Assembly: GCF_054482595.1 (NCBI RefSeq) | Contig: NZ_CM137008.1 | DNA length: 64,000 nucleotides | Strand: one strand, 5' to 3' | Shown: piece by piece, positions 1 through 64,000 of the stretch | How the letters are laid out: every line of letters starts with the position of its first letter | Position numbering within the stretch: the stretch's first letter is position 1 | The notes under the pieces: model-generated | The model's input: the letters and a program-made list of their open reading frames with translations, nothing else | What the model was told of the DNA's origin: nothing | Databases searched by the model: none | Program-made: the position numbers and the translations under genes

Positions 1-1327
1 AATTGTCGCCGACGAACGCACCAACAGTGTGATTGTCAGTGGTGACCCGGCCACGCGGGACAAAATGCGCCGCCTGATCCGTCGGCTGGACTCAGAAATG
101 GAGCGCAGCGGCAACAGCCAGGTTTTCTATCTCAAATACAGCAAAGCCGAAGATCTGGTCGATGTACTGAAGCAGGTCAGCGGCACGCTCACGGCGGCTA
201 AAGAAGAGGCGGAAGGCACGGTCGGTAGCGGGCGTGAGGTTGTCTCCATCGCCGCCAGCAAACACAGTAATGCCCTGATTGTAACCGCGCCGCAGGACAT
301 CATGCAGTCGCTGCAAAGCGTGATTGAACAACTGGATATTCGCCGTGCTCAGGTGCACGTCGAGGCGTTGATCGTGGAAGTGGCCGAAGGCAGTAATATC
401 AACTTCGGCGTGCAGTGGGCGTCGAAAGATGCCGGATTAATGCAGTTTGCTAATGGTACGCAGATCCCTATCGGTACGCTGGGCGCAGCCATTTCTCAGG
501 CGAAACCGCAGAAAGGCTCGACGGTGATCAGTGAAAACGGCGCAACCACCATTAATCCGGATACCAACGGCGATCTCTCCACGCTCGCCCAGCTTCTTTC
601 CGGCTTTAGCGGTACGGCGGTTGGCGTGGTGAAAGGCGACTGGATGGCGCTGGTACAGGCGGTTAAAAACGACTCCAGCTCGAACGTTCTCTCCACGCCG
701 AGCATCACCACGCTGGACAACCAGGAAGCCTTCTTCATGGTGGGTCAGGACGTTCCGGTATTAACCGGCTCTACCGTTGGCTCCAATAACAGCAATCCTT
801 TCAATACAGTAGAGAGGAAAAAAGTCGGCATCATGCTGAAAGTCACGCCGCAGATTAACGAAGGTAACGCGGTACAGATGGTGATTGAGCAGGAAGTCTC
901 GAAGGTGGAAGGACAGACCAGCCTCGACGTGGTGTTTGGTGAGCGCAAACTGAAGACCACCGTGCTGGCTAACGATGGTGAACTGATCGTGCTTGGCGGT
1001 CTGATGGACGACCAGGCGGGAGAAAGTGTGGCGAAAGTGCCGCTGCTGGGCGATATCCCGTTGATTGGTAACCTGTTTAAATCGACGGCGGATAAAAAAG
1101 AAAAACGTAACCTGATGGTGTTTATCCGTCCGACCATTCTGCGTGACGGTATGGCGGCAGACGGCGTGTCGCAGCGCAAATATAACTATATGCGCGCCGA
1201 ACAGATCTATCGCGATGAGCAAGGCTTAAGCCTGATGCCGCACACCGCGCAGCCGGTACTGCCAGCGCAAAACCAGGCCTTACCGCCGGAAGTACGTGCG
1301 TTCCTTAATGCCGGGAGAACGCGTTAA
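1..1327 (+). CDS. gspD: Type II secretion secretin GspD, C-terminal ~440 aa (5' end outside window)
   Basis: The frame is open from nt 2 ([16 protein letters not shown]...). It has the secretin C-domain ([14 protein letters not shown]). Stop TAA 1325-1327 overlaps the gspE ATG (TAATG). Confidence 0.9.
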
Positions 1328-2820
1328 TGGTGCCTGTAGCACAGGAAACCACCGCTAACACCGTGCGTCTGCCCTACAGTTTCAGCCGTCGGTTTAGCCT
1401 GGTGGCATGGTGCGAAGCGTCGCTGGAGATCCTCCATGTGCATCCGTTGTCGCTCTCTGTTTTGCAGGAGCTGCAGCGGGGGCTGAACGCGCCCTTTACG
1501 CTGCGGCAAATCGACGAGGCCGAATTTGAACAGCGACTGAATGCGGTCTGGCAGCGGGACTCTTCCGAGGCCCGCCAGCTAATGGAAGATCTCGGTTCTG
1601 CTGAGGACTTTTTTACTCTCGCTGAAGAACTGCCGGAAACGGAAGATCTGCTGGAAAGTGACGACGATGCGCCGATCATCAAACTGATCAACGCCATGCT
1701 GGCAGAGGCGATTAAAGAAGGCGCTTCGGATATTCACATCGAGACGTTTGAAAAGAGTCTGGTGATCCGTTTTCGCGTTGACGGCACATTACATGAAATG
1801 CTGCGCCCGGGGCGCAAACTGGCCTCGCTGCTGGTATCGCGTATCAAGGTGATGGCACGGCTGGATATCGCCGAAAAGCGCGTACCGCAGGATGGACGTA
1901 TTGCGCTGCTGCTGGGCGGTCGGGCGATTGACGTGCGTGTCTCCACCATGCCCTCCGCCTGGGGCGAGCGCGTGGTGCTGCGACTGCTGGACAAAAACCA
2001 GGCCCGCCTGACGCTGGAGCGTCTGGGGCTTAGCCAGCAACTGACCGCGCAGTTGCGCCAGCTGTTACACAAACCGCACGGCATCTTTCTGGTAACGGGG
2101 CCGACGGGTTCCGGAAAAAGCACCACGCTGTACGCCGGATTGCAGGAGCTGAACAACCATTCGCGCAATATTCTCACGGTTGAAGACCCCATCGAATACA
2201 TGATTGAAGGAATTGGTCAGACACAGGTTAACACCCGCGTCGGCATGACCTTTGCCCGTGGCCTGCGCGCGATTTTGCGTCAGGACCCGGATGTGGTGAT
2301 GGTCGGTGAAATCCGCGATACCGAAACCGCAGAAATCGCCGTCCAGGCTTCACTTACCGGACACCTGGTCCTTTCCACGCTGCATACCAACACGGCGGTG
2401 GGGGCGATCACGCGTTTGCAGGATATGGGCGTGGAGCCTTTCCTGCTCTCTTCCAGTCTGACGGGCGTGATGGCGCAGCGACTGGTTCGCACGCTGTGCC
2501 CCGACTGCCGCCAGCCCGCGCCTGCCACTGACGAAGAAAAACGCCTGCTGGGAATTACCGACGCGCGTACCGTCACTCTGTACCATCCGCAGGGCTGCCC
2601 CGCCTGTAATCATAAAGGTTTCCGCGGACGTACTGCCATCCATGAGCTGATCGTGGTGGATGCCACATTGCGTGATTTGATCCACCGTCAGGCCGGGGAA
2701 CTGGAGCTGGAACGTTATGTCCGGCAACACTCTGCGGGCATCCGCAGCAACGGCATTGAGAAAGTGCTCGCCGGAGAAACCTCTCTCGATGAAGTTCTGC
2801 GGGTAACCATGGAGGCGTAA
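1327..2820 (+). CDS. gspE: T2SS ATPase GspE
   Basis: 497 aa with Walker [10 protein letters not shown] and a C-terminal CPDC...CPAC zinc motif. It sits in the operon between the secretin and the platform protein. Confidence 0.93.
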
Positions 2821-4043
2821 TGGCACTGTTTTACTATCAGGCGCTGGAGCGTAATGGTCGCAAAACCAAAGGCATGATTGAGGCGGATTCCGCGCGTCAT
2901 GCCCGCCAGTTGTTGCGCGGTAAAGATCTCATTCCCATGCACATTGAAGCCCGGATGAATGCTTCGGCAGGGGGAATGTTGCAGCGTCGGCGACACGCAC
3001 ATCGTCGCGTGGCGTCGGCAGATCTGGCGCTGTTCACGCGCCAACTGGCAACGCTGGTGCAGGCAGCAATGCCGCTGGAAACCTGCTTACAGGCGGTCAG
3101 TGAGCAAAGTGAAAAACTGCATGTAAAAAGCCTCGGAATGGCGCTGCGCAGCCGGATTCAGGAAGGTTACACCCTGTCGGACAGCCTGCGCGAACATCCC
3201 CGCGTCTTTGATTCCCTGTTTTGTTCGATGGTGGCTGCCGGAGAAAAATCCGGGCATCTCGACGTGGTGCTTAATCGCCTGGCGGATTACACCGAACAGC
3301 GACAGCGCCTGAAATCACGTCTATTGCAGGCCATGCTCTATCCGCTGGTTCTGCTGGTGGTGGCAACGGGCGTGGTCACTATTTTGCTGACGGCAGTGGT
3401 GCCGAAAATCATCGAACAGTTCGATCACCTCGGACACGCGCTGCCCGCCACCACCCGCGCGCTTATCGCCATGAGTGACGCGTTACAGGCCAGCGGCGTT
3501 TACTGGCTGGCGGGATTGCTGGCGCTTCTGGTGCTGGGGCAACGGCTACTCAAAAATCCTGTTATGCGCCTGCGCTGGGACAAAACCTTGCTGCGCCTGC
3601 CCGTGACAGGGCGTGTTGCGCGCGGACTGAATACGGCGCGGTTTTCCCGCACCTTAAGCATCCTCACCGCCAGCAGTGTTCCGCTGCTGGAAGGGATTCA
3701 GACCGCTGCCGCCGTGTCGGCAAATCGCTATGTCGAGCAACAACTGCTGCTGGCGGCAGATCGCGTCCGCGAAGGAAGCAGTCTGCGCGCTGCACTGGCG
3801 GAGTTGCACCTGTTCCCACCGATGATGCTGTACATGATCGCCTCCGGCGAACAGAGCGGCGAACTGGAAGCCATGCTTGAGCAGGCAGCGGTCAACCAGG
3901 AACGGGAATTTGATACCCAGGTGGGGCTGGCGTTAGGGCTGTTTGAACCGGCGCTGGTGGTGATGATGGCGGGCGTGGTGCTGTTTATCGTCATCGCCAT
4001 CCTCGAGCCGATGCTGCAACTGAACAATATGGTTGGAATGTAA
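2820..4043 (+). CDS. gspF: T2SS inner-membrane platform protein GspF
   Basis: 407 aa polytopic membrane protein. Its ATG overlaps the gspE stop by 1 nt. The order matches a typical gsp operon. Confidence 0.9.
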   Translation: MALFYYQALERNGRKTKGMIEADSARHARQLLRGKDLIPMHIEARMNASAGGMLQRRRHAHRRVASADLALFTRQLATLVQAAMPLETCLQAVSEQSEKLHVKSLGMALRSRIQEGYTLSDSLREHPRVFDSLFCSMVAAGEKSGHLDVVLNRLADYTEQRQRLKSRLLQAMLYPLVLLVVATGVVTILLTAVVPKIIEQFDHLGHALPATTRALIAMSDALQASGVYWLAGLLALLVLGQRLLKNPVMRLRWDKTLLRLPVTGRVARGLNTARFSRTLSILTASSVPLLEGIQTAAAVSANRYVEQQLLLAADRVREGSSLRAALAELHLFPPMMLYMIASGEQSGELEAMLEQAAVNQEREFDTQVGLALGLFEPALVVMMAGVVLFIVIAILEPMLQLNNMVGM

Positions 4044-4059
4044 TTTACGGAGTTATCAC

Positions 4060-4515
4060 ATGAATTCGTTATCCCGCACACAAAAACCACGGGCAGGTTT
4101 TACCCTGCTGGAAGTGATGGTGGTGATTGTTATTCTTGGCGTCCTGGCAAGTCTGGTGGTGCCTAACCTGTTGGGCAACAAAGAGAAAGCGGATCGGCAA
4201 AAAGCCATCAGCGATATCGTGGCGCTGGAAAACGCACTGGATATGTACCGACTGGATAACGGGCGTTATCCAACTACCGAGCAGGGGCTTGAGGCGCTGA
4301 TCCAGCAGCCAGCCAATATGGCGGACGCCCGCAACTACCGTACTGGTGGATACATTAAACGACTGCCAAAGGATCCGTGGGGCAATGATTATCAGTATCT
4401 CAGCCCGGGTGAAAAAGGGCTGTTTGATGTTTATACCCTGGGGGCGGATGGTCAGGAAAACGGGGAAGGCGCTGGCGCAGATATCGGTAACTGGAATTTG
4501 CAGGAGTTTCAGTAA
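4060..4515 (+). CDS. gspG: Major pseudopilin GspG
   Basis: Prepilin leader followed by GFTLLEVMVVIVILG. ATG 4060 is preceded by ACGGAG. The track start at 4033 is an upstream extension. Confidence 0.9.
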   Translation: MNSLSRTQKPRAGFTLLEVMVVIVILGVLASLVVPNLLGNKEKADRQKAISDIVALENALDMYRLDNGRYPTTEQGLEALIQQPANMADARNYRTGGYIKRLPKDPWGNDYQYLSPGEKGLFDVYTLGADGQENGEGAGADIGNWNLQEFQ

Positions 4516-4518
4516 GCA

Positions 4519-5082
4519 GTGCCTGAACGCGGATTCACACTTCTGGAAATCATGCTGGTGATTTTCCTTATCGGCCTTGCCAGTGCGGGCGTGGTACAGA
4601 CGTTTGCGACCGATTCTGAATCGCCCGCGAAAAAAGCGGCGCAGGATTTTCTGACTCGCTTTGCGCAGTTTAAAGACAGGGCAGTGATCGAAGGGCAGAC
4701 ACTCGGTGTACTAATCGACCCGCCGGGATACCAGTTTATGCAGCGTCGTCAGAGGCAGTGGTTGCCCGTTTCTGCGACCCGGTTATCGGCACAGGTTACG
4801 GTGCCGAAACAGGTGCAGATGCTGTTACAACCCGGAAGTGATATCTGGCAGAAGGAATATGCGCTGGAGCTGCAACGTCGTCGCCTGACGCTGCACGATA
4901 TTGAACTGGAGTTGCAAAAAGAGGCGAAAAAGAAGACGCCGCAGATCCGTTTTTCGCCTTTTGAACCCGCCACGCCGTTTACGCTGCGCTTCTACTCAGC
5001 GGCGCAAAACGCATGTTGGGCGGTAAAACTGGCACACGATGGCGCGTTATCCCTCAGTCAATGTGATGAGAGGATGCCATGA
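4519..5082 (+). CDS. gspH: Minor pseudopilin GspH
   Basis: GTG start and an N-terminal prepilin motif RGFTLLEIMLVIFLIG. Confidence 0.85.
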   Translation: MPERGFTLLEIMLVIFLIGLASAGVVQTFATDSESPAKKAAQDFLTRFAQFKDRAVIEGQTLGVLIDPPGYQFMQRRQRQWLPVSATRLSAQVTVPKQVQMLLQPGSDIWQKEYALELQRRRLTLHDIELELQKEAKKKTPQIRFSPFEPATPFTLRFYSAAQNACWAVKLAHDGALSLSQCDERMP

Positions 5083-5450
5083 AGCGCGGATTTACCTTGC
5101 TGGAAGTGATGCTCGCACTGGCGATTTTTGCGCTGGCTGCCACGGCGGTGTTACAGATTGCCAGCGGTGCGCTGAGTAATCAGCACGTTCTTGAGGAGAA
5201 AACGGTAGCAGGCTGGGTGGCTGAAAACCAGACCGCGCTGCTCTACCTGATGACCCATGAACAACGGGCGGTCAGGCATCAGGGCGAGAGCGATATGGCT
5301 GGAAGCCGCTGGTACTGGCGAACCACACCGCAGAATACAGGCAACGCGCTGCTCCAGGCGGTGGATATTGAAGTCAGCCTTCACGAAGACTTTTCGTCGG
5401 TAATTCAGTCACGACGCGCCTGGTTTAGCGCCGTGGGAGGCCAACAGTGA
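5079..5450 (+). CDS. gspI: Minor pseudopilin GspI
   Basis: ATGA overlap with gspH. N-terminus KRGFTLLEVMLALAIF. Confidence 0.85.
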   Translation: MKRGFTLLEVMLALAIFALAATAVLQIASGALSNQHVLEEKTVAGWVAENQTALLYLMTHEQRAVRHQGESDMAGSRWYWRTTPQNTGNALLQAVDIEVSLHEDFSSVIQSRRAWFSAVGGQQ

Positions 5451-6052
5451 GAAGGACTCGCGCTGGTTTCACGTTACTGGAAATGCTGGTGGCGATAGCC
5501 ATTTTTGCCTCACTGGCACTGATGGCGCAGCAGGTGACAAACGGCGTCACACGTGTGAATAGTGCCGTCGCCGATCACGATCAAAAACTAAACCTCATGC
5601 AGCAAACGATGAGTTTTCTGACCCACGATCTGACACAAATGATGCCGCGTCCGGTAAGAGGCGATCAGGGCCAGCGTGAATCAGCGTTACTGGCGGGCGC
5701 TGGCGTGCTGGCGTCTGAGAGTGAAGGAATGCGCTTTGTACGCGGCGGCGTGGTTAATCCGTTGATGCGTCTGCCGCGCAGTAATCTGCTCACCGTCGGT
5801 TACCGCATTCATGACGGTTATCTCGAACGGTTAGCCTGGCCGCTGACCGACGCAGCAGGCAGCGTGAAGCCAACAACGCAAAAGTTGATTCCGGCGGATT
5901 CGCTCCGTTTGCAGTTCTACGACGGCACACGCTGGCAGGAGAGCTGGTCATCACTTCAGGCGATCCCAGTGGCGGTACGCATGACCCTGCACTCGCCGCA
6001 ATGGGGCGAGATTGAACGCATCTGGTTGTTACGCGGGCCGCAATTATCATGA
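5447..6052 (+). CDS. gspJ: Minor pseudopilin GspJ
   Basis: GTGA overlap with gspI. N-terminus RAGFTLLEMLVAIAIF. Confidence 0.85.
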   Translation: MRRTRAGFTLLEMLVAIAIFASLALMAQQVTNGVTRVNSAVADHDQKLNLMQQTMSFLTHDLTQMMPRPVRGDQGQRESALLAGAGVLASESEGMRFVRGGVVNPLMRLPRSNLLTVGYRIHDGYLERLAWPLTDAAGSVKPTTQKLIPADSLRLQFYDGTRWQESWSSLQAIPVAVRMTLHSPQWGEIERIWLLRGPQLS

Positions 6053-7026
6053 TCAGCTCACCACCAAAACGCGGAATGGCACTGGTCGTGGTGCTGGTAT
6101 TGCTGGCGGTCATGATGCTGGTAACCATCACGCTTTCCGGGCGGATGCAGCAACAACTTGGGCGAACGCGCAGCCAGCAGGAGTACCAGCAGGCGCTATG
6201 GTACAGCGCCAGTGCTGAAAGCCTGGCGTTGAGCGCGCTCAGTCTGAGTCTGAAAAATGAACAACGTGTGCATCTGGCACAGCCGTGGGCTTCTGGCCCT
6301 CGTTTTTTCCCACTGCCGCAGGGGCAAATCGCCGTCACTCTGCGTGACGCACAGGCCTGCTTTAACCTGAATGCCCTCGCTCAGCCGACGACGGCGTCGC
6401 GTCCGCTCGCGGTACAACAACTGATTGCCCTGATCACGCGCCTCGATGTGCCTGCTTATCGGGCCGAATTAATTGCTGAAAGCCTGTGGGAGTTTATTGA
6501 CGAAGGCCGCAGTGTGCAGACGCGTCTGGGGCGTGAAGACAGTGAGTATCTTGCCCGTTCGGTGCCGTTCTACGCCGCCAATCAACCGCTGGCTGATATC
6601 AGCGAGATGCGCGTGGTACAGGGAATGGACGCCGGACTTTATCAAAAACTGAAACCGCTGGTCTGTGCGCTGCCGATGACCCGCCAGCAAATCAACATCA
6701 ATACCTTAGACGTCACGCAAAGTGTGATTCTTGAGGCGCTGTTTGACCCGTGGTTAAGCCCTGTTCAGGCGCGGGCGTTATTACAACAACGTCCGGCGAA
6801 GGGCTGGGAAGATGTCGATCAGTTTCTTGCACAGCCGCTACTTGCTGACGTCGATGAGCGTACTAAAAAACAGCTAAAAACCGTCCTGAGCGTGGACAGC
6901 AATTACTTCTGGCTGCGTTCAGATATCACCGTGAATGAGATTGAACTGACGATGAACTCGTTAATTGTCCGCATGGGCCCACAACACTTTTCGGTTCTCT
7001 GGCATCAGACAGGAGAAAGTGAGTGA
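6049..7026 (+). CDS. gspK: Minor pseudopilin GspK
   Basis: 325 aa with N-terminal TM segment MALVVVLVLLAVMMLV. ATGA overlap with gspJ. Confidence 0.85.
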   Translation: MISSPPKRGMALVVVLVLLAVMMLVTITLSGRMQQQLGRTRSQQEYQQALWYSASAESLALSALSLSLKNEQRVHLAQPWASGPRFFPLPQGQIAVTLRDAQACFNLNALAQPTTASRPLAVQQLIALITRLDVPAYRAELIAESLWEFIDEGRSVQTRLGREDSEYLARSVPFYAANQPLADISEMRVVQGMDAGLYQKLKPLVCALPMTRQQININTLDVTQSVILEALFDPWLSPVQARALLQQRPAKGWEDVDQFLAQPLLADVDERTKKQLKTVLSVDSNYFWLRSDITVNEIELTMNSLIVRMGPQHFSVLWHQTGESE

Positions 7027-8201
7027 GTTCCATGCTTGAGATTTTTTTCCCGCTTTGCGCCTCCGACACCATCCGCTGGCAGCGCCGTACACCCGACGTG
7101 GAGCACGGTATCTGGCCTGACGTTGCTGACGAACGTCTCCAGCAATGGCTGCAAACTGATGCGATTCGACTCTACATTCCCGGCGAATGGATCAGCGTCT
7201 GGCAGGTTGAACTGCCTGATATCCCCCGCAAGCAGATACCGACTATTCTGCCCGCCTTACTGGAAGAGGAGCTGAACCAGGATATCGACGAACTGCATTT
7301 TGCCGCGTTGAAAATCGACCAGCAACAGGCAACCGTGGCAGTGATTCACCAGCAGCATATGCGCAACATTGCGCAGTGGTTGCAGGCAAACGGCATCACC
7401 CGCGCCACCGTTGCACCGGACTGGATGTCCATGCCTTGTGGTTATATGGCTGGCGATGCACAGCGAATTATTTGCCGCATCGATGAATGCCGTGGATGGA
7501 GCGCCGGGCTGGCGCTGGCTCCGGTCATGTTCCGCGCCCAGCTCAATGAGCAGGATTTACCGCTTTCGCTAACTGTAGTCGGCATTGCACCGGAAGAACT
7601 ATCAGCATGGGCTGGCGCAGACGCTGAACGCCTGACCGTTACGGCTCTGCCAGCCATTACCACTTATGGCGAACCGGAAGGGAACCTGCTAACAGGGCCG
7701 TGGCAGCCTCGCGTCAGCTACCGAAAACAGTGGGCGCGCTGGCGAGTGATGATTCTGCCGATATTGCTGATTCTGGTTGCGCTGGCAGTGGAACGGGGCG
7801 TGACGTTATGGAGCGTCAGCGAACAGGTGGCGCAAAGCCGCGACCAGGCTGAGAAACAGTTCTTAACGTTGTTCCCGGAGCAGAAGCGGATTGTGAATTT
7901 ACGCTCTCAGGTGACGATGGCGCTGAAAAAATATCGCCCACAGGCCGACGATACCCGGCTGCTCGCCGAGTTGTCAGCGATAGCCAGCACCCTGAAATCA
8001 GCGTCACTTTCCGACATCGAAATGTGTGGTTTCACCTTTGATCAAAAACGCCAGACGCTTCACCTCCAGTTGCGGGCAGCAAACTTTGCCAGTTTCGACA
8101 AACTGCGTAGTGCACTGGCAACCGATTATGTTGTGCAACAGGACGCGTTACAGAAAGAGGGTGATGCGGTTTCCGGCGGCGTAATGTTGCGGAGGAAATA
8201 A
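7023..8201 (+). CDS. gspL: T2SS assembly protein GspL
   Basis: 392 aa: a cytoplasmic domain plus one TM segment (WRVMILPILLILVALAV). GTG 7023 overlaps the gspK stop; ATG 7032 is an alternative start. Confidence 0.8.
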   Translation: MSSMLEIFFPLCASDTIRWQRRTPDVEHGIWPDVADERLQQWLQTDAIRLYIPGEWISVWQVELPDIPRKQIPTILPALLEEELNQDIDELHFAALKIDQQQATVAVIHQQHMRNIAQWLQANGITRATVAPDWMSMPCGYMAGDAQRIICRIDECRGWSAGLALAPVMFRAQLNEQDLPLSLTVVGIAPEELSAWAGADAERLTVTALPAITTYGEPEGNLLTGPWQPRVSYRKQWARWRVMILPILLILVALAVERGVTLWSVSEQVAQSRDQAEKQFLTLFPEQKRIVNLRSQVTMALKKYRPQADDTRLLAELSAIASTLKSASLSDIEMCGFTFDQKRQTLHLQLRAANFASFDKLRSALATDYVVQQDALQKEGDAVSGGVMLRRK

Positions 8202-8202
8202 C

Positions 8203-8739
8203 ATGTTACGCGATAAATTTATTCACTATTTTCAGCAATGGCGTGAACGCCAGTTAAGCCGTGGCGAACACTGGCTGGCACAACACCTGGCGGGGCGTTC
8301 TCCGCGTGAAAAGGGCATGTTACTGGCAGCGGTGGTGTTCCTGTTTAGCGTCGGATATTACGTCCTCATCTGGCAGCCGTTGAGCGAACGGATAGAACAA
8401 CAGGAGACGATGTTGCAGCAGCTGGTGGCAATGAACACCCGACTGAAGAACGCCGCGCCGGATATTATTGCAGCGCGAAAATCTGCCACAACAACGCCTG
8501 CGCAGGTATCGCGGGTCATCAGTGACAGTGCTTCCGCGCACTCGGTGGTCATCAGGCGGATAGCCGAGCGTGGGGAGAATATTCAGGTCTGGATAGAACC
8601 TGTGGTGTTTAATGACCTGCTGAAATGGTTAAACGCACTGGATGAAAAATATGCGCTGCGGGTGACACAAATTGATGTCAGTGCTGCTGAGAAGCCTGGG
8701 ATGGTGAATGTGCAGCGGCTGGAGTTTGGACGGGGGTAA
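8203..8739 (+). CDS. gspM: T2SS protein GspM (T2SS-beta; K-12 YghD equivalent)
   Basis: 178 aa with an N-terminal TM segment. The sequence matches my recollection of K-12 YghD. It is the last gene before the pheV locus, as in K-12. Confidence 0.85.
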   Translation: MLRDKFIHYFQQWRERQLSRGEHWLAQHLAGRSPREKGMLLAAVVFLFSVGYYVLIWQPLSERIEQQETMLQQLVAMNTRLKNAAPDIIAARKSATTTPAQVSRVISDSASAHSVVIRRIAERGENIQVWIEPVVFNDLLKWLNALDEKYALRVTQIDVSAAEKPGMVNVQRLEFGRG

Positions 8740-8765
8740 AGTATCAGGAGATTAATATCAATAAA

Positions 8766-8794
8766 ATTACTCTCGTTAACGTGGCGAGAGTAAT
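8766..8794 (+). terminator. Hairpin downstream of gspM (possible operon terminator)
   Basis: ATTACTCTCG-N9-CGAGAGTAAT forms a 10-bp stem. No clear T-run follows. Confidence 0.35.
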
Positions 8795-8845
8795 TCCCCC
8801 AGACTTTATAAGCTAATTTTTTTCGTGAAGGTTATTGTCAGATCC

Positions 8846-8875
8846 AAAAGCAAAAACCCGCCTTGTGGGCGGGTT
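8846..8875 (-). terminator. Rho-independent terminator of pheV (retained at island distal junction)
   Basis: On the minus strand, stem AACCCGCC/GGCGGGTT (8855-8862 / 8868-8875) is followed by TTTTTGCTTTT, immediately 3' of the tRNA-Phe end fragment. Confidence 0.65.
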
Positions 8876-8887
8876 CTTAAGAATTAG

Positions 8888-8909
8888 TGGTGCCGGACTC
8901 GGAATCGAA
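8888..8909 (-). repeat. 22-nt partial copy of tRNA-Phe 3' end: distal att direct repeat of a pheV island
   Basis: The plus strand reads TGGTGCCGGACTCGGAATCGAA. This is the reverse complement of the tRNA-Phe acceptor/T-arm end ..TTCGATTCCGAGTCCGG(G)CACCA with one C missing. No D-arm or anticodon arm follows, so it is not a tRNA gene. Confidence 0.8.
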
Positions 8910-9019
8910 GATTTCTTTTATCATATTGATATTAATATAATTTGTTTGGTTTGATTAAAAATGTACCCTCAATTATACCCGCAGTCCCTTTTGATATCGA
9001 AAGGGAATCACACTCGGGA

Positions 9020-9865
9020 TCAGGCTGAGAGCACAGAAGGAAAGTGCCTGGCTATTATATCGTTAATTCTGTCAATCAGCTCCAGCCTTTTGAAAGTGAT
9101 GTGTGCAGATCCCTTCTTAAAGTATTTAATGATGAACATCTCATCTTCATAGCGTCCTTTACCCTGAACGGATTGTATGTGGTCATCCAGATTAATGGTG
9201 ATATTCCCCCGGTTGTCGGGGATCGGTTTACCGCTGAGCAGATGCAACATTCTTTCCAGGTCAGCCAGGCGATCTGCCTGCATTCCACTGATAAGATGAA
9301 ATCCCCACTGGTCCCACCTCACCAGATTGTTGACGATAATTTTACTGCCAAATTTACAGGGTGAGTTGGTTTTGTAATCCCAGCTCAGCCCTTTGAAGAC
9401 GTTGAGCACTCCCCGCTCAAACACTTCATCCTTATTCTGGTGCAGTTGTTCAAATGTGCTCAGAATGTTCGCTTCACTGATTTCCGGAAAATTATCATAT
9501 TCCAGTGACCTGTACCATGTGTCCCGGGTCTGCGCATCCATCAGACTCTGCATCCCGGAACGTTGCATCAGGTCACGCCAGATTTCGCGATCGAGATTGC
9601 GTGTGATGGCTTTCATTGCGGTTTCCGGTTTCTCCATCAGCCAGCAGCCGCAGCGAAAATCCTGTTTCATCGCCCAGTCCAGGGCGGTTTTACCTCCAAT
9701 ACTTTCTGTCAGTACTGAGATTTCTGCCAGTTGCCGGATAAGTGTGTCGATTTGCAGCAGCGCACTCTTTCGTACAGCCAGAATGTGGCGGATACTGGTT
9801 GAGCAGATAACGTCCGTATGCCCGTTGACCAGTTCCGGGCGGGAGATTGTGATATCTGACATCAT
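9020..9865 (-). CDS. DUF4942-like island-end protein
   Basis: 281-aa ORF, the last gene before the att repeat. The family assignment comes from memory of similar island-terminal proteins. Confidence 0.55.
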   Translation of the reverse strand: MMSDITISRPELVNGHTDVICSTSIRHILAVRKSALLQIDTLIRQLAEISVLTESIGGKTALDWAMKQDFRCGCWLMEKPETAMKAITRNLDREIWRDLMQRSGMQSLMDAQTRDTWYRSLEYDNFPEISEANILSTFEQLHQNKDEVFERGVLNVFKGLSWDYKTNSPCKFGSKIIVNNLVRWDQWGFHLISGMQADRLADLERMLHLLSGKPIPDNRGNITINLDDHIQSVQGKGRYEDEMFIIKYFKKGSAHITFKRLELIDRINDIIARHFPSVLSA

Positions 9866-9946
9866 CGTTTTTCCTTTTGGTTTATAAACGAAAACGCCAG
9901 CCGTATTCAGGCTGGCGTCAGTGGAATGAAGTCTGGTGAGTGAGAT

Positions 9947-10144
9947 TCACCGGTTCTGGTGCAGAAGCGGCAGTTGGCGCAGGGTATGGATATCCTCCCT
10001 CGCCTGTTCAATACAGGACAACAGTGCTGCCGAATCCGTTTTATCCTCATTGTTGTCAAAGATAATTCCGGATTCGCAGTCGATATTGTCCTGCAGCCAC
10101 GCAATCAGAATATCCAGTGCGGTTTCCGTGGTTAATGATTTCAT
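9947..10144 (-). CDS. DUF957 family small protein
   Basis: MKSLTTETALDILIAWLQDNIDCESGIIFDNNEDK..., starting at ATG 10144. The track start at 10189 is an extension. Confidence 0.6.
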   Translation of the reverse strand: MKSLTTETALDILIAWLQDNIDCESGIIFDNNEDKTDSAALLSCIEQAREDIHTLRQLPLLHQNR

Positions 10145-10155
10145 GTTGCTCCTGG

Positions 10156-10644
10156 TTACCAGTTGAAAGTGGGTAAACCCGGCAGGCATTCAGCGCTGGC
10201 ATCCAGATGAATGAGACTGACACCATAACGTCGGGTAAGTGTGACAACCAGACGGCGGAACGTTTTTGACAGCCCCAGGCGCTTAAGCCGCAGAACCGGA
10301 TACGGCCACGCATCAGTACGTAACAGATAGCCGCTGCCGGTAAAATGAATCCATTCTGATTCACCGAAGTCACTGGTCTGGTGTGACAGCGAGTACAGCC
10401 AGGCGTTGTCCGTTTCCGTGATATGTGCGGTACTGCAGTGTATACCGGTCAGGACAGCAAATGGTGGCATGCAGTCTGTTGAGGCCCGGTCAGATGCATC
10501 AACAACACGAAGGGAGTGGCCATTATCACAGACCACGTTAATCAGTTCAGCGAGATTAACACCATCGACGTCAACGACAATGCGTCCCATGTTCAGTGCC
10601 TGCACGTTAATGCTGTCGGCTTCCAGCGTCAGGGCCAGTTTCAT
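10156..10644 (-). CDS. YeeW-like / DUF5983 protein downstream of cbtA
   Basis: 162 aa. Its ATG overlaps the cbtA stop (ATGA), matching the conserved position after CbtA-family toxins. Confidence 0.6.
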   Translation of the reverse strand: MKLALTLEADSINVQALNMGRIVVDVDGVNLAELINVVCDNGHSLRVVDASDRASTDCMPPFAVLTGIHCSTAHITETDNAWLYSLSHQTSDFGESEWIHFTGSGYLLRTDAWPYPVLRLKRLGLSKTFRRLVVTLTRRYGVSLIHLDASAECLPGLPTFNW

Positions 10645-11018
10645 TGTTTCGCCTCCGGATGTTTCCCCTGGGTAATGTTATTTACCGTTCTGTAGTTATC
10701 GCGGGTCATCAGGCCGGTTGCCCTGCGAGCCCGGAGAATATCAATACTGTTTATTAACTGAGAGCGGGTACAGGCGCTGAATCCCGGCTGGTCGGTACGT
10801 ATCAGTGCGTATTTTTCAACGAGAAAGTTCACCGTATCACACAGTGAAATGCCAGCTTCAATATGCTGCTCAATCACACGTTCATCGGCGAACGGTGTGT
10901 CATTCAGTGTGAGGCCATAGTGCTGGTCCAGCAACCGGGACAGCAGTGTCTGCCAGATGGTGACGGGAGGCGGGCAGCGCGATGCCTCCCGTACATGCGT
11001 GTCGGGTAATGTTTTCAT
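10641..11018 (-). CDS. cbtA: CbtA-family (YeeV/YkfI/YpjF) type IV toxin
   Basis: 125 aa. ...IWQTLLSRLLDQHYGLTLNDTPFADERVIEQHIEAGISLCDTVNFLVEKYALIRTDQPGFSA... closely matches the YeeV sequence as I recall it. Confidence 0.85.
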   Translation of the reverse strand: MKTLPDTHVREASRCPPPVTIWQTLLSRLLDQHYGLTLNDTPFADERVIEQHIEAGISLCDTVNFLVEKYALIRTDQPGFSACTRSQLINSIDILRARRATGLMTRDNYRTVNNITQGKHPEAKQ

Positions 11019-11107
11019 ACTGAAGATTTTCCTGATATGCAGAGATGAAAAATGGAAAAGTGGCGTGGTGAAAACACCAGGCCGGAGCAGAAGGTTATTC
11101 CGGAGAG

Positions 11108-11476
11108 TTAATTTTTCATTTCGGGTGTCGGATAAACAGCCAGATAAACGTAACCACAGGAGCCGAGGGTGTCGGCTTCACAGGTCAGCCCCTTCGCATA
11201 CAGTGTCACGGTATGCTGATGGCGGGGATTCAGTTCACCGCTGGTGAGCATGAGCTCCAGTTGTTTCATCAGCAGCGGAAAGGCCTGGTCCAGATGGTAC
11301 GCATCCGCGTCGCTGAACCGGCCTCTGATACCGGCGCGGTCGGCAAGGTAATGCAACTGATTGCCCTCCTGCACCAGACGGGCGCCGAAACAGGGCGTCA
11401 CGGTGCAGGGTAGTCCCCACCAGGGACGGTCATGATTGTCATCGGGATGCGTTGTCCCGGAGAGTGTGTCTGACAC
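11108..11476 (-). CDS. cbeA: CbeA-family (YeeU/YafW/YfjZ) antitoxin
   Basis: GTG start at 11476 (VSDTLSGTTHPDDNHDRPWWGLPCTVTPCFGARLVQEG...). 122 aa. The track start at 11584 is an extension. Confidence 0.85.
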   Translation of the reverse strand: MSDTLSGTTHPDDNHDRPWWGLPCTVTPCFGARLVQEGNQLHYLADRAGIRGRFSDADAYHLDQAFPLLMKQLELMLTSGELNPRHQHTVTLYAKGLTCEADTLGSCGYVYLAVYPTPEMKN

Positions 11477-11525
11477 GATAAAATCCTCACAGAAAATCGG
11501 TGAATGATAGTTTAACGATGACGGG

Positions 11526-12170
11526 TCAGCCGGCGCGCAGACCGGCTTCGGTGAAGGTGTATTCGTTGATGAGTAGGGCCTCATCCACAGCGGCGTCTGA
11601 GGTCAGCCAGTCGTACTCGTTTTCCAGTTGACGGTACAACCAGAAGGCCAGGCCGCGCAGGGCTTCGCTGACAGCGGCTTCCGCATCGGTTGTCATAGTC
11701 TGACCAGTCGGACTGTTCTGGGTGACGGTGATATCCATGCTGTACGGATGGCAGTAGCGTCCCCTGTGGTGGATTTCAGCCTGCAGTTGCCAGAAGTTAC
11801 GCTTTTGCACCGCCTGCAGGGCATCCGCGATACGATGAAGTTCATGCTCCTGTGGGGCATACTTCCGGATTCTTCTGACTGTCGCTGGCTGCCAGTGCCA
11901 GCGTCCTTCAAAACAGGCTCCGTCCCCCTGGCTGCAGAATCCGCTGAACCAGATGCTCGGCTCCTCCATAAACCTGCCGTTGCTGAGCCGGAAAACGCGC
12001 TGGCGGAGGTCAATTCCGAAAATGCCACAGACCTCCCTGAAGTCTTCATACACGTTTTCATACCAGTTGCTGTCAGCATGATGCTGACGGTACCCGTCGC
12101 GGGCTTTTTCCTGTGCGGTGGAGGATAGCTCATTCAGTGTATACACGGTGGTGGTGATAATTCTGTTCAT
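11526..12170 (-). CDS. Conserved hypothetical 214-aa protein inserted between the DUF987 gene and cbeA
   Basis: Long ORF with normal codon usage and a Cys/Trp-rich centre (FSGFCSQGDGACFEGRWHW). I cannot assign a function. Confidence 0.5.
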   Translation of the reverse strand: MNRIITTTVYTLNELSSTAQEKARDGYRQHHADSNWYENVYEDFREVCGIFGIDLRQRVFRLSNGRFMEEPSIWFSGFCSQGDGACFEGRWHWQPATVRRIRKYAPQEHELHRIADALQAVQKRNFWQLQAEIHHRGRYCHPYSMDITVTQNSPTGQTMTTDAEAAVSEALRGLAFWLYRQLENEYDWLTSDAAVDEALLINEYTFTEAGLRAG

Positions 12171-12188
12171 CAGAATTCCCTTCCTGGC

Positions 12189-12410
12189 TCAGTTCAGGGT
12201 GACGCTCATCAGCCGGACATACGGGCCAAAACTGTCCTTACGGCGTTCTGCAAACACGGCCAGTACACCGGGAATATCCTGCACTTCACGACCGGTATAC
12301 GCTTCAGTGCTGCCGTGCCAGCGGTATTTGCCGGTGCAGAACGGAAAAAGACGGGATGCAGGATGCTGTTGGTGAATACGCATGGCTTCACCACGGGTGA
12401 TGATTTTCAT
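12189..12410 (-). CDS. YeeT-like DUF987 protein
   Basis: 73 aa, MKIITRGEAMRIHQQHPASRLFPFCTGKYRWHGS.... It holds the conserved position upstream of the antitoxin. Confidence 0.7.
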   Translation of the reverse strand: MKIITRGEAMRIHQQHPASRLFPFCTGKYRWHGSTEAYTGREVQDIPGVLAVFAERRKDSFGPYVRLMSVTLN

Positions 12411-12478
12411 AGTGGGATACCTCTGAAGACAGAAGATAAAAGTGAAAACAGGTGTGATGTGGTTGTGACGGTGACGGG

Positions 12479-12955
12479 TTAAAGCAGACCATGTTCGGCA
12501 AAGGAGAAAACCTGGCTGCCACCGACTATCAGATGGTCCGGCACCCGGATATCCACCAGGCCCAGTGCCTGTACCAGACGTTCCGTGATAAGGCGGTCTG
12601 CCTTGCTGGGTGTGACTTCACCGGACGGGTGATTGTGTGTCAGCACCACAGCAGCGGCATTGTGATACAGGGCGCGTTTAATCACTTCACGGGGATGGAC
12701 TTCCGTGCGGTTGATGGTGCCGGTGAAGAGGGTTTCACCGGCAATCAGCTGATTCTGGTTGTTCAGATACAGCACCCGGAACTCTTCACGCTCCAGTCCC
12801 GCCATGTTCAGAATCAGCCATTCTCGTGCCGCACGGGTGGAGGTGAAGGCCACGCCGGGTTCATGAAGATGGCGGTCCAGGGTTTTCAGGGCCCGTTGAA
12901 TGAGGCTGCGCTCGCCGGGCGTCATCTCTCCGGGCAGAAAGGAAAGCTGTTGCAT
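12479..12955 (-). CDS. RadC-like JAB/MPN domain protein (YeeS/YkfG/YfjY family)
   Basis: MQQLSFLPGEMTPGERSLIQ... with the JAMM motif HNHPSG. ATG 12970 is an alternative upstream start. Confidence 0.8.
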   Translation of the reverse strand: MQQLSFLPGEMTPGERSLIQRALKTLDRHLHEPGVAFTSTRAAREWLILNMAGLEREEFRVLYLNNQNQLIAGETLFTGTINRTEVHPREVIKRALYHNAAAVVLTHNHPSGEVTPSKADRLITERLVQALGLVDIRVPDHLIVGGSQVFSFAEHGLL

Positions 12956-12970
12956 TGTACTTCTCTCCAT

Positions 12971-13456
12971 TCAGTCGATGATGCGCATAATGGCGCTGCA
13001 TTCCGGATGCTGCAGGGCGTAATCCCGTAGACGGTAATAATGAACCGTCATGGCATAATTCTCTGTACGACAGGCGTGATGGCTGTACGTCATCAGACAG
13101 GCGGCAATACCAGCAGCTTCCGGGCCCATTTCAGCGCGGTTACCATTCATGGCATTGAACAGCACCCAGGTTTCTCCATCATCTTCATCCGGTTCGGGCG
13201 CCATAAATGCGCCGCCGTTATTCAGGGTGTACAGATTCCAGATACCACCGCAGTAGTCTTCACACAGACGGTCCATCCAGCCGAAGACACGGGGCTCCAG
13301 GGTCACCCACTGTGGAATGAGGCCAAAGTGCTGCGGCCAGAAGCTGATACGTTGTTCATCAGGGACGGGAGTAGCAACCAGTTGGGGCTGGTTATTCCCT
13401 GGTGCAGTAGTTACGGAAACAGAAGGTGTGGTGGAGCTATGCGAAAAGGTTGTCAT
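12971..13456 (-). CDS. Antirestriction-family protein (YfjX/KlcA-like)
   Basis: 161 aa with an acidic patch PEPDEDDGETW. It holds the conserved position between the DUF932 and RadC-like genes. Confidence 0.65.
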   Translation of the reverse strand: MTTFSHSSTTPSVSVTTAPGNNQPQLVATPVPDEQRISFWPQHFGLIPQWVTLEPRVFGWMDRLCEDYCGGIWNLYTLNNGGAFMAPEPDEDDGETWVLFNAMNGNRAEMGPEAAGIAACLMTYSHHACRTENYAMTVHYYRLRDYALQHPECSAIMRIID

Positions 13457-13547
13457 GAGATTATTCCTTATAAAAAGTAAATGAATGGAAGAATGCCTGA
13501 GGACTGGTACAGACGTGAGTCAGGGCTGCACTTTCAGGGAAACAGCA

Positions 13548-14366
13548 TCAGCGCATGCTCTCCAGCAGCGTTTCTGCCATCACCCACAATGCGCGATTGA
13601 GCTTAATGTCCGTGTCGATGCTGTGAATGGCCCGGGTGTGGATACGTTTTCCTTTAGCGCTGCGACCGGAAATCCCGCCTTTCAGCATATTCTCCTGGAT
13701 GGTCTGATAAGCACTCCACAGGTCCTTACCGTAATCCTCCCGGCGTCGTGGCGTCAGAATGTCGGCGGTGGTGACGGGCTGATGTTCGTCACCATAACGG
13801 TAAGTCAGTGCCGCCTGTGCCAGCGCCTGACGTGCCGGTGGCGGCAGAATCAGCGACTGCATGGCATCACGCTTTTCCTCAATCCGGTCAAACACGCCCA
13901 CCACCTCGTAAGCCCCTTCGATAACTTTCTCCACTACATTTCCCCGGTGTGGAACACGCACTTCCCCCAGAGACTGACCACAGACGCAGCCGTTCTGGCA
14001 GACGAATCTGAAGTAACCCGGTAGCATCTGGTAGCTGGAGGTACCGTCATGGGAGTTGAGCAGAATAATTTCAGGGACATGTTGTCCGGTTATCTCCCCG
14101 TCACGCCGCAGACGCAGCATGTGTTTGGTGTATTCCCGGCGGCTCTGGTCGCGCACGCGGGTCTGGCAGGCAAAGAACGGCTGAAAGCCTTCCTGCTGCA
14201 GATTTTCCAGGACGGTGATAGTGGGAATGTACGCATAGTGTTCACTTCGGGAGGTATGTCGGTTTTCCCCAAAAATACTCGGTACATGGCGCATCAGTTC
14301 TTCGTGTGTCAGCGGACGGTCACGGCGTATCTGATTTACATGACCAAAACGACTGGCTAATTGCAT
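13548..14366 (-). CDS. DUF932 protein (YfjQ-like)
   Basis: 272 aa, MQLASRFGHVNQIRRDRPLTHEELMRHVPSIFGE.... This is a typical island DUF932 member. Confidence 0.65.
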   Translation of the reverse strand: MQLASRFGHVNQIRRDRPLTHEELMRHVPSIFGENRHTSRSEHYAYIPTITVLENLQQEGFQPFFACQTRVRDQSRREYTKHMLRLRRDGEITGQHVPEIILLNSHDGTSSYQMLPGYFRFVCQNGCVCGQSLGEVRVPHRGNVVEKVIEGAYEVVGVFDRIEEKRDAMQSLILPPPARQALAQAALTYRYGDEHQPVTTADILTPRRREDYGKDLWSAYQTIQENMLKGGISGRSAKGKRIHTRAIHSIDTDIKLNRALWVMAETLLESMR

Positions 14367-14455
14367 ACTTTGCTCCTTATGAATGAGTTAGCGGTATAAA
14401 TGAAAAGGCCGCGTCTCCCGGAGAAGACGCGGCCTGATGGATGAAATGAAGACGT

Positions 14456-14689
14456 TTATTGCCTGAGAATTCCCTCGCTGGCGAGATACGGGTTTAGCTG
14501 TTTTCCGGCATCAGGTTCAAAATTCCAGCAGCGCCAGCGTAGCTGGCCTTCAGCGTTGCGGATCACCAGCCGGAAATGCGTTCCCTGGTCATCTTCAATA
14601 AGCACATTAAGGTAAGCCGTTGTGACGGCAAGAGCCTGGTTGCGTGAGAAAGGGCCTTCGGGCAATAAACGTGATGTACAACCTGGCAT
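14456..14689 (-). CDS. DUF905 small protein (YkfF-like)
   Basis: [55 protein letters not shown] resembles K-12 YkfF. The start is probably ATG 14689. Confidence 0.6.
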
Positions 14690-14759
14690 ATCTGTTGCTC
14701 CCTGTAAGTAAAAGGCCCCGGTCATGATGACCGGGGCCTGAAGGGGAGTGACCTGATTA

Positions 14760-17606
14760 TCAGAAAGTCACATTCAGTGTGGCCTGACCGTTATAACCTT
14801 CAGCGCTGCTGCCGCTGACACTGTGGGCATAACCGGCCTGAACGCCCAGGGTGATATTTTCCCGGACACGGGCTTCCAGTCCGGCCTGCAGGTCCAGTGT
14901 CGTGCCATTCCGGGACGGTGAGAACGTCATGTTACTGCCGGCTGCGGCTGTACCCATGCTCATGTCCCCCCGGGAGCTGAAGGTGCGGATAACAGAAGGC
15001 TGTACCCACCAGTTCACCTGCAGTTCACGCACACTGTGTTTGGCACTGTCGCGCAGGGTGTCACGGGATGAGGTGCCTTTACCAAAGTTCATATCGTTGT
15101 GGCTGCCCAGACGGAAGCCGGCACGCACATGTTGTGCACTGCCATGCCCGAACTTCACATAACCGGCGTTATCCTGGCCGTCATCCAGGGAGAGTCCCTG
15201 CCAGGTGTACTGCAGTTGCGGCTCCAGCATCAGATTGTCAGTGATACTGAAGGGCAGACCGGTTTCCAGTGAGCCCAGCCAGCCCCAGCCCCGGGCGCGG
15301 AAGTCGTTATTGTCCGATGACGCTTTCATGCTGTGGCGGGTTCCCTGTGCCACAATGTCAGCCCACAGGCCGGAGGACGTGTGTGTCAGATTCAGGTATC
15401 CGCCCAGGCTGCCGGCATCATCCCGGACCGTGCCGGCGCGGGAACCGTCATCATCCTTAACATCAACGGAAGAATGGCCTGCAGCACCATATACCCCTGT
15501 CGTCAGAGACATACCGGCAACCTCTGTTCTCAGCAGGTCACCCTCCAGACGGACGAAGCCATAGCTGCCGCTGCTTTCCGGCGTGGCTCCACGGGCAATA
15601 CCGCCGTTGTTATCGTGACCGAGATGACCGCCCTGAATGCTGAGACGGACGCTGTTATTTTCACCGTTTACACCGGTCTGATGGCTGCGGGAGCCTGCCA
15701 GAATCCGGTCATAGTCCATTGCCTGTGTCAACATGGATGTATACAGGGGGACTTCAGCACGATAAGCATTTTCACTGCGCAGGTACCAGTCTTCATCGCT
15801 GTCACGGTTCAGGGTGTAGTTAAAGGCGCCGGCCTGAAGCGGGCGACTCAGAGCAAATGCACCTTCTTCTGTGGTGGCACCATTCTGTGCATCCACAACC
15901 CGGATACCCTGTCCGGAGGTTGCCACCCCGAGGTTACTGTTTCCGACATTTGTAAACGCAAGCCAGGTTTTGCCGGTTGCCTGACCACCATTAATCACCA
16001 GCTGGTCAGAGGCATTGCTGCCATCAAGGCGAACACGCATATTGATGGTGCCACCCTGACCGGTGAGGTTACTGGTGGTCAGTTTATGGAACGTTACCGG
16101 GGCGTCGCCTTTTGCAACAGCACGGCTCAGGACGGCATCCTGTGTCGTCTGATTATCAAAGCGAATCTCCCCTGCGTTAACAATATCGCCGGTACTGACC
16201 ACATCACCATTCAGTACCATGCTGGCGCCTTTACTGAGCTGTGTTCTGCCACTCAGACTTCCCCCGGCAGCCAGCGTCAGTGTTCCACGATGTCCGACAG
16301 TGGTGTTGCCAGCCTGTCCCCCGGCATTAACCGTAAAGCTGCCGCCATTTTCCAGCAGCAGGCCGCTGGCCTGACCGGATATGCCATCAATACTGAACTT
16401 ACCGCTGGCATTGGTCCCCTCAACAGTGGCACCACTGTCTGCAATCAGGGCACCACCGGATGTCATGGTGACACCTGTCGCCTTACCACCGGCAGACACT
16501 GCCAGGGTACCGCCGTCATCCACCCGTGTTTTCTGCGCTGAATGACCCTCCAGTACATCCAGACGACCGCCGGACTCCAGAACAACACCGTCAGCCTTAC
16601 CGTTTTCCACCGCGAAATTGCCCAGACGGTTGCTGCCGGTGACGGTTGCCGCCGTACTGGTGACCAGTGCGCCTCCCTGCTTCAGGGTGACATTCGTGGC
16701 TGTACCACCGGCGTTCACCTGCAGTTTGCCTTTCTGGTTAACGGTGGTGAAATCCGCCAGACCACCTTCCTTGATAATCTGCCAGCCGTCACTGTTCACA
16801 ACAGTGTCAGACGTTGTACCTCCGTTGTGCACATACTGGTACCCCCCATTCAGCGTGGTATCCAGTGCGTGACCATGTACCGTCTGGTCGCCGCCGGCAT
16901 AAACCACCGTGGTGTTTGCCACTCCGGTGGCTACCACAATCTGACGACCATTTTTATTGATGGTGGTACGTACGGCATCTCCGCGAACAAACTGTCCGGT
17001 ATCAGCATTTTCCGCATCCGGTCCTCCTTCTGCGCCGGTATTCACAACCGTGTCGGTTGCCATTGCGCCGGATTTGACGGCCTGCCAGCCCTTCTCATTA
17101 ATGACGGTACCCGTTGCAATCCCGCCTTCATGTACCCACTGCTCACCGCCGTTCAGAGTGGTGTTCACTGCCTGCCCCTGAAGGCTCTGTCCTCCTCCGG
17201 CACTGATAACCGTGTCTGAAACGCTTCCTCCGGCATTCACTCTCTGAAGACCACCACCGGTGACAGTAGTGTTGTTGGCGATACCGCCATTTTGTATCCA
17301 TTGTCCGCCGGTATTGGCCTCGTTATCCGGCCCATACTCCAGCCCGGTACTGATGGTCATTCCGTTGGCCGTACCGAGGACAATCTGGTTGTCATGATTT
17401 GTCAGTGTTCCGTCGTTCACGGTTTCTCCCGCCTGTACAACCGTGTCAGCAGCCAGTGCCGGGACTGATGTGACAGCAGCAAGAGACAGTGCAACCGCCA
17501 CACCGGCGCGTTTTCCCCGTGAGCGGGCCAGTTCGGAGGCCACCACCAGGGTGCCCGTAATGTGATTCCATACCAGCCTGTAGCTGGTGTTCAGATGTCG
17601 TTTCAT
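14760..17606 (-). CDS. flu: Antigen 43-type self-associating autotransporter adhesin
   Basis: Starts [18 protein letters not shown] (extended autotransporter signal peptide) at 17606. The passenger is built of G/T/V-rich ~19-aa repeats. The C-terminal beta-barrel ends ATLNVTF. The track start at 17681 is an extension. Confidence 0.9.
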
Positions 17607-17814
17607 CAGCTTTTCCTTACAGAGGGTGAATAAAAAAGCCGGTACCCACAAATGTGGATACCGGCAGGTACAAAACAGCATGGTCAGATAAAGTGGTTTT
17701 TCCCGGGCATAAATGCTTCCCTTCTCTCATCCGCCAGAGAAGTATCAGTCCGTTGTGTGCAATTCCGTTCTGCATGATGAAGAGATTCAGCTGCCTTTTC
17801 GCAGACCATTAACC

Positions 17815-17865
17815 ACTATAAACGATCGATAGTAACGATCGATACCTGTTTTATCGATCGTTTTA
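17815..17865 (-). promoter_or_regulatory. agn43-type Dam/OxyR phase-variation switch
   Basis: Three GATC sites (17824, 17837, 17856) sit inside ACGATCGATAGTAACGATCGATACCTGTTTTATCGATCG, about 220-250 nt upstream of the antigen 43 start. Confidence 0.8.
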
Positions 17866-17977
17866 TTCTATTAACGACAAGGCGGTCACGCAAGAGAAAC
17901 AGGAGGAGTATGAGGGGTTTGTGTCATGTTTTCAGTTGGTTAACGTAATGTTATCAGGCATTTCCCTGGCAGACTGT

Positions 17978-18850
17978 TCAGAAGAAAATCCAGTTCCATA
18001 CAGCGCGGGCAACAGAGACCACCGTGTCACGGACGGCACGCAGAACCGTGCGTGCAACAGAGGCAATACAGACGCTCTCCGCTGTGTCAAATATCCGGTC
18101 CACCGCACCGGTAAACTGTTCACGGGCCTGAGACCGGACAGATTCCGTGCGCAGCTCGTCCTGCAGGCGGGTCATCAGGGGACTGGCGGCATGGTCGGGA
18201 AGCGCTGTCATGAGCGCACTGACCAGCGTATCCAGTTCCCAGCCGGTGCGGGCCGATACGGCCACAACCGGATGTACGGGCCGGAACAGACGGAATACCG
18301 CCTCCGTTTTTTCGCGAATATTCTGTGCCTGTGCGGGAGAAGGCTGAATGCCGGCCATATCCCATTCATGGCAGGGCTCCGTTTTGTCGGCCTGCGTCAC
18401 CACAAACAGCACCTGCTGATGTCCCCGGTGCAGGATGTGTCGCCAGAAATACTCATCCACAGACAGGGCACGGTCATCGGCTTTAATCAGCCACAGTACC
18501 AGGTCAAGTTCAGGCAGAATGTCACGGTACAGGGCTTCATACTCTGCATCCCTGTCCCGGCTCTCGCCCACCCCGGGCAGGTCAGTGATAATCATACTGT
18601 GACCGTGGCCACTCAGACGGAAGCGCCGCACTTCCCGGGTGCCGGCGTGAACATCACTGACCGGGGTGACCTCCCCCTGAAACAGTGCATTACAGAGTGA
18701 GGATTTACCGGCCCCGCTTTTCCCCATAATGCCAATCACGGGTTCGTGACTGGTGAGTTTGCGCAGATGTTCCAGGATGTGACGGGAAAGTGAGTAAGGC
18801 AGGGAGGAGAGCGGTTTTTCAATTGCCTCAATGGCATCAGACGGATTCAT
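17978..18850 (-). CDS. YeeP/YkfA/YfjP-type island GTPase
   Basis: P-loop GKSGAGKSS, starting MNPSDAIEAIEKP at 18850. It lies immediately upstream of antigen 43, as in CP4-44. Confidence 0.8.
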   Translation of the reverse strand: MNPSDAIEAIEKPLSSLPYSLSRHILEHLRKLTSHEPVIGIMGKSGAGKSSLCNALFQGEVTPVSDVHAGTREVRRFRLSGHGHSMIITDLPGVGESRDRDAEYEALYRDILPELDLVLWLIKADDRALSVDEYFWRHILHRGHQQVLFVVTQADKTEPCHEWDMAGIQPSPAQAQNIREKTEAVFRLFRPVHPVVAVSARTGWELDTLVSALMTALPDHAASPLMTRLQDELRTESVRSQAREQFTGAVDRIFDTAESVCIASVARTVLRAVRDTVVSVARAVWNWIFF

Positions 18851-18987
18851 ACATGTATTCCCGGTGAAAAAAGACAAAACCCCCGCACACCGGAAAGGTG
18901 GCGGGGGACTCACGGAGATAATATATGTCTGAAATTATTTGGAATGCAGGTATATGTGGCTGATACAGGTCTGAATCTAATCTGACA

Positions 18988-19011
18988 GTCCGCTCTGTGC
19001 CAGTAGCGGAC
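18988..19011. repeat. Hairpin repeat copy A (GTCCGCT-N10-AGCGGAC)
   Basis: 7-bp perfect stem at the transition from island DNA of normal composition to AT-rich DNA. Confidence 0.6.
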
Positions 19012-19204
19012 GTTACTAACATAATTCAAGAAGATTAAAGTATTCCGGAAACGATTTTGTTAGAATGTTTTAATTATGTAACCAAGATACATTTTCTTAT
19101 GAGAGTATATGCGAGTTTTTATCTTATAATCAGAAGATTACAATCTGAACTTGTGATAGTAAAGTTACATAATTAATTATGTTAACATTGAAAAAATCAT
19201 AGGA

Positions 19205-19945
19205 ATGCTAGTGATAAAGCCTGAAATTACATCTCTATTCAAATACTGCCCTATCGGTAAGAATCAATTAAGTGCTCTTGCACAGCGGAAAATCTGGTAC
19301 TCAAAACCGGCAGGATTTAACGATCCTTTTGACACCCAATTTTATGTGAGAGGACAAAGGCATGTGTACGAACGGGAAATGGACTCTGAAAAATTATCAG
19401 CCATTTTTGGTGAAGATATGTCAGATGTAATGGTTTCCAAAAAACGTTCTCTTGATGAACTTTTGGACAGATTTAAAAGCGGTTTAGAAAAGTTAGGTAT
19501 TCTTTCACTAGCAAGCAGTAACAAAAATTTGCTGATGTGGTCGCATTATGCTTCTGAACATAAAGGTATGTGCTTAGAGTTTAAACGCATCGCCGGCACA
19601 GCCTTAGCAGATGATAAAATAACTAGGCCGATGAATTACAATGATAATTATCCATCGATACAGGCAAGTTCAATTTTAAATGAAGTCGATACATTATCTA
19701 ATAAAATTAGAATATTACATACAAAATCTAAACATTGGGAATACGAGCAGGAGTGGAGGCATGTAGTTGAGCAAGGTAATGAGTTACATCCTTGGCCCGC
19801 AGAATTAATTTCTGTTTATTTCGGCTGCAAGACAGATATGTCAGATATACATTTGGTAAGAAGTATAATTACGGACCCAAATGTTAATTACTATAAAGGA
19901 AATTTGTACAGTGATAAATTTGACATTTATTTTCAACCGATATAA
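19205..19945 (+). CDS. DUF2971-like orphan protein
   Basis: 246 aa in very AT-rich DNA. Motifs LFKY...WYSKPAGFNDPFD, LLMWSHYASEHKGMCLEF and KHWEYEQEWR fit DUF2971 as I remember it. GTG 19211 is an alternative start with better SD spacing. Confidence 0.6.
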   Translation: MLVIKPEITSLFKYCPIGKNQLSALAQRKIWYSKPAGFNDPFDTQFYVRGQRHVYEREMDSEKLSAIFGEDMSDVMVSKKRSLDELLDRFKSGLEKLGILSLASSNKNLLMWSHYASEHKGMCLEFKRIAGTALADDKITRPMNYNDNYPSIQASSILNEVDTLSNKIRILHTKSKHWEYEQEWRHVVEQGNELHPWPAELISVYFGCKTDMSDIHLVRSIITDPNVNYYKGNLYSDKFDIYFQPI

Positions 19946-20006
19946 TTACGTAAAAACATATATACATTAACTAATGTTAAGTATTGTAAATACATCACGA
20001 TCGATT

Positions 20007-20076
20007 GAATGTCTGCTGTTCGCTCGCAGCGGACCTTCAGTTCATGTAACTTTTCCGCTTCGTACCAAAAGCGGAC
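20007..20076. repeat. Hairpin repeat copies B1+B2
   Basis: GAATGTCTGCTG-ttcgctcg-CAGCGGAC (20011-20034) and TCCGCTT-N8-AAGCGGA (20054-20075), between the DUF2971 gene and the GNAT fragment. Confidence 0.6.
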
Positions 20077-20090
20077 GTCAAAATGTATGT

Positions 20091-20438
20091 TCAGCTAGCG
20101 TAAGTTGAGCGTTTCATAATGATGTCTCTCTGCGGGTCTGACCCAACCTGACAAATATGCTCTCCAACCTCGGTAAACCCAAGCTTACGATAAAAAGAGA
20201 TTGCCCTTGGGTTATATTCCCAGACACCTAACCAGACAGGATCCGATCCCTTTGCCTCAAATTCAGCAAAGCACTTTTGCATCAGTGCTTGCGCAAATCC
20301 TTTACCATGGTAGGGCTCATCGACATACAGGCACAGAATTTCTCTGGCATAGATGCTATTGACACAGGGAGGAAACTCTTCCCACCTTAGTTGAGCGTCA
20401 ATTTGTGGCGAAAACCCATGAGTTAGAAATTCAATCAA
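20091..20438 (-). pseudogene. GNAT acetyltransferase, N-terminally truncated
   Basis: Only the C-terminal ~115 aa remain, including the acetyl-CoA motif (HGKGFAQALM). The frame is closed by TAA immediately upstream of a TTG pseudo-start. Confidence 0.6.
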
Positions 20439-20528
20439 TTACAGGAAGGAAAAGTAAAGGAGGGGGTGGCTCTCTTTAGGAGAGCCATGAGTGGAAATGG
20501 ATATTAGAAGAAAGGAGTTGTTTCCACA

Positions 20529-21665
20529 TTAAAAATTAAGTTCATACCTATCAATTACACCATTTTTTATTCTGTAAATAACATTAGATGAAATTGACTC
20601 AAAGTAAACATACCCAACTGCTTGGATTATATTTATTAGCATGCAAGAAAATGAAACAATGAATAGTGGCAGCGAGGATGTGTTGTAGTTTACCAGGTAA
20701 ATAAATTCGCCATAATACAATGGCCCACACATTGCGAGTGCTAATGATATAAATAAAAAACCTTTTATTGCTTTAATTAAAAATATAGAGGCGTTTATTT
20801 GTTTTCTTATCTTTTCATCGCCTAAGAGATAAAGGTTGAAATCTTGAGATTTTGTTGTGTCCACTGAGAAGATATTAAGAATATGTGGGTATATCAATGA
20901 TATATCCTTTGTTTTCATAAGATTCATCATCTCTATTCTCCGCGTGACGAACAGTGAACCCAACCAAAAAACCATGAATACAGGCATAGCATAACTAGCT
21001 ATTTTGGCTATACTTATCAATGATACACTAGATGCCATGTCACCTATTTTAAATGGGATAATTAAGGTTGATTCTATGTTGACTATCTCTATCTTTGAAT
21101 TACTCTCATCTTTTATTTTTCCATCCAACCAGTTCATTGCATCATGATAGTTTGCGATTTTATCTTTTTCAGGAAGGGCCGATTCTATTTTATCCCTTAC
21201 AATATAGCCCACACTTGATTTTTCAATCTCTTTTTTCAACACATCGTACATAAAGTATTTTAACTCATTAATTGAACTCACCTCATCAAGGTCTATTTCA
21301 CGCAATCCCTCATTTATCATTTTTTTTCTAATGGAAAAGAATTCATTTTCTATTTCTGATTTATATCTTACTGTGTCCATCTCTGATTTATTTATTCTTT
21401 TTCGAAAGTCTAGAATATCAGATACGCTTTCATTAACAGCTGAAATTTGTGTTTCGATAAATTCTATTTTTCTTCTTTTTGTTTCAATTTGTTGTTTTAT
21501 ATCTTTGTATGAGGTTATTAAAGCAAATAGGTTTTGGCTGCTTAATGTAATTAATAAAGAGCAGGTGAGGAAACTAAAAATAACAACAACAATACTCATG
21601 TATAATAATCTATCAAATCTCTTTCCCAGTTCGTACAACCTATCCACTATTCTTCTCACTTTCAA
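20529..21665 (-). CDS. Orphan membrane protein: N-terminal TM, ~150-aa coiled-coil/charged region, C-terminal multi-TM domain
   Basis: 378-aa uninterrupted ORF in AT-rich DNA. Hydrophobic segments at about aa 22-50 and in the last ~150 aa. KE-rich heptad-like middle region. I recognise no family. Confidence 0.6.
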   Translation of the reverse strand: MKVRRIVDRLYELGKRFDRLLYMSIVVVIFSFLTCSLLITLSSQNLFALITSYKDIKQQIETKRRKIEFIETQISAVNESVSDILDFRKRINKSEMDTVRYKSEIENEFFSIRKKMINEGLREIDLDEVSSINELKYFMYDVLKKEIEKSSVGYIVRDKIESALPEKDKIANYHDAMNWLDGKIKDESNSKIEIVNIESTLIIPFKIGDMASSVSLISIAKIASYAMPVFMVFWLGSLFVTRRIEMMNLMKTKDISLIYPHILNIFSVDTTKSQDFNLYLLGDEKIRKQINASIFLIKAIKGFLFISLALAMCGPLYYGEFIYLVNYNTSSLPLFIVSFSCMLINIIQAVGYVYFESISSNVIYRIKNGVIDRYELNF

Positions 21666-22144
21666 AGGCGATATAGATAGGTTATATCATGCCTTCATCT
21701 TTTGAACTAAACAATCTATATCAGATAACAGTTCTCTTCGCAGTTGTGTCCCTACTCTTTGGTGGCCCGTAGGCTCCTGAGCTGGACATCGTGCGGGACT
21801 ACCTCACAGTCAATTGTAAGCAGTAAAGAGGAACGAGAACCATTCATAGAGCCTAACACACTAAATGCCGCATTGAATCCCACGACTCGGCACGATCAAC
21901 GTAAGATAATCGGAGCTTGCTGCATGGTGACAAATGGAAAATGTGAAGGTAAAGAAAACGACATTACTAACTGACGTTTGTATCTAACACTGGGGACAGG
22001 TCACCTTGAATCGATGGAAGTCTCATTATTCAGAAGCCGTGCTTCTCAGGGTTCTCCTGCAGTGGATAGTTTGTACGATTTGCTCCTCCGGACACTACGG
22101 GCCAGAAAAGTTGAAAATTGAGACTATGTACCAGGTGCCTCAAC

Positions 22145-22215
22145 GTCCGCTCATCGCTCACAACGGACCTTCAGCTCAGCCGCTCCGGCCGCTTCATGCA
22201 ATGAATGTACGCAGC
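22145..22215. repeat. Hairpin repeat copy C (degenerate)
   Basis: 22155-22180 matches 20021-20046 at 21/26 positions (CGCTC.CA.CGGACCTTCAG.TCA). GAATGTACGCAGC follows at 22203. Confidence 0.5.
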
Positions 22216-22508
22216 CAGTCAGAATATTAAGGTGCGGATTTCAGTTCACTTGTCAGCCCTGTGATGCAACAAGTTGCGGCTCCGGTTCGTGGGAGAGATG
22301 AAACGACGGTAGCTGAAGTTACTGAAATGAAGAATTCAGAGAGACTGAATGATATGCCTCACCTTTAGTGAATAGTGTAAAAACGGGAGACTCTCACCCG
22401 GGATTATCCACTCATGCTCAATGTATAATTTTCGTGTCCCTCACAGGTAAGGGCCGGATACATTTGTTGAGTACGCTGCAGAATTGGTAATCGGGGACCC
22501 TGCCGTCT

Positions 22509-22721
22509 TTAACTCCGGGTCTTATGCTGCTCATTTGCCACAAAATCCAGGTGCGCCTGCTCAATCATTTCATTCAGCATTTTTTTTGGGGGGACACCAC
22601 GACTTCGGGCAATACTTTCAAGCTGTTTGTGGATTTTTCCGGACAGTTTCAGCGGGACGGAACCATCAGCACGTTCATCACGCCTTTTTTGTTGCTCCCT
22701 GGCACTTTTCAGTTCATCCAC
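22509..22721 (-). CDS. Small ribbon-helix-helix (CopG/ParG-like) protein, orphan
   Basis: 70 aa, GTG start. A basic tail is followed by VPLKLSGKIHKQLESIARSRGVPPKKMLNEMIEQ, a strand-helix-helix pattern. No partner ORF lies downstream. Confidence 0.4.
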   Translation of the reverse strand: MDELKSAREQQKRRDERADGSVPLKLSGKIHKQLESIARSRGVPPKKMLNEMIEQAHLDFVANEQHKTRS

Positions 22722-23896
22722 AATATAGCTGCTCTTCTCGCATTTTTGCCGATTTTAAAAATGCGAACAAAACATCCGTACATGATGTACAGATTAAACT
22801 GCCAGGGACTGGTGTCAGAAAACCTCCGGTTAGCCTGCTCTTTCCGGAATGTGCCGGTTATGAAAAACCGGAAATTCAGTCTCTGTTGTAAGATGTACCC
22901 TCTGATACTACGTTTTCGTTTTCTCTGTGTATTTAACTCACTGTATTTATTTTCTTTTTAAGCCTGACTGATATTCTCCGGTCATAGTGTGCCTGATAGA
23001 CATCCCGTAACCTTCTCATTTTTATATAAAAATACCTGCACTGTCTTCAGCGCATCTGTCTCCTTTAAGTAAAAAATGTTTTCACGTATTGCTGTAAATT
23101 CATTTTAAATCAGTATGTTATCCTGATATTGCTGTCTCCTGGTTTGATGCGTAATCGTTCTGCCTTTCTGGATGATTCTGGTGCTTCCGGGTGCATTCTC
23201 CTCTGCACATGCAACAGTTCGTCATCGCCACGTGCCCAAAAGCATATAAAAACGAATCGAATCTGATCGTTTTTTCAATCGTTTTTCACAGGAATTTCGT
23301 AGGGTGTTCTCCGCTATAGCCTCCATATTTGCTGTCTTTTTCTTCATAAATCGTATGCAATATAACCAGTCTGTCAAGACATCTTCCCTGCTGTTGAGGT
23401 GACGATCTCATTTCTGGTCTTTTCCGGGAGAGAGACGGTCAGATGAGCGAGCCGGATTTACTGCCAGAGGTACTCCCCGCGGCAGAAAATAGTGCTCCTG
23501 TTTCCGCAATCCGGGATCGGCAACGTCCCATGGTTAATGCCACTTGCAGCGTCAGGCACTGCAGGTTTACGTCGTGATCTGATTTCTTCTGCACTTATCC
23601 CGATCACGGAAGTTCCCCCTGCGCAGACATCGGTTCCTGCCGACATCTCACAATACCGCCAGGCAGTCATGCAGTAACACCCGCAATGCGGTCTGCGGTT
23701 TTAAGCGCACTCTCCTGTATTCAGTGCACCGATAATGCATCATAGAAAGTCCGGGGGGAGTTACTGAATGTCTGTTAAGTGGTGCCGTGGGTGGAGACTG
23801 CTTACTTTTCCACAGTAACTGCAGTCATTCAGGATGCTCAGGAGAGAATATGTCAACGCCACGGGCCGGGCCATTTTCATGCCAGCCAGGATATTT

Positions 23897-24060
23897 TCAA
23901 TATTGATGCTGTCTGCTTTTCACCATTTCATCCTCACTGACTGATGTTGTATTTTTGTGCAGCACTACAGATTTGCGTTTCTCTTTTAACTGGTCACGCT
24001 CTCCTTTGATATTCAGCGTGGTTGAGTGATGCAGCAGTTGATTCAGGATTGCTGTTGCCC
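23897..24060 (-). pseudogene. IS21-family istB 3' fragment
   Basis: The minus-strand translation AILNQLLHHSTTLNIKGERDQLKEKRK resembles the IstB C-terminus (AILDRLLHH..I.IKGESYRLKEK). The upstream part is out of frame. Confidence 0.45.
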
Positions 24061-24429
24061 TGCAACCACCATATCAACTTCTTCCCGGCATGCCGGCGCT
24101 GGTATCCAGGCCGGGTTTCGAAGTGAAGCGTTCCTGACGGACTCATTGATATCCGGGCCGGATGTAGTCATGCAGCATGGAACGTCTACCCGTATACACT
24201 GACGGCGTCCGGCCGTGTACATCTCTTCCGCGGTTCAGGGAGCGCTGTCGCCATGTACTTATTGTCACCAGGAGAGGCATGTACCGCAGCATGCCAGCTC
24301 AGCAGTGACAGGATGCCCTTAAGACATCCGTCATGGCTCAGTATGACGACGCCCCCGCTCTGCAGGTGAGCATGCGGGGCCGGGAGCAGCATTCCCGTAT
24401 TTTGCCGCACCTTCCGGAAGCAACCGGCA

Positions 24430-25032
24430 TCAGTTACGGTTATCGTCAACCGTTGTGCGGTATGCCAGGAGCACGTACTGATCCATCAGATCCGCCAGTG
24501 CTGCGTTCTGCTTCTGACGGTCGATGATCCATTCCCCCAGCTCTTTTTCTGATTTACGTTTCAGGTTCTCCGTCCAGTCGTCAAGGCTGTTTCCGGTCAT
24601 TAAATCAAGCCAGCAAAGCCAGACCAGTTTGAGGCGCAACTCAGTGCCACCAAACTGACGGAAGAGGCTGATCAGTTTATTTGCCAGAGAACGCCGCCTC
24701 AGACGTTCACATTCAGACAGCAGAATGCCTTCCAGCATCGGATGATGAACCAGCAGATGTTCGCTGGTGCATAAGTTCACCACCAGATCATCATCCAGGG
24801 GCGGCGTGGCCCGTTTGTCAGAGCCATAAATCAGCCGGTGCAGACTCCGGGGGACGATGGCAATCTCCGGTTTTTCACCATTGAATGACACCCACCCGGG
24901 CGTCAGATTATGGAAGTAGTGGATATTCGGATGACATACGCCCCAGGATACGGCGTGCCGGGTGAAGCCGGTCAGCCATTTCTGGTAGCTTTCGTGGAGC
25001 AGCTCGTAACGGGTCTGATACTGTGGTTTCAT
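24430..25032 (-). CDS. Hypothetical island protein downstream of alpA
   Basis: 200 aa from ATG 25032 (AGGA 8 nt upstream). I recognise no family. Confidence 0.5.
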   Translation of the reverse strand: MKPQYQTRYELLHESYQKWLTGFTRHAVSWGVCHPNIHYFHNLTPGWVSFNGEKPEIAIVPRSLHRLIYGSDKRATPPLDDDLVVNLCTSEHLLVHHPMLEGILLSECERLRRRSLANKLISLFRQFGGTELRLKLVWLCWLDLMTGNSLDDWTENLKRKSEKELGEWIIDRQKQNAALADLMDQYVLLAYRTTVDDNRN

Positions 25033-25125
25033 TTTCATATTCCTCACGGGGGATAACAGGCAGCAGAACGCCGCCGGCAGGCCGGAGATTGCGTCTGCTG
25101 TGGGTGAAGGGGCAGTGGTTAAAAA

Positions 25126-25335
25126 TTACGGACGGGACTGTGCAATACGCGCCTGCAGCCAGGCTTCCACTTCACTTTTCAGCCAGCGGGAGCTGCGGCC
25201 AAGTTTGATGGGAGCCGGAAAGGCCCCATCCTTGATGAGCTTGTAAAACCACTTATCGGTCAGGCCGGTCAGCTGAGTGATAAACGCCATATCGACCATC
25301 TGGTCATCCATCAGCGAAACTGGGGGGGGGGTCAT
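25126..25335 (-). CDS. alpA: AlpA-family (prophage CP4-57-type) HTH regulator
   Basis: 69 aa, FITQLTGLTDKWFYKLIKDGAFPAPIKLGRSSRWLKSEVEAWL. SD GGAGGAG lies 6 nt upstream of the ATG. Confidence 0.85.
   Translation of the reverse strand: MTPPPVSLMDDQMVDMAFITQLTGLTDKWFYKLIKDGAFPAPIKLGRSSRWLKSEVEAWLQARIAQSRP
25322..25331 (-). repeat. Homopolymeric C10 (G10 on plus strand) tract in codons 2-5 of alpA
   Basis: Counted directly: ATG ACC CCC CCC CCA GTT. Confidence 0.95.
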
Positions 25336-26409
25336 AAAAATCTCCTCCGGATGTTGTTAATCTCAACCGGCGTTGATGATGAAAACAACGCACCACCTTC
25401 ACCGGCATAACAACCGGGGAGAAACGTAAAAAATCAGTAGGGGAATATTCCTGCCAGGAGAGAAACGGTTGTGTACAGGCAATACAGGTTGTCTGTTTTG
25501 TCAGTGAAGCCGGTATAAACGGAAGATGATTTTGTGTTGCCGGAATATGGGATGGTATTTTGTCGTGACGGAATCAGTATTTTCAGTGATGATTATTACT
25601 GCGCAGGGGAGTACCGGAGAGAAACCACGCCCTGTACCTGCCAGAGCGGTGGTTTGTATTGACTGAACGGAAGATAAAGCGAGGTAAACACTGTTGTGGT
25701 GAGCGGAGAAGACTGAGATTATTCTCTGTAATTACAAACAACAGTGATCTTATCCGGTTTTTTTACCGTTACGGGTTTCAGGGGATCAATTTTATAGACC
25801 GGGGTAATGACCACGCCGTAATTTATGGAGAAAAGCGGGATCCAGCAATAAACGTCAGGATATTTCTGTGTCTCCGGAATACCTTTTGTGCCAGAGGCCA
25901 TCAGATCTTTAACGCTCACGAAAAATGACTTCCGCAGATCAAAAAAGTACTCGTTATATATCACATCCTTTGCCAGCAGGATGACTGCATTACCAACAGC
26001 CGATTTTACAGGTGTTTCATCAGGTGGATTATCGTGATTGTATATTGTTCTTTCTATATAAATAAAACAGGCATATTTCGTCTTCTCCCCGGATAGTTGC
26101 ATCTGGTATTCGCAAATGTCTTTGATATACCGACTTTCAACCCTTCCAATCATCTTATCCCGGCGATAGTGTCTTTTATGTTTCAGCGCGTACAGAACAC
26201 CATTTGAACTGTCAAACTCCAGGACACTTCTGGTGAAAAGTTTGTTTTCCCAGATCTCCAGACAATACTTCTCTGCACTGACGACATTGCGTTTGTGGGG
26301 AAGATTCCGTTGATACACTCCATTTAATAAGCGTGACTGCAGTTCGCCTGCAAGTTGATAGTAACAGTTAATGTCATTAAGGACAGGTGCTGTGGCGTTG
26401 GATTTGCCC

Positions 26410-27315
26410 CTATATTTCCAGACACCTGTTATCACTTAACCCATTACTGGCTTGCTGCCGTAGATATTCCCGTGGCGAGCGATAACCCAGTGCACTATGC
26501 GGATGCCATTCGTTATAATGCTCGAATGCCTCTGCAAGGTTCTTTGCTGCCGTTAACCCGTCTGGTTTGGGCATGACACTGATGTAGTCACGCTTTATCG
26601 TTTTCACGAAGCTCTCTGCTATGCCGTTACTCTCCGGACTCCGCACCGCCGTGTTCTTCGGTTCAAGCCCCAACATCCGGGCAAACTGCCGTGTTTCATT
26701 AGCCCGGTAGCATGAACCATTATCCGTCAGCCACTCTACTGGAGACGCCGGAAGCTCGTTGCCGAAACGGCGTTCCACCGCTCCCAGCATGACGTCCTGT
26801 ACTGTTTCACTGTTGAAGCCGCCCGTAGTGACCGCCCAGTGCAGTGCCTCACGGTCACAGCAGTCCAGCGCGAACGTGACTCGCAGTTTTTCTCCGTTAT
26901 CACAGCGGAACTCGAACCCGTCAGAGCACCATCGCTGATTACTTTCTTTCACAGCCACTCTGCCGGTATGTGCCCGTTTCGATGGCGGTACAGCGGGTTT
27001 TCGCTCAAGCAACAGCGCATTCTGGCGCATGATCCGGTAAATACGTTTGGCATTGATCGCAGGCATACCATCAAGTTCGGCCTGTCTGCGAAGCAGCGCC
27101 CATACCCGACGATAACCATATGTGGGCAGCTCTCCGATAACATGGTGTATACGGAGAAGCACATCCGTATCATCTGAGTGACGGCTGCGGCGACCATCTT
27201 TCCAGTCATCGGTTCGTCTGAGAATGACGTGCAACTGCGCACGCGACACCCGGAGACAACGGCTGACTAAGCTTACTCCCCATCCCCGGGCAATAAGGGC
27301 GCGTGCGCTATCCAC
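26410..27315 (-). CDS. insD: IS2 transposase OrfB (InsD)
   Basis: 301 aa with a DDE integrase core. It matches IS2 InsD as I recall it. Confidence 0.9.
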
Positions 27316-27638
27316 TTTTTTGCACGCCCGTATTCAACGGCTTCTTTAAGGAGTTCATTTTCCATCGTTTTTTTGCCGAGCAGGCGCTGGAGTTCTTTAA
27401 TCTGCTTCATGGCGGCAGCAAGTTCAGAGGCAGGAACGACCTGTTCTCCTGCGGCCACAGCAGTAAGACTTCCCTCCTGGTATTGCTTGCGCCAGAGAAA
27501 TAACTGGCTGGCTGCCACACCGTGTTGCCGGGCAACAAGGGAGACTGTCATTCCCGGTTCAAAACTCTGCTGAACAATAGCGATCTTTTCCTGTGTAGTA
27601 CGCCGTCTGCGTTTCTCCGGTCCTAAGACATCAATCAT
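27273..27638 (-). CDS. insC: IS2 OrfA (InsC)
   Basis: [41 protein letters not shown]..., 121 aa. It overlaps insD as required for -1 frameshifting. Confidence 0.9.
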
Positions 27639-28176
27639 CTGCTCTCCAATGACTAGTCTAAAAACTAGTATTAAGACTATCACTTAAATAAGTGATATTG
27701 GTTGTCTGGAGATTCAGGGGGCCAGTCTAGGCGTTGAGTAATGTGTTGATTACCTTAGAGCGCGAAAGTTTGTGGGTATGACAGTACTCATCCACAATTC
27801 GCAGTGTCTCATCACTGGTCATATTGAAAGTTATACGTGTTGTCATGATGAAGTTTTCTGTTAATCATACTGGTTGATATGCATAACATTTCATAAAAAA
27901 TACTGTTAATTCATATAATTGATTTTTTGACTGGTTTTATCCTCGTGTGGTGGAAAGCAGTATTACTGCCACTGTAGTCAGCATAAATCTATCACACAGA
28001 ACCACCGAAAATGAAGCATTGCTCAGGGGGAAGCTGCCACTCGTATGAGTTCTCTGAACCATGATAACCAGTATTTTTCGTTTTGGGTGATTTGTTTATC
28101 GTTACAGCTACATACAGTTCATGTACCATTAAAAAATAATAAAGGTTAATTAGTATTATTTATAGAAGTATGTTTA

Positions 28177-28254
28177 TGTAATTCTACCGTGTAAATGAAC
28201 CCTGTAATTCTACCTTGTAAATACACCTTGTAACCAAGTCCTGTAGAAGTCTGT
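28177..28254. repeat. Array of six TGTA(A/G) motifs phased at exactly 13 bp (two 26-bp tandem units plus degenerate units)
   Basis: The motif starts at 28177, 28190, 28203, 28216, 28229 and 28242. Segments 28177-28202 and 28203-28228 are identical at 22/26 positions. Confidence 0.85.
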
Positions 28255-29262
28255 CTCATAGAGGTATCTGTGCAGTGATATTCTCTGTAGTAGTACTTGT
28301 AACTCTGTTCTTAACTCTCTCTTCAGTAATGTAGTCCCGCAACACCTGAATATAAATCTGTAATGTTCACACACTGACTGTAACGTGCTTTGTTAAGTAA
28401 TGTCTGCTATTTTTTTTCTGTTATTTTTCCTGTTGTTTTCTGTATTTTGTTGTATGGTGTAATAACTATTCTGAACCCGTCATCACCTTTATAGCTAAGA
28501 GTATGACTTCGCCAGTGTTGATACTGTGGATAACGGTGATTAAGGAATTACTGTTAATGATCTGTTCCTGCAGCTCACCTGATGAGTTTTGGTAGTAATA
28601 CGTAAAAGAGTATGCCTCATGTCATTAAAAAGTCTTCCGGAGTGTTGTTTAACCCTGTACCTCTGTTACTCATGTAGTACGTTGCGGAAAGCTACGTTAA
28701 TTGTAATATCTGGTTATGGCGTTATGCCTTCAGTATTAAAAACATCTTTTACCGGAGAAACTGGGAAGTGGAAAGGCTTTCGGGATAACGTCAGGCCATT
28801 ATGACGATATTACGTTAATCACAGTACAAGATAACGAGAGGGTAATGGAATTTTAAACCAGAGTAGTTCCACTGTTGTTCACTGGAAAAAGTGATTTCCC
28901 ACGCGCGTTATAAGCTTACTCCAGAGGAGATGGAAGCCTTCAACTCTGCGGTCGATCACCGGCTGGCAGAACTGACCATGAACAAACTTTACGATCGTGT
29001 TCCCGCTTCAGTCTGGAAATATGTTACCTGATAAATGTTTCTGATGAAGTACAGTCGTCACAATGACATCACTTCAGATATTATCTGCGCTGTGATTGAC
29101 TGTCACGTATGCCGTTCTCTGTATGGTTCTGATACCCGGGTGTGGTCCCACTTTCTCTGTGGCGCCCGGGGAGTTGTGAACCTGCACGTCTTCGTGTGAT
29201 AACGTTTTCTTCAAAAATTACGCCAGCGCTTCTTCCTGTGTTACAGAACACGAGGAAGAAAC

Positions 29263-29862
29263 ATGAAGACTTACAACACCAATCCCGGTTACGAAATGGA
29301 TCCCCAGCTCCTGACACACTTTAACCAGCATCTGGATTCATTATTCGGGGTATATTCGAAACTGTTACCGTTCAGAATGGATTTTGCTTACCGAAAAAAC
29401 ACCCTCAGCTACAGATGTGCCTGCAGGTACGCCATGTGCGCGGAGATACTGCGACTGATTAACGAAGTGGGAGAGAAACTGGTCGGGTATGCCTGGGTAA
29501 TGGAATATACGGAACGTAAAGGGCTTCACATTCATTTTGTGGGCTATCTGAACGGTCAGAGCCACAGGAGTTCGTATCTGGTATCCAGATTGATGGGAGA
29601 TATCTGGAGGCGGGTTACCGGGGGTGATGGTTACTACCACTGGTGCCGGTTTAATAAAAATTATCCGGTAAACATTAACCACGTCATTCACTATTCAGAT
29701 CACAAAGCGGTGAATGCCTTACGCTATGCCCTCAGCTACCTGGCCAAACGAGAACAGAAAGAATGTGGCATCATCCTGAAATGCAGCGGGCTTCCTGAAA
29801 AAAGTAACCGGGGTCGACCGCGACTGGGCAGCACCCTGCCGGAGACTTATTCTCTGGTGTAA
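29263..29862 (+). CDS. YagK/YfjJ-family (inovirus Gp2-like) protein
   Basis: 199 aa. LLPFRMDFAY, YAWVMEYTERKGLHIHFVGYLNG and LRYALSYLAKREQK parallel the K-12 YagK motif order. Confidence 0.7.
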   Translation: MKTYNTNPGYEMDPQLLTHFNQHLDSLFGVYSKLLPFRMDFAYRKNTLSYRCACRYAMCAEILRLINEVGEKLVGYAWVMEYTERKGLHIHFVGYLNGQSHRSSYLVSRLMGDIWRRVTGGDGYYHWCRFNKNYPVNINHVIHYSDHKAVNALRYALSYLAKREQKECGIILKCSGLPEKSNRGRPRLGSTLPETYSLV

Positions 29863-30227
29863 GACCCTGAACGACAACTACGGGCTGGCGCTAATTGTTA
29901 CGGTCGGTTCCGGAGGCCACTTCAGGGACTCTGCGCATTTTTTACGACATGGCTATTCCGTATGAACCATACGGAGATTTAACCATGGCACATTCTTTAC
30001 CATTCCTTCCGGCAACCGATACAGCGCATCCTCCGATGTCCATCCCTGCCTGCTGACAGTTTTTTACGCCGGTGGGCCATTGTGTGACAACCACAGTGCT
30101 GTAACAGCAACCAGCCTGCTTTACCCAAACTCCAGTCCAGATTTTAACTGAACCGCCATTCACACCCTGACCACACTGCCCGTACCGGGACAGCTGTTGC
30201 CTGCGTGTCGTCTGGCTGCTGAGGAAT

Positions 30228-30617
30228 ATGACGATGTACGCAAAATCCTTTATTGCATTTGATGGCAACGGGCGTCTGACGGGTGCCCGTACCGCACAGA
30301 CTGCACCTTACGATCGCTACACTTGCCACCTTTGCGGCAGTGCGCTCAGATACCACCCGCAATACGACACTGAGCGTCCCTGGTTTGAACACACTGACAA
30401 CGGGCTGACGGAGCACGGTCAGCAGTGCCCTTATGTCAGACCGGAACGCAGGGAGATACAACTGATTAAGCGTTTGCAGCAATTCGTACCGGATGCCTTA
30501 CCCGTGGTGCGTAAAGCCAGCCGGCACTGCAGACAATGTCATCACGATTATTATGGGGAGCGGTACTGCACGCACAGCCATACCGGGCACTTCAGTGAGG
30601 AGGGGGTGGCAGAATGA
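30228..30617 (+). CDS. Zn-ribbon protein (CxxC...WFEH...CxxC)
   Basis: 129 aa with CHLC...PWFEH and HCRQCHHDYYGERYC. Its stop overlaps the next gene's ATG (ATGA). Confidence 0.6.
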   Translation: MTMYAKSFIAFDGNGRLTGARTAQTAPYDRYTCHLCGSALRYHPQYDTERPWFEHTDNGLTEHGQQCPYVRPERREIQLIKRLQQFVPDALPVVRKASRHCRQCHHDYYGERYCTHSHTGHFSEEGVAE

Positions 30618-31039
30618 ACGGTATAAAAACGGGGCTGGGGATCACGCCGGGTGAACACATTATCAGTGCTGATTCTGCGCTCAGCAGAAATATCCGGCAG
30701 TGTTTCTGCCTTTCCTGTCATGGCCGGTTGATTTTGCAGACAGATGCTCAGGGGGCGTGGTTTGAGCACGATTTACATGTCCTGAGCGAGCAACAGAAGG
30801 CAGCCTGCGTGGTGCTGAATCCGGAAAAGTCCCACCCTTACATTGAGGATATGGAGATGTTTTTATCGCCATTACCGGTCGTGCTGGAGTGGCATTGTGT
30901 GATGTGTGAGCAGTTTTTTCATGGGAAGAAATTCTGTGAGGCCTGTGGTACGGGGATTTATTGCAGAGCGGTATGTACGAAGTCTGTTTACAGCTACCAG
31001 CCAGACTTGTTTCAGGACTGCGGAGGTGCGAGTACTTAA
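30614..31039 (+). CDS. Zn-ribbon protein, paralogue of the preceding gene
   Basis: 141 aa with CLSC...AWFEH and CVMCEQFFHGKKFCEAC. Translationally coupled to the upstream gene. Confidence 0.6.
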   Translation: MNGIKTGLGITPGEHIISADSALSRNIRQCFCLSCHGRLILQTDAQGAWFEHDLHVLSEQQKAACVVLNPEKSHPYIEDMEMFLSPLPVVLEWHCVMCEQFFHGKKFCEACGTGIYCRAVCTKSVYSYQPDLFQDCGGAST

Positions 31040-31191
31040 TCCGAAATCTCCGCTCTGCGCAGGGCGTTCAGAGATATCGCAACCTGCATTTTATCCGGTG
31101 TTTCGCACCTGCCCCGTTCGTGACACAAAGGCGTGACACCGGATATCCGCAGTCCTGCTTACCTGAATAAAACCCGGGGTATTGATTGTGT

Positions 31192-31246
31192 ACTGTGGTG
31201 CGAAATCGCACCGTGATCGCGGATTCGCCGAATCCGCACTGTGGTG
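31192..31246. repeat. Two adjacent hairpins flanked by 9-bp direct repeat ACTGTGGTG
   Basis: GTGCGAaaTCGCAC (31198-31211) and GCGGATTCgccGAATCCGC (31219-31237). The direct repeats are at 31192-31200 and 31238-31246. Confidence 0.6.
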
Positions 31247-31510
31247 TCAACCAACCATACGCGAGAGTCCTCTCCGTATTTATCAGTGCCTCAGGACGAT
31301 TTCTGCATAGTTAATCCAGGGGGCTGCATTGTTTATTTCCCTGCTAATGGATGTGACATCCAGGATATTCATGATCCTGATTTCCCTGAGCAGTATCAGC
31401 GCTTATTGGCACGTCTGGATTATCTGACGAAGCCCGATGCTAAAGCATCAGGTCAGCGTAACTCTGGCTACAGCGGTTTTTGACCTGTTGTAACTGTAAG
31501 GTGATTTATT

Positions 31511-32077
31511 ATGTATACAGAATCAAACGTTAAGCTTTCCTGTAACGCCCTCTGGCAAAAGTGTGTCCTTGCAACTCTGTATCGGGCTGCAGCCACACAT
31601 CCTGAAATTAAATTATTACAATTTAAATTAATACCAGGACAGGGTATTAATAAGGCCATTCCCTCTCTGATGGCTGATTTTACTGGTGAACTGCATAGAC
31701 TCATTTCTGAATATTTGCAGTGTAAGCGACGTAAAGATAAATCTGTTGAGCCCACCCCTTTATATTATCTCTGGAGTAGGGAGGCTGTGGCTAACGATAC
31801 CACTCCTTATCTTATGGTGCTGCTACTTAATAACGATGTCTGGTGTAAGAGTCGTGAGGTGGTGGTTCTCAGAAATCTGATTGAGCAGGCGTGGGGAAAA
31901 GTATTGGGTGAAGATAACTCCATTACACATCTGGTTGTGTATCCTGAAGTGCTGTCGTTGGTATTTGATGCAGCTAACACATACAACGCTGAGCCTGGTG
32001 TACTGGAACAGACGGCCCAGGCTTACATTGAATCGCATGGTGCCATTGAACGTCATCTTGGGTGTAGTGACTTTTAA
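31511..32077 (+). CDS. YagK/YfjJ-family (inovirus Gp2-like) protein, second paralogue
   Basis: 188 aa. HPEIKLLQFKLIPGQG, LYYLWSREAV...PYLMVLLLNND follow the same motif order as the family. Confidence 0.55.
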   Translation: MYTESNVKLSCNALWQKCVLATLYRAAATHPEIKLLQFKLIPGQGINKAIPSLMADFTGELHRLISEYLQCKRRKDKSVEPTPLYYLWSREAVANDTTPYLMVLLLNNDVWCKSREVVVLRNLIEQAWGKVLGEDNSITHLVVYPEVLSLVFDAANTYNAEPGVLEQTAQAYIESHGAIERHLGCSDF

Positions 32078-32422
32078 CGTCAGGTGATGCATAAGGGCCT
32101 TTCGCTGAGAGGCCCTGTTTACACAATTAAATAAATCGAGCCCGACCAACAATTTTGATGTTAACAGCAGGATTATTGAGGGGCAATCAATGTGTTCTTC
32201 GGTAGCGATTACGGTAGTGAACGGACCTGCTGTCTGAATGGCATCGATCCGCAAGCGTATCGGCGCCATATTCTGAGCGTACTACTGAAATGGCTAATGG
32301 CAGTAAAGAGAGACTTTACGTATATTTGCATAAAGCAGGATTTTACGACTAGTCAACATTCTTTATAATTCTTCAGGTTCAGAGTATCTGACATATAGGG
32401 TTATGTATTGGGGAGACATTTA

Positions 32423-33124
32423 ATGTTTGGCCATCTGTTACGATACTTTAGTTTCTGTAAAAAAGATTTATTAGTATTTCATCCTGAATCTGATTACTCA
32501 GATAATTTACATAAAGCCTTCTCTTTTACAAAAAGGCTAGGATTTAATGAAGAATGGAATGGGGTCACAAAAAACAAAGAATATGATTATCAGGATGTCT
32601 TCAGTCATGTCTGTCTGCAGTCTGGTGTGACAGACTTTTCCGCTTCAGCAGGACAATGCTTAAAGTGGAGTCATTATTTTCAGCCATATTTTGAGAATAT
32701 CCTTGAATGTCGGGTATGGGTTACCGTTGGACAACTCTGGAAACAGGAACGATTTATTTACAATCCGTCAGTTGCGGATTTTCAGCGCTGGTCTGAAAAA
32801 GGGATTCAGCCTGAAGATTTTAGACATCACTCGGGGTTTAACTTTCATGCGTGGTTGACGACGGAAAATGGTGTGATTGTGGATGTTTCCTTTATGAGTA
32901 CGTTATCGCGGCGATTACCTGAACACCTGAGTGAAGTCAGTGGAAGTGTGATTATTGGCACGCCAGAGACGGTTCTTCCTGAGTATAAATATGTTCCCAT
33001 GATTGTCGGTCAGAGGATTGTTGAGAAAATAGAAAAACGCTCTTTCATTGGTTTTCTGGCGCACGACGATATTGATTTATATACAGTACCTGCAATCTTG
33101 GTTCCGGTATGGAAAGAATGTTAA
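32423..33124 (+). CDS. Orphan protein with possible papain/transglutaminase-like Cys-His-Asp signature
   Basis: ATG 32423 follows GGGGAG; the track TTG 32408 is less likely. Contains SAGQCLKWSHYF ... FNFHAWLTTENGVIVDVSF. AT-rich. Confidence 0.5.
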   Translation: MFGHLLRYFSFCKKDLLVFHPESDYSDNLHKAFSFTKRLGFNEEWNGVTKNKEYDYQDVFSHVCLQSGVTDFSASAGQCLKWSHYFQPYFENILECRVWVTVGQLWKQERFIYNPSVADFQRWSEKGIQPEDFRHHSGFNFHAWLTTENGVIVDVSFMSTLSRRLPEHLSEVSGSVIIGTPETVLPEYKYVPMIVGQRIVEKIEKRSFIGFLAHDDIDLYTVPAILVPVWKEC

Positions 33125-33443
33125 AGCACGGAATAACACTATGCACTTACCGCTTTCCGGAACTCAGCTTGTTACCTGAGCGGTCAACAGAGCAGTCTTT
33201 CAGTGTCTGCACTTGGTTGCCACTAAACCGGAGTCATTTATCAGAAGTATATGTTCATGGAAGGATATTGTCAGCGCCAGTGATATAAGACGGTAATGAG
33301 GATAGCCATCCCGCATGGGTTTCCTCAACACTGGTCACTGTGACAAGCGCACCATGATCGTCTTTGTATCGCTGATTGACTTTCGATAATAGAACATCTT
33401 CTGACATAAATTTTAGTACGGTAACAATTAACTAAATTTTCAT

Positions 33444-33800
33444 GTGGTAGCACTGAATCAGGAGACTGCGTTTCCTGATGTGTGCTTCTGCAGCCGTTAC
33501 CGGATACAGACTTCGATACCAGTTACTTCGACATCCGCCATGTGTCCTGGGACCCGCTATAACGAAGTTGGAGGTAATCAGTACAGCGTTCCCGAAATGC
33601 TGTGTGGTCAGCCAGTCTCGATACGAATATCGCTGAACGATGAGTTGCGGATCTACAGTAATGAGAAACTGGTGGCCTCACATCGCCTCTGCTCAGTGTC
33701 GTCTGGCTAGCAGATAGTACCGGAACCTCACGCCCCGCTCTGGCAGCAGATCAGTCAGGTGGAACATCGACCACTGAGTGCCTATGAGGAGCTGTTGTGA
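33444..33800 (+). pseudogene. IS21-family istA 3' fragment
   Basis: ...GGNQYSVPEMLCGQPVSIRISLNDELRIYSNEKLVASHRL then, after a stop, ...PLWQQISQVEHRPLSAYEELL*. This is the IstA C-terminus. No 5' part is present. Confidence 0.6.
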
Positions 33801-33826
33801 TGCATGTGTCAACGACGGATGAAAGT

Positions 33827-35590
<1,764 letters not shown>

Positions 35591-35859
35591 TACACCAGCG
35601 AAACCACACAGGTAGCTATTACCATATGTGGTAATACACTAGTTACAGGAAAAACATGCAGGTTCCGCAATACGTTGTGTGTTGCTGCTTAGTCAGGATC
35701 TTTTCTTCCATGCGAGATACGACAACACTTTTGAGGAAAGATGTTCACAACTGGTGGGGCGATTGCAACAGGTTTGTGCAGAACTCCCCCCGGATGGCAA
35801 TGCAGGGGGGAAAGGATTTTTCAGGTTGACCGCCCAGGTACATCAAATCAGTATGCTGC

Positions 35860-36585
35860 TCACGCCTGACGGTGCGATGAGTAATGTATTTCATACTCTT
35901 CCCGGTAGAGAGTTTCCCCCCAAAGAACCGGTTTATTCTCAGCAGTCAAATAAGTATGTTGTCGTACCAGAATTGGGCGGGAACGCTTTATTTTCAGCTT
36001 CTGGGCCGCATCCCGGCTGGGCAGCGCCACATGAACCTGGTTGGCAATTGTCTGTATCTCTATGCGAAGTGCCTGCTCAAAAATGTTTTGCAACGCATGG
36101 ACTTCCAGTTCCTGCTTATCTATTTGCAGGGCAAGAATTGAAGGCATATAACGAATTTCGAATGCAATTGGCTGCTGATTTATCAAGCGCAACCTTAACA
36201 GCCGATGGATGCTCTCTTTGCCTGATAACATCAGTTTTGTCCGTAAGAGTTCTGACGTTGAGACAGGTGCGAATTCGACGAGTTGATATTCGAGGTGTTT
36301 GTCGACACCAACCAGATCTTTTTCAAAAAATCCAAGAGATTGCGTATCCATTACGGTGATAATGGAAGGTTTTTTAACGAAGGTTCCACGTCCCCGAATG
36401 CGTTCAATCAATCCATCCGTAAGAAGACCCTGCATCGCATGGACCACTGTCGCTCGGGTGGTATTAAATTGGGCTGCAAGTTCGTTTTCAGAAGGTAAGC
36501 GTTCGCCTTGTTTATATACATTTTGTGCTATTCCATTGCGTAATGCTTCTCTGATCTGCAGGTAAATTGGCAAATTGCGATGCAT
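35860..36585 (-). CDS. GntR/HutC-subfamily transcriptional regulator
   Basis: 241 aa with an N-terminal winged HTH (LPSENELAAQFNTTRATVVHAMQGLLTDGLIERIRGRGTFV) and a UTRA-like C-terminal domain. Divergent from the lactonase gene. Confidence 0.85.
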   Translation of the reverse strand: MHRNLPIYLQIREALRNGIAQNVYKQGERLPSENELAAQFNTTRATVVHAMQGLLTDGLIERIRGRGTFVKKPSIITVMDTQSLGFFEKDLVGVDKHLEYQLVEFAPVSTSELLRTKLMLSGKESIHRLLRLRLINQQPIAFEIRYMPSILALQIDKQELEVHALQNIFEQALRIEIQTIANQVHVALPSRDAAQKLKIKRSRPILVRQHTYLTAENKPVLWGETLYREEYEIHYSSHRQA

Positions 36586-36608
36586 GTCAAATTAATCCTT
36601 CATTCTAA

Positions 36609-36630
36609 GTTGCATAGTCAACTATACAAC
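36609..36630. promoter_or_regulatory. 22-bp near-perfect palindrome in divergent promoter region: candidate GntR operator
   Basis: GTTGCATAGT-CA-ACTATACAAC. The half-sites differ at 1/10 positions. It lies between the GntR start (36585) and the lactonase start (36708). Confidence 0.5.
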
Positions 36631-36707
36631 TTCAAGGGTGACGGTATGTCATTTTAGCAGATATCACCTTCAGGTGTGGTCAGTTAAACATAAATGAGTT
36701 AGAGAAA

Positions 36708-37505
36708 ATGATTTTTGATACGCATGCGCATGTTTTTGTTCGAGGATTACCATTAGCGGAACATTGCCGATATGTTCCTGATTACGACGCCACACCGGAG
36801 AGTTATCTGACTCACTTGGATCGGTTTGGCATTGATGTTGGTATTCTGGTGCAACCCAGTTTTCTGGGGACGGATAACCACTATATGCTTGAGGCTCTTC
36901 GCCGTTACCCTACCCGGTTTCGTGGTGTAGCCGTTGTGGATCCAAACATTACGCGCTGTAAACTGGATGAAATGGCAAAATTAGGGGTCACTGGTATCCG
37001 CTTAAATTTAGTCGGCGTGGAAATTCCCGATCTTACGCAACCTGCATGGCAACACCTGTTAGAACATATTAAAGCCCTGGGATGGCATGTTGAGCTACAC
37101 AGAGCTGCGCGCGACTTGCCAGCGTTAATTACGGTATTACTTAAATCCGGTGTAAAGATTGTCGTTGACCATTTCGCGTTGCCTTCTCAGGAAGAGAAAC
37201 AAAACGATCCCGGATTTCAGTTTCTCCTTGAGCATGCAGAAACGCAGCAAATCTGGTTGAAACTTTCTGGCGCCTATCGCAATGGCAGTACTGAAACTCT
37301 CAACGATAACGTGGCACCGTTAATTCCTCTCCTGCTGCAGCATTTTGGACCTGCACATTTATTGTGGGGTAGCGACTGGCCACATACTCGATACGAAAAT
37401 GTCGTCAATTATCAAAAAACGTTCGAGTTACTGACGCAGCAAATACCTGATAAAGAAATGAGAAATAAAATTTTATCGGTTAGTGCAGAATCACTTATCG
37501 ATTAG
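36708..37505 (+). CDS. Amidohydrolase_2 (LigI-like) putative lactonase
   Basis: 265 aa. DTHAHVF, GVAVVDP, GIRLNL, GWHVELH, VVDHFALP and WGSDWPHT are colinear with the 2-pyrone-4,6-dicarboxylate lactonase LigI motifs as I recall them. Confidence 0.7.
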   Translation: MIFDTHAHVFVRGLPLAEHCRYVPDYDATPESYLTHLDRFGIDVGILVQPSFLGTDNHYMLEALRRYPTRFRGVAVVDPNITRCKLDEMAKLGVTGIRLNLVGVEIPDLTQPAWQHLLEHIKALGWHVELHRAARDLPALITVLLKSGVKIVVDHFALPSQEEKQNDPGFQFLLEHAETQQIWLKLSGAYRNGSTETLNDNVAPLIPLLLQHFGPAHLLWGSDWPHTRYENVVNYQKTFELLTQQIPDKEMRNKILSVSAESLID

Positions 37506-37536
37506 TTGGATTGAGAATATAGTCGAAAGGTATATC

Positions 37537-38886
37537 ATGAGCATATTTTATAAAAAAAGCTGGTACAAGTGGATTGTATTGGTGGTTTGTATTCTTGCCT
37601 ATTCATCAGGAAACCTGGTGCGCTGGAATTATACGGGAATATCGCAATATCTTATTGGTGAATGGCACATTGGAAAAGAAGAATTGGGGATCCTTGGTTC
37701 CGCATTCTTTTATGCCTACGCGATTGGGCAAAGTCCCTGGGGAACACTTACCGATATATTAGGCGGACGCAGAGTTATTTCTATCGGTATTTTAATTACC
37801 GCTATTATGTTCTCTCTCTTTGCTTTTGCGGGTGGCTACCATGCCGCTATCATCATTCGAGTATTAATGGGATTTGTTGGGGCGGCAACATTTGTGCCTT
37901 GTATGGCGGTACTTTCTCGCTGGTTTAGTAAAAAGGAGCGAGGTATGGTGCTGAATATCTTCTCTGGCACAGGTGGTGGATTAGGTGAGCTGTGGTCCTT
38001 TTTATTAATGCCATTGATTTCATTATTTATGGTAGGCGGCGCTACCGTGCTTGGCCTGAGCTCCTGGCGTGCATCTACGCTAATTATGGCGTTTGTCACA
38101 CTGGCGATCATGATCCTCTGTTTTGTCGGTATGCGCTCCGACCCGTCGGAATTAGGTCTTCCGTCCGTTGTTGAACAGGAGACGCGTAAGCAGGCGAAAG
38201 AACATAGCTATGCCAGGACACTGCTTAATGCGTTGCGCGATCCGTGGTTCTGGGTCATTACATTCGCCTGGCAAGGTTTTACCGTTTCTCTGCGTCTGCT
38301 ACCGGCCTGGTTGCCTATCTATGCGGCAGCTTACTACAAACAGACACAGGGATTATCCAGCGTTGAGGCGATGGTCGCAGGAGGTATGATAGCATCAGTG
38401 TATGTTGCCGGACGTATTTTGGGAACGCCTGTCTTTGGCAAATTATCTGACTTTTTGCTTGTCAGTTATAACGTACCAAGAACATTGATTATTGCTTGCT
38501 TCCATATCTTTATTACCGTCTCAATGTTTGCTCTTAGCCATCAAATGCCTTCCACATTTTTATTTGCAGTTCTGGTTTTTGTGATTGGTGCCGCGATAAA
38601 TATGTTCCCTCTGGTTAATGCAGTCGTCGCAGAAATCTGGCCGGTTAAAACGGGGGGCGCGTTAATGGGGATGGTGAATACGGTTGGGCAGTTAATAGGT
38701 GCCTCAGCGTTGGCCTACAGTGGTTTTATGGCAGAAAAATTTTCCATAGCCGGAGCAGGATACAGTTTTGAGTATCGTGGCATTTGGTATTTGGCAATGA
38801 TATTCAGTTCAATATCTATCCTGGCGTCTCTGTTGGCGATGCATCGCGAAAAACAAAGTATTCGGGAAAATGCCTTGAGTCATTAA
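37537..38886 (+). CDS. MFS transporter, anion:cation symporter (organic-acid) type
   Basis: 449 aa from ATG 37537 (SD GAAAGG) with about 12 hydrophobic segments. N-terminus YKWIVLVVCILAYSSGNLVRW. The stop is 5 nt before the citC ATG. Confidence 0.75.
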   Translation: MSIFYKKSWYKWIVLVVCILAYSSGNLVRWNYTGISQYLIGEWHIGKEELGILGSAFFYAYAIGQSPWGTLTDILGGRRVISIGILITAIMFSLFAFAGGYHAAIIIRVLMGFVGAATFVPCMAVLSRWFSKKERGMVLNIFSGTGGGLGELWSFLLMPLISLFMVGGATVLGLSSWRASTLIMAFVTLAIMILCFVGMRSDPSELGLPSVVEQETRKQAKEHSYARTLLNALRDPWFWVITFAWQGFTVSLRLLPAWLPIYAAAYYKQTQGLSSVEAMVAGGMIASVYVAGRILGTPVFGKLSDFLLVSYNVPRTLIIACFHIFITVSMFALSHQMPSTFLFAVLVFVIGAAINMFPLVNAVVAEIWPVKTGGALMGMVNTVGQLIGASALAYSGFMAEKFSIAGAGYSFEYRGIWYLAMIFSSISILASLLAMHREKQSIRENALSH

Positions 38887-38891
38887 GCATA

Positions 38892-39947
38892 ATGTTTAAT
38901 CATATATTTACCCAGGTCAAACGTTCAGAAAATAAAAAAATGGCGGAAATCGCCCAATTCCTGCATGAAAATGATTTGAGCGTTGACACCACTGTCGAAG
39001 TATTTATTACCGTAACCCGCGATGAAAAGCTTATCGCGTGCGGCGGAATTGCCGGAAATATTATTAAATGCGTTGCTATCAGTGAATCCGTTCGCGGTGA
39101 AGGACTGGCGCTGACATTAGCCACCGAACTGATAAACCTCGCCTATGAGCGGCACAGCACGCATCTGTTTATTTATACCAAAACCGAATACGAGGCGCTG
39201 TTCCGCCAGTGCGGTTTTTCCACGCTGACCAGCGTCCCCGGCGTGATGGTGCTGATGGAAAACAGCGCCACGCGACTGAAACGCTATGCCGAATCGCTGA
39301 AAAAATTTCGTCATCCAGGGAACAAGATTGGCTGCATTGTGATGAACGCCAATCCCTTTACGAATGGTCACCGTTATCTGATTCAACAGGCTGCGGCACA
39401 GTGCGACTGGTTGCATCTGTTTTTAGTCAAAGAAGATTCTTCACGCTTCCCCTATGAAGACCGGCTGGATCTGGTGTTAAAAGGCACCGCCGATATTCCA
39501 CGCCTGACCGTGCATCGCGGCTCCGAATACATCATCTCCCGCGCTACGTTCCCTTGCTACTTCATTAAAGAACAGAGCGTCATTAACCATTGTTACACCG
39601 AAATTGATCTGAAGATTTTCCGTCAGTACCTCGCTCCCGCGCTGGGTGTAACTCACCGCTTTGTCGGTACTGAACCCTTTTGTCGCGTTACCGCCCAGTA
39701 CAACCAGGATATGCGCTACTGGCTGGAAACGCCGACTATCTCCGCACCGCCCATCGAACTGGTTGAAATTGAGCGGCTGTGTTACCAGGAGATGCCGATA
39801 TCCGCTTCCCGGGTACGCCAACTGCTGGCGAAAAACGATCTCACGGCTATCGCGCCGCTGGTCCCTGCAGTCACGCTGCATTATTTGCAGAACCTGCTTG
39901 AGCACTCCCGCCAGGACGCGGCAGCTCGTCAAAAGACCCCCGCATGA
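38892..39947 (+). CDS. citC: Citrate lyase ligase ([citrate (pro-3S)-lyase] ligase)
   Basis: 351 aa. ...KRSENKKMAEIAQFLHENDLSVDTTVEVFITVTRDEKLIACGG... matches E. coli CitC. The track ORF from TTG 38784 overlaps the MFS gene and is an extension. Confidence 0.88.
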   Translation: MFNHIFTQVKRSENKKMAEIAQFLHENDLSVDTTVEVFITVTRDEKLIACGGIAGNIIKCVAISESVRGEGLALTLATELINLAYERHSTHLFIYTKTEYEALFRQCGFSTLTSVPGVMVLMENSATRLKRYAESLKKFRHPGNKIGCIVMNANPFTNGHRYLIQQAAAQCDWLHLFLVKEDSSRFPYEDRLDLVLKGTADIPRLTVHRGSEYIISRATFPCYFIKEQSVINHCYTEIDLKIFRQYLAPALGVTHRFVGTEPFCRVTAQYNQDMRYWLETPTISAPPIELVEIERLCYQEMPISASRVRQLLAKNDLTAIAPLVPAVTLHYLQNLLEHSRQDAAARQKTPA

Positions 39948-39961
39948 GAAACAGGTGAAAA

Positions 39962-40258
39962 ATGAAAATAAACCAGCCCGCCGTTGCAGGCACCCTTGAG
40001 TCTGGGGATGTGATGATACGCATCGCCCCACTCGATACGCAGGATATCGACCTGCAAATCAACAGCAGCGTTGAGAAACAGTTTGGCGATGCCATTCGCA
40101 CCACCATTCTGGACGTTCTCGCCCGCTACAACGTGCGCGGCGTACAGCTGAATGTCGATGACAAAGGCGCACTGGACTGCATTTTACGTGCACGACTGGA
40201 AGCCCTGCTGGCACGCGCCAGCGGTATCCCGGCTCTGCCATGGGAGGATTGCCAATGA
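39962..40258 (+). CDS. citD: Citrate lyase acyl carrier protein (gamma subunit)
   Basis: 98 aa, [24 protein letters not shown].... As far as I can recall, identical to K-12 CitD. Confidence 0.92.
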
Positions 40259-41163
40259 TTTCCGCTTCGCTGCAACAACGTAAAACTCGCACCCGCCGCA
40301 GTATGTTGTTTGTACCTGGTGCTAATGCCGCGATGGTCAGCAACTCCTTCATCTACCCGGCTGATGCCCTGATGTTTGACCTCGAAGACTCCGTTGCATT
40401 GCGTGAAAAAGACACCGCCCGCCGCATGGTTTACCACGCGCTGCAACATCCGCTTTATCGCGATATTGAAACCATTGTGCGTGTAAACGCGCTGGATTCC
40501 GAATGGGGTGTTAACGACCTGGAAGCCGTCGTTCGCGGTGGTGCGGACGTTGTGCGTCTGCCGAAAACCGATACCGCTCAGGATGTTCTGGATATCGAAA
40601 AAGAGATCCTGCGTATCGAAAAAGCCTGTGGTCGTGAACCCGGCAGTACCGGCCTGCTGGCGGCGATTGAATCTCCGCTGGGCATTACCCGCGCGGTAGA
40701 AATCGCTCACGCTTCCGAGCGTTTGATCGGTATCGCCCTCGGTGCAGAAGACTATGTGCGCAACCTGCGTACAGAACGCTCCCCGGAAGGAACTGAACTG
40801 CTGTTCGCTCGCTGCTCCATTTTGCAGGCCGCGCGTTCTGCGGGTATTCAGGCGTTCGATACCGTCTATTCCGACGCTAACAACGAAGCCGGATTCCTGC
40901 AAGAAGCCGCCCACATCAAACAGCTGGGCTTTGACGGCAAATCGCTGATCAACCCGCGTCAGATTGATCTGCTGCACAACCTCTACGCACCGACCCAGAA
41001 AGAAGTGGATCACGCCCGCCGCGTCGTAGAAGCCGCTGAAGCCGCCGCTCGCGAAGGCCTCGGCGTGGTTTCCCTGAACGGCAAGATGGTGGACGGTCCG
41101 GTTATCGATCGCGCCCGTCTGGTGCTCTCCCGCGCAGAACTTTCCGGCATCCGCGAAGAATAA
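40255..41163 (+). CDS. citE: Citrate lyase beta subunit (citryl-ACP lyase)
   Basis: Starts [24 protein letters not shown] with an ATGA overlap with citD. 302 aa. Confidence 0.92.
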
Positions 41164-41173
41164 GGCAATCAAA

Positions 41174-42706
41174 ATGACGCAGAAAATTGAACAATCTCAA
41201 CGACAAGAACGGGTAGCGGCCTGGAATCGTCGCGCTGAATGCGATCTTGCCGCTTTCCAGAACTCGCCAAAGCAAACCTACCAGGCTGAAAAAGCGCGCG
41301 ATCGCAAACTGTGCGCCAACCTGGAAGAAGCGATTCGTCGCTCTGGTTTACAGGACGGCATGACGGCTTCCTTCCATCACGCTTTCCGTGGCGGTGACCT
41401 GATCGTCAATATGGTGATGGACGTCATCGCGAAGATGGGCTTTAAAAACCTGACTCTGGCCTCCAGCTCCCTGAGTGATTGCCATGCGCCGCTGGTAGAA
41501 CACATTCGCCAGGGCGTGGTTACCCGCATTTATACCTCTGGCCTGCGCGGTCCACTGGCGGAAGAAATCTCCCGTGGTCTGCTGGCGGAACCGGTGCAAA
41601 TCCACTCTCACGGCGGACGTGTGCATCTGGTACAGAGCGGCGAACTGAATATCGATGTGGCTTTCCTCGGCGTCCCGTCCTGTGATGAATTCGGTAATGC
41701 CAACGGCTACTCCGGTAAAGCCTGCTGCGGCTCCCTCGGCTATGCAATGGTTGATGCCGACAACGCAAAACAGGTCGTGATGCTTACCGAAGAACTGCTG
41801 CCTTATCCGCATAATCCGGCAAGCATTGAGCAAGATCAGGTTGATCTGATCGTCAAAGTTGATCGCGTTGGCGATGCTGCAAAAATCGGCGCTGGTGCTA
41901 CCCGTATGACCACTAACCCGCGCGAACTGCTTATTGCCCGTAGCGCTGCGGATGTGATTGTTAACTCTGGCTACTTCAAAGAAGGTTTCTCTATGCAGAC
42001 CGGCACCGGCGGCGCTTCGCTGGCGGTAACCCGTTTCCTGGAAGACAAAATGCGTAGCCGCGATATTCGCGCCGACTTCGCCCTCGGCGGTATTACCGCA
42101 ACGATGGTTGATCTGCACGAAAAAGGTCTGATCCGCAAACTGCTGGATGTGCAGAGCTTTGACAGCCATGCTGCGCAATCGCTGGCCCGTAACCCCAATC
42201 ACATCGAAATCAGCGCCAACCAGTACGCTAACTGGGGGTCGAAAGGCGCATCGGTTGATCGTCTCGACGTGGTGGTACTGAGTGCGCTGGAAATTGACAC
42301 CCAGTTCAACGTTAACGTGCTGACCGGCTCTGACGGCGTACTGCGTGGTGCTTCCGGTGGTCACTGCGATACCGCAATTGCCTCTGCGCTTTCCATCATC
42401 GTCGCGCCGCTGGTACGCGGTCGTATTCCGACGCTGGTGGATAACGTGCTGACCTGCATCACCCCGGGCTCCAGTGTCGATATTCTGGTCACAGACCACG
42501 GCATCGCTGTTAACCCGGCACGTCCGGAGCTGGCAGAACGTCTGCAGGAAGCGGGGATCAAAGTGGTTTCTATTGAGTGGCTGCGTGAACGTGCGCGTCT
42601 GCTGACCGGTGAACCACAGCCGATTGAATTCACCGACCGCGTCGTTGCCGTTGTGCGTTACCGCGATGGCTCGGTGATCGATGTTGTGCATCAGGTGAAG
42701 GAATAA
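41174..42706 (+). CDS. citF: Citrate lyase alpha subunit (citrate CoA-transferase)
   Basis: 510 aa, following citE after 10 nt. Matches E. coli CitF. Confidence 0.92.
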   Translation: MTQKIEQSQRQERVAAWNRRAECDLAAFQNSPKQTYQAEKARDRKLCANLEEAIRRSGLQDGMTASFHHAFRGGDLIVNMVMDVIAKMGFKNLTLASSSLSDCHAPLVEHIRQGVVTRIYTSGLRGPLAEEISRGLLAEPVQIHSHGGRVHLVQSGELNIDVAFLGVPSCDEFGNANGYSGKACCGSLGYAMVDADNAKQVVMLTEELLPYPHNPASIEQDQVDLIVKVDRVGDAAKIGAGATRMTTNPRELLIARSAADVIVNSGYFKEGFSMQTGTGGASLAVTRFLEDKMRSRDIRADFALGGITATMVDLHEKGLIRKLLDVQSFDSHAAQSLARNPNHIEISANQYANWGSKGASVDRLDVVVLSALEIDTQFNVNVLTGSDGVLRGASGGHCDTAIASALSIIVAPLVRGRIPTLVDNVLTCITPGSSVDILVTDHGIAVNPARPELAERLQEAGIKVVSIEWLRERARLLTGEPQPIEFTDRVVAVVRYRDGSVIDVVHQVKE

Positions 42707-42709
42707 GTC

Positions 42710-44123
<1,414 letters not shown>

Positions 44124-44148
44124 ATCATTAATATATCCGGAGTTAACT

Positions 44149-46746
44149 ATGTTAAAAGAATACCGTAAGCATGTAGCTGAGCGTGCCGCTGAGGGGATTG
44201 CGCCCAAACCCCTGGATGCAAACCAAATGGCCGCGCTTGTAGAGCTGCTGAAAAACCCGCCCGCGGGCGAAGAAGAATTCCTGTTAGATCTGTTAACCAA
44301 CCGTGTTCCCCCTGGCGTTGATGAAGCCGCCTATGTCAAAGCAGGCTTCCTGGCTGCTGTCGCCAAAGGTGAAGCCAAATCCCCACTGCTGACACCGGAA
44401 AAGGCCATCGAACTGCTGGGCACCATGCAGGGTGGTTACAACATTCATCCGCTGATCGACGCGCTGGATGATGCCAAACTGGCACCGATCGCTGCCAAAG
44501 CACTTTCTCACACGCTGCTGATGTTCGATAACTTCTATGACGTAGAAGAGAAAGCCAAAGCAGGCAACGAATATGCGAAGCAGGTAATGCAGTCCTGGGC
44601 GGATGCCGAATGGTTCCTGAATCGCCCGGCGCTGGCTGAAAAACTGACCGTTACCGTCTTCAAAGTCACTGGCGAAACCAACACCGATGACCTCTCTCCG
44701 GCACCGGATGCGTGGTCACGCCCGGATATCCCACTGCACGCGCTGGCGATGCTGAAAAACGCCCGTGAAGGCATCGAGCCAGATCAGCCTGGTGTTGTTG
44801 GCCCGATCAAACAGATTGAAGCTCTGCAACAGAAAGGTTTCCCGCTGGCGTACGTCGGTGACGTTGTGGGTACGGGGTCATCGCGTAAATCCGCCACGAA
44901 CTCCGTTCTGTGGTTTATGGGCGATGATATTCCACATGTGCCGAACAAACGCGGCGGTGGTTTGTGCCTCGGCGGTAAAATTGCACCCATCTTCTTTAAC
45001 ACGATGGAAGATGCGGGTGCACTGCCAATCGAAGTCGACGTCTCTAACCTGAACATGGGCGACGTAATTGACGTTTACCCGTACAAAGGTGAAGTGCGTA
45101 ACCACGAAACCGGCGAACTGCTGGCAACCTTCGAACTGAAAACCGACGTGCTGATTGATGAAGTGCGTGCTGGCGGCCGTATTCCGCTGATTATCGGGCG
45201 TGGCCTGACCACCAAAGCGCGTGAAGCACTTGGCCTGCCGCACAGTGATGTGTTCCGTCAGGCGAAAGATGTCGCTGAGAGCGATCGCGGCTTCTCGCTG
45301 GCGCAGAAAATGGTAGGTCGTGCCTGCGGTGTGAAAGGCATTCGTCCGGGCGCGTACTGCGAACCGAAAATGACTTCTGTAGGTTCACAGGACACCACCG
45401 GCCCGATGACCCGTGATGAACTGAAAGACCTGGCGTGCCTGGGCTTCTCGGCTGACCTGGTGATGCAGTCTTTCTGCCACACCGCGGCGTATCCGAAACC
45501 AGTTGACGTGAATACGCACCACACGCTGCCGGACTTCATTATGAACCGTGGCGGTGTGTCGCTGCGTCCGGGTGACGGCGTAATCCACTCCTGGCTGAAC
45601 CGTATGCTGCTGCCGGATACCGTCGGTACCGGTGGTGATTCCCATACCCGTTTCCCGATCGGCATTTCTTTCCCGGCAGGCTCCGGTCTGGTGGCATTTG
45701 CTGCTGCAACTGGCGTCATGCCGCTGGATATGCCGGAATCCGTTCTGGTGCGCTTCAAAGGCAAAATGCAGCCGGGCATCACCCTGCGCGATTTGGTACA
45801 CGCTATTCCGCTGTATGCGATCAAACAAGGTCTGCTGACCGTTGAGAAGAAAGGCAAGAAAAACATCTTCTCTGGCCGCATCCTGGAAATTGAAGGTCTG
45901 CCGGATCTGAAAGTTGAGCAGGCCTTTGAGCTGACCGATGCGTCCGCCGAGCGTTCTGCTGCCGGTTGTACCATCAAGCTGAACAAAGAACCGATCATCG
46001 AATACCTGAACTCCAACATCGTCCTGCTGAAGTGGATGATCGCGGAAGGTTACGGCGATCATCGTACCCTGGAACGCCGTATTCAGGGCATGGAAAAATG
46101 GCTGGCGAATCCTGAGCTGCTGGAAGCCGATGCAGATGCGGAATACGCGGCAGTGATCGACATCGATCTGGCGGATATCAAAGAGCCAATCCTCTGTGCT
46201 CCGAACGACCCGGATGACGCGCGTCCGCTGTCTGCGGTACAGGGCGAGAAGATCGACGAAGTGTTTATCGGTTCCTGCATGACCAACATCGGTCACTTCC
46301 GTGCTGCGGGTAAACTGCTGGATGCGCATAAAGGCCAGCTGCCGACCCGCCTGTGGGTGGCACCGCCAACCCGTATGGACGCCGCGCAGTTGACCGAAGA
46401 AGGCTACTACAGCGTCTTCGGTAAGAGTGGTGCGCGTATCGAGATCCCTGGCTGTTCCCTGTGTATGGGTAACCAGGCGCGTGTAGCAGACGGTGCGACG
46501 GTGGTTTCCACCTCTACCCGTAACTTTCCGAACCGTTTGGGTACTGGCGCGAATGTCTTCCTGGCTTCTGCGGAACTGGCCGCTGTTGCGGCGCTGATTG
46601 GCAAACTGCCGACGCCGGAAGAGTACCAGACCTACGTGGCGCAGGTAGATAAAACCGCCGTTGATACTTACCGTTATCTGAACTTCAACCAGCTTTCTCA
46701 GTATACCGAGAAAGCGGATAGGGTGATTTTTCCTAGTGTGGTTTAA
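44149..46746 (+). CDS. acnB: Aconitate hydratase B / 2-methylisocitrate dehydratase, full length
   Basis: 865 aa, colinear with K-12 AcnB ([26 protein letters not shown]...; Fe-S ligands in CSLCMGNQ). GGAG lies 6 nt upstream of the ATG, which is only 25 nt after the citG stop. Confidence 0.92.
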
Positions 46747-46815
46747 GAAGTCAGTGTGCTGCGTATAAAAAGCTAATACCAGGCTGCCTGTCATATCGAT
46801 TTCATGCAGGATAAG

Positions 46816-46846
46816 TAGAACTCCGTCTAATCTAGACGGAGTTCTA
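46816..46846. repeat. Perfect 14-bp-stem palindrome, homologous to IS66 left-end sequence at 58007-58037
   Basis: TAGAACTCCGTCTA-atc-TAGACGGAGTTCTA. The copy at 58007-58037 has two mismatches and runs into the orfA ATG. Confidence 0.8.
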
Positions 46847-46953
46847 TTGTATTGATGGCTTTGGTAGAAGCGTAAGTGTACAGCGAGAGCTGTATTGACA
46901 GGAATGCGTTATTCAGTTGGCAGTGTATTGCGCAGGGGGAGCCGTTCGCTGAC

Positions 46954-47590
46954 GTAAGCGGCTCGTCAGAACCGTATTGATATTTACTGAGCGGTCAGTT
47001 CAACTTTCCAGGGCAACAGATCACGTACCCGGTTTGCCGGCCAGTCCTGGATATGTTCAATGACGTAACGCAGCCATTTTCTGGCTCCTCATTGTTCAGA
47101 CGGCATGTGCCGATCAGCGAGTACAACACCGCCGCATGTTCGCCACCGTTGTCGGAACCCACGAAGAGCCAGTTTTTCCGGCCTACGGCCACTCCCCGTA
47201 AGGCGTTCTCTGCGATGTTGTTGTCGATTTCCACCCAGCCATTGCTGCAGTACACATTCAGGCCATCCCACTGTTTCAGCAGGTATGCGAACGCTTTTGC
47301 CGTATCCGAGTGACGCGACAGTGTTTTCATCTGAGTCTGTATCCAGTCATACAGTGACTGCATCAGTGGCGCAGCTCTGGCTTTTCTTGCTGCCAGACGC
47401 TGTTCTGCTGAACATCCCCGGACTTCTGCCTCGGTGGCATACAGTTCACCGATACGCTGCAGGGCTTCCGTGGTGATGTCGGTTGGCACTCTTACATGCA
47501 CATCGTGGATTCTTCTCCGGGAATGAGCCATACACGCGGCTTCCGTTACTCTGCCGGATTCGTATAACGCCTAAGCATCGGCCTGAAGCA
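46954..47590 (-). mobile_element. IS66-family right-end fragment carrying tnpC 3' part (pseudogene)
   Basis: The plus strand starts GTAAGCGG at 46954. The minus-strand translation reads ..[30 protein letters not shown]...[25 protein letters not shown], the IS66 TnpC C-terminal half. A frameshift near 47070 alters the last ~30 aa. Confidence 0.75.
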
Positions 47591-47997
47591 CACCACAAAG
47601 ACTGGCCTTCAGGCTGTACACGCAGCCAAAGCGTTTATCGTTGAACACCACATTTTTCTGGCTGATGTCCCATTCTTCACGCAGCATAGCAATCAGTTGT
47701 GGTGTGCAGGTAAGCAGCAAGCGAAAAGGCAGTTCAAAACTGGTGACGTAATCCACATTCAGCAGGGCAATACGCAGCAGTTCTTCTGGCCCTGCCTCTG
47801 TCTGCCGACACTCCTCCAGAACATCCTGCTACTGCCGACGAAGATATGGAGATTCATTCAATTCTGTAAAACCGTATTTATCCGCCAGATAGTCAATTCG
47901 TGTACGCATACTGAAAAGAATTCCGTATAAAAATTCAGCAGACAAAACTTTATCAGCCCATAAGAATCAACGGAAGAGCCAGTAACGTACCAGATTA

Positions 47998-48510
47998 TCA
48001 CCTGGCTATTGTTGCCATAACGGGTAACATAAGGGACTGAACAGTTGTCTTTAGCACAACGAACTGATCTAATGTACCTGAACGGTCAACCTGAAAACAG
48101 CTTTCCAACCGACATTGTCCGCCAGCGTTTATCCCCGACCAGGTCTGTTGCAGTAAATCCACCACTTGCGAACATTCTTCATCAACTGTGGCACTGACCC
48201 GCAGATGGCAAATGCTCGCCTGGCTGAGCAGCAACAGGCATCGTATTGTTGCTTCTCCATGTTGTTCCAGCAACCAGCGTAATACCACCGGCGGTGCTGG
48301 ACTGGCAGTGTGATTACGCTCAGTAATATGTTCTTGCACCTGTCGGTAAAAGGCAGTACAGAATGCATGAATCTGTTGCCCGTTGATGTTTCCTTCTGCC
48401 GAATAGAGCGTGAAGTGGACTGCCAGCAGACGCGGCCAGTGGTCCACCGCCTGCTGAACAAAACGCCAGATATCTCCCGGCTCTGAAAGTAACGCTTCGG
48501 TTATTTGCAC
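47998..48510 (-). CDS. YagK/YfjJ-family (inovirus Gp2-like) protein, third paralogue
   Basis: 170 aa. HWPRLLAVHFTLYSAEG ... VVLRWLLEQHGEATIRCLLLLSQ follows the family motif order. Confidence 0.45.
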   Translation of the reverse strand: MQITEALLSEPGDIWRFVQQAVDHWPRLLAVHFTLYSAEGNINGQQIHAFCTAFYRQVQEHITERNHTASPAPPVVLRWLLEQHGEATIRCLLLLSQASICHLRVSATVDEECSQVVDLLQQTWSGINAGGQCRLESCFQVDRSGTLDQFVVLKTTVQSLMLPVMATIAR

Positions 48511-48669
48511 GGAATACTACTCCTTCAGACTCTGTTAAGTTTTGTTTGTTAAACCGGTGCAGACCTGCAGGAAAGCACGCCAGCACCGGCACTGTACGAT
48601 ATAAACATCCGGTACCGGGGATACGAATGGAATGACGAATACGCCAGAAAAGGGATAACAACCTTCCTC

Positions 48670-49827
48670 ATAATGGTGAAATCATTCGCTATCGGTTACA
48701 CGGTACGCGATGTCGCCAAAGGCAGCTGGATCGACGAATCCACGGTCACGCTACCGAAAGCGCCGCCGCTTAACACCCTGCCTCGGGCGACCAAAGTGCC
48801 GGAGCCACTGCCGCCGCAGGAAGATTACACCTTTGAAGGTTACCGCAACGCCGACGGCAGCGTGGGCACCAAAAACCTGTTGGGTATTACCACCAGCGTG
48901 CACTACATGGCAGACGTTGAGGACTACGTGGTTAAAATTATCGAACGCGACCTGCTGCCGAAATACCCGAGCATCGACGGCGTGGTCGACTTGAACCACC
49001 TCTACGGCTGTGGCGTAGCGATTAATGTACCGGCCGCCGTGGTGCCAATTCGCACCATCCATAATATTGCGCTGAACCCAAACTTCGGTGGCGAAGTGAT
49101 GGTGGTGGGCATGCAGTGCGGTGGCAGCGACGCGTTCTCCGGCGTTACCACTAACCCCGCTGTCGGCTACGACTCTGACCTGCTGGTGCGCTGCGGCGCA
49201 ACGGTGATGTTCTCCGAAGTCACTGAAGTACGCGACGCCATTCATCTGTTAACGCCACGCGCCATCAATGAAGAAGTGGGCAGGCGTCTGCTCGAAGAGA
49301 TGGCCTGATACGATAACTATCCCGATATGGGCAAAACCGACCGCAGCGCCAACCCTTCGCCGGGCAACAAAAAGGGCGGCCTCGCCAACGTGGTAAAGAA
49401 AGCACTCGGCTCCATTGCTAAATCGGGTAAAACCGCAATTGTTGAAGTGCTGTCGCCCGGTCAACACCCGACTAAACGCGGATTAATTTACGCCGCGACG
49501 CCAGCCAGCGATTTTGTCTGTGGCACGCAACAGGTGGCTTCGGGTATCACCGTGCAAGTGTTTACGACCGGCCGTGGTACGACGTACGGCCTGATGGCGG
49601 TACCCGTCATTAAAATGGCGACCCGCACCGGGCTGGCGAACCACTGGTTTGATTTAATGGATATTAACGCAGGCACTATCGCTACCGGCGAAGAGACCAT
49701 TGAAGAGGTGGGCTGGAAGTTGTTCCACTTTATTCTCGACGTCGCCAGCGGGAAGAAGAAAACTTTCTCGGATCAATGGGGATTGCATAACCAGCTGGCA
49801 GTGTTTAACCCGGCACCGGTGGCCTGA
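48670..49827 (+). pseudogene. garD: Galactarate dehydratase garD, 5'-truncated with internal deletion and premature stop
   Basis: Homology starts at about K-12 codon 60 (NGEIIRY). [13 protein letters not shown] collapses about 90 aa of K-12 GarD. EEMA-stop at 49306-49308 replaces EEMEWYDNY. The 3' part (49327-49827) is intact. Confidence 0.8.
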
Positions 49828-49856
49828 TATTCTCTTCATACATTAAGTTGTATTAT

Positions 49857-49881
49857 GCCCGATAACGCTTGTTTATCGGGC
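49857..49881. terminator. Bidirectional hairpin between convergent garD' and agaR
   Basis: GCCCGATAA-N7-TTATCGGGC. Confidence 0.5.
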
Positions 49882-49889
49882 ATAGTGAA

Positions 49890-50714
49890 TCACAGCGAAG
49901 ACGCGAGCTCCCCGACCAGAATCACTTCAACCCCAGCCTTTCGCAAGCCTTCCAGACTATCCGCAGGAATGCCTTCATCAACAATGATCATGTCGATACG
50001 TTTAGTATCAATGATCTTATGTAAACTGGAACGATTGAACTTACTGGAATCGGTGACCACGATGATCCGTTCCGCAACTTCGCACATCCGGCGGTTTAAA
50101 CGGGCTTCATCTTCATTATGCGTGCTGACGCCGCGCTCCAGATCGATCGCATCTACACCAAGAAACAGCATATCGAAGTGGTAATTTTGCAGCGATTGCT
50201 CAGCCTGATCGCCGTAAAAAGATTGCGACTGACGGCGCAAATGCCCGCCGGTCATCAGCAGCTCAACGCCTTCCGCTTCCAGCAACGCATTAGCCACGTT
50301 CATACCGTTGGTCATCGCAATTACGTCAGTGTGCTTGCGCATCAGACGAGCAATCTCAAAAGTGGTGGTCCCGGAATCGAGGAGCACCCGATGACCTGGC
50401 TGAATCAACTCAACGGCAGCTTTCGCAACGCTGCGTTTCATCGCGGTGTTCAGTGCGCTTTTGTCTTCCACTGATGGCTCGACTGACGGCGTCGTGCTAT
50501 CGCAGATCAACGCGCCACCATAGGCACGCACAGCGATCCTCTGCTTTTCCAGAAACGCCAGATCGTTGCGGATCGTCACAGTAGATACGCCATACAATGC
50601 CGACAGATCGTTAACCTGCACACTCCCTTGCTGTCGCAGACGCTGAATGATCTGTTCTCGTCGCTCGCTGGTGCCTGTCACTCGCTTCTCACCTGAAGCG
50701 TCGGTATTACTCAT
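49890..50714 (-). CDS. agaR: DeoR-family repressor of the N-acetylgalactosamine regulon
   Basis: 274 aa, [44 protein letters not shown].... Near-identical to K-12 AgaR as I recall it, with a slightly longer C-terminus. Confidence 0.9.
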
Positions 50715-50721
50715 AGTAAGT

Positions 50722-50932
50722 CCTTTCGTAAAACTTTCGTTTCATTTCGTTTTGCCTATTAACGCCTTTCTATTAAGCAAATGCAAGCCCACCTTGCCCA
50801 TTGGCGCAAGCTACTCTCGTTTCACTGACTTTCATTATGTTTCTTTTGTGAATCGGATCAGAAAACCATTATCTTTCGTTTTATTTTTATCTCACCATGA
50901 CGCAGTATGAACTGAAACAAAACGAAAGATTA
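50722..50932. promoter_or_regulatory. agaR-kbaZ divergent control region with AgaR-type TTTCGT operator repeats
   Basis: CTTTCGTAAAACTTTCGTTTCATTTCGTTTTG (50722-50756), ATCTTTCGTTTTATTTT (50871-) and the inverted AAACGAAAGA (50920-). Confidence 0.55.
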
Positions 50933-50962
50933 ATATCGCAGCAATCTGAACTGGAGAGGAAA

Positions 50963-51301
50963 GTGAAACATCTGACAGAAATGGTGAGGCAGTACAAAGC
51001 GGGCAAAACAAATGGAATTTATGCCGTTTGTTTTGCCCGCTTTGTGCTGCATGGGGCGAGCGATGTGCCGGATGAGTATGTTCGTCGCACCATTGGGCCA
51101 GGCGTCTGCAAAGTCAACGTTGCAACCGAGTTGAAGATCGCCTTCTCTGACGCCATCAAAGCTTGGTTTGCTGAAAATCAGCAGAGCAACGATCCGTGCT
51201 TTTACATGCGGGTTGGCATGGACGCCATGAAAGAGGTGGTCAGAAGCAAAATCGCCGTCTGCGGCTCGGCAAATCGATTACGGCTACCGGCGGAGGCCTG
51301 A
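50963..51301 (+). pseudogene. In-frame kbaZ'-'kbaY deletion fusion
   Basis: (V)[22 protein letters not shown] (KbaZ N-terminus) is joined to [17 protein letters not shown]...VATELKIAF...[24 protein letters not shown] (KbaY C-terminus). agaVWEFA and agaS are missing. Confidence 0.8.
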
Positions 51302-51414
51302 TCCAACAGCGTATTACCTCAATATTTCAAAATAATTATAAGTCTCACAAATATGAAGGCGCGTCCTTAAACCGGGTAGCGCCTTCCATTATCCTAAAAT
51401 TCGAGGAGCCCTAT

Positions 51415-52986
51415 ATGACACAAAAAAAATCTTTTAAATCAAAATTATGGGAGTTTTTACAAAGTCTGGGAAAAACCTTTATGTTCCCGGTTTCGCTTCT
51501 TGCCTTTATGGGATTGCTGCTGGGTATCGGTAGTTCAGTCACCAGCCCTTCCACCATTACTAGTTTTCCCTTTCTGGGCGGCGAATTTACCCAGTTGACC
51601 TTTGGCTTTATCGCTATGGTCGGTGGCTTTGCTTTTACCTATCTGCCGCTGATGTTTGCCATGGCGATCCCCATGGGGCTTGCCAAGCGCAACAAAGCGG
51701 TCGCTGCCTTTGCCGGGTTCGTTGGCTACATGCTGATGAACATGAGCATTAATTATTACCTGACGGCTACCCACCAGCTTGCCGACCCCGCCACCATGAA
51801 ACAGGTAGGACAATCGATCGTGCTGGGCATTCAAACCCTGGAGATGGGGGTATTAGGTGGCATTGTGGTTGGGGTTATCACCTATTTTCTGCATGACCGT
51901 TTTCAGGACACGGTTCTGCATGACGCCTTCGCCTTCTTTAGCGGCATTCGTTTCGTGCCGATTATTACCGCGCTCACCCTGTCGCTGGTGGGTCTGTTCA
52001 TTCCCATGCTGTGGGAATACGTCGCGCTGGGCATCGCGGGTATTGGGCATATCATCCAGAGCACCAGCGTTTTCGGCCCCTTCCTCTACGGCGTAGGCGT
52101 GCTGCTGCTTAAACCTTTTGGTCTGCACCACATCCTGCTGGCGATGGTGCGTTTTACCCCAGCAGGCGGCATTGAAATGGTAAATGGCCATGAGGTCGCC
52201 GGGGCGCTGAATATCTTCTACGCCGAGCTCAAAGCCGGCCTGCCGTTTAGCCCGCACGTTACCGCGTTTCTGTCACAAGGGTTTATGCCGACCTTTATCT
52301 TCGGTTTACCCGCCGTGGCTTACGCCATCTACCGCACCGCGCGTCCGGAAAATCGGCCGGTCATTAAGGGGTTGCTGCTTTCCGGCGTGCTGGTTTCCGT
52401 CGTCACCGGTATTTCAGAGCCGATTGAGTTCCTGTTCCTGTTTATCGCCCCCGCGCTTTACGCCTTCCATATCGTCATGTCTGGCCTGGCGCTGATGGTA
52501 ATGGCCCTGCTGGGAGTGACCATCGGCAATACCGACGGCGGCATTCTGGATCTGCTGATTTTCGGCGTGATGCAGGGAATGTCGACCAAATGGTATCTGC
52601 TGTTCCCGGTTGGTATTGCCTGGTTTGCCATCTACTTCTTTGTCTTCCGCTGGTACATCCTCAAACACAACATCAAAACGCCGGGCCGCGAGGTGGATGT
52701 TCAGGGGGCACAGCAAGCCGTCGAGGCGAACACCCGCGCGCGCGGAAAATCAAAATACGATCACGAGCTTATCCTGCGTGCGCTCGGAGGTAAAGAGAAC
52801 ATTGAGTCGCTTGATAACTGTATTACCCGCTTGCGTCTGGTGGTGAAAGATATGGGCCTTATCGATCAGCAGGCGCTGAAAGCGGCAGGCGCGTTGTCAG
52901 TGGTGGTGCTTGATGCGCATAGCGTGCAGGTGATCATCGGACCGCAGGTACAGAGCGTCAAAACCGGCATTGAAGCCTTAATTTAA
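51415..52986 (+). CDS. PTS EIICB component, glucose/maltose (MalX-like) family
   Basis: 523 aa from ATG 51415 (SD GAGGAG): a polytopic EIIC followed by a C-terminal EIIB with NCITRLRL (phospho-Cys motif). The track start at 51196 is an extension. Confidence 0.8.
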   Translation: MTQKKSFKSKLWEFLQSLGKTFMFPVSLLAFMGLLLGIGSSVTSPSTITSFPFLGGEFTQLTFGFIAMVGGFAFTYLPLMFAMAIPMGLAKRNKAVAAFAGFVGYMLMNMSINYYLTATHQLADPATMKQVGQSIVLGIQTLEMGVLGGIVVGVITYFLHDRFQDTVLHDAFAFFSGIRFVPIITALTLSLVGLFIPMLWEYVALGIAGIGHIIQSTSVFGPFLYGVGVLLLKPFGLHHILLAMVRFTPAGGIEMVNGHEVAGALNIFYAELKAGLPFSPHVTAFLSQGFMPTFIFGLPAVAYAIYRTARPENRPVIKGLLLSGVLVSVVTGISEPIEFLFLFIAPALYAFHIVMSGLALMVMALLGVTIGNTDGGILDLLIFGVMQGMSTKWYLLFPVGIAWFAIYFFVFRWYILKHNIKTPGREVDVQGAQQAVEANTRARGKSKYDHELILRALGGKENIESLDNCITRLRLVVKDMGLIDQQALKAAGALSVVVLDAHSVQVIIGPQVQSVKTGIEALI

Positions 52987-52997
52987 CAGGAGGAGTG

Positions 52998-54173
52998 ATG
53001 TTTGATTTCGACAAAATCATTGAGCGTCAAAGTGATAAGTGCCGTAAATGGGACCATACCTTTGTTTGCTCGCGTTTCGGTGACGTCCCGGAGTCCTTTA
53101 TCCCCCTGTGGATAGCCGATATGGATTTCACCTCACCACCTGCGGTGATTGACGGTTTCCGGCGCATCGTGGAGCACGGCACCTTTGGTTATACCTGGTG
53201 CTTTGACGAATTCTACGACGCGGTCATTGCCTTCCAGCGCAAACGTCATCAGGTTGAGGTGGAAAAGTCGTGGATCACGTTGACCTACGGCACCGTATCC
53301 ACGCTGCACTACACGGTTCAGGCATTCTGCAAACCGGGTGACAGCGTGATGATGAACACGCCGGTCTACGATCCTTTTGCGATGGCGGCACAGCGCCAGG
53401 GCGTGCAGGTACTGGCTAACCCGCTGCGCGTGGAGGAAAACCGCTATCAGCTTGATTTTAATCTGATAGAAGAACAGCTCAAAACCCACCGTCCAACGCT
53501 GTGGTTCTTCTGCTCGCCACATAACCCGTCCGGCAGGATCTGGCGCGAGGAAGAAATACGCCAGGTGTCCGATCTCTGTCAACGCTACGGCACGATTCTG
53601 GTGGTCGATGAGGTTCACGCTGAACACATTCTGGATGGCAAATTCGTCAGTTGTCTCACCTCTGGCTGTGCCGCCCAGGACAACCTGATCGTGCTCACAT
53701 CGCCCAACAAAGCGTTCAATTTGGGCGGGCTGAAAACCTCCTACTCCATGATTCCAGACGACTCGCTGCGCCAGCGCTTCCGCCAGCAGCTCGAGAAGAA
53801 CTCCATTACCTCGCCCAATTTGTTCGGGGTATGGGGAATCATTCTGGCCTATCAACACGGTCTGCCCTGGCTCGACGCGCTGAACGGTTATCTGCAAGGC
53901 AACGCCCGGTATCTGGCGGATGCCCTCCAGACCCACTTCCCGGCGTGGAAGATGATGAACCCGGAATCGTCGTATCTGGCGTGGATAGACGTAAGCGCGG
54001 ATGAGCGTAGCGCAACGCAGCTAACCCAACATTTCGCACGGCAGGCAGGCGTGGTCATAGAAGACGGCAGCCACTATGTACAAAACGGTGAAAACTACCT
54101 GCGGATTAATTTTGGCACCCAGCGCTACTGGCTGGAGCAGTCCATTAACCGAATGCTGAAAAATGACAAATAA
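52998..54173 (+). CDS. MalY/PatB-type PLP-dependent C-S lyase (aminotransferase class I/II)
   Basis: 391 aa with DFDKIIERQSDKCRKWD and WIADMDF. It follows the EIICB gene after 11 nt, the same pairing as K-12 malX-malY. Confidence 0.75.
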   Translation: MFDFDKIIERQSDKCRKWDHTFVCSRFGDVPESFIPLWIADMDFTSPPAVIDGFRRIVEHGTFGYTWCFDEFYDAVIAFQRKRHQVEVEKSWITLTYGTVSTLHYTVQAFCKPGDSVMMNTPVYDPFAMAAQRQGVQVLANPLRVEENRYQLDFNLIEEQLKTHRPTLWFFCSPHNPSGRIWREEEIRQVSDLCQRYGTILVVDEVHAEHILDGKFVSCLTSGCAAQDNLIVLTSPNKAFNLGGLKTSYSMIPDDSLRQRFRQQLEKNSITSPNLFGVWGIILAYQHGLPWLDALNGYLQGNARYLADALQTHFPAWKMMNPESSYLAWIDVSADERSATQLTQHFARQAGVVIEDGSHYVQNGENYLRINFGTQRYWLEQSINRMLKNDK

Positions 54174-54186
54174 GGATCTTACCCCG

Positions 54187-56076
54187 ATGAAGAAAGTGCT
54201 CACTCTCTCACTGCTGGCTCTCTGCGTTTCTCATGGTGCAGCGGCAGCAAACTACGCGCTCAATAACGACAATATTGCCCTCTTGTTTGATGATACAAAC
54301 TCAACGGTCGTGGTGAAGGACAACAAGGCTAACCATCCGCTCACGCCGCAGGAGTTGTTCTTTCTGACGCTGCCGGATGAGAGTAAAATCCACACCGTGG
54401 ATTTCAAAATCAAGCACGTCGAAAAGCAGGATAACGCGATTATCATCGACTTTACGCACCCGGATTTTAACGTCACGGTGAAGCTGAACCTAGTGAAGGG
54501 AAAATACGCCAACATCGGCTACACCATTGCCGCCGTGGGGCAGCCGCGCGACGTCGCTAAAATCACCTTCTTCCCGACCCAAAAACAGTCTCAGGCTCCT
54601 TACGTAGACGGCGCAATCAATAGCTCTCCGATCGTTGCGGACTCGTTCTTTATCCTGCCGGATAAACCGATCGTGAATACCTACGCCTATGAAGCCACCA
54701 CCAATCTCAACGTAGAGCTGAAAACGCCGATTCAGCCAGAGGCGCCGGTCAGCTTTACTACTTGGTTCGGCACTTTCCCGGAAACCAGCCAGCTGCGCCG
54801 CAGCGTGAACCAGTTTATTAATGACGTACGTCCACGCCCATACAAGCCTTATCTGCACTACAACAGCTGGATGGATATCGGCTTTTTCACTCCCTACACT
54901 GAACAGGATGTGCTGGGGCGTATGGACGAGTGGAACAAGGAGTTCATTACGGGCCGCGGCGTGGCGCTGGACGCCTTCCTGCTGGATGATGGCTGGGACG
55001 ATCTGACCGGACGCTGGCTATTTGGCACGGCATTCAGAAACGGTTTTAGCAAAGTACGGGAGAAAGCCGACAGCCTGCACAGCTCCGTTGGGCTATGGCT
55101 TTCACCGTGGGGTGGCTACAACAAACCGCGCGACGTTCGCGTTTCGCATGCAAAAGAGTATGGGTTCGAAACCGTGGACGGCAAACTGGCGCTGTCGGGA
55201 GCGAACTACTTTAAAAACTTCAATGAGCGGATCATCAAGCTTATCAAAAACGAGCACATCACCTCGTTTAAACTCGACGGGATGGGTAACGCCAGTTCGC
55301 ATATCAAAGGCAGCTCGTTCGCCTCAGATTTCGATGCATCAATCGCCCTGCTGCACAATATGCGCAGCGCAACTCCGAATCTGTTTATCAACCTGACCAC
55401 CGGCACCGACGCCAGCCCGTCCTGGCTGTTCTACGCTGATTCTATCTGGCGTCAGGGAGATGACATCAACCTGTATGGTTCCGGTACGCCGGTGCAGCAG
55501 TGGATGACCTACCGCGATGCCGAGACGTACCGCTCCATTGTCCGTAAAGGCCCTCTGTTCCCGCTGAACTCGCTGATGTACCACGGGATAGTCAGCGCCG
55601 AGAATGCCTATTACGGGTTAGAGAAGGTGCAAACGGACAGCGACTTTGCCGATCAGGTCTGGAGCTACTTCGCGACCGGCACCCAGCTGCAGGAGCTGTA
55701 TATTACCCCGTCCATGCTGAACAAGGTGAAGTGGGATACGCTGGCGAAGGCTGCAAAATGGTCGAAGGAAAATGCCAGCGTGCTGGTTGATACCCACTGG
55801 ATTGGCGGCGACCCAACGGCGCTTGCCGTGTACGGCTGGGCATCCTGGAGCAAAGACAAAGCCATTCTCGGTTTGCGCAACCCATCGGATAAGCCACAGA
55901 CCTACTATCTGGATTTGGCGAAGGATTTCGAAATACCGACAGGAGACGCGGCGCAGTTTAGTCTGAAAGCGGTATACGGCAGCAATAAAACCGTGCCCGT
56001 TGAGTATAAAAACGCGACGGTGATTACGTTGCAGCCGCTGGAAACGCTGGTGTTTGAGGCGGTGCCCGTTAACTAA
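54187..56076 (+). CDS. Exported putative glycoside hydrolase (alpha-galactosidase-like DDGWD motif)
   Basis: Signal peptide MKKVLTLSLLALCVSHGAAAANY. Contains FLLDDGWDD and KLDGMG. 629 aa from ATG 54187. Confidence 0.5.
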   Translation: MKKVLTLSLLALCVSHGAAAANYALNNDNIALLFDDTNSTVVVKDNKANHPLTPQELFFLTLPDESKIHTVDFKIKHVEKQDNAIIIDFTHPDFNVTVKLNLVKGKYANIGYTIAAVGQPRDVAKITFFPTQKQSQAPYVDGAINSSPIVADSFFILPDKPIVNTYAYEATTNLNVELKTPIQPEAPVSFTTWFGTFPETSQLRRSVNQFINDVRPRPYKPYLHYNSWMDIGFFTPYTEQDVLGRMDEWNKEFITGRGVALDAFLLDDGWDDLTGRWLFGTAFRNGFSKVREKADSLHSSVGLWLSPWGGYNKPRDVRVSHAKEYGFETVDGKLALSGANYFKNFNERIIKLIKNEHITSFKLDGMGNASSHIKGSSFASDFDASIALLHNMRSATPNLFINLTTGTDASPSWLFYADSIWRQGDDINLYGSGTPVQQWMTYRDAETYRSIVRKGPLFPLNSLMYHGIVSAENAYYGLEKVQTDSDFADQVWSYFATGTQLQELYITPSMLNKVKWDTLAKAAKWSKENASVLVDTHWIGGDPTALAVYGWASWSKDKAILGLRNPSDKPQTYYLDLAKDFEIPTGDAAQFSLKAVYGSNKTVPVEYKNATVITLQPLETLVFEAVPVN

Positions 56077-56143
56077 ACGCTTGTCCCAATGAGCAGACCG
56101 AGTAAGGCGCAAGCGCCACCCGGCAAAACCGGCAGCAGGGGCT

Positions 56144-56400
56144 TATTCCCCCTGCTTTTCCAGCGCATACTTATACAACGCATTCTTCTTCACTCCGTGG
56201 ATTTCTGCCGCCAACGCCGCCGCTTGCTTCAACGGCAGCTCAGCCTACAACAGCGCCAGCGTACGCAGCGCATTGGCGGGCAGTTCGTCATCCTGGGCTT
56301 TATGGCCTTCAATAATCAGCACCATCTCGCCTTTGCGAGGGTTTTTATCTTCTTTGATCCACGCCAGCAGTTCGCCGACCGACGTGCCGTGGATGGTTCC
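56144..56400 (-). pseudogene. rsmI: rsmI (yraL) 3' fragment with in-frame TAG
   Basis: The minus strand reads [83 protein letters not shown]. This is the RsmI C-terminus. The 5' part is replaced by IS66 tnpC. Confidence 0.75.
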
Positions 56401-56404
56401 CAGG

Positions 56405-57191
56405 CGGGTGTTCATCACATAACGGTATAGGGCATCATTCAGCGGAGCCATTAACTGGCAGCACGCGTCAACCCAGTTGGAGAGTAATGCACGGCTCAGC
56501 TCGACGCCCTAACGGGCAAAGATTTCACTCTGACGGTACAGTGGCAGATGTTCGCAGTATTTCCCGTTAACACACGGGCAAGCAAGCCGGGACCTGCGAT
56601 ACCACGCTCTATCGGACGGGACGGCGCCGGTGCTTCAACAATACAGTCACATTTTGTACAGGCTTTTTTTACCCGAACAGTGCGGATCACTTTCAGGGCA
56701 CTGCTCACCAGTTCCAGCTGCTCAGCACTGACTTCCCCCAGATAATCCAGCTCACTGCCACACTCCTGGCAACAACTTTCTTCAGGTTCCAGGCGGTGTA
56801 TTTCACGGGGAAGATGTGCCGGTAACGGACGACGATGACGTGACTGTCGCAACTGGCGGGGAACCTGCGGGTCATCCTCTCGCCCACTGTAACGATCGCT
56901 GTCCTGTTCTCGTTGTTTCAGTTGGGACTCAGCCTGTTCAACCTCACGCTGCAGTTTTTCAGAACGGGTACCGAACAGCATCCGGCGCAGTTTTTCTATC
57001 TGAGCCCGAAGATGTTCTATTTCCCGTTCCTCCTCTTCGATCTTTTCTTCGGCGCGGGCCAGCGCAGAGCGCAGGAAGGCCTCCGTCTCTTCAACCAGAC
57101 TCAGTTGCTGGTCTTTCTGACGGAGGGCTTCAGCCTGCTCAGAGAGCAACCTTTCCAGTTCTGCAATGCGAATGAGGTATTTCTGACTCAT
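56405..57191 (-). pseudogene. IS66 tnpC, 5' half, frameshifted and with in-frame TAG
   Basis: 231 aa are in frame (coiled-coil N-terminus, CCQECGSELDYLGE zinc motif). GKYCEHLPLYRQSEIFAR*GVELS.. then continues in another frame. Confidence 0.75.
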
Positions 57192-57221
57192 GACCGTTTT
57201 TATAATGCGGTCAGGAGTTTT

Positions 57222-57572
57222 TTACAACATTGTCAGTGAGTTAAGGCGGGATGTTTTTGGCTGACGCCAGTCCAGCTTATCGAGGAGCATTGCCAGTTGC
57301 GAGCGGGTAATGGATACCTTGCCGTCACGTACCGCAGGCCAGATAAACTGGCCTTCCTCCAGGTGTTTGGTGAACTGGCACAGACCATCAGAATCGGCCC
57401 AGAGTATTTTAACAGTGTCACACCGTCGGCCACGAAAGATAAACAGGTGACCTGAGAAGGGGTTCTCATCCAGCACATGTTGTACCTGTTCTCCCAGACC
57501 GTTGAAGGATTTACGCATATCGGTAACGCCGGCAACGAGCCAGATGCGGGTACCTGATGGGCGTGAGATCAT
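57222..57572 (-). CDS. IS66 OrfB (TnpB accessory protein)
   Basis: 116 aa, IWLVAGVTDMRKSFNGLGEQVQHVL.. The ATGA overlap with orfA is typical of IS66. Confidence 0.85.
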   Translation of the reverse strand: MISRPSGTRIWLVAGVTDMRKSFNGLGEQVQHVLDENPFSGHLFIFRGRRCDTVKILWADSDGLCQFTKHLEEGQFIWPAVRDGKVSITRSQLAMLLDKLDWRQPKTSRLNSLTML

Positions 57573-58003
57573 CTTCCCCTCCCGGTCAGTTCACGGATCA
57601 ACACAGTGAGCAGCTCTGGTGAAGGATTTTCCAGTGTCATTTTACCGTAATGGAATTCCACATGGCAGGAAGCCGCACAAGCAACTGATAATGCCTCCGG
57701 AGCAGGAGCATCTGTAGCACAGAGCGGGGTGTCGGTAAGTTCCACTGGAACCAGAGTCGGAGAGGCCGGAAAAGATTGTGGTACTGTAGGGCCTACAATA
57801 GTTGGAGGTATTCTACGAGAAATACGTATTTCTCTTTGCCAGAGGCGTAGCCATTTAAAAATCAGGTTGTTATCAACGCCATGTTCCCGGGCCAGTTGTG
57901 CAACATTGGCATTTGGTTTCGAAGCCAGTTCAACCATATGAAGCTTAAATTCATTAGAAAATATCCGGCGGGTCCCAGTGCGCCAGTCTGTAGATTTATC
58001 CAT
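57569..58003 (-). CDS. IS66 OrfA (TnpA accessory protein)
   Basis: RRIFSNEFKLHMVELASKPNANVAQLAREHGVDNNLIFKWLRLWQ is an HTH. ATG 58003; the track uses TTG 58006. Confidence 0.8.
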   Translation of the reverse strand: MDKSTDWRTGTRRIFSNEFKLHMVELASKPNANVAQLAREHGVDNNLIFKWLRLWQREIRISRRIPPTIVGPTVPQSFPASPTLVPVELTDTPLCATDAPAPEALSVACAASCHVEFHYGKMTLENPSPELLTVLIRELTGRGR

Positions 58004-58348
58004 CAATAGAACTCCGTCTAATTTAGAAGGAGCTCTAATTTAGTCTGCAAGGATCAGGTGTTACAGACGGCACTGGCTTTACGTTTACAAACAGTACGTG
58101 ATGAGTATGAGGCTTTTTTATCTGTATATAATCCCTCATTCTGTAAATTGGGATAGGGCAATTTCACAATCATCCTCCTCCCATATCACCAGTATATACT
58201 GAGCCGTGTTTATCTATTTGGTTAAAATTCGCTACAATCCCATTTTCTCTTTTGGGAATATAACAGTCTCCATTGTCTCTTTATTGGTTAATGGAGACTG
58301 TGTTTAAAGGAAGAAATCAGGAGTGATTGACAGGGTACCTGTCAGCAA

Positions 58349-59659
58349 TCAATACAATTCAGATTCCAGTTTTCCGTTCCCTGCAATTTTATTTAGTCCG
58401 GGAGAGTTCAATCTCTCCAGACATAACGAAAACAGTTCAACACCTGTATCCAGCACATTTTCATCAAAATCAAAATCAACTTCGTGATGACCTGCTTTTA
58501 AATCACTGCCAAGTATTATATATGCAGCTTTTCCTCCTCTCTTCTGTACACGGCGAATAAGGATCGTTGCATCTTCACTGCCCCCAAATGATTTATCTGT
58601 CAAAGACATGTTCATATCTTCTTGTGCTATATAGTGTATCAGATTGACAAGTAAAGGGTCATTATGTAAATCCGTTGCTTCACCAACCACTTTGTACTCA
58701 AAACGTAAACCAAATATGGAAGAAATACCTTGTGCTATTTTTAGAGCATGTTCACGCATGTATTGATTTATTGTTTCCGTTTCTCCACGAACTTCAAGCT
58801 GCATCCTTGCAAAAGACGGGATTATGTTCCTTCCTTCACCTGCGTTTAGAGTGCCAATATTTATCCGGGACATACCTTCACCATGGCGTGGAATGGCAAG
58901 TAATTGCGTTGCACAGTGACAAGCTGCTGCCAGTGCATTATTTCCCAGGTGAGGATTTACACCAGCATGTGCCGGAGTACCATAGAAAAAGAAATCCATT
59001 TTTGTCGTACACAACAAATCTGTAGGTGAAGCGACAACATTTCCTGTAGGAACTCCCATACCAATATGTGCAGAAAGGAAGTAGTCGCAGTCATCAAGAA
59101 TACCACCTTCTGCAATAGGTTTTGCACCGCGAACGCCTTCTTCTGCAGCCTGAAAAATTAGCTTAATTTTCCCGCATAACTTATGGTTATTTTCAGATAC
59201 CCATTGTGCCAATCCTAAACCAATCGATATATGACCATCATGTCCACATGCATGCATTAAGCCAGAGTGTATGGATGCAAATCCCATTTTTTCAGGAATA
59301 TGATCTTTCGATTTTGATTCACTTACCTGTACACAATCAATGTCAAAACGAAACGCAGTGACAGCTCCATTTTTTCCTGTATCCCATAAAGCAACACACC
59401 CTGTAAAGCCATCCATTTCATCCAGCAATTCATGGGGAACGCCTGAATCAACTGCACGTTTTATACTATCTGCAACTTCAGTTGCATTACGGCCCATAAT
59501 ATATTCTATTGACAGGTATTTATTCCCCGTAATAACCTGCCATCCCATACCACGCAGAATAGTAATTATCTTTGACGTTGTGATAAATTCGCACCACCCA
59601 CTTTCCGGAATATGGTGAAATTCTCTCCGCCATTTTTGTAACTGATTCAGTTCAGACAT
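58349..59659 (-). CDS. M20D-family amidohydrolase (AbgA/HipO-like)
   Basis: 436 aa with the metal-binding motif MHACGHDGH and EEGVRGAKP. Confidence 0.75.
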   Translation of the reverse strand: MSELNQLQKWRREFHHIPESGWCEFITTSKIITILRGMGWQVITGNKYLSIEYIMGRNATEVADSIKRAVDSGVPHELLDEMDGFTGCVALWDTGKNGAVTAFRFDIDCVQVSESKSKDHIPEKMGFASIHSGLMHACGHDGHISIGLGLAQWVSENNHKLCGKIKLIFQAAEEGVRGAKPIAEGGILDDCDYFLSAHIGMGVPTGNVVASPTDLLCTTKMDFFFYGTPAHAGVNPHLGNNALAAACHCATQLLAIPRHGEGMSRINIGTLNAGEGRNIIPSFARMQLEVRGETETINQYMREHALKIAQGISSIFGLRFEYKVVGEATDLHNDPLLVNLIHYIAQEDMNMSLTDKSFGGSEDATILIRRVQKRGGKAAYIILGSDLKAGHHEVDFDFDENVLDTGVELFSLCLERLNSPGLNKIAGNGKLESELY

Positions 59660-59671
59660 ATACGCCTCCTG

Positions 59672-60961
59672 TTAAAGGAATAATAATGCAATAAACAATA
59701 CCGTCACAATCATTCCGGGGGCAGTGCGTTTTGCAATTTCAACTGGATTAACTCCAGCCAGACCGGCACAGATAATAGTTGCACCAGCCAACGGAGACAT
59801 GTTTCTCCCCAGCGCAGAAGCCAGCATAACTGCAGCACCCAGAGTATTTGTATCGTAACCAAAATTGTTCGCATGTGGTGTGACAACTTCATTGAATGCG
59901 AATGCAGTCGCATCCCCTGTTCCGGTTATAAGTCCCATCAGGAATGGCCCCAATGTACCGCCCCAGCGGGCAAATTCTGGTGAGTCAATAAGAAATCTGA
60001 TAAACACATCAATGATACCAACAGATTTTAAACCTTCAATGAAAACAGCTGCGGCAATTATGATCCCAAGAATATTTGCATATGATGTCCCCATACCCTC
60101 AAAGAAGCTGGAAACTAATTCTTTGGGATTGGATTTACTGACAATCAGGGCATAAAGACAACCGAGAATCATTGCGGCTGGAACGGTTATTTTAGTCTCT
60201 CCAAGAAAACCAAATTCAGCCAGCATAAGTAATGCTATGGGAAGAAATGGTGCTACAGATTTCAGATAAAAACAGATACCACGGTCAGTGAACTCAACCT
60301 GTGTTTGTTCTGATATGTTTCCTGCAGAATCACATTTTGTTTCTTTTCTTACAATAGCAACAACTGTAAGAATAACAGCACATATTACACCACATGTTAT
60401 CGTAGTCGGAGTATGGAATACAACGAATTCCATTAATGGTGTTTGTGATATTTTAGATATAAATGCATTATGTGCAACACCGGGATTGAGGTAAGCACCT
60501 ATAGTTCCTGAAAGGATAGCTGCCCCGGCTATTGCAGGATGAATACGTGCTGAAATAAGTAATGGTATCAACGTTGCACCAACAGCAGCTGATGCGCCAG
60601 CAGCAGATGGAATCGCGATGCAAATAATAAAACTGACGGTAACCGCAGCAGGAATAAGAAAGATACCAAGACGAGATAATCCTTTCGTTAGAAAATGAAC
60701 CAGGCATGTATCACAACCAGTGAATTTCATAACACAGGCAAAGCCCATACTGGTACAAATAGCCTGAATAAGGCCGGACTCAGTCATTCTGCTTGCAAAT
60801 GCCGAAAATGCGTTTAAAGGTGACATGGCAACTATACATAGCAGAAGACCTGCACCAATTAGTGTCGTTCGTGTGTCGTATCTTTTTATCAAAAGCACAA
60901 CTGTGATTATCAGAATCACACATCCAGTTATCACGTTAAACATGAGATCCACCTCCTTCAA
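59672..60961 (-). CDS. DcuC/YfcC-type (anaerobic C4-dicarboxylate carrier-like) membrane transporter
   Basis: 429 aa, highly hydrophobic throughout. Located 12 nt upstream of the M20 gene. ATG 60943 is an alternative start. Confidence 0.55.
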   Translation of the reverse strand: MKEVDLMFNVITGCVILIITVVLLIKRYDTRTTLIGAGLLLCIVAMSPLNAFSAFASRMTESGLIQAICTSMGFACVMKFTGCDTCLVHFLTKGLSRLGIFLIPAAVTVSFIICIAIPSAAGASAAVGATLIPLLISARIHPAIAGAAILSGTIGAYLNPGVAHNAFISKISQTPLMEFVVFHTPTTITCGVICAVILTVVAIVRKETKCDSAGNISEQTQVEFTDRGICFYLKSVAPFLPIALLMLAEFGFLGETKITVPAAMILGCLYALIVSKSNPKELVSSFFEGMGTSYANILGIIIAAAVFIEGLKSVGIIDVFIRFLIDSPEFARWGGTLGPFLMGLITGTGDATAFAFNEVVTPHANNFGYDTNTLGAAVMLASALGRNMSPLAGATIICAGLAGVNPVEIAKRTAPGMIVTVLFIALLFL

Positions 60962-61078
60962 AGATAGATAATCTTTACTTTATGTGATTTGCTCAAATAT
61001 TGATCATGAACAAAAAAAACAATTAACCGGGGATACTATTATGATGGAGGTGATAACAGAAAATTATCAGGCGAAAAA

Positions 61079-61996
61079 ATGAAACATATGCCTAAACTTC
61101 AACAAATTAAATTTTTTAATGAAATAGTCCTGTGCGGAAGTTTAAGATCTGCCGCCCGTAAAATGAATATATCTCAGCCAGCATTAAGCAGAACGATAAA
61201 AGAATTGGAGAATGTATTAGGATGTAACCTTCTGATTCGAACAAGGGATGGTATCGTTTTAACAGAAGCTGGAAAGATATTCTCGGTCCATTCACGTATG
61301 ATTCTTGAAGAGGTTGAAACTGCAGCTCTTGAAGTTGCGAAAGTAAATATAGATAACACAGGGAAAGTAGCTTTTGGAATTTCTTCGCTGTTTGGCGTAA
61401 CAATACTGAATAATGTACTTGATAACTTCCGGATGAAATATCCGAAAACGCGTGTGATGATAAGAGAGGGACAGTTGTCTTCCCTTATCCCTTACCTGAG
61501 AGAAGGTGTTCTGGATTTTGCAATGGGTACATTAACAAAAGACATGCCAGTTGGAGATTTTATTGCGGTTGAATTGTTTAACGCACCGTTCACTATAGTG
61601 GCAAGAAAACACCATCCTTTAAGGAACTGTACATCAATTGATGAACTTGCAACTGCAAGATGGGTATTCCCGGAAACTCAAATGGGATACTATCATTATA
61701 TATCCCGTCTTATTCCCTTTGGACATCCTGATGAACCATATGCTCCAATATTTACCGATTCGGTAGTTTGTATTATGAATCTTGTTCTCTATGATGACTA
61801 TATAACGGTTCTCTCCAGAGCAAGGTTACAGGAAGCAAGATTCAAAGAAATATTGTGTTCAATTCCTGTTAAGTATCAACTACCCGTTAGCCAGTACGGG
61901 CTTATTTATCCACGAAAAAGGTTAATGACGGCACCAGCACAAATAATGATTGAATATTTTCAACAAGAGATACAACGATATGACTGGAATGGATGA
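61079..61996 (+). CDS. LysR-family transcriptional regulator
   Basis: 305 aa with N-terminal HTH FNEIVLCGSLRSAARKMNISQPALSRTIKELE. Divergent from the transporter/M20 operon. Confidence 0.85.
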   Translation: MKHMPKLQQIKFFNEIVLCGSLRSAARKMNISQPALSRTIKELENVLGCNLLIRTRDGIVLTEAGKIFSVHSRMILEEVETAALEVAKVNIDNTGKVAFGISSLFGVTILNNVLDNFRMKYPKTRVMIREGQLSSLIPYLREGVLDFAMGTLTKDMPVGDFIAVELFNAPFTIVARKHHPLRNCTSIDELATARWVFPETQMGYYHYISRLIPFGHPDEPYAPIFTDSVVCIMNLVLYDDYITVLSRARLQEARFKEILCSIPVKYQLPVSQYGLIYPRKRLMTAPAQIMIEYFQQEIQRYDWNG

Positions 61997-62103
61997 GCAA
62001 TACCCGGAATGATGGTGCCGTTACGGGGAAGTCATCTTCACAGAAATTTTCAGTCCATTAGCATTCCGGTATTCGTACAACTTCCTTTGGTGGAGAGTAA
62101 ACA

Positions 62104-62433
62104 ATGACCAGGATGCGATGGACGCTTGACCAGAAAAAACATCACGTTGCTGCATGGCGTGCCAGTGGTCTTACACGCCAGCAATACTGTGAACTCAACG
62201 ATATTCCCTTCACATCACTTCGCGAATGGCCGCAGGATGTCGCAAAAGCTGAACGCCGGGCAAATGAACCGACCGTTCTTCCCGTTCATATTGCGCCACC
62301 ACTGCATGCTGATGTATCACAGCCCGTCACGAATGAGCCAGTCACGCTCTTCCTCCCCGGCGGAGTACGGATGTGCTGTCAGCCGTCACAACTTACCGAT
62401 GTCTTCAGGGCGCTCAAATGTGCTCAGTCCTGA
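62104..62433 (+). CDS. IS66 OrfA
   Basis: 109 aa, WTLDQKKHHVAAWRASGLTRQQYCELNDIPFTSLREW. Confidence 0.7.
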   Translation: MTRMRWTLDQKKHHVAAWRASGLTRQQYCELNDIPFTSLREWPQDVAKAERRANEPTVLPVHIAPPLHADVSQPVTNEPVTLFLPGGVRMCCQPSQLTDVFRALKCAQS

Positions 62434-62779
62434 TAATGTCTTCATCGCGATTAAACCTGCTGATATGCGCCGGGGCATCGACACACTGACGCAGTATATA
62501 CAGGATGAACTCAGGTCGACATGGCATGAGGGAGCCGCCTTCGTCTTTGTTAACAAAGCCCGTTCGCGTATCAAAGTTCTGCGCTGGGATAAACACGGGG
62601 TGTGGTTGTGTACCCGTCGTCTGCATAAAGGCAGCTTCCGCTGGCCACGTACAAATGACGTTGCCTGGCACCTCACTCCCGACGAGTTTAATTGGCTTAT
62701 TGCCGGTGTTGCCTGGCAGCAAGTTAAGGGACATGACCTGACGAAATGGGTCTGGCTGAATGAAGCTGAACTGCGTGCT
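62420..62779 (+). CDS. IS66 OrfB (no separate stop; frame runs on into tnpC)
   Basis: GTG 62420, VLSPDNVFIAIKPADMRRGIDTLTQYIQDEL...VLRWDKHGVWLCTRRL. The 3' limit is approximate. Confidence 0.55.
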
Positions 62780-63752
62780 ATGGCACTTGCCATGGTGCAA
62801 AAAGTCATGTCGGAGAATGCCGAAAAAGAGCGGGAATTACTGGAGAAAAGCCGGCGCATCCAGCTTCTGGACGAAATGCTGAAACTGGTTCGTCAACAGC
62901 GCTTCGGTAAAAATGTGAGACGCTGGCTGGTATGCAACGCTCCCTGTTCGAAGAGGATGTTGATGCCGATATCGCCGCGCTCACCGCACATCTGGATAAA
63001 CTGCTCCCGCAATCCCCTGAAGAAGACGAAAAAGCGCCCCGTTCATGCCCGATACGCAAACCCTTACCGGTCCATCTTCCACGGGTGGAAAAAATTATCC
63101 AGCCGGACACTGACCATTGCCCTGAATGTGACGAGCTGCTGCACTATATCCGTGATGCGGTGAGTGAAAAGCTGGAGTATATTCCCGCTCACTTCGTGGT
63201 GAACCGTTATGTCCGTCCGCAATACAGTTGTCCCTGTTGCCTGAAGGTGTTTAGCGGTGAAATGCCGGCACATATCCTCCCGAAAAGTGCCGTTGAGCCG
63301 TCAGTCATCGCACAGGTGATCATCAATAAATACAGTGACCACCAGCCTCTGTATCGCCAGCAACAGATCTTTGCCCGTTCAGATGTCGGGCTGCCCGTCA
63401 GTTCGATGGCTGATATGGTTGGCGCGTCGGGAGCCACATTATCCCCCCTGGCGGCGTTACTCCATCGCGAGTTGATAAGCCGTCAGGTGGTGCATGCAGA
63501 TGAGACTACCCTGAAGATCCTGAACACGAAGAAAGGCGGTAAATCCTGCTCCTGTTATCTGTGGGCATACGTCAGTGGAGAAAGGACAGGACCGTCAGTT
63601 GTGTGTTTCGACTGCCGGACCGGACGTAGCCATGAGTATCCTGAAAACTGGCTTCAGAGCTGGGTCGGGACACTGGTTGTTGACGGACATAAAGCTTACC
63701 GGACTCTGGCAAACAAAGTGCCGGAGATCACGCTGGCCGGATGCTGGGCCCA
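62780..63752 (+). pseudogene. IS66 tnpC, frameshifted (~62905) and truncated
   Basis: ..LVRQQRFGKN shifts frame to MQRSLFEEDVDADIAAL...CPECDELLHYI...YSDHQPLYRQQQIF...VHADETTLKIL. It ends at LAGCWAH. Confidence 0.7.
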
Positions 63753-63849
63753 TGTCAGTCATGCCAGTGAAACTGGTGATGTAGTTCATGTCGATCAGTA
63801 GAGTGTTGGCACGCAGCAATACGCTGTCGTGGCTTGTTGTGGCCAACAT
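63753..63849 (-). pseudogene. alpA-like regulator, 5' 32 codons only
   Basis: MLATTSHDSVLLRANTLLIDMNYITSFTGMTD parallels MVDMAFITQLTGLTDKWFYKL of the alpA at 25126-25335. The rest is replaced by IS66 sequence. Confidence 0.6.
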
Positions 63850-64000
63850 GGTCAGAATGTCCTCTGTGAGATTTATGAAGGTTGTGCGAATGCGGGGGAA
63901 TCTGCTGAACGGTGCTTTCAGAGCTGGCCTGCTACGGGATACCCGGGATTACCTGCGAGGTAATGGGCTTCCGGATCGCACACCTCACGACGATCGCAGG

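Follow-up and report, generated by a model that had tools for sequence, protein, structure and literature searches.

The window (the whole 64-kb stretch of DNA that we analyzed) carries a CP4-like island in which two AT-rich cassettes are bounded by short palindromic sites. We assigned these sites to two classes, P and Q, that differ in sequence and face in opposite directions. The features of the locus are given below in window coordinates.

17978..18850, minus strand: YeeP/YfjP-like GTPase gene of the CP4-like island, part of the hotspot's conserved left backbone (annotated in RefSeq for the identical record NZ_CP007592.1).
18977..19014 with flanks, 24-mer at 18988-19011, plus strand: site A, class P, GTCCGCT-C-TGTGCCA-GT-AGCGGAC, with outer flank CTAATCTGACA and inner flank GTT; position weight matrix (PWM) score, 45.2 bits.
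19012..20010, no strand: cassette 1, 999 bp, AT-rich, one gene (GC profile).
19205-19945, plus strand: DUF2971 gene of cassette 1 (Pfam DUF2971, 3.6e-11; PADLOC candidate defense family PDC-S31, 2.5e-58).
20011..20034, minus strand: site B1, class Q, read on the minus strand as GTCCGCT-G-CGAGCGA-AC-AGCAGAC, with outer flank CTTCAGTTCATG at 20035-20046; PWM score as Q on the minus strand, 40.2 bits.
20035..20052, no strand: linker from Q to P, 18 nt between the 24-mers and 20 nt between the 22-nt cores; Q, linker, and P together form a composite junction.
20053..20076, plus strand: site B2, class P, TTCCGCT-T-CGTACCA-AA-AGCGGAC; PWM score, 32.0 bits.
20077..22144, no strand: cassette 2, 2068 bp, with a GNAT remnant, a membrane-protein gene, and ~480 nt without an annotated gene (RefSeq annotation).
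20091-20438, minus strand: 5'-truncated GNAT gene of cassette 2, matching only the C-terminal portion of the Pfam GNAT model.
20529-21647, minus strand: gene for a predicted 372-aa membrane/coiled-coil protein of cassette 2 (RefSeq annotation).
22142..22179 with flank, 24-mer at 22145-22168, minus strand: site C, class Q, read on the minus strand as GTCCGTT-G-TGAGCGA-TG-AGCGGAC, with outer flank CTTCAGCTCAG, which runs on into the conserved right backbone; PWM score, 42.9 bits.

The array is therefore ordered P(A)-[DUF2971]-Q(B1)-18 nt-P(B2)-[GNAT' + membrane gene]-Q(C). All four hairpins that the initial annotation had listed are present, namely A at 18988-19011 (GTCCGCT-N10-AGCGGAC, the sole exact match in the window, with 0 expected), B1 at 20011-20034 (GTCTGCTG-N8-CAGCGGAC), B2 at 20054-20075 (TCCGCTT-N8-AAGCGGA), and C at 22145-22168 (GTCCGCT-N10-AACGGAC). 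No other such site occurs in the 64-kb window: a PWM built from the copies of other genomes found exactly these four, and the best score in shuffled windows was 7.7 bits. The 26-nt core said to be common to B and C was reproduced as well (21/26 identical between 20021-20046 and 22155-22180), and a 24-nt pattern derived from it matched only these two places, with 0 expected. The segments bounded by the hairpins are indeed AT rich, with a GC content of ~0.28 to 0.38 between the sites versus 0.55 to 0.61 in the flanking backbone.

Other parts of that description needed revision. The copies had been treated as equal, whereas they belong to two sequence classes in opposite orientation, with A and B2 in class P and B1 and C in class Q. 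Sites A and C are inverted-repeat partners (74% over 38 nt for 18977..19014 versus 22142-22179), and B1 and C form a direct repeat (81% over 37 nt). Site C had been called degenerate; its stem alone is weak (DNA fold of -3.4 kcal/mol on the plus strand), but as a Q site it scores 42.9 bits. The GAATGT.(C/T)GC leader is not a common feature of the sites, being the cargo-side flank of B1 at 20007 and lying 35 nt outside C, within the conserved island backbone, at 22203. Finally, the view that each segment carries one orphan gene holds for cassette 1 (DUF2971) and fails for cassette 2 (GNAT' plus the membrane-protein gene), and cassettes elsewhere reach up to 7 kb.

In cassette 2, GNAT homology to Citrobacter amalonaticus begins at the inner arm of B2 (window 20069), and homology with the full-length Citrobacter gene stops near 20398. 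The 372-aa membrane protein had no match in Pfam, PADLOC, or NCBIfam. Every occurrence of the exact DUF2971 protein lies within the same two-cassette array, and these particular cassettes therefore show no independent recent mobility. Taken alone, the window is a modest example, with a two-cassette array, one candidate defense gene (DUF2971/PDC-S31), and a gene remnant.

Sites of this kind, which in E. coli prophages and genomic islands enclose swappable and often anti-phage genes, have been known since 2004, when they were found around the fun gene of phage P2. The kind can be recognized from GenBank records AJ512677-AJ512682 (Nilsson, Karlsson & Haggard-Ljungquist 2004, Mol Biol Evol 21:1), of which AJ512677 and AJ512681 annotate the sequences as the inverted repeats to the left and right of the P2 Z region. 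Window positions 18977-19017 align to the Z-region records at 82 to 88%. The "left inverted repeat" at 3-115 (AJ512681 and AJ512677) ends in ...CTAATCTGACAG-TCCGCT.TGT.CCAAAAGCGGA, so that its inner tip is a P site whose CTAATCTGACAG flank is also that of site A, and the "right inverted repeat" of AJ512677 (1616-1706) begins with a Q site. The boundary sequences of the window are the same as these repeats, and the compositionally foreign, AT-rich open reading frames that stand between them differ from phage to phage. The work of Nilsson et al. is also summarized in PMC8987985. The window locus is a new member of this known site family, and it is sited in a CP4-like island. The title of the 2004 article implies that copies in islands were described at the time as well. 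The window array differs from the P2 repeats in three respects: it adjoins the yeeP-like GTPase gene of the island instead of lying between P2 genes G (tail-fiber assembly) and FI (tail sheath), its two cassettes meet at a Q-linker-P junction, and its Q-side flank is CCTTCAGCTCAG instead of the CTGTCAGATTT of P2.

Across genomes, the family is defined by a 24-bp palindromic site, GTCCGCT-N-TG[T/A]GC[C/G]A-NN-AGCGGAC, with the core TGTGCCA in class P and TGAGCGA in class Q. Every cargo cassette has a P at one end and a Q of opposite orientation at the other, and neighboring cassettes are joined by a conserved Q-linker-P junction. This grammar is kept in ~230 loci of P2-like prophages, lambdoid prophages, CP4-like islands, and other Enterobacterales. 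Of the adjacencies in loci retrieved with the Q pattern, 80 were P..Q cassette pairs with a median of 1.35 kb, 37 were Q/P junctions with a median gap of 20 nt, and only 16 were of other kinds; hybrid cores occurred in 7 of 271 sites. In an independent sample retrieved with the P pattern (n = 86), an opposite-strand Q was the next site on the inner side in 51 of the 63 informative cases, and the Q-P junction again had a median of 18 nt between the 24-mers. The composite Q-linker-P is kept as a unit, at 74 to 79% identity, in ~684 Escherichia coli genomes. Polarity is fixed for each backbone: a tail-sheath neighbor stood beside Q in 17 of 18 loci, and a tail-fiber neighbor beside P in 14 of 15. 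Within the site, the central 7 nt vary least (2.0 bits), and the outer flanks belong to several unrelated families and hold little information (0.1 to 0.5 bits). There was no covariation of the two arms beyond column composition (92.3% of cells paired versus 92.1% in shuffles), a pattern that fits two independently conserved half-sites that may have been re-assorted.

Homology between strains breaks at these sites. In 4,166 E. coli genomes, matches to the left backbone, which include the region upstream of the GTPase gene, stop at window 19011/19012, where A has its 3' end. Megablast matches to the right backbone, seen in ~2,180 genomes, set in at 22140-22150, where C begins. The cargo between this pair of sites differs in other strains, which carry, for example, an iron-uptake operon, DUF4365, or HEC-08. 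One locus (L007) has extra cassettes that another (L003) is without, and the difference maps to a P site. The initial annotation had called for just such a tabulation of content and comparison of strains, and its suggestion that the hairpins are recombination or insertion boundaries of accreted cassettes was supported by every comparative test that we ran. The cargo is highly diverse and takes in known defense genes: 146 cassettes gave 219 protein clusters, among them GajA, reverse transcriptases, AriA, AbiL, PtuA, HEC-08, and PD-T7-1.

The position of the break can be narrowed further within the site. Pairs of sites with the same outer flank and different cargo are 90 to 100% identical through position 14 and then diverge, while pairs with the same cargo flank and different outer flanks are identical from about position 16 on. 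Mutual information ties the outer flank to position 8 and not to positions 16 and beyond; the break is placed only between positions 8 and 16 because the intervening positions never vary. Judging from these alignments, the backbone apparently keeps the outer arm and core, and the inner arm travels with the cargo. The identity of arm positions is not perfectly linked to either flank, and crossovers or mutations may therefore also fall elsewhere in the site.

We propose that cargo is exchanged, gained, or lost at these sites wherever P2-like phages, lambdoid phages, CP4-like islands, and other loci have variable hotspots. That they are cassette boundaries where exchange occurs we regard as very probable. 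Crossover would fall within the invariant central 7 bp, so that the outer arm and core would remain with the host element and the inner arm would move with the cargo. Exchange at P x P together with Q x Q would replace a cassette. If two direct P sites (or two direct Q sites) within one array recombined, a [cargo-Q-linker-P] unit would be lost, and the reverse reaction would insert one, presumably by way of a circle intermediate. The chemistry would most likely be conservative site-specific recombination by a putative recombinase acting in trans, with the two cores serving as non-compatible overlap regions that would bar P from recombining with Q. For the explanation as a whole, including this site-specific chemistry, our confidence is tentative and falls somewhat short of even. 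No recombinase gene lies consistently beside the arrays, where the neighbors vary by element (GTPase, tail fiber/sheath genes, or an O-like replication gene). The 7-bp arms are also short for the core site of a tyrosine recombinase, which counts against the proposed chemistry.

The exchange might instead need no dedicated enzyme. Segments of ~24 to 38 bp are near the minimal length reported for RecA-dependent recombination in E. coli, and the sites could act as portable patches of homology of that size, with homologous recombination of the cell or of a phage (RecA, Red, RecET) or template switching at palindromes swapping the contents between them. Consistent with this idea, the sites are the only sequence common to otherwise unrelated elements, the arm positions are imperfectly linked to either flank, and no linked recombinase was found; Rousset et al. 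2022 likewise favor recombination between coresident elements. Patches of homology would not account, however, for the strongest conservation lying in the central 7 nt of the site (2.0 bits), for there being exactly two core classes and hardly any hybrids (7/271), or for the constant pairing of P with an inverted Q in a polarity that is fixed for each backbone. We consider this account unlikely, if still a serious contender.

A different possibility is that the sites have a structural or regulatory role, such as protection of mRNA 3' ends or transcriptional insulation of foreign genes, and are carried along with the cargo like REP/BIME elements, their coincidence with the junctions being secondary. 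The initial annotation had argued that they are not simple terminators, and we agree: the four sites are absent from the terminator scan, none is flagged as terminator-like, and no T tract follows any of them on either strand. Nor is there an Rfam match at the sites (the sole match in the window, IS102/IsrC, is at 17625-17861) or in ten Hyphomicrobiales loci. The missing T tract speaks against such a role, as do the poor folding of C (-3.4 kcal/mol, z of -1.0) and a stem without covariation, and a pure RNA function does not predict that homology between genomes should break inside the site. There are observations on the other side. In metagenome-assembled genomes (MAGs) of Hyphomicrobiales, the identical P 24-mer is a high-copy, intergenic, REP-like element that mostly keeps to one strand within a locus. 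It reaches 12 sites in 8 kb and recurs on many contigs per genome, and the gene on its inner side ends at the site in 132 cases and points away in 56. Such a high-copy, same-strand repeat suggests that the site serves as a hairpin or for a host factor and not for a cassette-specific recombinase. In the window, cargo genes that point at a site stop short of it by 15 nt (GNAT' to B2) and 66 nt (DUF2971 to B1), and the inverted layout of P and Q means that every transcript leaving a cassette would read the site in the same sense. BIMEs, in the descriptions of Gilson and Bachellier, are reportedly made of two subtypes in alternating orientation with a conserved linker, and the arrays have this layout.

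Comparison with REP/BIME elements and the RAYT-associated REPINs extends to short imperfect palindromes placed just after genes. The P/Q sequence is nevertheless unrelated to the E. coli REP consensus, and REP elements are dispersed in hundreds of copies through extragenic parts of the core genome, whereas copy number here is very low in E. coli and confined to the variable regions of mobile elements. The wider search that had been suggested for the motif found ~1 to 2 matched places per E. coli genome, and the four sites of the window all belong to one array; a random REP-like scatter with no relation to cassettes is not what is seen in Enterobacterales. On balance, a REP/BIME-like role appears improbable.

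The hairpins could also mark the ends of cassettes moved as single-stranded DNA, with P and Q being the left and right end hairpins recognized in trans by an HUH enzyme (RAYT or an IS200/IS605-type TnpA). Both ends form the same stem with different loops on one strand, conservation within the site is highest in the loops, and the behavior in Hyphomicrobiales is REP-like. CP4-like islands furthermore encode inovirus Gp2-type and YagK/YfjJ proteins a few kilobases away. Set against these features, the breakpoint lies inside the site and not at the foot of the hairpin, the outer flanks fall into several unrelated families with no conserved cleavage tetranucleotide or fixed target outside the sites, and no Y1 transposase was found in or near the arrays examined. 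We think it very improbable that the cassettes move in this way.

Several known systems offer parallels to the arrays. Like integron cassettes with their attC sites, the arrays consist of promoter-poor, compositionally foreign cassettes of mostly one to a few genes, with very high cargo diversity, a ~65-nt separating element made of two inversely related simple sites, and a plausible circular [cargo + site] intermediate. There is no intI or attI at the head of the array, however. In the 20 kb to each side of the queried region, the sole annotated recombinase is a frameshifted integrase fragment (L001 9631-9790, about window 8530-8690), which lies ~10 kb away from the array. The P/Q consensus lacks the RYYYAAC/GTTRRRY core sites of attC, and the cargo genes run in either direction. 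An array of this family also has one half of a junction (P) at its head and the remaining half (Q) at its tail, and the sites are common to many unrelated mobile elements instead of one platform. The pdif (XerC/XerD) modules of Acinetobacter plasmids are similar in that discrete gene modules lie between two inversely oriented short recombination sites, but adjacent P/Q modules are parted by two sites and not by one common site. Compared by eye, the P/Q consensus is unlike dif/cer (28 bp, 11-6-11) in both sequence and spacing. A transposon or insertion cassette with terminal inverted repeats does not fit either, as the outer tips are not conserved and no target duplication stands beside the P2 or CP4 copies. 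A parallel in design is engineered recombinase-mediated cassette exchange with heterospecific lox/FRT sites, in which, as proposed here, two non-compatible central regions would permit exchange without inversion or loss.

A main source of new anti-phage systems at present is the defense hotspots found in P2-like phages, P4-like satellites, and genomic islands, and the mechanism of gene exchange at them is, according to Rousset et al. 2022, unknown. The morons and hotspots of P2 and P4 described in that study resemble the arrays in holding AT-rich accessory genes, often anti-phage, that are rapidly replaced at fixed positions in temperate phages. They were delimited by flanking core genes without a boundary sequence, whereas here there is a defined site pair that also occurs in non-P2 elements. 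A site pair common to unrelated mobile elements provides a testable handle on the exchange mechanism and a simple rule, based on sequence, for marking out cargo cassettes in searches for new defense genes, and it ties a largely forgotten observation of 2004 to the present literature on defense islands. In the broadest form of the proposal, a speculation that we regard as rather unlikely, a single natural cassette-exchange system would be common to enterobacterial temperate phages, satellite-like islands, and some chromosomal loci; it would use two non-compatible 24-bp sites and a putative trans-acting recombinase, possibly Rci-like, to excise [cargo-Q-linker-P] units as circles and insert them at any P. 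This would be the missing mechanism for the rapid turnover of anti-phage genes at defense hotspots, and the sites would derive from an ancient REP-like hairpin that is also present in Hyphomicrobiales.

The shufflon sfx sites of IncI plasmids, on which the tyrosine recombinase Rci acts, have a 7-bp crossover core, GTGCCAA, a left arm that varies, and a right arm of 12 bp, TCCGGTACGTGG (sequences from PMC4176322; layout from PMC11852207). The P and Q sites have symmetric arms of 7 bp, no rci gene lies close by, and the Q core is different. The P core, GTGCCA(A/G), matches the sfx core at 6 to 7 of 7 positions and the right arm at 6 of 12, and both systems use inversely oriented sites, which on sequence amounts to a resemblance only.

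The four hairpins that the initial annotation placed in the window were all confirmed in the sequence, at sites A (18988-19011), B1 (20011-20034), B2 (20054-20075), and C (22145-22168). A weight matrix trained on copies from other genomes recovered exactly four sites in the 64 kb, with scores of 45.2 (A), 32.0 (B2), 40.2 (B1), and 42.9 (C) bits; the best score in a shuffled window was 7.7. The exact pattern GTCCGCT-N(6-14)-AGCGGAC matched once where no match was expected, and a pattern derived from the 26-nt core common to B1 and C matched only at these two places in the window (0 expected). The description of the four as copies of one hairpin held insofar as they form a single family, but the family is of two kinds. 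A and B2 have the loop core TGTGCCA / CGTACCA in common; on the minus strand, the core of B1 and C is TGAGCGA / CGAGCGA. Site C had been called degenerate; it is a good site in which only the stem is weak. The stems are short and their stability is modest (-9.3 kcal/mol for A, -3.4 kcal/mol for C). Over 38 nt, A is 74% identical to the reverse complement of C, so that each cassette is bracketed by an inverted pair and not by direct copies.

With P for the class with core TGTGCCA and Q for the class with core TGAGCGA, the order in the window is P(A) - cassette 1 - Q(B1) - 18 nt - P(B2) - cassette 2 - Q(C). Cassette 1 contains a DUF2971 gene, and cassette 2 contains a GNAT gene together with a gene for a 372-aa membrane protein. 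The segments between sites are AT-rich, as had been noticed, with a GC content of ~0.28-0.38 versus ~0.55-0.61 in the backbone. Cargo genes facing a site end 15 and 66 nt short of it. We agree that the sites are not simple terminators, since T tracts are absent from them. The GAATGT leader that had been reported beside two of the sites is coincidental, its positions not being equivalent: 20007 lies in the cargo-side flank of B1 and 22203 in the backbone, 35 nt past C.

Copies of the site were gathered from E. coli records, from IMG/VR contigs (with the Q pattern and, separately, with the P pattern), and from species-representative genomes; L numbers denote the resulting loci. Read from outside to inside a cassette, the consensus is G-TCCGCT-N-TG[T/A]GC[C/G]A-NN-AGCGGA-C, followed by a weak C.TT. 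Conservation peaks in the seven central bases, at ~2.0 bits each. Within the 24-mer, positions 8, 16, and 17 vary freely, and hybrid cores are rare (7 of 271 sites). In the Q-ascertained sample, 80 neighboring pairs consisted of a P and then, at cassette distance, a Q on the opposite strand (median, 1.35 kb; range, 0.34-5.8 kb), 37 pairs had Q before P with a median gap of 20 nt, and 16 were of any other kind. Among 86 further loci, ascertained via the P pattern only, 51 of the 63 informative cases had a Q on the other strand as the inner neighbor of P, and another 23 Q/P junctions were found with a median of 18 nt between 24-mers. The window array obeys this general grammar. Polarity is constant for each backbone: P2 tail-sheath genes adjoin Q in 17 of 18 loci, and tail-fiber genes adjoin P in 14 of 15. 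About 684 complete E. coli genomes preserve the whole composite Q-linker-P junction, with identities of 74-79%.

Some P and Q sites (e.g., L012, L025, L047, and L010) have in common an extended motif on the cargo side, C(A/G)TTGCTAACA(G/T)C, which appears in the window as CGTTACTAACATAAT (19012-19025); the repeat can thus reach ~13 nt into a cassette. At L091:942-1030, P and Q lie just 41 nt apart in a near-empty arrangement, which may represent an unoccupied hotspot. A weak sigma-70-like match at 18997-19025 (GTGCCA-17-CATAAT) reads into cassette 1. We rejected this match, which takes the P core as a -35 element; promoter-like matches in the region do not exceed the shuffled level (16 versus 12.1 expected).

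Comparison among strains placed the breaks in homology at the hairpins. Left-backbone matches in 4166 E. coli genomes stop at window position 19011/19012, the last bases of A, or ~60 nt earlier, and right-backbone matches (~2180 genomes) start at 22140-22150, where C begins. Other strains have different cargo between these two backbone sites: an iron-uptake operon in L002 and L003, DUF4365 with unknown genes in L004, and HEC-08, a small recombinase, and further genes in L007. The iron cassette directly follows the backbone P in L003, and L007 has additional cassettes between the two; in L003, the P site joins the backbone-side half of the first P of L007 to the cargo-side half of the internal P of L007. 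Site pairs with the same outer (backbone-side) flank and different cargo are 90-100% identical up to position 14, and pairs with the same cargo flank and different outer flanks are identical from about position 16 onward. Mutual information connects the outer flank with position 8 but with none of the positions from 16 up. Pair identities and mutual information together put the break in or beside the invariant core, whose very invariance prevents a more exact placement; arm positions are imperfectly linked to either side. We interpret the sites, from these alignments, as recombination junctions, and it is very probable that P and Q are cassette-boundary sites where exchange occurs. The breaks support in substance the earlier suggestion that the repeats mark recombination or insertion boundaries of accreted cassettes.

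Arrays were found in several settings:

CP4-like islands: the window, L002-L005, and L007
Z/fun position of P2-like prophages, in the tail-fiber assembly/tail sheath interval: L006 and many IMG/VR loci
Lambdoid prophages, beside O-like replication genes or repressors or in the DUF977/hokD interval: L008, L026, and others
Stx phages: arrays present
Chromosomal contigs: Erwinia, Pantoea, Klebsiella, Citrobacter, Enterobacter, Leclercia, Kluyvera, Rahnella, and others

The 146 cassettes contain 266 open reading frames that fall into 219 clusters at 35% identity. PADLOC matches among the cargo include GajA, several defense reverse transcriptases, AriA, AbiL, PtuA, HEC-02A, HEC-08, and PD-T7-1, and Pfam adds HEPN, AbiTii, OLD-type TOPRIM, and a restriction enzyme, along with transporters, LysR regulators, and resistance genes, the last three chiefly in chromosomal loci outside E. 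coli. The DUF2971 protein of the window matches the PADLOC candidate family PDC-S31 (2.5e-58); the 372-aa membrane protein of cassette 2 had no family match.

The 7-bp inverted arms, the invariant 7-bp center, the two nearly unmixed classes, the pairing of P with an inverted Q, and the central exchange are expected of conservative site-specific recombination. Such recombination at two noncompatible sites, taken as a full statement that includes the chemistry, is our tentative proposal, and we would put its chances at slightly below even. Exchange of P with P plus Q with Q would swap a cassette between any two site-bearing elements, and direct copies of P (or of Q) within an array would recombine so that a [cargo-Q-linker-P] unit is lost or gained. 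In P2 prophages, an internal junction has a CP4-type Q flank (CCTTTAGCTCAG) and the terminal Q has a P2-type flank, a mixture that agrees with block import of such units. The 7-bp crossover core of the Rci shufflon sites, GTGCCAA, corresponds to the P core, and half of the adjoining arm also matches, a resemblance that may serve as a lead. No recombinase linked to the P/Q arrays was found, which counts against a dedicated enzyme, as do the short arms and the limited precision with which breakpoints are resolved. Short-homology recombination, which needs no such enzyme, accounts for the junctions but not for the invariant center, the two classes, or the fixed pairing, and we judge it rather unlikely. 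Single-strand transposition directed by the hairpins would have to operate without conserved cleavage or target motifs and is highly improbable. Integron attC sites, Xer/dif sites, and a classical transposon with terminal inverted repeats and target-site duplications were rejected by consensus and context.

A 200-aa stand-alone tyrosine-recombinase catalytic domain is encoded inside P/Q cassettes at L007:6303-6941, L008:11014-11652, L043:3664-4284, L026, and L104. It is 92-96% identical across these loci, which include a CP4-like island, a lambdoid prophage, and P2-like prophages, and its neighbors vary (HEC-08, PD-T7-1, and others). Overlapping its start codon is a perfect 15-9-15 palindrome, CATACTCAAATCTCC-N9-GGAGATTTGAGTATG. 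We do not put this protein forward as the general enzyme, since it occurs in just 5 of ~130 loci and comes with a palindrome unrelated to the P/Q sites.

In a set of 110 distinct sites, 92.3% of arm cells are paired versus 92.1% with partners shuffled, and there is no covariation beyond that of two independently conserved arms. This lack speaks neither for nor against a folded form, and it is compatible with two half-sites that are re-assorted through mid-site exchange. A REP/BIME-like structural or RNA role as the sole role of the repeat gained strength from an unexpected source. The exact P 24-mer (e.g., GTCCGCTTTGTGCCAATAGCGGAC) is abundant in metagenome-assembled genomes of Hyphomicrobiales/Xanthobacteraceae (Pseudolabrys and relatives; L134-L251, e.g., L152:197-7843, L219:140-7192, L235, and L208), with up to 12 copies per 8 kb on many contigs per genome. 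These copies are intergenic, lie nearly all on one strand within a locus, and are often in tandem (~45 nt apart) with same-stem hairpins that have other loops (e.g., TTACCCCCGAA), separated by GTGCAGTGCAAC-like spacers. The inner-side gene mostly ends at the copy (132 toward versus 56 away). The Hyphomicrobiales loci contain class P only and no P..Q cassettes, and ten of them had no Rfam match at gathering thresholds. We regard a REP/BIME-like role on its own as improbable for the family; the rival roles are not mutually exclusive and can coexist.

Part of this system has been annotated before. GenBank records AJ512677-AJ512682, titled "P2-EC.. proviral Z-region," come from the study by Nilsson, Karlsson and Haggard-Ljungquist (2004). 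The "left inverted repeat" annotated in them (3-115) terminates in a P site whose CTAATCTGACAG flank is shared with site A, and the "right inverted repeat" of AJ512677 opens with a Q site. The counterpart feature in AJ512681 (3166-3256) contains no Q site; the Q-like sequence of that record lies near 3780-3800. P2 fun(Z) is itself bracketed by such sites. Given these annotated repeats, this kind of element was already known in 2004, and the window array is a further member of it, located in a CP4-like island. Rousset et al. (2022) cite Nilsson 2004 for variable loci and call the exchange mechanism unknown. Our literature search, which is weak evidence, found no description of a grammar with two classes, of the composite junction, or of an occurrence extending to lambdoid phages and other genera; it returned no match to the exact site sequences and nothing on point in recent work on hairpin- or repeat-flanked defense cassettes. 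The remaining interest lies in the enzyme and chemistry of the exchange.

A full-length GNAT homolog in Citrobacter amalonaticus (L166) is 90% identical from window position 20069, in the inner (cargo-side) arm of B2, to ~20398. Because the homology begins within that arm, the inner arm travels with the cargo; because the homolog is full length, the GNAT gene of the window is 5' truncated. The annotated 115-aa GNAT (20091-20440) is the C-terminal remnant of a longer gene. The homology ends at the start of the AT-rich membrane-protein segment, where a P/Q site is absent. Cassette 2 itself consists of two parts, a gene remnant and an AT-rich gene, and lacks a site where they join. Independent mobility of the window cassettes was rejected: the exact DUF2971 protein was found only in the same array, sometimes interrupted by an insertion sequence (IS), so both cassettes are inherited as a block in current E. 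coli. Phage records yielded only distant DUF2971 homologs (<30%). In E. coli CP170329.1 (L253:4736-7700), an IS21-family element separates the DUF2971 and GNAT genes, the sequence after it resumes at CAAAAGCGGACGTC, within the B2 loop, and a portion of the junction and the GNAT 3' end occurs on both flanks of the element. This arrangement points to a rearrangement, one endpoint of which falls in the P core.

The window matches the chromosome of E. coli O157:H16 strain Santai (NZ_CP007592.1) at 100% identity, and the array sits within a CP4-like island adjoining cadC. Backbone genes of the island are present (cbtA/cbeA, DUF4942, antirestriction, JAB, Ag43, IsrC/IS102 RNA, and a yeeP-like GTPase), two of which were located as follows:

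17625-17861, minus strand, IS102/IsrC RNA (Rfam, 74.6 bits)
17978-18850, minus strand, yeeP-like GTPase gene; the hairpins begin 138 nt upstream

Rfam at gathering thresholds found nothing else in the window. The RNA is placed between the Ag43 and GTPase genes, as in CP4-44 of E. coli K-12. CP4-44 (yeeP-yoeA region) has no P or Q site and therefore offers no curated annotation for comparison. Annotation of the region examined shows one integrase only, a frameshifted fragment beside cadC (~8530-8690, corresponding to L001:9631-9790), and the island runs on via IS elements (ISEc38 and a Mu-like fragment) into a citrate-lyase cluster; from these two features, the island looks immobile and rearranged. 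The helix-turn-helix regulator gene of the island opens in this strain with ATGACCCCCCCCCCAGT, a C10 run (25319-25335, minus strand), and the same gene start reads ATGACCACCCCAGT or ATGGCTACCCCAGT in L002 and L003. The run could be a slippage-prone tract or a sequencing artifact.

Follow-up and report, generated by a model that had tools for sequence, protein, structure and literature searches.

What does a single AT-rich gene do in a CP4-type island of Escherichia coli, and how does it come to lie between paired hairpins? These questions are raised by an open reading frame (ORF) on contig NZ_CM137008.1, of which we analyzed a stretch of 64 kb (here, the window). A first-pass annotation, made from the sequence alone, had suggested in hedged terms a possible stand-alone defense or abortive-infection gene. 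That suggestion is now supported by matches to DUF2971 and PDC-S31, by the defense-rich contexts in which relatives are found, and by the precedent of Aristaios, and on sequence evidence an anti-phage defense function of this candidate gene is likely. Our preferred reading, which we hold to be probable but far from certain, is that this stand-alone ORF of the DUF2971/PDC-S31/Aristaios type encodes a predicted abortive-infection protein with an ADP-ribosyltransferase (ART) fold, carried on an exchanged cassette with A and B borders.

A single-gene cassette between inverted hairpins

The 246-amino-acid (aa) ORF claimed at positions 19205 to 19945 of the plus strand is present and intact, and its product is listed in RefSeq as WP_000960228.1, "DUF2971 domain-containing protein." A GTG codon at 19211 has better Shine-Dalgarno spacing than the ATG at 19205, and a start there gives a protein of 244 aa, the commonest length among homologs. 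The gene rides on a 1.03-kb cassette made up of hairpin A, a leader, the gene, and hairpin B. The left border element (18977 to 19014, ∼38 nt) contains hairpin A (18988 to 19011; GTCCGCT-CTGTGCCAGT-AGCGGAC; folding energy, −16.5 kcal/mol; z = −3.2), followed by GTT. Downstream, an AT-rich leader (19012 to 19204, plus strand), presumed to comprise the promoter and 5′ untranslated region, travels with the gene. The AT-rich 3′ untranslated tail (19946 to 20010, plus strand), which is 96.9% identical to that of an Enterobacter copy, runs into the right border element (20008 to 20044); this element holds hairpin B (20011 to 20034; loop, GTTCGCTCGC) and is an inverted version of element A. The foreign composition noted in the first-pass annotation is evident from the GC content: the leader has 0.249 and the coding sequence 0.355, versus 0.57 to 0.58 for the adjacent GTPase and Ag43 genes.

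The hairpin repeats said to bound the gene are also there: the pattern TCCGCT-N10-AGCGGAC occurs at 18988, 20011, 20053, and 22145 and is confined to cassette borders. With up to two mismatches allowed, it gives 8 strand-hits versus 1.41 expected, a count that none of 100 shuffles reached. The stems show some compensatory variants (GTCTGCT...AGCAGAC), but C-A mismatches are frequent, and a loop-anchored search is noisy. Homology among the E. coli, Enterobacter, and Raoultella cassettes begins at hairpin A and runs out in hairpin B; with the Enterobacter copy, it stops within the first half of the right border element. The leader is 93.8% identical in Enterobacter and 63% identical in Raoultella, compared with ∼30 to 36% for the outer flanks. 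No target-site duplications were seen by eye outside the A and B elements.

The module conserved across these three genera holds this one ORF, which agrees with the claim that the gene has no operon partner. The claim of its own AT-rich promoter region (19020 to 19200) stands in part: the region is AT rich and conserved with the gene, but a consensus promoter scan did not rise above chance (16 found versus 13.3 expected), with no site scoring at least 9/12 in positions 19026 to 19204 of the plus strand. The leader also contains a 13-nt perfect inverted repeat (19070 to 19082 and 19164 to 19176), which was considered as a conserved structure or operator and was set aside because the Enterobacter copy disrupts it with no compensatory change.

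The dN/dS ratio relative to the Raoultella orthologue, 0.17 to 0.22, shows purifying selection, with function retained; the ratio relative to the near-identical Enterobacter copy is 0.87, a figure with few substitutions behind it. Of 5,426 complete E. coli genomes, 169 (3%) carry the cassette, with at least 80% of its length present in 161 and at least 99% identity in 168.

A second cassette and the island setting

The array continues with hairpin A′ (20053 to 20078), the left border of cassette 2, which starts 42 nt from the start of hairpin B and forms with it a B-A double hairpin junction. The cargo of cassette 2 (20091 to 21665, minus strand) comprises a short GNAT acetyltransferase gene (20091 to 20438) and a gene for a 378-aa membrane/coiled-coil protein (20529 to 21665). 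Right border element B′ (22142 to 22179; hairpin, 22145 to 22168) is 74% complementary to 18977 to 19014 and closes the two-cassette array; matches to E. coli flanks start at window positions 22142 to 22150 (query positions 4143 to 4151). The cassette 2 genes are missing beside the Enterobacter and Raoultella orthologues and, by this comparison, are not partners of the DUF2971 gene. An Rfam search of the non-coding stretch at 21600 to 22500, which folds no better than shuffled sequence, returned nothing; the sole Rfam match is an IS102 RNA upstream of Ag43.

The site is a CP4-type island, upstream of a core with a YeeP-like GTPase gene and Ag43, and this adjoining core carries a CbtA/CbeA toxin-antitoxin pair. 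The description of the island as tRNA linked was not borne out, as an ARAGORN search of the 64-kb window turned up no tRNA.

Membership in DUF2971 and PDC-S31

The protein matches Pfam DUF2971 (PF11185) with 44.7 bits, well above the curated gathering threshold of 22, and residues 111 to 185 align with profile positions 1 to 88 of 89, confirming the family proposed in the first-pass annotation. The four motifs on which that proposal was based (LFKY, FNDPFD, MWSHYASEHKGMCLEF, and KHWEYEQEWR) are found in that order. In an alignment of 58 sequences, all elements of the DUF2971 signature (LYKY, FNDPF, LMWSHY..H.G, and K...W.YE.EWR) are present at invariant or near-invariant columns; the invariant columns are N39, D40, P41, W112, H114, Y115, G121, Y145, K174, W178, E181, E183, R185, and G207.

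A PADLOC search places the protein in PDC-S31, a single-gene defense-candidate family (model PDLC04990; E = 2.5e-58; residues 5 to 244), with matches to three further PDC-S31 models. A PDC-S31 system consists of one gene and needs no other, as in this cassette. Every homolog tested matches the same family, among them two Vibrio cholerae integron cassettes, copies linked to restriction-modification (R-M) systems, and the cargo ORF next to hairpin A on a viral contig (L103). PDC systems (PADLOC-DB v2) are candidates put forward by association, not validated systems, and a literature search for "PDC-S31" found no paper naming it.

The view of DUF2971 as a family of unknown function is outdated. 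Found in >5,900 species, the family has a published ART prediction (PMC12522546) and a validated defense member, Aristaios. This 316-aa protein, carried by the Lactococcus plasmid pUCCL641 (Grafakou et al. 2024, PMC11381338), is a single-gene abortive-infection system with an ART-like AlphaFold model and an abortive-infection phenotype against Skunavirus (PMC11381338), and it reportedly stops phage transcription and the production of structural proteins (PMC13064643, PMC12967558). Compared with its published description (PMC11381338), our protein is likewise a single DUF2971 protein with an ART-like predicted fold; unlike Aristaios, it has 246 aa and resides on an enterobacterial chromosomal island rather than a plasmid of a Gram-positive bacterium. 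When two baits were run by tblastn against a plasmid collection, none of the records listed was from Lactococcus.

A predicted ADP-ribosyltransferase fold

The structure model of the 246-aa protein is of high confidence (pLDDT, 93.8; pTM, 0.86). A Foldseek search of the PDB gave nothing at an E value of ≤0.001, the sole notable match being E. coli DarT1 bound to NAD+ (8BAQ); from the model, we predict that the DUF2971 protein has an ART core fold. At the sequence level, the protein has no match to Pfam ART families even at an E value of ≤10 or to the PADLOC DarT models, and no PDB chain matches the family profile at an E value of ≤10. The published link between DUF2971 and ARTs rests on more sensitive profile-profile methods, which predict a DarT/AbiGi-like family whose motif II tyrosine is conserved and whose motif III has the form ExE; the motif I histidine of the H-Y-E transferases is not conserved (PMC12522546). 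In agreement with that report, Y115 and E181-x-E183 are invariant in our alignment, and E183 marks the beginning of a β-strand in the model. These putative active-site residues were assigned by alignment and secondary structure, and the predicted ART may be catalytically active.

The likeness to DarT, the single-stranded-DNA thymidine/guanosine ADP-ribosyltransferase of DarTG, has clear bounds: large helical inserts are a feature of DUF2971, its motif I is without the conserved histidine, and no gene for the DarG macrodomain antitoxin lies beside the ORF, the conserved cassette consisting of one ORF with GTPase and GNAT genes as neighbors.

Relatives lie among defense genes

The annotation had counted a lack of enrichment near known defense genes in other genomes among the points against its suggestion. 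We found relatives among such genes, and the enrichment they indicate is qualitative. The Enterobacter orthologue follows a CBASS operon; the Raoultella orthologue is flanked by a Schlafen/AlbA_2 gene, a gene for a Lit-like U49 peptidase, and an HD/dGTPase-like gene; and the Vibrio and Shewanella orthologues adjoin type I R-M systems. A V. cholerae relative (36% identical) is a superintegron cassette, situated beside rplT-intIA among typical cassettes, and relatives also occur on SSU5-like phage-plasmids. More distant relatives are found next to type I R-M systems, inside a BREX operon, and beside PD-T4-7, GajB, and DRT genes. Many neighbors of the 80 distant relatives are ordinary housekeeping genes, and no partner gene recurs among the 287 neighbors. 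A tyrosine recombinase of ∼200 aa flanks the Enterobacter, Vibrio, and Shewanella orthologues, but it has no homolog in the window and cannot be invoked here.

The same borders in P2-like prophages

Over the 27 nt of window positions 18977 to 19003, identity to P2-EC30 is 96%, the matching part being the inner end of what is annotated there as the "left inverted repeat"; the annotated right inverted repeat opens with a B-type hairpin, hairpin B being its inner end. By sequence, then, the border hairpins correspond to the "inverted repeats" that 2004-era GenBank records (AJ512676 to AJ512685) place on either side of the variable Z-region in P2-like prophages. Inserts of the P2 "Z-region" that are bounded in this way were reportedly described by Nilsson, Karlsson, and Haggard-Ljungquist in 2004 (Mol Biol Evol 21:1–13). 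Like our cassette, these inserts have AT-rich cargo with its own promoter-like leader, bracketed by left and right inverted repeats, and the records annotate −35 and −10 signals at the position equivalent to the leader. They differ in location, being placed between tail-fiber assembly and sheath genes, whereas our cassettes lie on a CP4-type island and upstream of a YeeP-like GTPase gene, and our locus differs from them in having two cassettes concatenated via a B-A junction.

Among 59 non-redundant viral loci with a hairpin A border, 34 have the A...B layout. The cargo that follows hairpin A in the 59 loci is predominantly known defense systems and includes retrons, Shedu, Septu, AbiE, DarG, PD-T7-1, HEC-08, and GmrSD. 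Hairpin-bounded slots are also open to cargo unrelated to defense; in E. coli KC-Dl-1, for example, one carries a TonB receptor/ABC transporter cluster. The presence of known phage-defense genes between the same hairpins elsewhere, together with a proven single-gene member of the family, makes our gene a credible and unsurprising defense candidate.

An integron reading of the window hairpins was rejected because the window has neither attC cores (RYYYAAC/GTTRRRY) nor an integron integrase. Integron cassettes resemble these modules in being promoter poor or self-contained, single gene, and bounded by hairpin-forming sites; the window hairpins, by contrast, are 24 nt long with conserved loops and are placed as inverted repeats around the cargo. 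A preprint on defense in sedentary integrons mentions neither DUF2971 nor ADP-ribosylation, and a literature search with the hairpin sequence found nothing relevant.

A model for the function of the cassette, and its rivals

We infer that this candidate protein would defend E. coli in the following way. In uninfected cells, it would be harmless, owing to low expression from an AT-rich, probably H-NS-silenced cassette, to autoinhibition, or to both. Upon infection, it would transfer ADP-ribose from NAD+ to a macromolecule on which phage gene expression depends; the closest folds, those of DarT and Tpt1, suggest that this target may be a nucleic acid. Transcription of the phage or its late protein synthesis would stop, at the expense of the infected cell. 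The cassette itself would be swapped among prophage and island cargo slots with common inverted-repeat borders, a mode of movement that we infer.

Mobile, AT-rich, single-gene cargo with its own leader could also be a selfish "moron" or addiction-type toxin, which would mainly stabilize the cassette or island or confer some other lysogenic-conversion trait without protecting against phage. The toxin-antitoxin pair in the adjoining island core, the label "putative lysogenic conversion proteins" given to such cargo in P2 Z-region records, and the occasional non-defense cargo of the same slots fit this view. We nevertheless consider it unlikely: an addiction module would need an antitoxin or other partner gene, which is missing here, the slot neighbors are mostly known defense systems, and Aristaios demonstrates an anti-phage phenotype for a family member.

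The protein might also be defensive by another route, with an ART fold that is non-catalytic, acts as an NADase, or senses NAD or ADP-ribose, so that no macromolecule is ADP-ribosylated. The invariance of Y115, E181-x-E183, H114, K174, and R185 argues for a maintained active site, and the block of phage gene expression by Aristaios is compatible with target modification; we regard these variants as improbable. A secreted or injected ART effector or toxin acting on eukaryotic hosts or rival bacteria is very unlikely, even though a Legionella survey predicts that ∼18% of DUF2971 proteins, including some from enteric pathogens, are effectors (PMC12522546). The protein is a compact, 246-aa single domain, and no secretion-system, immunity, or delivery-domain gene is linked to it in any close context. 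Least plausible of all is a housekeeping-type role as a Tpt1/KptA-like RNA 2′-phosphotransferase or RNA-repair enzyme, since R185 is the sole invariant arginine, so that the Arg-His-Arg-Arg tetrad that defines Tpt1 is not conserved, the gene is patchy in E. coli, mobile, and AT rich, and no NCBIfam or Pfam KptA match was found.

The E. coli copy offers access to a very large family whose sole validated member so far is Aristaios. With its defined 1-kb native cassette, it would be a tractable model, open to challenge with standard coliphage panels, to the mapping of escape mutants, and to assays of ADP-ribosylation.

A possible exchange system for defense cassettes

We advance a bolder, tentative proposal that we think may well prove wrong: the A and B hairpins are sites of a dedicated cassette-exchange system and, separately, the PDC-S31 protein is a self-restrained nucleic-acid ADP-ribosyltransferase that has no antitoxin and acts on a new target. 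Such an exchange system may resemble integrons, though with inverted hairpins of 24 nt and without a linked integrase, and may have been overlooked in recent work; no recombinase homolog was found in the 64-kb window. Single defense modules, including the PDC-S31 gene, may be shuttled among P2-like prophage Z-regions and CP4-type islands, and further shuttle sites may include prophage sites flanked by UmuC, Lom, or DUF977 genes as well as integrase-proximal sites. How defense cargo moves between unrelated mobile elements was stated as an open question in 2026 (PMC13586616), and a hairpin exchange system, if real, would answer it. The border hairpins are a concrete, testable sequence signal for defense-gene swapping between unrelated mobile elements, a process for which recent surveys give no explanation. 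They link the slot in the CP4-type island with the P2 Z-region hotspot and with prophage sites that hold retrons, Shedu, Septu, AbiE, and DarTG, and the 42-nt B-A phase recurs in Enterobacter, in Raoultella, and at 9 viral loci.

Family membership, fold, and selection on the DUF2971 gene

The first-pass annotation proposed, from sequence motifs, that an open reading frame (ORF) at 19205-19945 (+) encodes a DUF2971 protein with a possible stand-alone role in defense. The ORF exists, encodes 246 aa, and carries the reported motifs in the order given; RefSeq names the product "DUF2971 domain-containing protein." The Pfam profile confirms the family (44.7 bits versus a threshold of 22) but covers residues 111 to 185 only, and the PADLOC candidate defense family PDC-S31 matches residues 5 to 244 (E = 2.5e-58). 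An NCBIfam profile search with the 246-aa protein gave no match. A database search returned 120 relatives, with identities from 94% (Enterobacter) down to ∼22%. The motifs are invariant columns of a 58-sequence DUF2971 family alignment, in which N39, D40, P41, W112, H114, Y115, G121, Y145, K174, W178, E181, E183, R185, and G207 are invariant.

The predicted low-GC segment was also found: GC content is 0.249 in the leader (19012-19204), 0.355 in the coding sequence, and 0.231 in the 3′ tail, and 0.57 to 0.58 in the adjacent YeeP-like GTPase gene (17978-18913, −) and the Ag43 gene (14760-17681, −). No consensus promoter stands out at 19020-19200, where one had been suggested, and the supposed tRNA link is not supported: the entire 64-kb window lacks a tRNA gene. 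In 19201-19213, a Shine-Dalgarno-like AGGA motif abuts the annotated ATG at 19205 and is separated by 6 nt from an in-frame GTG at 19211. Its spacing is better for the GTG than for the ATG; the true start may be GTG 19211, giving a 244-aa product, the commonest homologue length. Rfam also matches an IS102 RNA at 17625-17861 (−; 74.6 bits, gathering score 46), in the region upstream of the Ag43 gene.

An AlphaFold2 model of the 246-aa protein, built from the 58-sequence alignment, is confident (pLDDT 93.8, pTM 0.86). The Foldseek result was far weaker than the model confidence, with E. coli DarT1 bound to NAD+ as the sole notable match (E = 0.037, probability 0.75), and no link to solved structures or ADP-ribosyltransferase (ART) families was detectable at the sequence level. 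On these modest scores the protein is a putative ART at the level of the fold, an assignment that agrees with two independent publications (PMC12522546; PMC11381338). In one of these, a survey, DUF2971 is classed as a new ART family of DarT/AbiGi-like type, in which the motif II tyrosine is strictly conserved, motif III is ExE, and the motif I histidine is poorly conserved (PMC12522546). In our model, E183 is at the start of a β-strand preceded by a short helix and would thus occupy the usual place of the catalytic glutamate.

The ratio dN/dS is 0.17 between the E. coli gene and its Raoultella orthologue (79 to 80% amino acid identity) and 0.22 between the Enterobacter and Raoultella orthologues. 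Between E. coli and the near-identical Enterobacter copy it is 0.87, a value that rests on few substitutions and could reflect noise, relaxed constraint, or diversifying selection. The latter two genes (19205-19945 and, in Enterobacter locus L004, 8001-8741) differ by ∼14 amino acid changes and only ∼5 synonymous ones. Among 5,426 complete E. coli genomes, 169 contain the cassette, on the chromosome in every case, and 168 of these carriers match at ≥99% identity.

A candidate stand-alone effector and its validated relative

That the gene lacks an operon partner was borne out: the module conserved between genera holds the DUF2971 ORF alone, and the 287 ORFs that flank 80 distant relatives, drawn from many phyla, include no recurring partner family. 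The GNAT and 378-aa membrane protein genes nearby are missing beside the Enterobacter and Raoultella orthologues and belong to a separate cassette.

The E. coli gene belongs to PDC-S31/DUF2971, of which Aristaios is a validated relative. This 316-aa DUF2971 protein, encoded on a Lactococcus plasmid, confers abortive-infection-type resistance when expressed alone (PMC11381338). In later papers it serves as a control that abolishes production of phage structural proteins and is listed among transcription-interfering systems (PMC13064643, PMC12967558). Both proteins carry DUF2971 and differ in length (316 versus 246 aa); they are compared here by description. The name PDC-S31 appears in no searchable paper. 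The E. coli gene is a good entry point to this large family.

Most likely, the 246-aa protein acts on its own as an ART-fold effector of abortive infection; the cautious interpretation offered with the initial observation is supported. The data establish family membership, resemblance in fold, conserved residues, selection, the solitary gene, and the cassette's mobility and genomic company; we infer each step of the mechanism, as follows. Since there is no antitoxin, restraint would come from expression, autoinhibition, or the need for a phage-derived trigger. Restraint by expression is suggested by the very AT-rich cassette; a 2026 preprint reports H-NS silencing of AT-rich immunity loci. Once active, the protein would modify, at the expense of NAD+, a target on which phage gene expression depends. 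We would rank nucleic acid first among candidate targets, protein second, and plain NAD+ consumption third, since DNA (for DarT) and RNA (for Tpt1) are the substrates of the closest folds and Aristaios blocks both transcription and late protein synthesis of the phage.

Hairpin repeats delimit a mobile cassette

The hairpin repeats reported around the gene are real and not due to chance. In a scan permitting up to two mismatches, the pattern TCCGCT-N10-AGCGGAC occurs at four sites only, 18988, 20011, 20053, and 22145, with 8 strand-hits versus 1.41 expected; no shuffle reached 8. The two hairpin types, with loops yTGTGCCAGw (A) and nTTCGCTCAC (B), are inverted versions of one ∼38-nt element. 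The elements occupy 18977-19014, 20008-20078, and 22142-22179 and are laid out as A-DUF2971-B followed by A′-GNAT/membrane protein-B′; they also bracket variable cargo in E. coli KC-Dl-1 (L003), Enterobacter (L004), locus L005, and viral loci L099 to L188.

When E. coli, Enterobacter, and Raoultella are aligned, homology starts at hairpin A and stops within the first half of hairpin B; the E. coli and Enterobacter sequences share 94 to 100% identity inside the cassette versus ∼35% outside. To judge from this confinement, the gene travels as a ∼1.03-kb module that has landed in three unrelated islands. At the B-A junction, a distance of exactly 42 nt separates the hairpin starts in each of the three genera. 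Flank matches in other E. coli genomes also break at the elements: those on the GTPase side stop at the inner edge of A (query 1012-1022, window 19011-19021) or, alternatively, ∼20 to 35 nt before A (query ∼944-957, window 18943-18956), and those on the right start at B′ (query 4143-4151, window 22142-22150). No linked recombinase was found in the window. In E. coli KC-Dl-1, an A…B pair (L003 284-6027) brackets a TonB-dependent receptor and an iron-uptake-like ABC transporter cluster; thus, A…B slots are not restricted to defense cargo.

The hairpins are P2 Z-region repeats

BLAST of the tail-fiber-side junction against GenBank phages retrieved AJ512676 to AJ512685, "P2-ECxx proviral Z-region." These records annotate the matched sequence as "left inverted repeat," place a "right inverted repeat" on the far side of the cargo, and mark −35/−10 signals just inside. 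The left repeat of P2-EC30 terminates in hairpin A (96% identical to window 18977-19003 over 27 nt), and its right repeat opens with a B-type hairpin. The elements are therefore not new but equal the P2 Z-region inverted repeats described, at least for P2, in 2004, to judge by the GenBank annotation and the title of that paper. Neither hairpins nor inverted repeats are mentioned in the two main modern papers on P2/P4 defense hotspots, of which the 2026 one considers the route of defenses between P2/P4 and other mobile elements unresolved (PMC13586616). This repeat-bounded cassette type links island and prophage defense hotspots.

An exact search of IMG/VR with 22 specified bases found hairpin A in 90 DNA stretches. 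To its left are a few recurrent backbone ends (tail-fiber assembly protein, UmuC/ImpB, DUF977, Lom/Ail, and P4-type integrase); to its right, past GGAC|RTT, sequence varies from locus to locus, with 66 distinct flank combinations in the 90 stretches. Known systems abound among the first two ORFs of this variable side: several retron types, Shedu, Septu PtuA, AbiEi/Eii, DarG, PD-T7-1, HEC-08, GmrSD, HEPN proteins, and a caspase-like protein. A tail sheath gene often follows. A divergent PDC-S31 gene occupies one such slot (L103, also L138). Among 59 nonredundant viral loci, 34 have a B hairpin 0.4 to 5.8 kb downstream of A, 9 have B exactly 42 nt upstream of A, and 2 more have it 39 nt upstream. 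The A…cargo…B layout occurs in P2-like prophages, in a CP4-type island, and in other elements. Relative to A, cargo can face either way, which would fit inversion between A and B or insertion in either of the two orientations.

Genomic company of PDC-S31 relatives

Relatives are found beside known defense genes; as the neighbor survey had no control set, this is an association, not a measured enrichment. The Enterobacter hormaechei relative (94% identity) directly follows a CBASS operon (SMODS, bacHORMA, AAA, and Cap17-like), and that of Raoultella (80%), in a smpB-side integrase island, lies between a Schlafen/AlbA_2 gene, a Lit-like U49 peptidase gene, and an HD/dGTPase-like gene. Those of Vibrio parahaemolyticus and Shewanella (66 to 67%) adjoin a ∼200-aa tyrosine recombinase and a type I restriction-modification (R-M) operon. 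The Vibrio cholerae relative (36%) is a chromosomal superintegron cassette, by rplT-intIA or among DUF645/DUF3709/GNAT cassettes. Distant relatives accompany type I R-M at several loci, a BREX operon at one, and PD-T4-7, type IIG R-M, GajB, and DRT in single cases; many have housekeeping neighbors. Weak relatives (25 to 27%) occur in SSU5-like phage-plasmids and a Pseudomonas phage.

In V. cholerae, PDC-S31 genes are chromosomal superintegron cassettes (L013 to L017), and in L017 two different ones stand in tandem as the first two after intIA. In Geomonas propionica (L071 2103-15401), a distant DUF2971 gene has around it four large ORFs that give BrxC, PglX, PglZ, and BrxL matches and hence apparently sits inside a BREX operon. 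The ∼200-aa recombinase is immediately beside the PDC-S31 gene in three genera (L004 8869-9471, L009 8767-9363, and L018 8782-9378); the Enterobacter protein is 52 to 54% identical to those of Vibrio and Shewanella, in both of which it adjoins the type I R-M operon. Between V. parahaemolyticus and Shewanella the recombinases are 98.5% identical and the adjacent PDC-S31 proteins only 71%, which suggests allele replacement beside a conserved module.

The neighboring cassette and right flank

Cassette 2 (cargo at 20091-21665, −) encodes a short GNAT (115 aa), which GNAT profiles match with their C-terminal half only, and a 378-aa protein that is predicted to contain a coiled coil and membrane segments and has weak PADLOC matches only and no family match; together they may be another uncharacterized cargo system. 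Its ∼400-nt noncoding stretch (21744-22141) contains a 36-nt inverted repeat (21757-21792/22075-22110). Rfam gave no match to this stretch, and on neither strand does it fold better than shuffled sequence. Farther right, a 70-aa ORF (22509-22721, −) is what remains of the 3′ end of a 383-aa hypothetical gene that is intact in E. coli S88 (L002 2432-3583), directly upstream of the GTPase gene; in the window, its place is taken by the two-cassette array and ∼370 bp of further sequence.

Follow-up and report, generated by a model that had tools for sequence, protein, structure and literature searches.

A candidate phage-exclusion gene for a four-helix membrane protein, carried in a repeat-bounded mobile unit of an Escherichia coli island

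What does a long, AT-rich reading frame of no recognised family do in a genomic island of E. coli, and how did it come to lie beside a truncated acetyltransferase gene? We addressed these questions in a stretch of 64,000 nucleotides from contig NZ_CM137008.1 (assembly GCF_054482595.1), called the window below; homologous loci elsewhere carry numbers with the prefix L. The reading frame is uninterrupted and AT-rich, as the original prediction had it: it occupies 20529-21665 on the minus strand with a GC content of 30.5%, against 52-57% in the flanking kilobases of the island. The gene itself was delimited as follows.

20529..21647, minus strand: coding sequence of a membrane protein with four transmembrane (TM) helices, supported by the ORF list, RefSeq (WP_000375615.1), a conserved N-terminus, dN/dS and AlphaFold2
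21681..21689, minus strand: putative extended -10 promoter element TGATATAAC, supported by conservation in homologues

The length of 378 aa first given for the product has to be shortened. All homologues share the N-terminus MDRLYELGKRF, and an ATG stands at its first codon in L006 and L010; we therefore place the start at the GTG at 21647, which, with the stop codon at 20529-20531, yields 372 aa and agrees with the RefSeq call. The six codons at 21648-21665 are probably 5' untranslated sequence. The -10 element lies 34 nt 5' of this start codon and is retained in homologues (TGATATAAT in L004, TGATATTAT in L006, TGATATCAT in L010) although these are otherwise only 76-79% identical at the nucleotide level, so that the gene appears to carry a putative extended -10 promoter of its own. 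Across seven orthologues dN/dS ranged from 0.13 to 0.31, and within the partner-less clade discussed below, down to 56% protein identity, from 0.09 to 0.31; this is a real, conserved gene under purifying selection. Of 5426 complete E. coli genomes, 170 contain it with an identity of at least 99%, and a few E. coli alleles are frameshifted (1136 nt, annotated as two proteins); NCTC86 is one of the strains that have the gene.

The protein is not an orphan, as had been supposed: a word-seeded search returned 20 clusters of homologues, and a profile search of the family 147 cluster representatives (E <= 1e-3). A locus search with a narrow alignment found one species-representative genome. The other half of the initial assessment, that no family could be recognised, was borne out by Pfam, NCBIfam, PHROGs and PADLOC, none of which matched the query or 64 relatives. 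No threshold of Pfam-A, NCBIfam or PHROG was reached by the family, including those of Wzz, MotA/ExbB, CPBP/Abi, 4HB_MCP and the Sie-type PHROGs; among the 64 relatives there were five scattered DUF matches, each in one member and with E > 0.002. In PADLOC-DB v2, the query gave just matches of the coiled-coil type (E = 0.004-0.02), and no model was matched by more than one of the 64 members (PDC-M15A by one alone). The library matches to Filament, DnaD-like and PD-T4-9_A models among the protein and its relatives were set aside as coiled-coil noise. Literature searches on WP_000375615.1 turned up nothing relevant. The 372-aa protein is thus an inner-membrane protein of an undescribed family.

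Its predicted structure refines the architecture read from the sequence. Kyte-Doolittle analysis showed a hydrophobic helix at about residues 23-46 and three more at about 214-241, 290-317 and 329-355 (378-aa numbering), separated by a K/E/I-rich helical stretch of some 165 residues, much as described beforehand. That stretch had been taken for a long coiled coil; AlphaFold2 instead predicts a compact bundle of 18-28-residue helices with a four-stranded sheet. The model built with 64 sequences (pLDDT 93.8, pTM 0.84) superseded one built with 13 close sequences (pLDDT 66.8) and consists of TM1, the helical bundle with its small beta-sheet, and then three TM helices, a four-TM layout common to most of the 64 members analysed. 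Structure prediction and Foldseek had been proposed at the outset as checks, and no fold relative was found among PDB or viral structures (best E = 0.058 in Foldseek against the viral collection BFVD, and 0.08 in a sequence-profile search of the PDB).

From the N-terminus on, the model suggests a short cytoplasmic amphipathic helix bearing the conserved motif LGKRxERLLY, TM1, a domain of about 165 residues (41-209) that we infer to be periplasmic, and then TM2, a cytoplasmic loop of about 45 residues, TM3, TM4 and a C-terminal beta-hairpin. This proposed topology draws on charge bias and on the signal peptide of a partner protein described below: the flanking charges favour an inside location for the TM2-TM3 loop and an outside location for the domain before TM2, while the flanks of TM1 are ambiguous. 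The domain between TM1 and TM2 is the most variable region of the protein. The residues invariant in the family (R10, E12, R13, W228, T235, R236, E239, P254, H255, N258, R295 and E350) would, with this topology, all cluster at the cytoplasmic face of the membrane, and charged ones among them lie at the membrane boundary. Polar residues are also conserved in TM4: N339 and Q342 in the close clade, and a Q...QE pattern throughout the family.

The more distant relatives come with a second gene. In 7 of 7 independent distant loci, a gene with a signal peptide lies directly 3' of the membrane-protein gene, mostly overlapping its 3' end, and encodes a small secreted protein with two cysteines; one partner sequence shows a sub-threshold HdeA-like similarity. 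No such gene is present in the window or in any locus examined from the clade of 372-375-aa proteins. The two genes were originally coupled in translation, and the enterobacterial 372-375-aa clade, including the E. coli copy, has lost the secreted partner. The loss could mean a changed or reduced function. The natural two-gene and one-gene forms, of which the former exists in Citrobacter braakii and in a P2-like phage, offer a direct comparison for learning the partner's role.

The region 3' of the gene in the window is occupied instead by a hairpin and by the remains of an acetyltransferase gene.

20467..20487, minus strand: spacer hairpin with an 8-bp stem (UGGCUCUC/GAGAGCCA) and a 5-nt loop, found by folding
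20091..20438, minus strand: GNAT acetyltransferase stub, a coding sequence of 115 aa, supported by Pfam, tblastn and alignment

It had been proposed that the reading frame belongs to a cassette that inserted here into the GNAT gene and displaced its 5' end. The GNAT gene is indeed truncated at its 5' end, and by more than the N-terminal third originally named: only 20094-20396 is homologous to an intact 172-aa protein, over residues 72-172 (101 residues, 96% identical), so that 71 of 172 residues (41%) are gone, and the first 14 codons of the stub are unrelated sequence. Pfam Acetyltransf_1 matches with E = 8e-13 at profile positions 60-116 only. Compared with PaiA-like GNATs, the stub thus shares the C-terminal 101 residues with the acetyl-CoA-binding motif region (segment YHGKGFAQ), whereas the N-terminal strands and helices of the complete fold of about 160-175 aa are missing. 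Intact 172-aa genes were found by tblastn on Salmonella and Serratia plasmids and on one E. coli island. The stub copies of L004 and L025 carry nonsense mutations; the stub is decaying, and the entry WP_000569129.1, a 115-aa "GNAT family N-acetyltransferase", represents a fragment of a pseudogene. Because no stretch of the window contains the missing 5' part and the stub travels together with the reading frame, we rejected a simple insertion at this site: the junction between the two predates the window locus. More distant homologues stand without GNAT, and similarity to them ends exactly at the stop codon of the reading frame.

The hairpin lies exactly where it had been placed, in the 130-nt spacer (20399-20528) between this stop codon and the stub. 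A 96-nt stretch containing it folds with -18.9 kcal/mol (z = -4.3 against shuffles), and L004, L014 and L025 have it too, the first two with a single substitution in the stem. As an intrinsic terminator it was rejected, being stable but followed by no U-run, and a terminator scan made no call; it may act as a weak terminator.

Hairpin, stub and reading frame form part of a larger mobile unit, whose ends coincide with repeats.

20054..22173, minus strand: mobile unit of 2.12 kb, shared at other loci with the same ends
20004..20083, minus strand: complete double-hairpin repeat of about 75 nt (nhmmer, E = 1e-21)
22140..22210, minus strand: second double-hairpin repeat, at the upstream end of the unit (nhmmer, E = 7e-10)
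18976..19020, strand not assigned: partial, single-hairpin repeat (nhmmer, weak on both strands, E = 1e-4 to 6e-4)
19205..19945, plus strand: DUF2971 cassette, PADLOC candidate PDC-S31, supported by PADLOC and Pfam DUF2971

The unit consists of a half-repeat with the second hairpin, about 490 nt of upstream sequence with the promoter, the reading frame, the spacer, the GNAT stub and a half-repeat with the first hairpin. At 93-95% nucleotide identity, and with ends that match within 12 nt, it recurs at a prophage end (L004/L005), in an enterobacterial chromosome (L014/L015) and in Kluyvera cryocrescens (L025); the unit with its stub is also found in a viral contig (L034). Reading frame, spacer hairpin and stub therefore travel as one, here and in four other genomic contexts. 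The survey of homologue neighbourhoods that had been suggested at the outset brought out mobile-element settings and recurrent defence-type neighbours. Whereas the window copy lies in a CP4-44-like island, relatives lie at prophage ends adjoining SRAP and UmuDC genes, in the GpS/GpV slot of a P2-like phage, beside a phage integrase gene, at the end of a filamentous-prophage module, in the leading region of a conjugative plasmid, on a contig of about 4 kb carrying Rop, and in mobilisable integrative elements of Yersinia and Enterobacter.

The complete repeat consists of a first hairpin GTCCGCTTttggtacgAAGCGGA, a spacer and a second hairpin GGTCCGCTgcgagcgaacAGCAGAC. A pattern search gave 2 matches where 0.02 were expected, and Rfam gave no match on 18900-23500. 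The ends of the 2.12-kb unit fall inside the repeat: the copy at 20004..20083 separates the unit from the DUF2971 cassette, and at the second copy, from 22142 on, the sequence resembles the island backbone found in about 1200 other E. coli genomes. The partial copy, flanked by the DUF2971 cassette and a YeeP-like GTPase gene, marks the left edge of the array. In E. coli islands and prophages the repeat lies between single-gene cassettes, and the copies within an array share one orientation (5/5 in L024, 3/3 in L031, 2/2 in L032 and 2/2 in the window). Its stems pair in 69% of cells, compared with about 40% in slid controls; since covariation was no better than in shuffles (156/500), we treat the repeat as a conserved DNA site rather than a proven RNA.

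These arrays resemble integrons in several respects. Like a cassette with its attC site, the unit forms a self-contained module of promoter and gene that ends on both sides within a structured repeat; a solo copy has one half of the repeat at its beginning and the other half at its end, as would result from opening a circle inside the site; and the repeats keep their orientation whatever the strand of the genes. In contrast to attC, inspection of 16 aligned copies revealed no RYYYAAC/GTTRRRY cores, on which ground the attC reading was rejected. Furthermore, no IntI-type integrase lies nearby and none is annotated in the island, and the repeat-bounded cassettes, unlike those of integrons, carry promoters of their own and lie in either orientation. 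The only recombinase candidate associated with the repeat-bounded arrays is a tyrosine recombinase of 200 aa, comprising the catalytic domain only, which is encoded beside some of them but not in the window; among 5426 E. coli genomes, the repeat occurs in 872 and this recombinase in 863. The PD-T7-5 cassette in E. coli occurs in essentially one fixed context. Literature searches on integron-like defence arrays in E. coli turned up nothing relevant. A broader and distinctly unlikely proposal would take the repeat as the recombination site of an undescribed cassette-shuffling system of enterobacterial islands and prophages, comparable to integrons without being related to them, perhaps with the 200-aa recombinase as its enzyme, that assembles arrays of single-gene anti-phage cassettes; in that case the 372-aa protein would be one of these cassettes and would represent a new defence family acting at the envelope, whose ancestral form had two genes, one of them for the secreted partner.

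Several repeat-bounded cassettes, here and elsewhere, belong to known or candidate defence systems. The DUF2971 neighbour matches PDC-S31 over its full length (E = 2.5e-58), and Aristaios, a DUF2971 protein, is an experimentally shown anti-phage system of lactococci (PMC11381338); literature searches on PDC-S31 itself turned up nothing relevant. Equivalent repeat-bounded cassettes encode PD-T7-5 (E = 8e-102) and PD-T4-3 (E = 6e-138), both of which PMC10952713 lists among the defence systems of Vassallo et al. 2022, and others encode an HNH effector-like protein, a HEPN protein and a 'CBS domain-containing anti-phage protein'. Around relatives of the membrane-protein gene we found an MmeI-type restriction enzyme, a weakly AbiU2-like HEPN protein, DUF4365, RelA_SpoT with DUF4231, and AAA_15/21 ATPases. 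In other strains, a TonB/ABC iron-uptake operon fills the same island slot, which is therefore not reserved for defence. The gene is packaged like PD-T7-5, PD-T4-3 and PDC-S31, singly between repeats of about 75 nt in island or prophage arrays; those proteins are soluble and of nuclease type or ADP-ribosyltransferase-like, whereas this one is a membrane protein with no enzymatic signature. Being accessory cargo of prophages, plasmids and islands among defence genes, it can reasonably be suggested to act in defence or exclusion.

Prophages and plasmids are known to encode membrane proteins for superinfection exclusion, such as P22 SieA, T4 Imm, HK97 gp15 and P1 Sim, the last of which is secreted. 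With these the gene shares the character of a small AT-rich moron with its own promoter in prophage accessory slots, whose product sits in the inner membrane and exposes a part to the envelope; a secreted protein, moreover, belongs to the ancestral module. It differs from them in being larger (372 aa), with four TM helices, a helical ectodomain of 165 residues and an invariant polar cluster on the cytoplasmic face, and it shows no similarity in sequence or profile to known defence or superinfection-exclusion families in PADLOC and PHROGs. Kiwa KwaA and lambda RexB are likewise tetra-spanning inner-membrane proteins encoded on mobile elements, proposed to respond to envelope or membrane events. 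They need cytoplasmic partners (KwaB/DUF4868 and RexA), whereas our protein has none and its ancestral partner is periplasmic; its large domain, moreover, lies between TM1 and TM2, and no DUF4868 was present among the neighbours scanned in about 15 contexts, nor was there a PADLOC match.

Judged by its context, the gene is a good candidate for a new phage-exclusion gene. Our tentative preference, to which we give nearly even chances, is that the protein is an envelope-level anti-phage exclusion determinant, an argument that rests on association. Its variable periplasmic domain would sense the machinery of phage genome delivery or stand in its way, and the response, a block of entry or a gated ion leak, would fall to the conserved module at the membrane and its cytoplasmic face; the enterobacterial 372-375-aa clade would work without the secreted partner. 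Since conservation peaks in residues that face the cytoplasm, a role in signalling, as an enzyme or as a channel fits as well as exclusion. We consider unlikely the model suggested at the outset, that the protein is an abortive-infection effector, an oligomeric pore or other depolariser of the inner membrane that, once infection is sensed, kills the cell before new phage can be released. The multi-TM architecture would suit such a role, as would a gene that stands alone as cargo amid defence genes, and the polar residues of TM4 and the invariant boundary charges are compatible with a gated pore, but there is no cytoplasmic sensor domain, the sole large domain is predicted to be periplasmic, the ancestral partner is secreted, and PADLOC membrane-effector models gave no robust match (one of 64 members against a 2TM effector model, E = 0.007). 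This reading differs from exclusion in the execution step only.

An accessory envelope function of mobile elements outside defence, such as entry exclusion in conjugation, tolerance to bacteriocins or envelope stress, or surface modification, seems rather unlikely. It could draw on the iron-uptake operon in variable island slots, the relative in a plasmid leading region, the relatives in mobilisable elements with MobA and shufflon genes, another about 1 kb from a pore-forming colicin and its immunity gene, and the HdeA-like similarity of one partner. Yet none of these neighbours recurs across contexts, Pfam shows no similarity to Wzz, TraS/Eex, colicin-immunity or other envelope families, and the theme that does recur is that of defence-type neighbours and phage moron slots. 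It is very improbable that the E. coli copy, its partner lost, has become a relic without function, carried along beside a dead GNAT: the missing partner at every examined locus of the clade, the decaying stub and the frameshifted E. coli alleles point that way, but purifying selection has continued within the partner-less clade, the promoter and N-terminus are conserved, and the clade is spread over islands, prophages, plasmids and chromosomes.

Should the protein block phage, it would represent a defence family to which no known system is detectably related, with a fold predicted at high confidence and a sensor domain turned towards the envelope; immunity at this level has been studied far less than the sensing of nucleic acids in the cytoplasm. 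Because the same repeat brackets this unit and the experimentally known PD-T7-5 and PD-T4-3, it could flag single-gene defence candidates cheaply, and it may reveal how such genes shuffle between prophages, islands and plasmids.

The open reading frame at 20529-21665 (-), with a GC content of 30.5%, was present as originally predicted, and it lies among the following features of the window:

18976-19020, partial copy of a ~75-nt double-hairpin repeat
19205-19945 (+), DUF2971 gene
20004-20083, complete repeat copy
20091-20438 (-), GNAT stub, WP_000569129.1
20467-20487, spacer hairpin
20529-21647 (-), four-TM (4TM) membrane protein gene, the ORF
22140-22210, complete repeat copy, same orientation as 20004-20083
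22509-22721 (-), 70-aa ORF just past the cassette array, in RefSeq a hypothetical protein with an incomplete N-terminus

The N-terminus MDRLYELGKRF is common to all homologues, and two of these have ATG at that codon; the start is therefore GTG 21647, giving a protein of 372 aa where 378 aa had been proposed. The motif TGATATAAC lies 34 nt 5' of this start codon, and the extended -10 element is kept as TGATATAAT, TGATATTAT and TGATATCAT in copies with only 76-79% nucleotide identity, a conservation from which the ORF appears to carry its own promoter. Pairwise dN/dS was 0.09-0.43 among seven orthologues (0.13-0.31 for pairs with the window copy); the ORF is a protein-coding gene under purifying selection. 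A few copies, in E. coli H33, H50 and H53, are one nucleotide short (1136 against 1137 nt), with the annotation split between two hypothetical proteins, and thus represent occasional frameshifted alleles.

None of four profile libraries (Pfam, NCBIfam, PHROGs and PADLOC) recognises the ORF protein, in line with the original suggestion that it may be novel, and none of 64 aligned family members has a meaningful match in Pfam or PADLOC. The label "orphan" does not hold: a word-seeded search returned 20 clusters at 28-99% identity, and a profile search of 1.84 billion representatives returned 147 proteins at E <= 1e-3, 53 of them at E <= 1e-10. Most of the 64 aligned members share the four-TM layout; across the wide set, W228, T235, R236, E239, P254, H255 and N258 are invariant, and G8, R10, E12, R13, R107, P194, L257, R295 and E350 nearly so. 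Hydropathy gives a single hydrophobic helix near the N-terminus, then a K/E/I-rich helical stretch, and three hydrophobic helices towards the C-terminus. AlphaFold2 gave an unconvincing model with 13 close sequences (pLDDT 66.8) and one with pLDDT 93.8 and pTM 0.84 with the 64-sequence alignment. In the latter, a helix at 2-37 (amphipathic N-terminus and TM1) is followed by helices at 39-56, 58-85, 92-117, 126-143, 148-156 and 167-182, a four-stranded sheet (185-209), TM2 (210-245), a loop containing a short strand and a helix, TM3 (278-320), TM4 (326-353) and a C-terminal beta-hairpin (356-369). The modelled helices between 39 and 182 point to a compact helical bundle in place of the long coiled coil originally read here. 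The positive-inside rule holds at the flanks of TM2, TM3 and TM4 if the TM2-TM3 loop and C-terminus are cytoplasmic and residues 41-209 periplasmic (the TM1 flanks have an ambiguous charge bias), and we infer this topology from the sequence; it would place all of the conserved residues except R107 and P194 on the cytoplasmic face, with the variable bundle facing the periplasm.

In every distant relative with downstream DNA available, a protein of 107-142 aa is encoded directly 3' of the 4TM gene, whose 3' end it overlaps in most of these loci. They comprise Citrobacter braakii, a filamentous-prophage end, a locus adjoining an MmeI-type restriction enzyme, two metagenome loci, a P2-like phage and a prophage beside its integrase; the partner gene lies at 11184-11537 in the C. 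braakii locus L002, and at 6091-6492 (L028), 2706-3116 (L030), 6515-6886 (L036), 6127-6471 (L037) and ~11020-11411 (L026) in other homologous loci. A signal peptide, two invariant cysteines and the motif W-x2-G-[YF]-x5-N characterise the partner, whose secretion supports a periplasmic position for the large domain of the 4TM protein. A profile built from the partners recovers them in all those distant loci; neither the window nor any 372-375-aa-clade locus gives a match. Yersinia rohdei and Enterobacter kobei carry the two-gene form as well, in mobilisable integrative elements. No Pfam family matches the partner (one member gives a sub-threshold HdeA match), and this small secreted two-cysteine protein is an undescribed family. 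By parsimony, the ancestral state was a two-gene operon, of which the ORF's clade lost the partner. Directly after the C. braakii module, at 11830-12351 of L002, a 173-aa protein has a weak HEPN_AbiU2 match (E = 5e-4, under the Pfam cut-off). On the prophage-like contig L037, 7323-8938 holds genes for a pore-forming colicin (Pfam Colicin, E = 2e-49) and for a colicin E1-type immunity protein, ~1 kb from a distant ORF relative.

The original prediction also suggested that the ORF had inserted into a GNAT gene that now lacks its N-terminal third. The truncation is real and larger: the intact GNAT is 172 aa (WP_015965750.1), the last gene of a five-gene block (DHDPS-like, B3/4, HTH, GNAT, GNAT) carried by plasmids of Salmonella and Serratia and by another island in E. 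coli, and the window stub retains only residues 72-172, at 20094-20396, preceded by 14 unrelated codons. WP_000569129.1 is thus a 5'-truncated pseudogene fragment. The insertion did not happen here, as the GNAT 5' part is absent from the whole 64-kb window, and 20054-22173 recurs as a single block with 93-95% nucleotide identity. This block, consisting of ~490 nt of upstream DNA, the ORF, a 130-nt spacer with the hairpin and the GNAT stub, sits between SRAP and umuC at the end of a prophage, has unrelated chromosomal genes on either side in a second context, and occurs in Kluyvera cryocrescens NBRC 102467 and, with the stub, in a 59-kb viral contig. Homologues with 76-79% nucleotide identity share the ORF only, the likeness ending exactly at its stop codon; the junction between ORF and GNAT therefore formed a single time, at another site. 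From then on the stub was carried along as a passenger, and two of its four aligned copies have nonsense mutations. The spacer hairpin sits exactly where predicted, with an 8-bp stem and a 5-nt loop, and folds more stably than shuffles (z = -4.3); it has no U-tract, and a terminator scan did not call it as an intrinsic terminator. UmuD/UmuC-like polymerase genes adjoin the ORF in three otherwise different contexts (L002, the prophage end L004/L005, and homologue locus L010), and a SRAP (YedK-like) gene does so in two of these, in differing orientations; this proximity may mean no more than that prophages and plasmids share a variable region.

TGAAGGTCCGYTGYGAGCGATGAGCGGAC opens the unit and GACGTCCGCTTTTGGYACRAAGCGGA closes it; they are the two halves of the ~75-nt element, whose two hairpins (hp1 and hp2) have the same stem. 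Solo insertions (L014, on an enterobacterial chromosome, and L004) have only the hp2 half at the 5' end of the unit and the hp1 half at the 3' end. The repeat, which always lies between genes, occurs in 872 of 5426 E. coli genomes, and in multi-copy arrays its copies separate single genes in one orientation regardless of gene strand (L024, five co-oriented copies, 1166-5020; L031, three, 3107-6085; L032, two, 5998-7467; and the array of viral contig L034, 4655-6004). In the window, island-backbone likeness to ~1200 other E. coli genomes starts exactly at the repeat, at 22142. Its stems are 69% paired, against about 40% in slid controls, and it has neither attC cores nor an Rfam match. Covariation did not exceed that of shuffles, and conservation in the loops equals that in the stems; we therefore set aside the repeat as a demonstrated RNA and treat it as a conserved DNA site. 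A 200-aa tyrosine recombinase, with only the Pfam Phage_integrase catalytic domain, lies <=5 kb from the repeat in four loci (L039 1629-2231; L032 8990-9592; L024 8505-9108, frameshifted; and L022 4366-4884, where it is 20 nt from hp1, behind an intact GNAT). It is absent from the window and present in 863 of 5426 E. coli genomes; its proximity to the repeat is suggestive, but only suggestive, of a cassette recombinase.

Known or candidate defence genes make up many of the cassettes that the repeat separates in islands and prophages of E. coli. They include PD-T7-5 (L032, E = 8e-102, repeat on both sides) and PD-T4-3 (L031, E = 6e-138), both credited as defence systems to Vassallo et al. 2022 (PMC10952713), as well as an HNH effector-like protein (L034, repeat on both sides), a HEPN protein and DUF4160 (L024), and a gene now named "CBS domain-containing anti-phage protein" in RefSeq. 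The window's DUF2971 gene forms its own repeat-bounded cassette, and its product matches PDC-S31/DUF2971 of PADLOC over its full length (E = 2.5e-58) as well as PHROG 1762. Aristaios, a DUF2971 protein with an ADP-ribosyltransferase-like fold, is a lactococcal anti-phage system shown experimentally (PMC11381338).

We consider it established that the ORF is a genuine gene under selection, with a putative promoter of its own, that it encodes a four-TM protein whose family is undescribed, and that it is carried as a discrete mobile cassette. The original interpretation is supported in part. From the defence genes that neighbour the ORF and the phage moron slots occupied by its relatives, among them the GpS/GpV junction of a P2-like phage, we propose an anti-phage or anti-mobile-element role with moderate confidence. 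With lower confidence, the variable domain in the periplasm and the ancestral partner, which is secreted, suggest action at the envelope, where the conserved cytoplasmic-face cluster and polar TM4 residues would execute the response; this could be a lethal ion leak or a barrier to entry of the genome. A relic whose function went with its partner is a rival reading, and purifying selection inside the partner-less clade argues against it. Another is an envelope function outside defence; other strains have a dynamin-family pair or a TonB/ABC iron-uptake operon in this island slot, which is therefore not exclusively defensive. The ORF protein is a credible candidate for a new envelope-acting exclusion family, and its cassette packaging is perhaps the more unusual of the two findings.

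The chromosome of E. coli O157:H16 Santai, like several other strains, matches the region at 100% identity, and the ORF belongs to the cargo of a CP4-44-like island adjoining cadC (Ag43 autotransporter, YeeP-type GTPase, CbtA/CbeA, antirestriction gene, RadC-like JAB gene). In RefSeq the ORF is a hypothetical protein (WP_000375615.1); the gene downstream of it bears the name "GNAT family N-acetyltransferase", and the one after that is labelled a DUF2971 protein. A 3-kb patch around the ORF has 33-39% GC, against 52-57% in the flanking island kilobases; other low-GC patches (37-43%), at 28001-29000 and 58001-62000, may be horizontally acquired cargo.

Follow-up and report, generated by a model that had tools for sequence, protein, structure and literature searches.

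A length-polymorphic poly-C tract behind the start codon of an AlpA-family island gene in Escherichia coli: an apparent, recently derived slippage hotspot

RESULTS

An AlpA-family gene in the backbone of an E. coli genomic island

The 64-kb window (the whole stretch of DNA that was analyzed) carries on its minus strand, at positions 25126 to 25335, an open reading frame (ORF) of 69 amino acids whose translation begins with MTPPPVSLMDDQMVDM... (also given as MTPPPVSLMDDQMVDMAFITQ...). When queried against the Pfam HMMs, the protein matched Phage_AlpA (PF05930) over residues 13 to 60 with a score of 36.6 bits, above the curated cut-off of 21 (E value, 4.2e-9), and it also passed the cut-off of HTH_17. 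Weak sequence similarity was found to two proteins of known structure, PDB 8c3t of the AlpA family (E value, 2.4e-3) and the excisionase TorI, 1z4h (E value, 6.4e-3). An AlphaFold (AF2) model computed from 30 homologues, of moderate confidence (mean pLDDT of 74.8), places strands at residues 13 to 15 and 50 to 52 and helices at residues 16 to 23, 27 to 36, and 53 to 67. The predicted fold begins at residue 13, leaving residues 1 to 8 outside it, and residues 1 to 5 have a pLDDT below 50. Its size, the AF2 model, and the PDB sequence matches all point to a small single-domain protein with an excisionase-type winged-helix fold. The name alpA, given to the gene by the initial annotation, is to be read as a family-level label only (PF05930). 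The label "AlpA family" covers subfamilies with different functions (PMC11773190).

The left flank of the window consists of the type II secretion operon from gspE to yghD. A 22-nt stretch at approximately 8888 to 8909 is a putative tRNA-Phe 3' end, which would match the terminal repeat that pheV/pheU islands usually have. The immediate neighbors of the alpA-like gene are a YagM-family gene and a hypothetical gene of 202 to 205 codons, and all three sit in a backbone that is present in many enterobacterial islands. On one side, this backbone comprises YagK/YfjJ, zinc-ribbon, Gp2-like, Hha, and YagM-family genes; on the other side, it comprises the 202- to 205-aa ORF, ATPase remnants, a GTPase, Ag43, DUF932, antirestriction, RadC, and CbeA/CbtA genes. 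The gene is best placed in the conserved backbone of a pheV/pheU-type E. coli genomic island. Decay is evident in the module around it, which contains pseudogenes and IS elements. No Pfam matches were obtained for the 205-aa and 238-aa neighbors. The upstream gene is labeled PF27701/UCP007319 in the precomputed annotation of related loci and is assigned to the YagM family in RefSeq. Its truncated 238-aa form, as seen in the window, also occurs in the draft assembly GCA_974491075.1 (L026), and no record among complete genomes contains the IS3-family insertion of the window in a single piece.

The initial annotation had connected the gene to the control of integrase and excision functions. No integrase ORF was found in the whole 64-kb window. 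In the C10 strain Santai, the only trace is a frameshifted integrase fragment of 160 nt at a distance of about 16 kb, and no integrase was found within 10 kb of the Enterobacter orthologues. The gene thus does not show the arrangement of CP4-57- and PICI-type alpA genes, which adjoin and act on an island integrase. In view of these three results, the proposed connection is unsupported, and integrase or excision was rejected as the target. Action on an integrase at a distance may nevertheless occur.

ATG1 as the native start of the family

The 30 homologues examined come from at least 10 genera (Klebsiella, Enterobacter, Citrobacter, Cronobacter, Kosakonia, Pectobacterium, Dickeya, Hafnia, Salmonella, and others). 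They share 81 to 86% identity with the protein, and nearly all have a length of 68 aa. Such strong conservation across genera suggests that the protein is functional in general. The alignment of these 30 homologues shows M1, L8, D11, D15, and M16 to be invariant and T2 to be conserved at 90% or more. The position of codon 9 is Leu in the other genera, and the ATG found there is specific to the E. coli clade.

The start codon ATG1 (25333 to 25335, minus strand) is preceded at a distance of 6 nt by the Shine-Dalgarno (SD) sequence GGAGGAG (25342 to 25348, minus strand). The predicted duplex with the anti-SD sequence amounts to -9.5 kcal/mol at ATG1, compared to +0.9 kcal/mol at the in-frame ATG9 (25309 to 25311, minus strand) and -3.1 kcal/mol at both ATG13 (25297 to 25299, minus strand) and ATG16 (25288 to 25290, minus strand). 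ATG1 is hence the sole start with a strong SD, whereas ATG9 has none. ATG13, with its weak SD, is a candidate alternative reinitiation site, and the family-invariant ATG16 is the last possible start before helix 1. Based on the invariant M1, the length of approximately 68 aa, the Leu at codon 9 elsewhere, and the strong SD, ATG1 is the native start of the family.

A C10 homopolymer directly after ATG1

The minus strand at the site reads ...CCGGAGGAGATTTTTATGACCCCCCCCCCAGTTTCGCTGATGGATGACCAG..., and its segment from 25348 to 25321 can be written as GGAGGAG-ATTTTT-ATG-A-CCCCCCCCCC-A. A single A (25332, minus strand) separates ATG1 from a C10 homopolymer (25322 to 25331, minus strand; G10 on the plus strand), which spans codons 2 to 5 (ACC CCC CCC CCA, T-P-P-P). 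The first description of the site, with an SD, a 6-nt spacer, ATG, A, and ten C residues, was confirmed in every detail. All other G and C runs in the window are 6 nt or shorter, and based on base composition alone, approximately 0.1 runs of at least 10 G or C are expected in 64 kb. Six complete genomes carry exactly the same 551-nt stretch with its C10 tract, and 155 indexed blocks of public assemblies contain the exact 69-aa protein, so an assembly artifact confined to a single record can be dismissed. The site shares with contingency loci a homopolymer of at least 8 bases in the 5' coding sequence whose length sets the reading frame.

Natural alleles of the tract

The 551 nt around the tract were used as a query, yielding matches at 99% identity or higher in 27 complete E. 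coli genomes that differ essentially in the span of the match alone (548 to 552 nt). The tract was then read base by base in one representative of each span class. Spans of 551 nt correspond to C10 (6 genomes), 552 nt to C11 (1 genome, 4FM), 550 nt to C9 (5 genomes), and 549 nt to C8 (13 genomes). The 548-nt span, seen in two genomes, corresponds to ATG-C8, an allele without the A that is in frame (MPPPVSL). One scan of metagenome contigs, which stem from short-read assemblies, added 23 matches: ACCACCCC in 13, ATCACCCC in two, ACCACCCT in one, A-C7 in two, A-C8 in three, and A-C9 in two. Furthermore, ATG-C6 is present on the same background in two NCBI genome assemblies, and an ATG-C10 variant is implied by a database protein sequence. 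At least seven length or sequence states therefore exist on near-identical backgrounds (C7 to C11, ATG-C6, ATG-C8, and the inferred ATG-C10).

The length of the tract varies from strain to strain while the surrounding sequence is conserved, as is typical of contingency loci. Since it differs between otherwise near-identical strains, the tract is, judged from these genomes, a slippage hotspot in nature. This agrees with the hypermutability that the initial annotation had anticipated, given the C7 to C11 alleles and the ATG-C variants on near-identical flanks. The comparison of alpA alleles across strains, which it had put forward as a check, shows that the length is not invariant.

The variation has direct effects on gene annotation. 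Annotated products of this one gene measure 61, 68, 69, 85, 92, 93, or 115 aa, according to the length of the tract and the gene caller used. PGAP starts out-of-frame alleles at ATG9, resulting in the 61-aa product WP_001341133.1, which is found in exact form in 790 assembly-index blocks, versus 155 for the in-frame 69-aa product of C10. In C9-class alleles, the alpA frame is open upstream to an SD-less ATG, which explains the database gene calls of 85 to 115 aa.

Origin and tempo of the length changes

The nearest tract-free alleles, which are 98% identical (UPEC 536, SW07096, and others), read ATG ACC ACC CCA at this site, the ACCACCCC allele. Their protein equals that of the window except for MTTP instead of MTPPP and is identical from residue 5 onward. 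Because the nearest tract-free allele encodes MTTP, the tract is a recent derivative that arose by an A-to-C change followed by expansion. In this scheme, the change in the ancestral ATG ACC ACC CCA would join C2 and C4 into C7, and replication slippage would then lengthen and shorten the C7 run. The proposed intermediate, C7, is present in metagenomes. The fact that A-C7 also occurs at the same site on a different, independent paralogue background indicates that the ACC-ACC-CCN start is evidently predisposed to the A-to-C change.

No more than approximately 10 SNP positions distinguish the poly-C alleles in 2.9 kb of flanking sequence. Of these SNPs, one is common to the C10 and C11 alleles and another to all C8 alleles; the five C9 genomes share one IS3 arrangement. 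This pattern implies that tract length is for the most part passed on unchanged within a lineage and has shifted only a few times, and the agreement of the lengths with the SNP and IS lineages points to slow change of the tract. Such lineage-linked lengths are compatible with switching at about 1e-5 to 1e-4 per generation. Of the slipped-strand switch that had been suggested for this site, the slippage polymorphism among strains is thus upheld, but not the rapid reversible switching, as the lengths largely track SNP and IS lineages.

Reading frames and potential reinitiation

With ATG1 as the native start, the length of the tract decides whether the SD-driven ORF reaches the helix-turn-helix (HTH) domain, and most natural poly-C alleles are out of frame. 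The frame arithmetic of the initial annotation was reproduced: C9 encodes MTPPQFR followed by a stop (7 codons), C11 encodes MTPPPSFADG followed by a stop (10 codons), and an in-frame ATG is present at codon 9. The TGA that closes the 7-codon leader of C9, C6, and C12 (25311 to 25313, minus strand) overlaps ATG9 as TGATG, a distance of -1 nt, with the leader stop lying on top of ATG9 at the junction cgcTGATGg. The TGA that closes the 9- or 10-codon leader of C8 and C11 (25304 to 25306, minus strand) is located 5 nt after ATG9 and 4 nt before ATG13. Out-of-frame alleles accordingly resemble reinitiation pairs in that the leader stop and the downstream start either overlap or are only a few nucleotides apart. 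They differ in the SD before the downstream start, which is helpful in many E. coli pairs, although not universal, and for which the duplex energies are unfavorable at ATG9 and weak at ATG13 and ATG16. In E. coli reporters, termination-reinitiation works at -1-nt overlaps, loses 5 to 70% at +2 nt, and has almost disappeared when the distance reaches 38 nt, while its SD dependence differs from gene to gene (PMC6728339; PMC10666635).

Under the proposed mechanism, the strong SD and ATG1 would drive synthesis of the full-length protein in the C7, C10, and ATG-C8 alleles. In the C8, C9, and C11 alleles, which form the majority in nature, ribosomes would load at the SD and ATG1 but translate only a leader of 7 to 10 codons. 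The HTH protein would then be made only via termination-reinitiation or weak SD-less initiation, without the 8 to 12 disordered N-terminal residues and presumably at a much lower level. In the AF2 model, a protein that starts at residue 9 or 13 retains every predicted fold element. Leaky reinitiation that yields a shortened protein is plausible, given that the off-frame stops lie at or near in-frame ATGs and that residues 1 to 8 are outside the predicted fold. We infer that the out-of-frame alleles are at least as likely, and perhaps likelier, to be "low" as "off," though they could be truly OFF if reinitiation is negligible because ATG9 lacks an SD. The tract would in this way create heritable, in principle reversible, high/low or possibly off alleles of the regulator. 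The earlier ON/OFF proposal consequently holds insofar as tract length sets the frame of the SD-driven ORF; a clean OFF state is unproven, as the stops adjoin in-frame ATGs. The full-length protein of the C10 allele would bear a T-P-P-P N terminus, and polyproline stalling should make its translation EF-P dependent.

RNA structure and promoter predictions

Two RNA structures were considered and rejected. Sequestration of the SD by the C tract was suggested by a plus-strand scan, which flagged a stem of G8 with CTCCTCC. However, pairing of the SD with the tract in the mRNA is weak, sequestration is also predicted for the ancestral ACCACCCC, and the minimum free energy (MFE) is -34.0 kcal/mol at every length from C7 to C13. 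A coupling hairpin that would bury ATG9, ATG13, and ATG16 has an MFE of -18.5 kcal/mol, which is not significant in comparison to shuffled sequences (z = -0.62). No Rfam matches at an E value of 1 or lower were obtained in the region from 24000 to 27000, and a consensus scan of the interval that separates alpA from the YagM-family gene revealed no sigma-70-like promoter.

A second poly-C tract as an internal comparator

A second tract, which has the form GAAGTCGTGGAG-Cn followed by A7 or A8, is located 2.7 kb downstream of the alpA tract. It lies inside a small hypothetical ORF of 70 aa (22509 to 22721, minus strand) that gave no Pfam matches. In the window, it is C6-A8 (22580 to 22593, minus strand; T8 at 22580 to 22587 and G6 at 22588 to 22593 on the plus strand). 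The second tract has expanded in a sister clade. Across the 15 genomes of this alpA-C8/ATG-C8 clade, it is C9 in five, C10 in eight, and C11 in two, and draft and metagenome contigs show C8 to C11. The alpA tract is constant at 8 C in these same 15 genomes. This difference is predicted by the dependence of the indel rate on run length, which is exponential (PMC8510543). By the same dependence, the C10 tract of the window falls in the more mutable range. The variation of the second tract suggests that length variation arises in this island without special selection.

DISCUSSION

A slippage hotspot under weak or no selection

We lean toward the view that the alpA tract is a recent slippage hotspot that generates heritable high and low alleles of an island-backbone regulator under weak or no selection. 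The population pattern, we infer, fits such a hotspot better than a tuned contingency switch, in light of the lineage-linked lengths, the variation of the second tract, and the decayed state of the module.

Two observations run counter to an untuned hotspot. Within the out-of-frame C8 clade, two genomes carry the frame-restoring ATG-C8 allele, and within the C10 clade, C10 prevails over C11 by 6:1, even though the second tract varies freely at C9 to C11. Together, these could hint at selection for the in-frame state, with numbers that are too small to say.

Alternative explanations

A genuine contingency locus, at which the tract is kept because stochastic, reversible ON/OFF or high/low switching is advantageous, for instance as bet-hedging in island gene expression or for island stability, is unlikely, although several features would suit it. 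The tract occupies the classical place of phase-variable repeats, at the 5' end of the coding sequence just after the ATG; its seven or more natural states share one background; an independent paralogue background carries a C7 run at the same site; the frame is restored by ATG-C8 inside an out-of-frame clade; and the gene family is strongly conserved across genera. Against it, the lengths follow lineages, as illustrated by the five genomes with one IS3 arrangement that are all C9 and by the 13 genomes with C8. The tract is young and absent from most alleles, the common state being ACCACCCC (13 of the 23 metagenome matches). The nearby second poly-C tract varies as much or more, so no special selection need be invoked. 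In addition, a target such as an integrase is not found nearby, and a literature search for an alpA poly-C switch in E. coli found no publication. E. coli has functional mismatch repair, and switches based on simple repeats are rare in this species. Adaptive phase variation is, in short, unproven.

It is somewhat less probable still that the tract is functionally silent, with translation starting at ATG9, ATG13, or ATG16 whatever its length and the C run acting as a 5' leader. The initial annotation had raised this as a caveat, in the form of a start at codon 9 regardless of the tract, and the data disfavor it. PGAP does annotate out-of-frame alleles from ATG9 (61 aa), the Pfam domain begins at residue 13, behind N-terminal residues (1 to 5) that are predicted to be disordered, and most natural poly-C alleles are out of frame while the ORF is not further decayed. 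That the ORF has not decayed further carries no information, however, since all poly-C alleles share at least 99% identity and must have arisen very recently. On the other hand, codon 9 is Leu in all other genera examined, whereas M1, T2, and a length of approximately 68 aa have been kept, and the SD-less ATG9 (+0.9 kcal/mol) contrasts with the near-ideal SD of ATG1 (-9.5 kcal/mol).

Sequencing or assembly errors, to which G/C homopolymers of 8 to 11 nt are prone in long-read-only assemblies and which might account for the isolated C11 genome (4FM), are a highly improbable source of the length differences as a whole and were rejected as the main cause, because the same length recurs in independent assemblies of one lineage (C9 in 5, C8 in 13, and C10 in 6), short-read metagenome contigs show C7, C8, and C9, and the assembly index contains the 61-aa protein in 790 blocks and the 69-aa protein in 155.

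Comparison with known systems

Homopolymeric slipped-strand phase variation in 5' coding regions is well described for Neisseria meningitidis, Bordetella pertussis, and other bacteria (PMC5084427, PMC1891110, PMC2831843). The alpA tract has in common with these loci a G/C run of at least 8 bases right after the start, truncation of the ORF by 1-nt changes, and strain-variable length on conserved flanks. It differs in its host, since E. coli is proficient in mismatch repair and has few simple repeats, and in being a recent derivative that is found in a minority of alleles, with a length that is largely lineage linked. Moreover, its off-frames have in-frame ATGs placed for reinitiation, so that OFF may leak, and it is known from comparison between strains, not from switching within a clone.

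Another parallel is the poly-C tract of Mycobacterium tuberculosis glpK, which is likewise a coding homopolymer in a gene that does not encode a surface antigen. Heritable, reversible loss-of-function variants and natural polymorphism among isolates are reported for it (bioRxiv 10.1101/717272). The glpK tract differs by a demonstrated drug-tolerance phenotype and reversion, whereas the alpA tract is known from sequence alone. The glpK tract also lies inside an essential part of the protein, while that of alpA lies in dispensable N-terminal codons.

At the protein level, the gene product resembles AlpA of CP4-57 in E. coli K-12 and the AlpA master regulators of Gram-negative PICIs (PMC11773190), with which it shares PF05930, a length of about 70 aa, a single winged-helix domain, and a location on an integrative island. 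In contrast to the present gene in its island backbone, those alpA genes adjoin an integrase and control excision or the PICI cycle. The overlap of stop and start in C9-class alleles, finally, recalls the TGATG and ATGA motifs of translational coupling in E. coli. Both this overlap and the distance of 4 nt between the C8/C11-class stop and ATG13 support reinitiation in reporters (PMC6728339, PMC10666635). Unlike in coupled gene pairs, the arrangement is here an accidental product of frameshifting, and the downstream start has no SD.

Implications for the biology of E. coli islands

The alpA tract is apparently an undescribed example of a well-known kind of feature. For genome annotation, it is a site at which homopolymer errors would flip the gene call. 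If the tract changes expression, the C7 to C11 alleles would constitute a natural, easily genotyped allelic series of a conserved island-backbone regulator, present in hundreds of sequenced E. coli. An isogenic comparison of tract lengths would in that case show what the AlpA-like protein controls.

For the biology of phase variation, the tract is at most a candidate, as an unselected hotspot fits equally well or better. In E. coli, phase variation is generally attributed almost exclusively to invertible elements and Dam methylation. Since simple-repeat switches are very scarce in the species, a demonstrated case would be of note. A true simple-repeat contingency switch on an island regulator in some lineages of E. 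coli, in which C9, C10, and C11 toggle between SD-driven full-length protein and a trickle from reinitiation, is improbable. If it were true, heritable subpopulations would differ in the expression or stability of the island, with its Ag43 and CbtA/CbeA toxin-antitoxin genes, and the second poly-C tract 2.7 kb away would make the switch multi-locus.

Gene neighborhood and possible island end

Directly after yghD, the last gene of the type II secretion system (T2SS) operon, the window carries TGGTGCCGGACTCGGAATCGAA (about 8888-8909), a candidate 3' end of a tRNA-Phe gene in reverse orientation. If this assignment is correct, the sequence would be an att-type repeat marking the end of a pheV/pheU island. 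No complete tRNA was detected in the window using ARAGORN.

On the other side of alpA, its upstream neighbor, a YagM-family gene (25719-26435), is interrupted by an IS3-family element encoding orfA and orfB (26410-27683), leaving 238 amino acids (aa), in contrast to 263 aa in E. coli strain Santai and most relatives. The junction between the element and the YagM-family gene was found in one piece in none of the complete genomes of the collection. The draft assembly GCA_974491075.1 (L026) shows the same truncation as the window. Beyond ISEc38 (33855-35474), the region from 35600 to 64000 carries metabolic cargo genes, with fragments of IS66 scattered among them (46995-47531, 56496-57191, and 62126-63163). 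Among the cargo genes are those for GntR and DeoR regulators, a citrate-lyase-like aldolase, aconitase B, a PTS EIIBC component, an aminotransferase, and an M20 peptidase; the region contains no integrase.

Other poly-C tracts

A second poly-C tract, of the form GAAGTCGTGGAG-Cn-AAAAAAA, is located 2.7 kb downstream of alpA on the minus strand (22580-22593), inside an ORF (22509-22721, minus strand) that lacks a Pfam match and whose annotation is either hypothetical protein or partial pseudogene. In the window, this tract reads C6-A8. It has grown to C8-C11 and is length-polymorphic in the clade whose alpA tract invariably has 8 C: among the 15 complete genomes of that clade, eight carry C10, five carry C9, and two carry C11. 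The relatives listed with the second tract are L009, L010, L014, L016-L018 (at about 5718), L042, and L048. A C10 run directly following an ATG triplet also occurs in one metagenome contig (L059, about 8802). This run is intergenic, downstream of the island GTPase gene, and does not lie at the start of any ORF of at least 30 aa on that strand; the equivalent place in the window has no run.

Annotation and sequence variation of the alpA start

In public databases, alpA is called as a protein of 61, 68, 69, 85, 92, 93, or 115 aa (window 25336-25420; database proteins P0001-P0017). Some alleles (C9-class tracts as well as several paralogues) have an alpA frame that continues upstream without a stop, and gene-prediction programs extend alpA to upstream starts that lack a Shine-Dalgarno sequence. 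The differing lengths are an annotation inconsistency.

Codon 2 of alpA (25330-25332) is unusually variable among the E. coli paralogues, encoding T, K, N, A, I, or L (P0004-P0020), whereas the rest of the protein shows at least 91% identity. Outside E. coli, this residue is nearly always T. Within the clade carrying the out-of-frame A-C8 allele, two genomes have ATG-C8 instead: L008 (AR13438; 2266-2280) and H67 (VTB96959v), the latter assigned from match span and identity only. In this allele, the A after the ATG has been lost or converted, which restores the frame and yields a protein starting with MPPPVSL. Its occurrence inside the A-C8 clade might hint at selection favoring an in-frame tract, or it could reflect chance.
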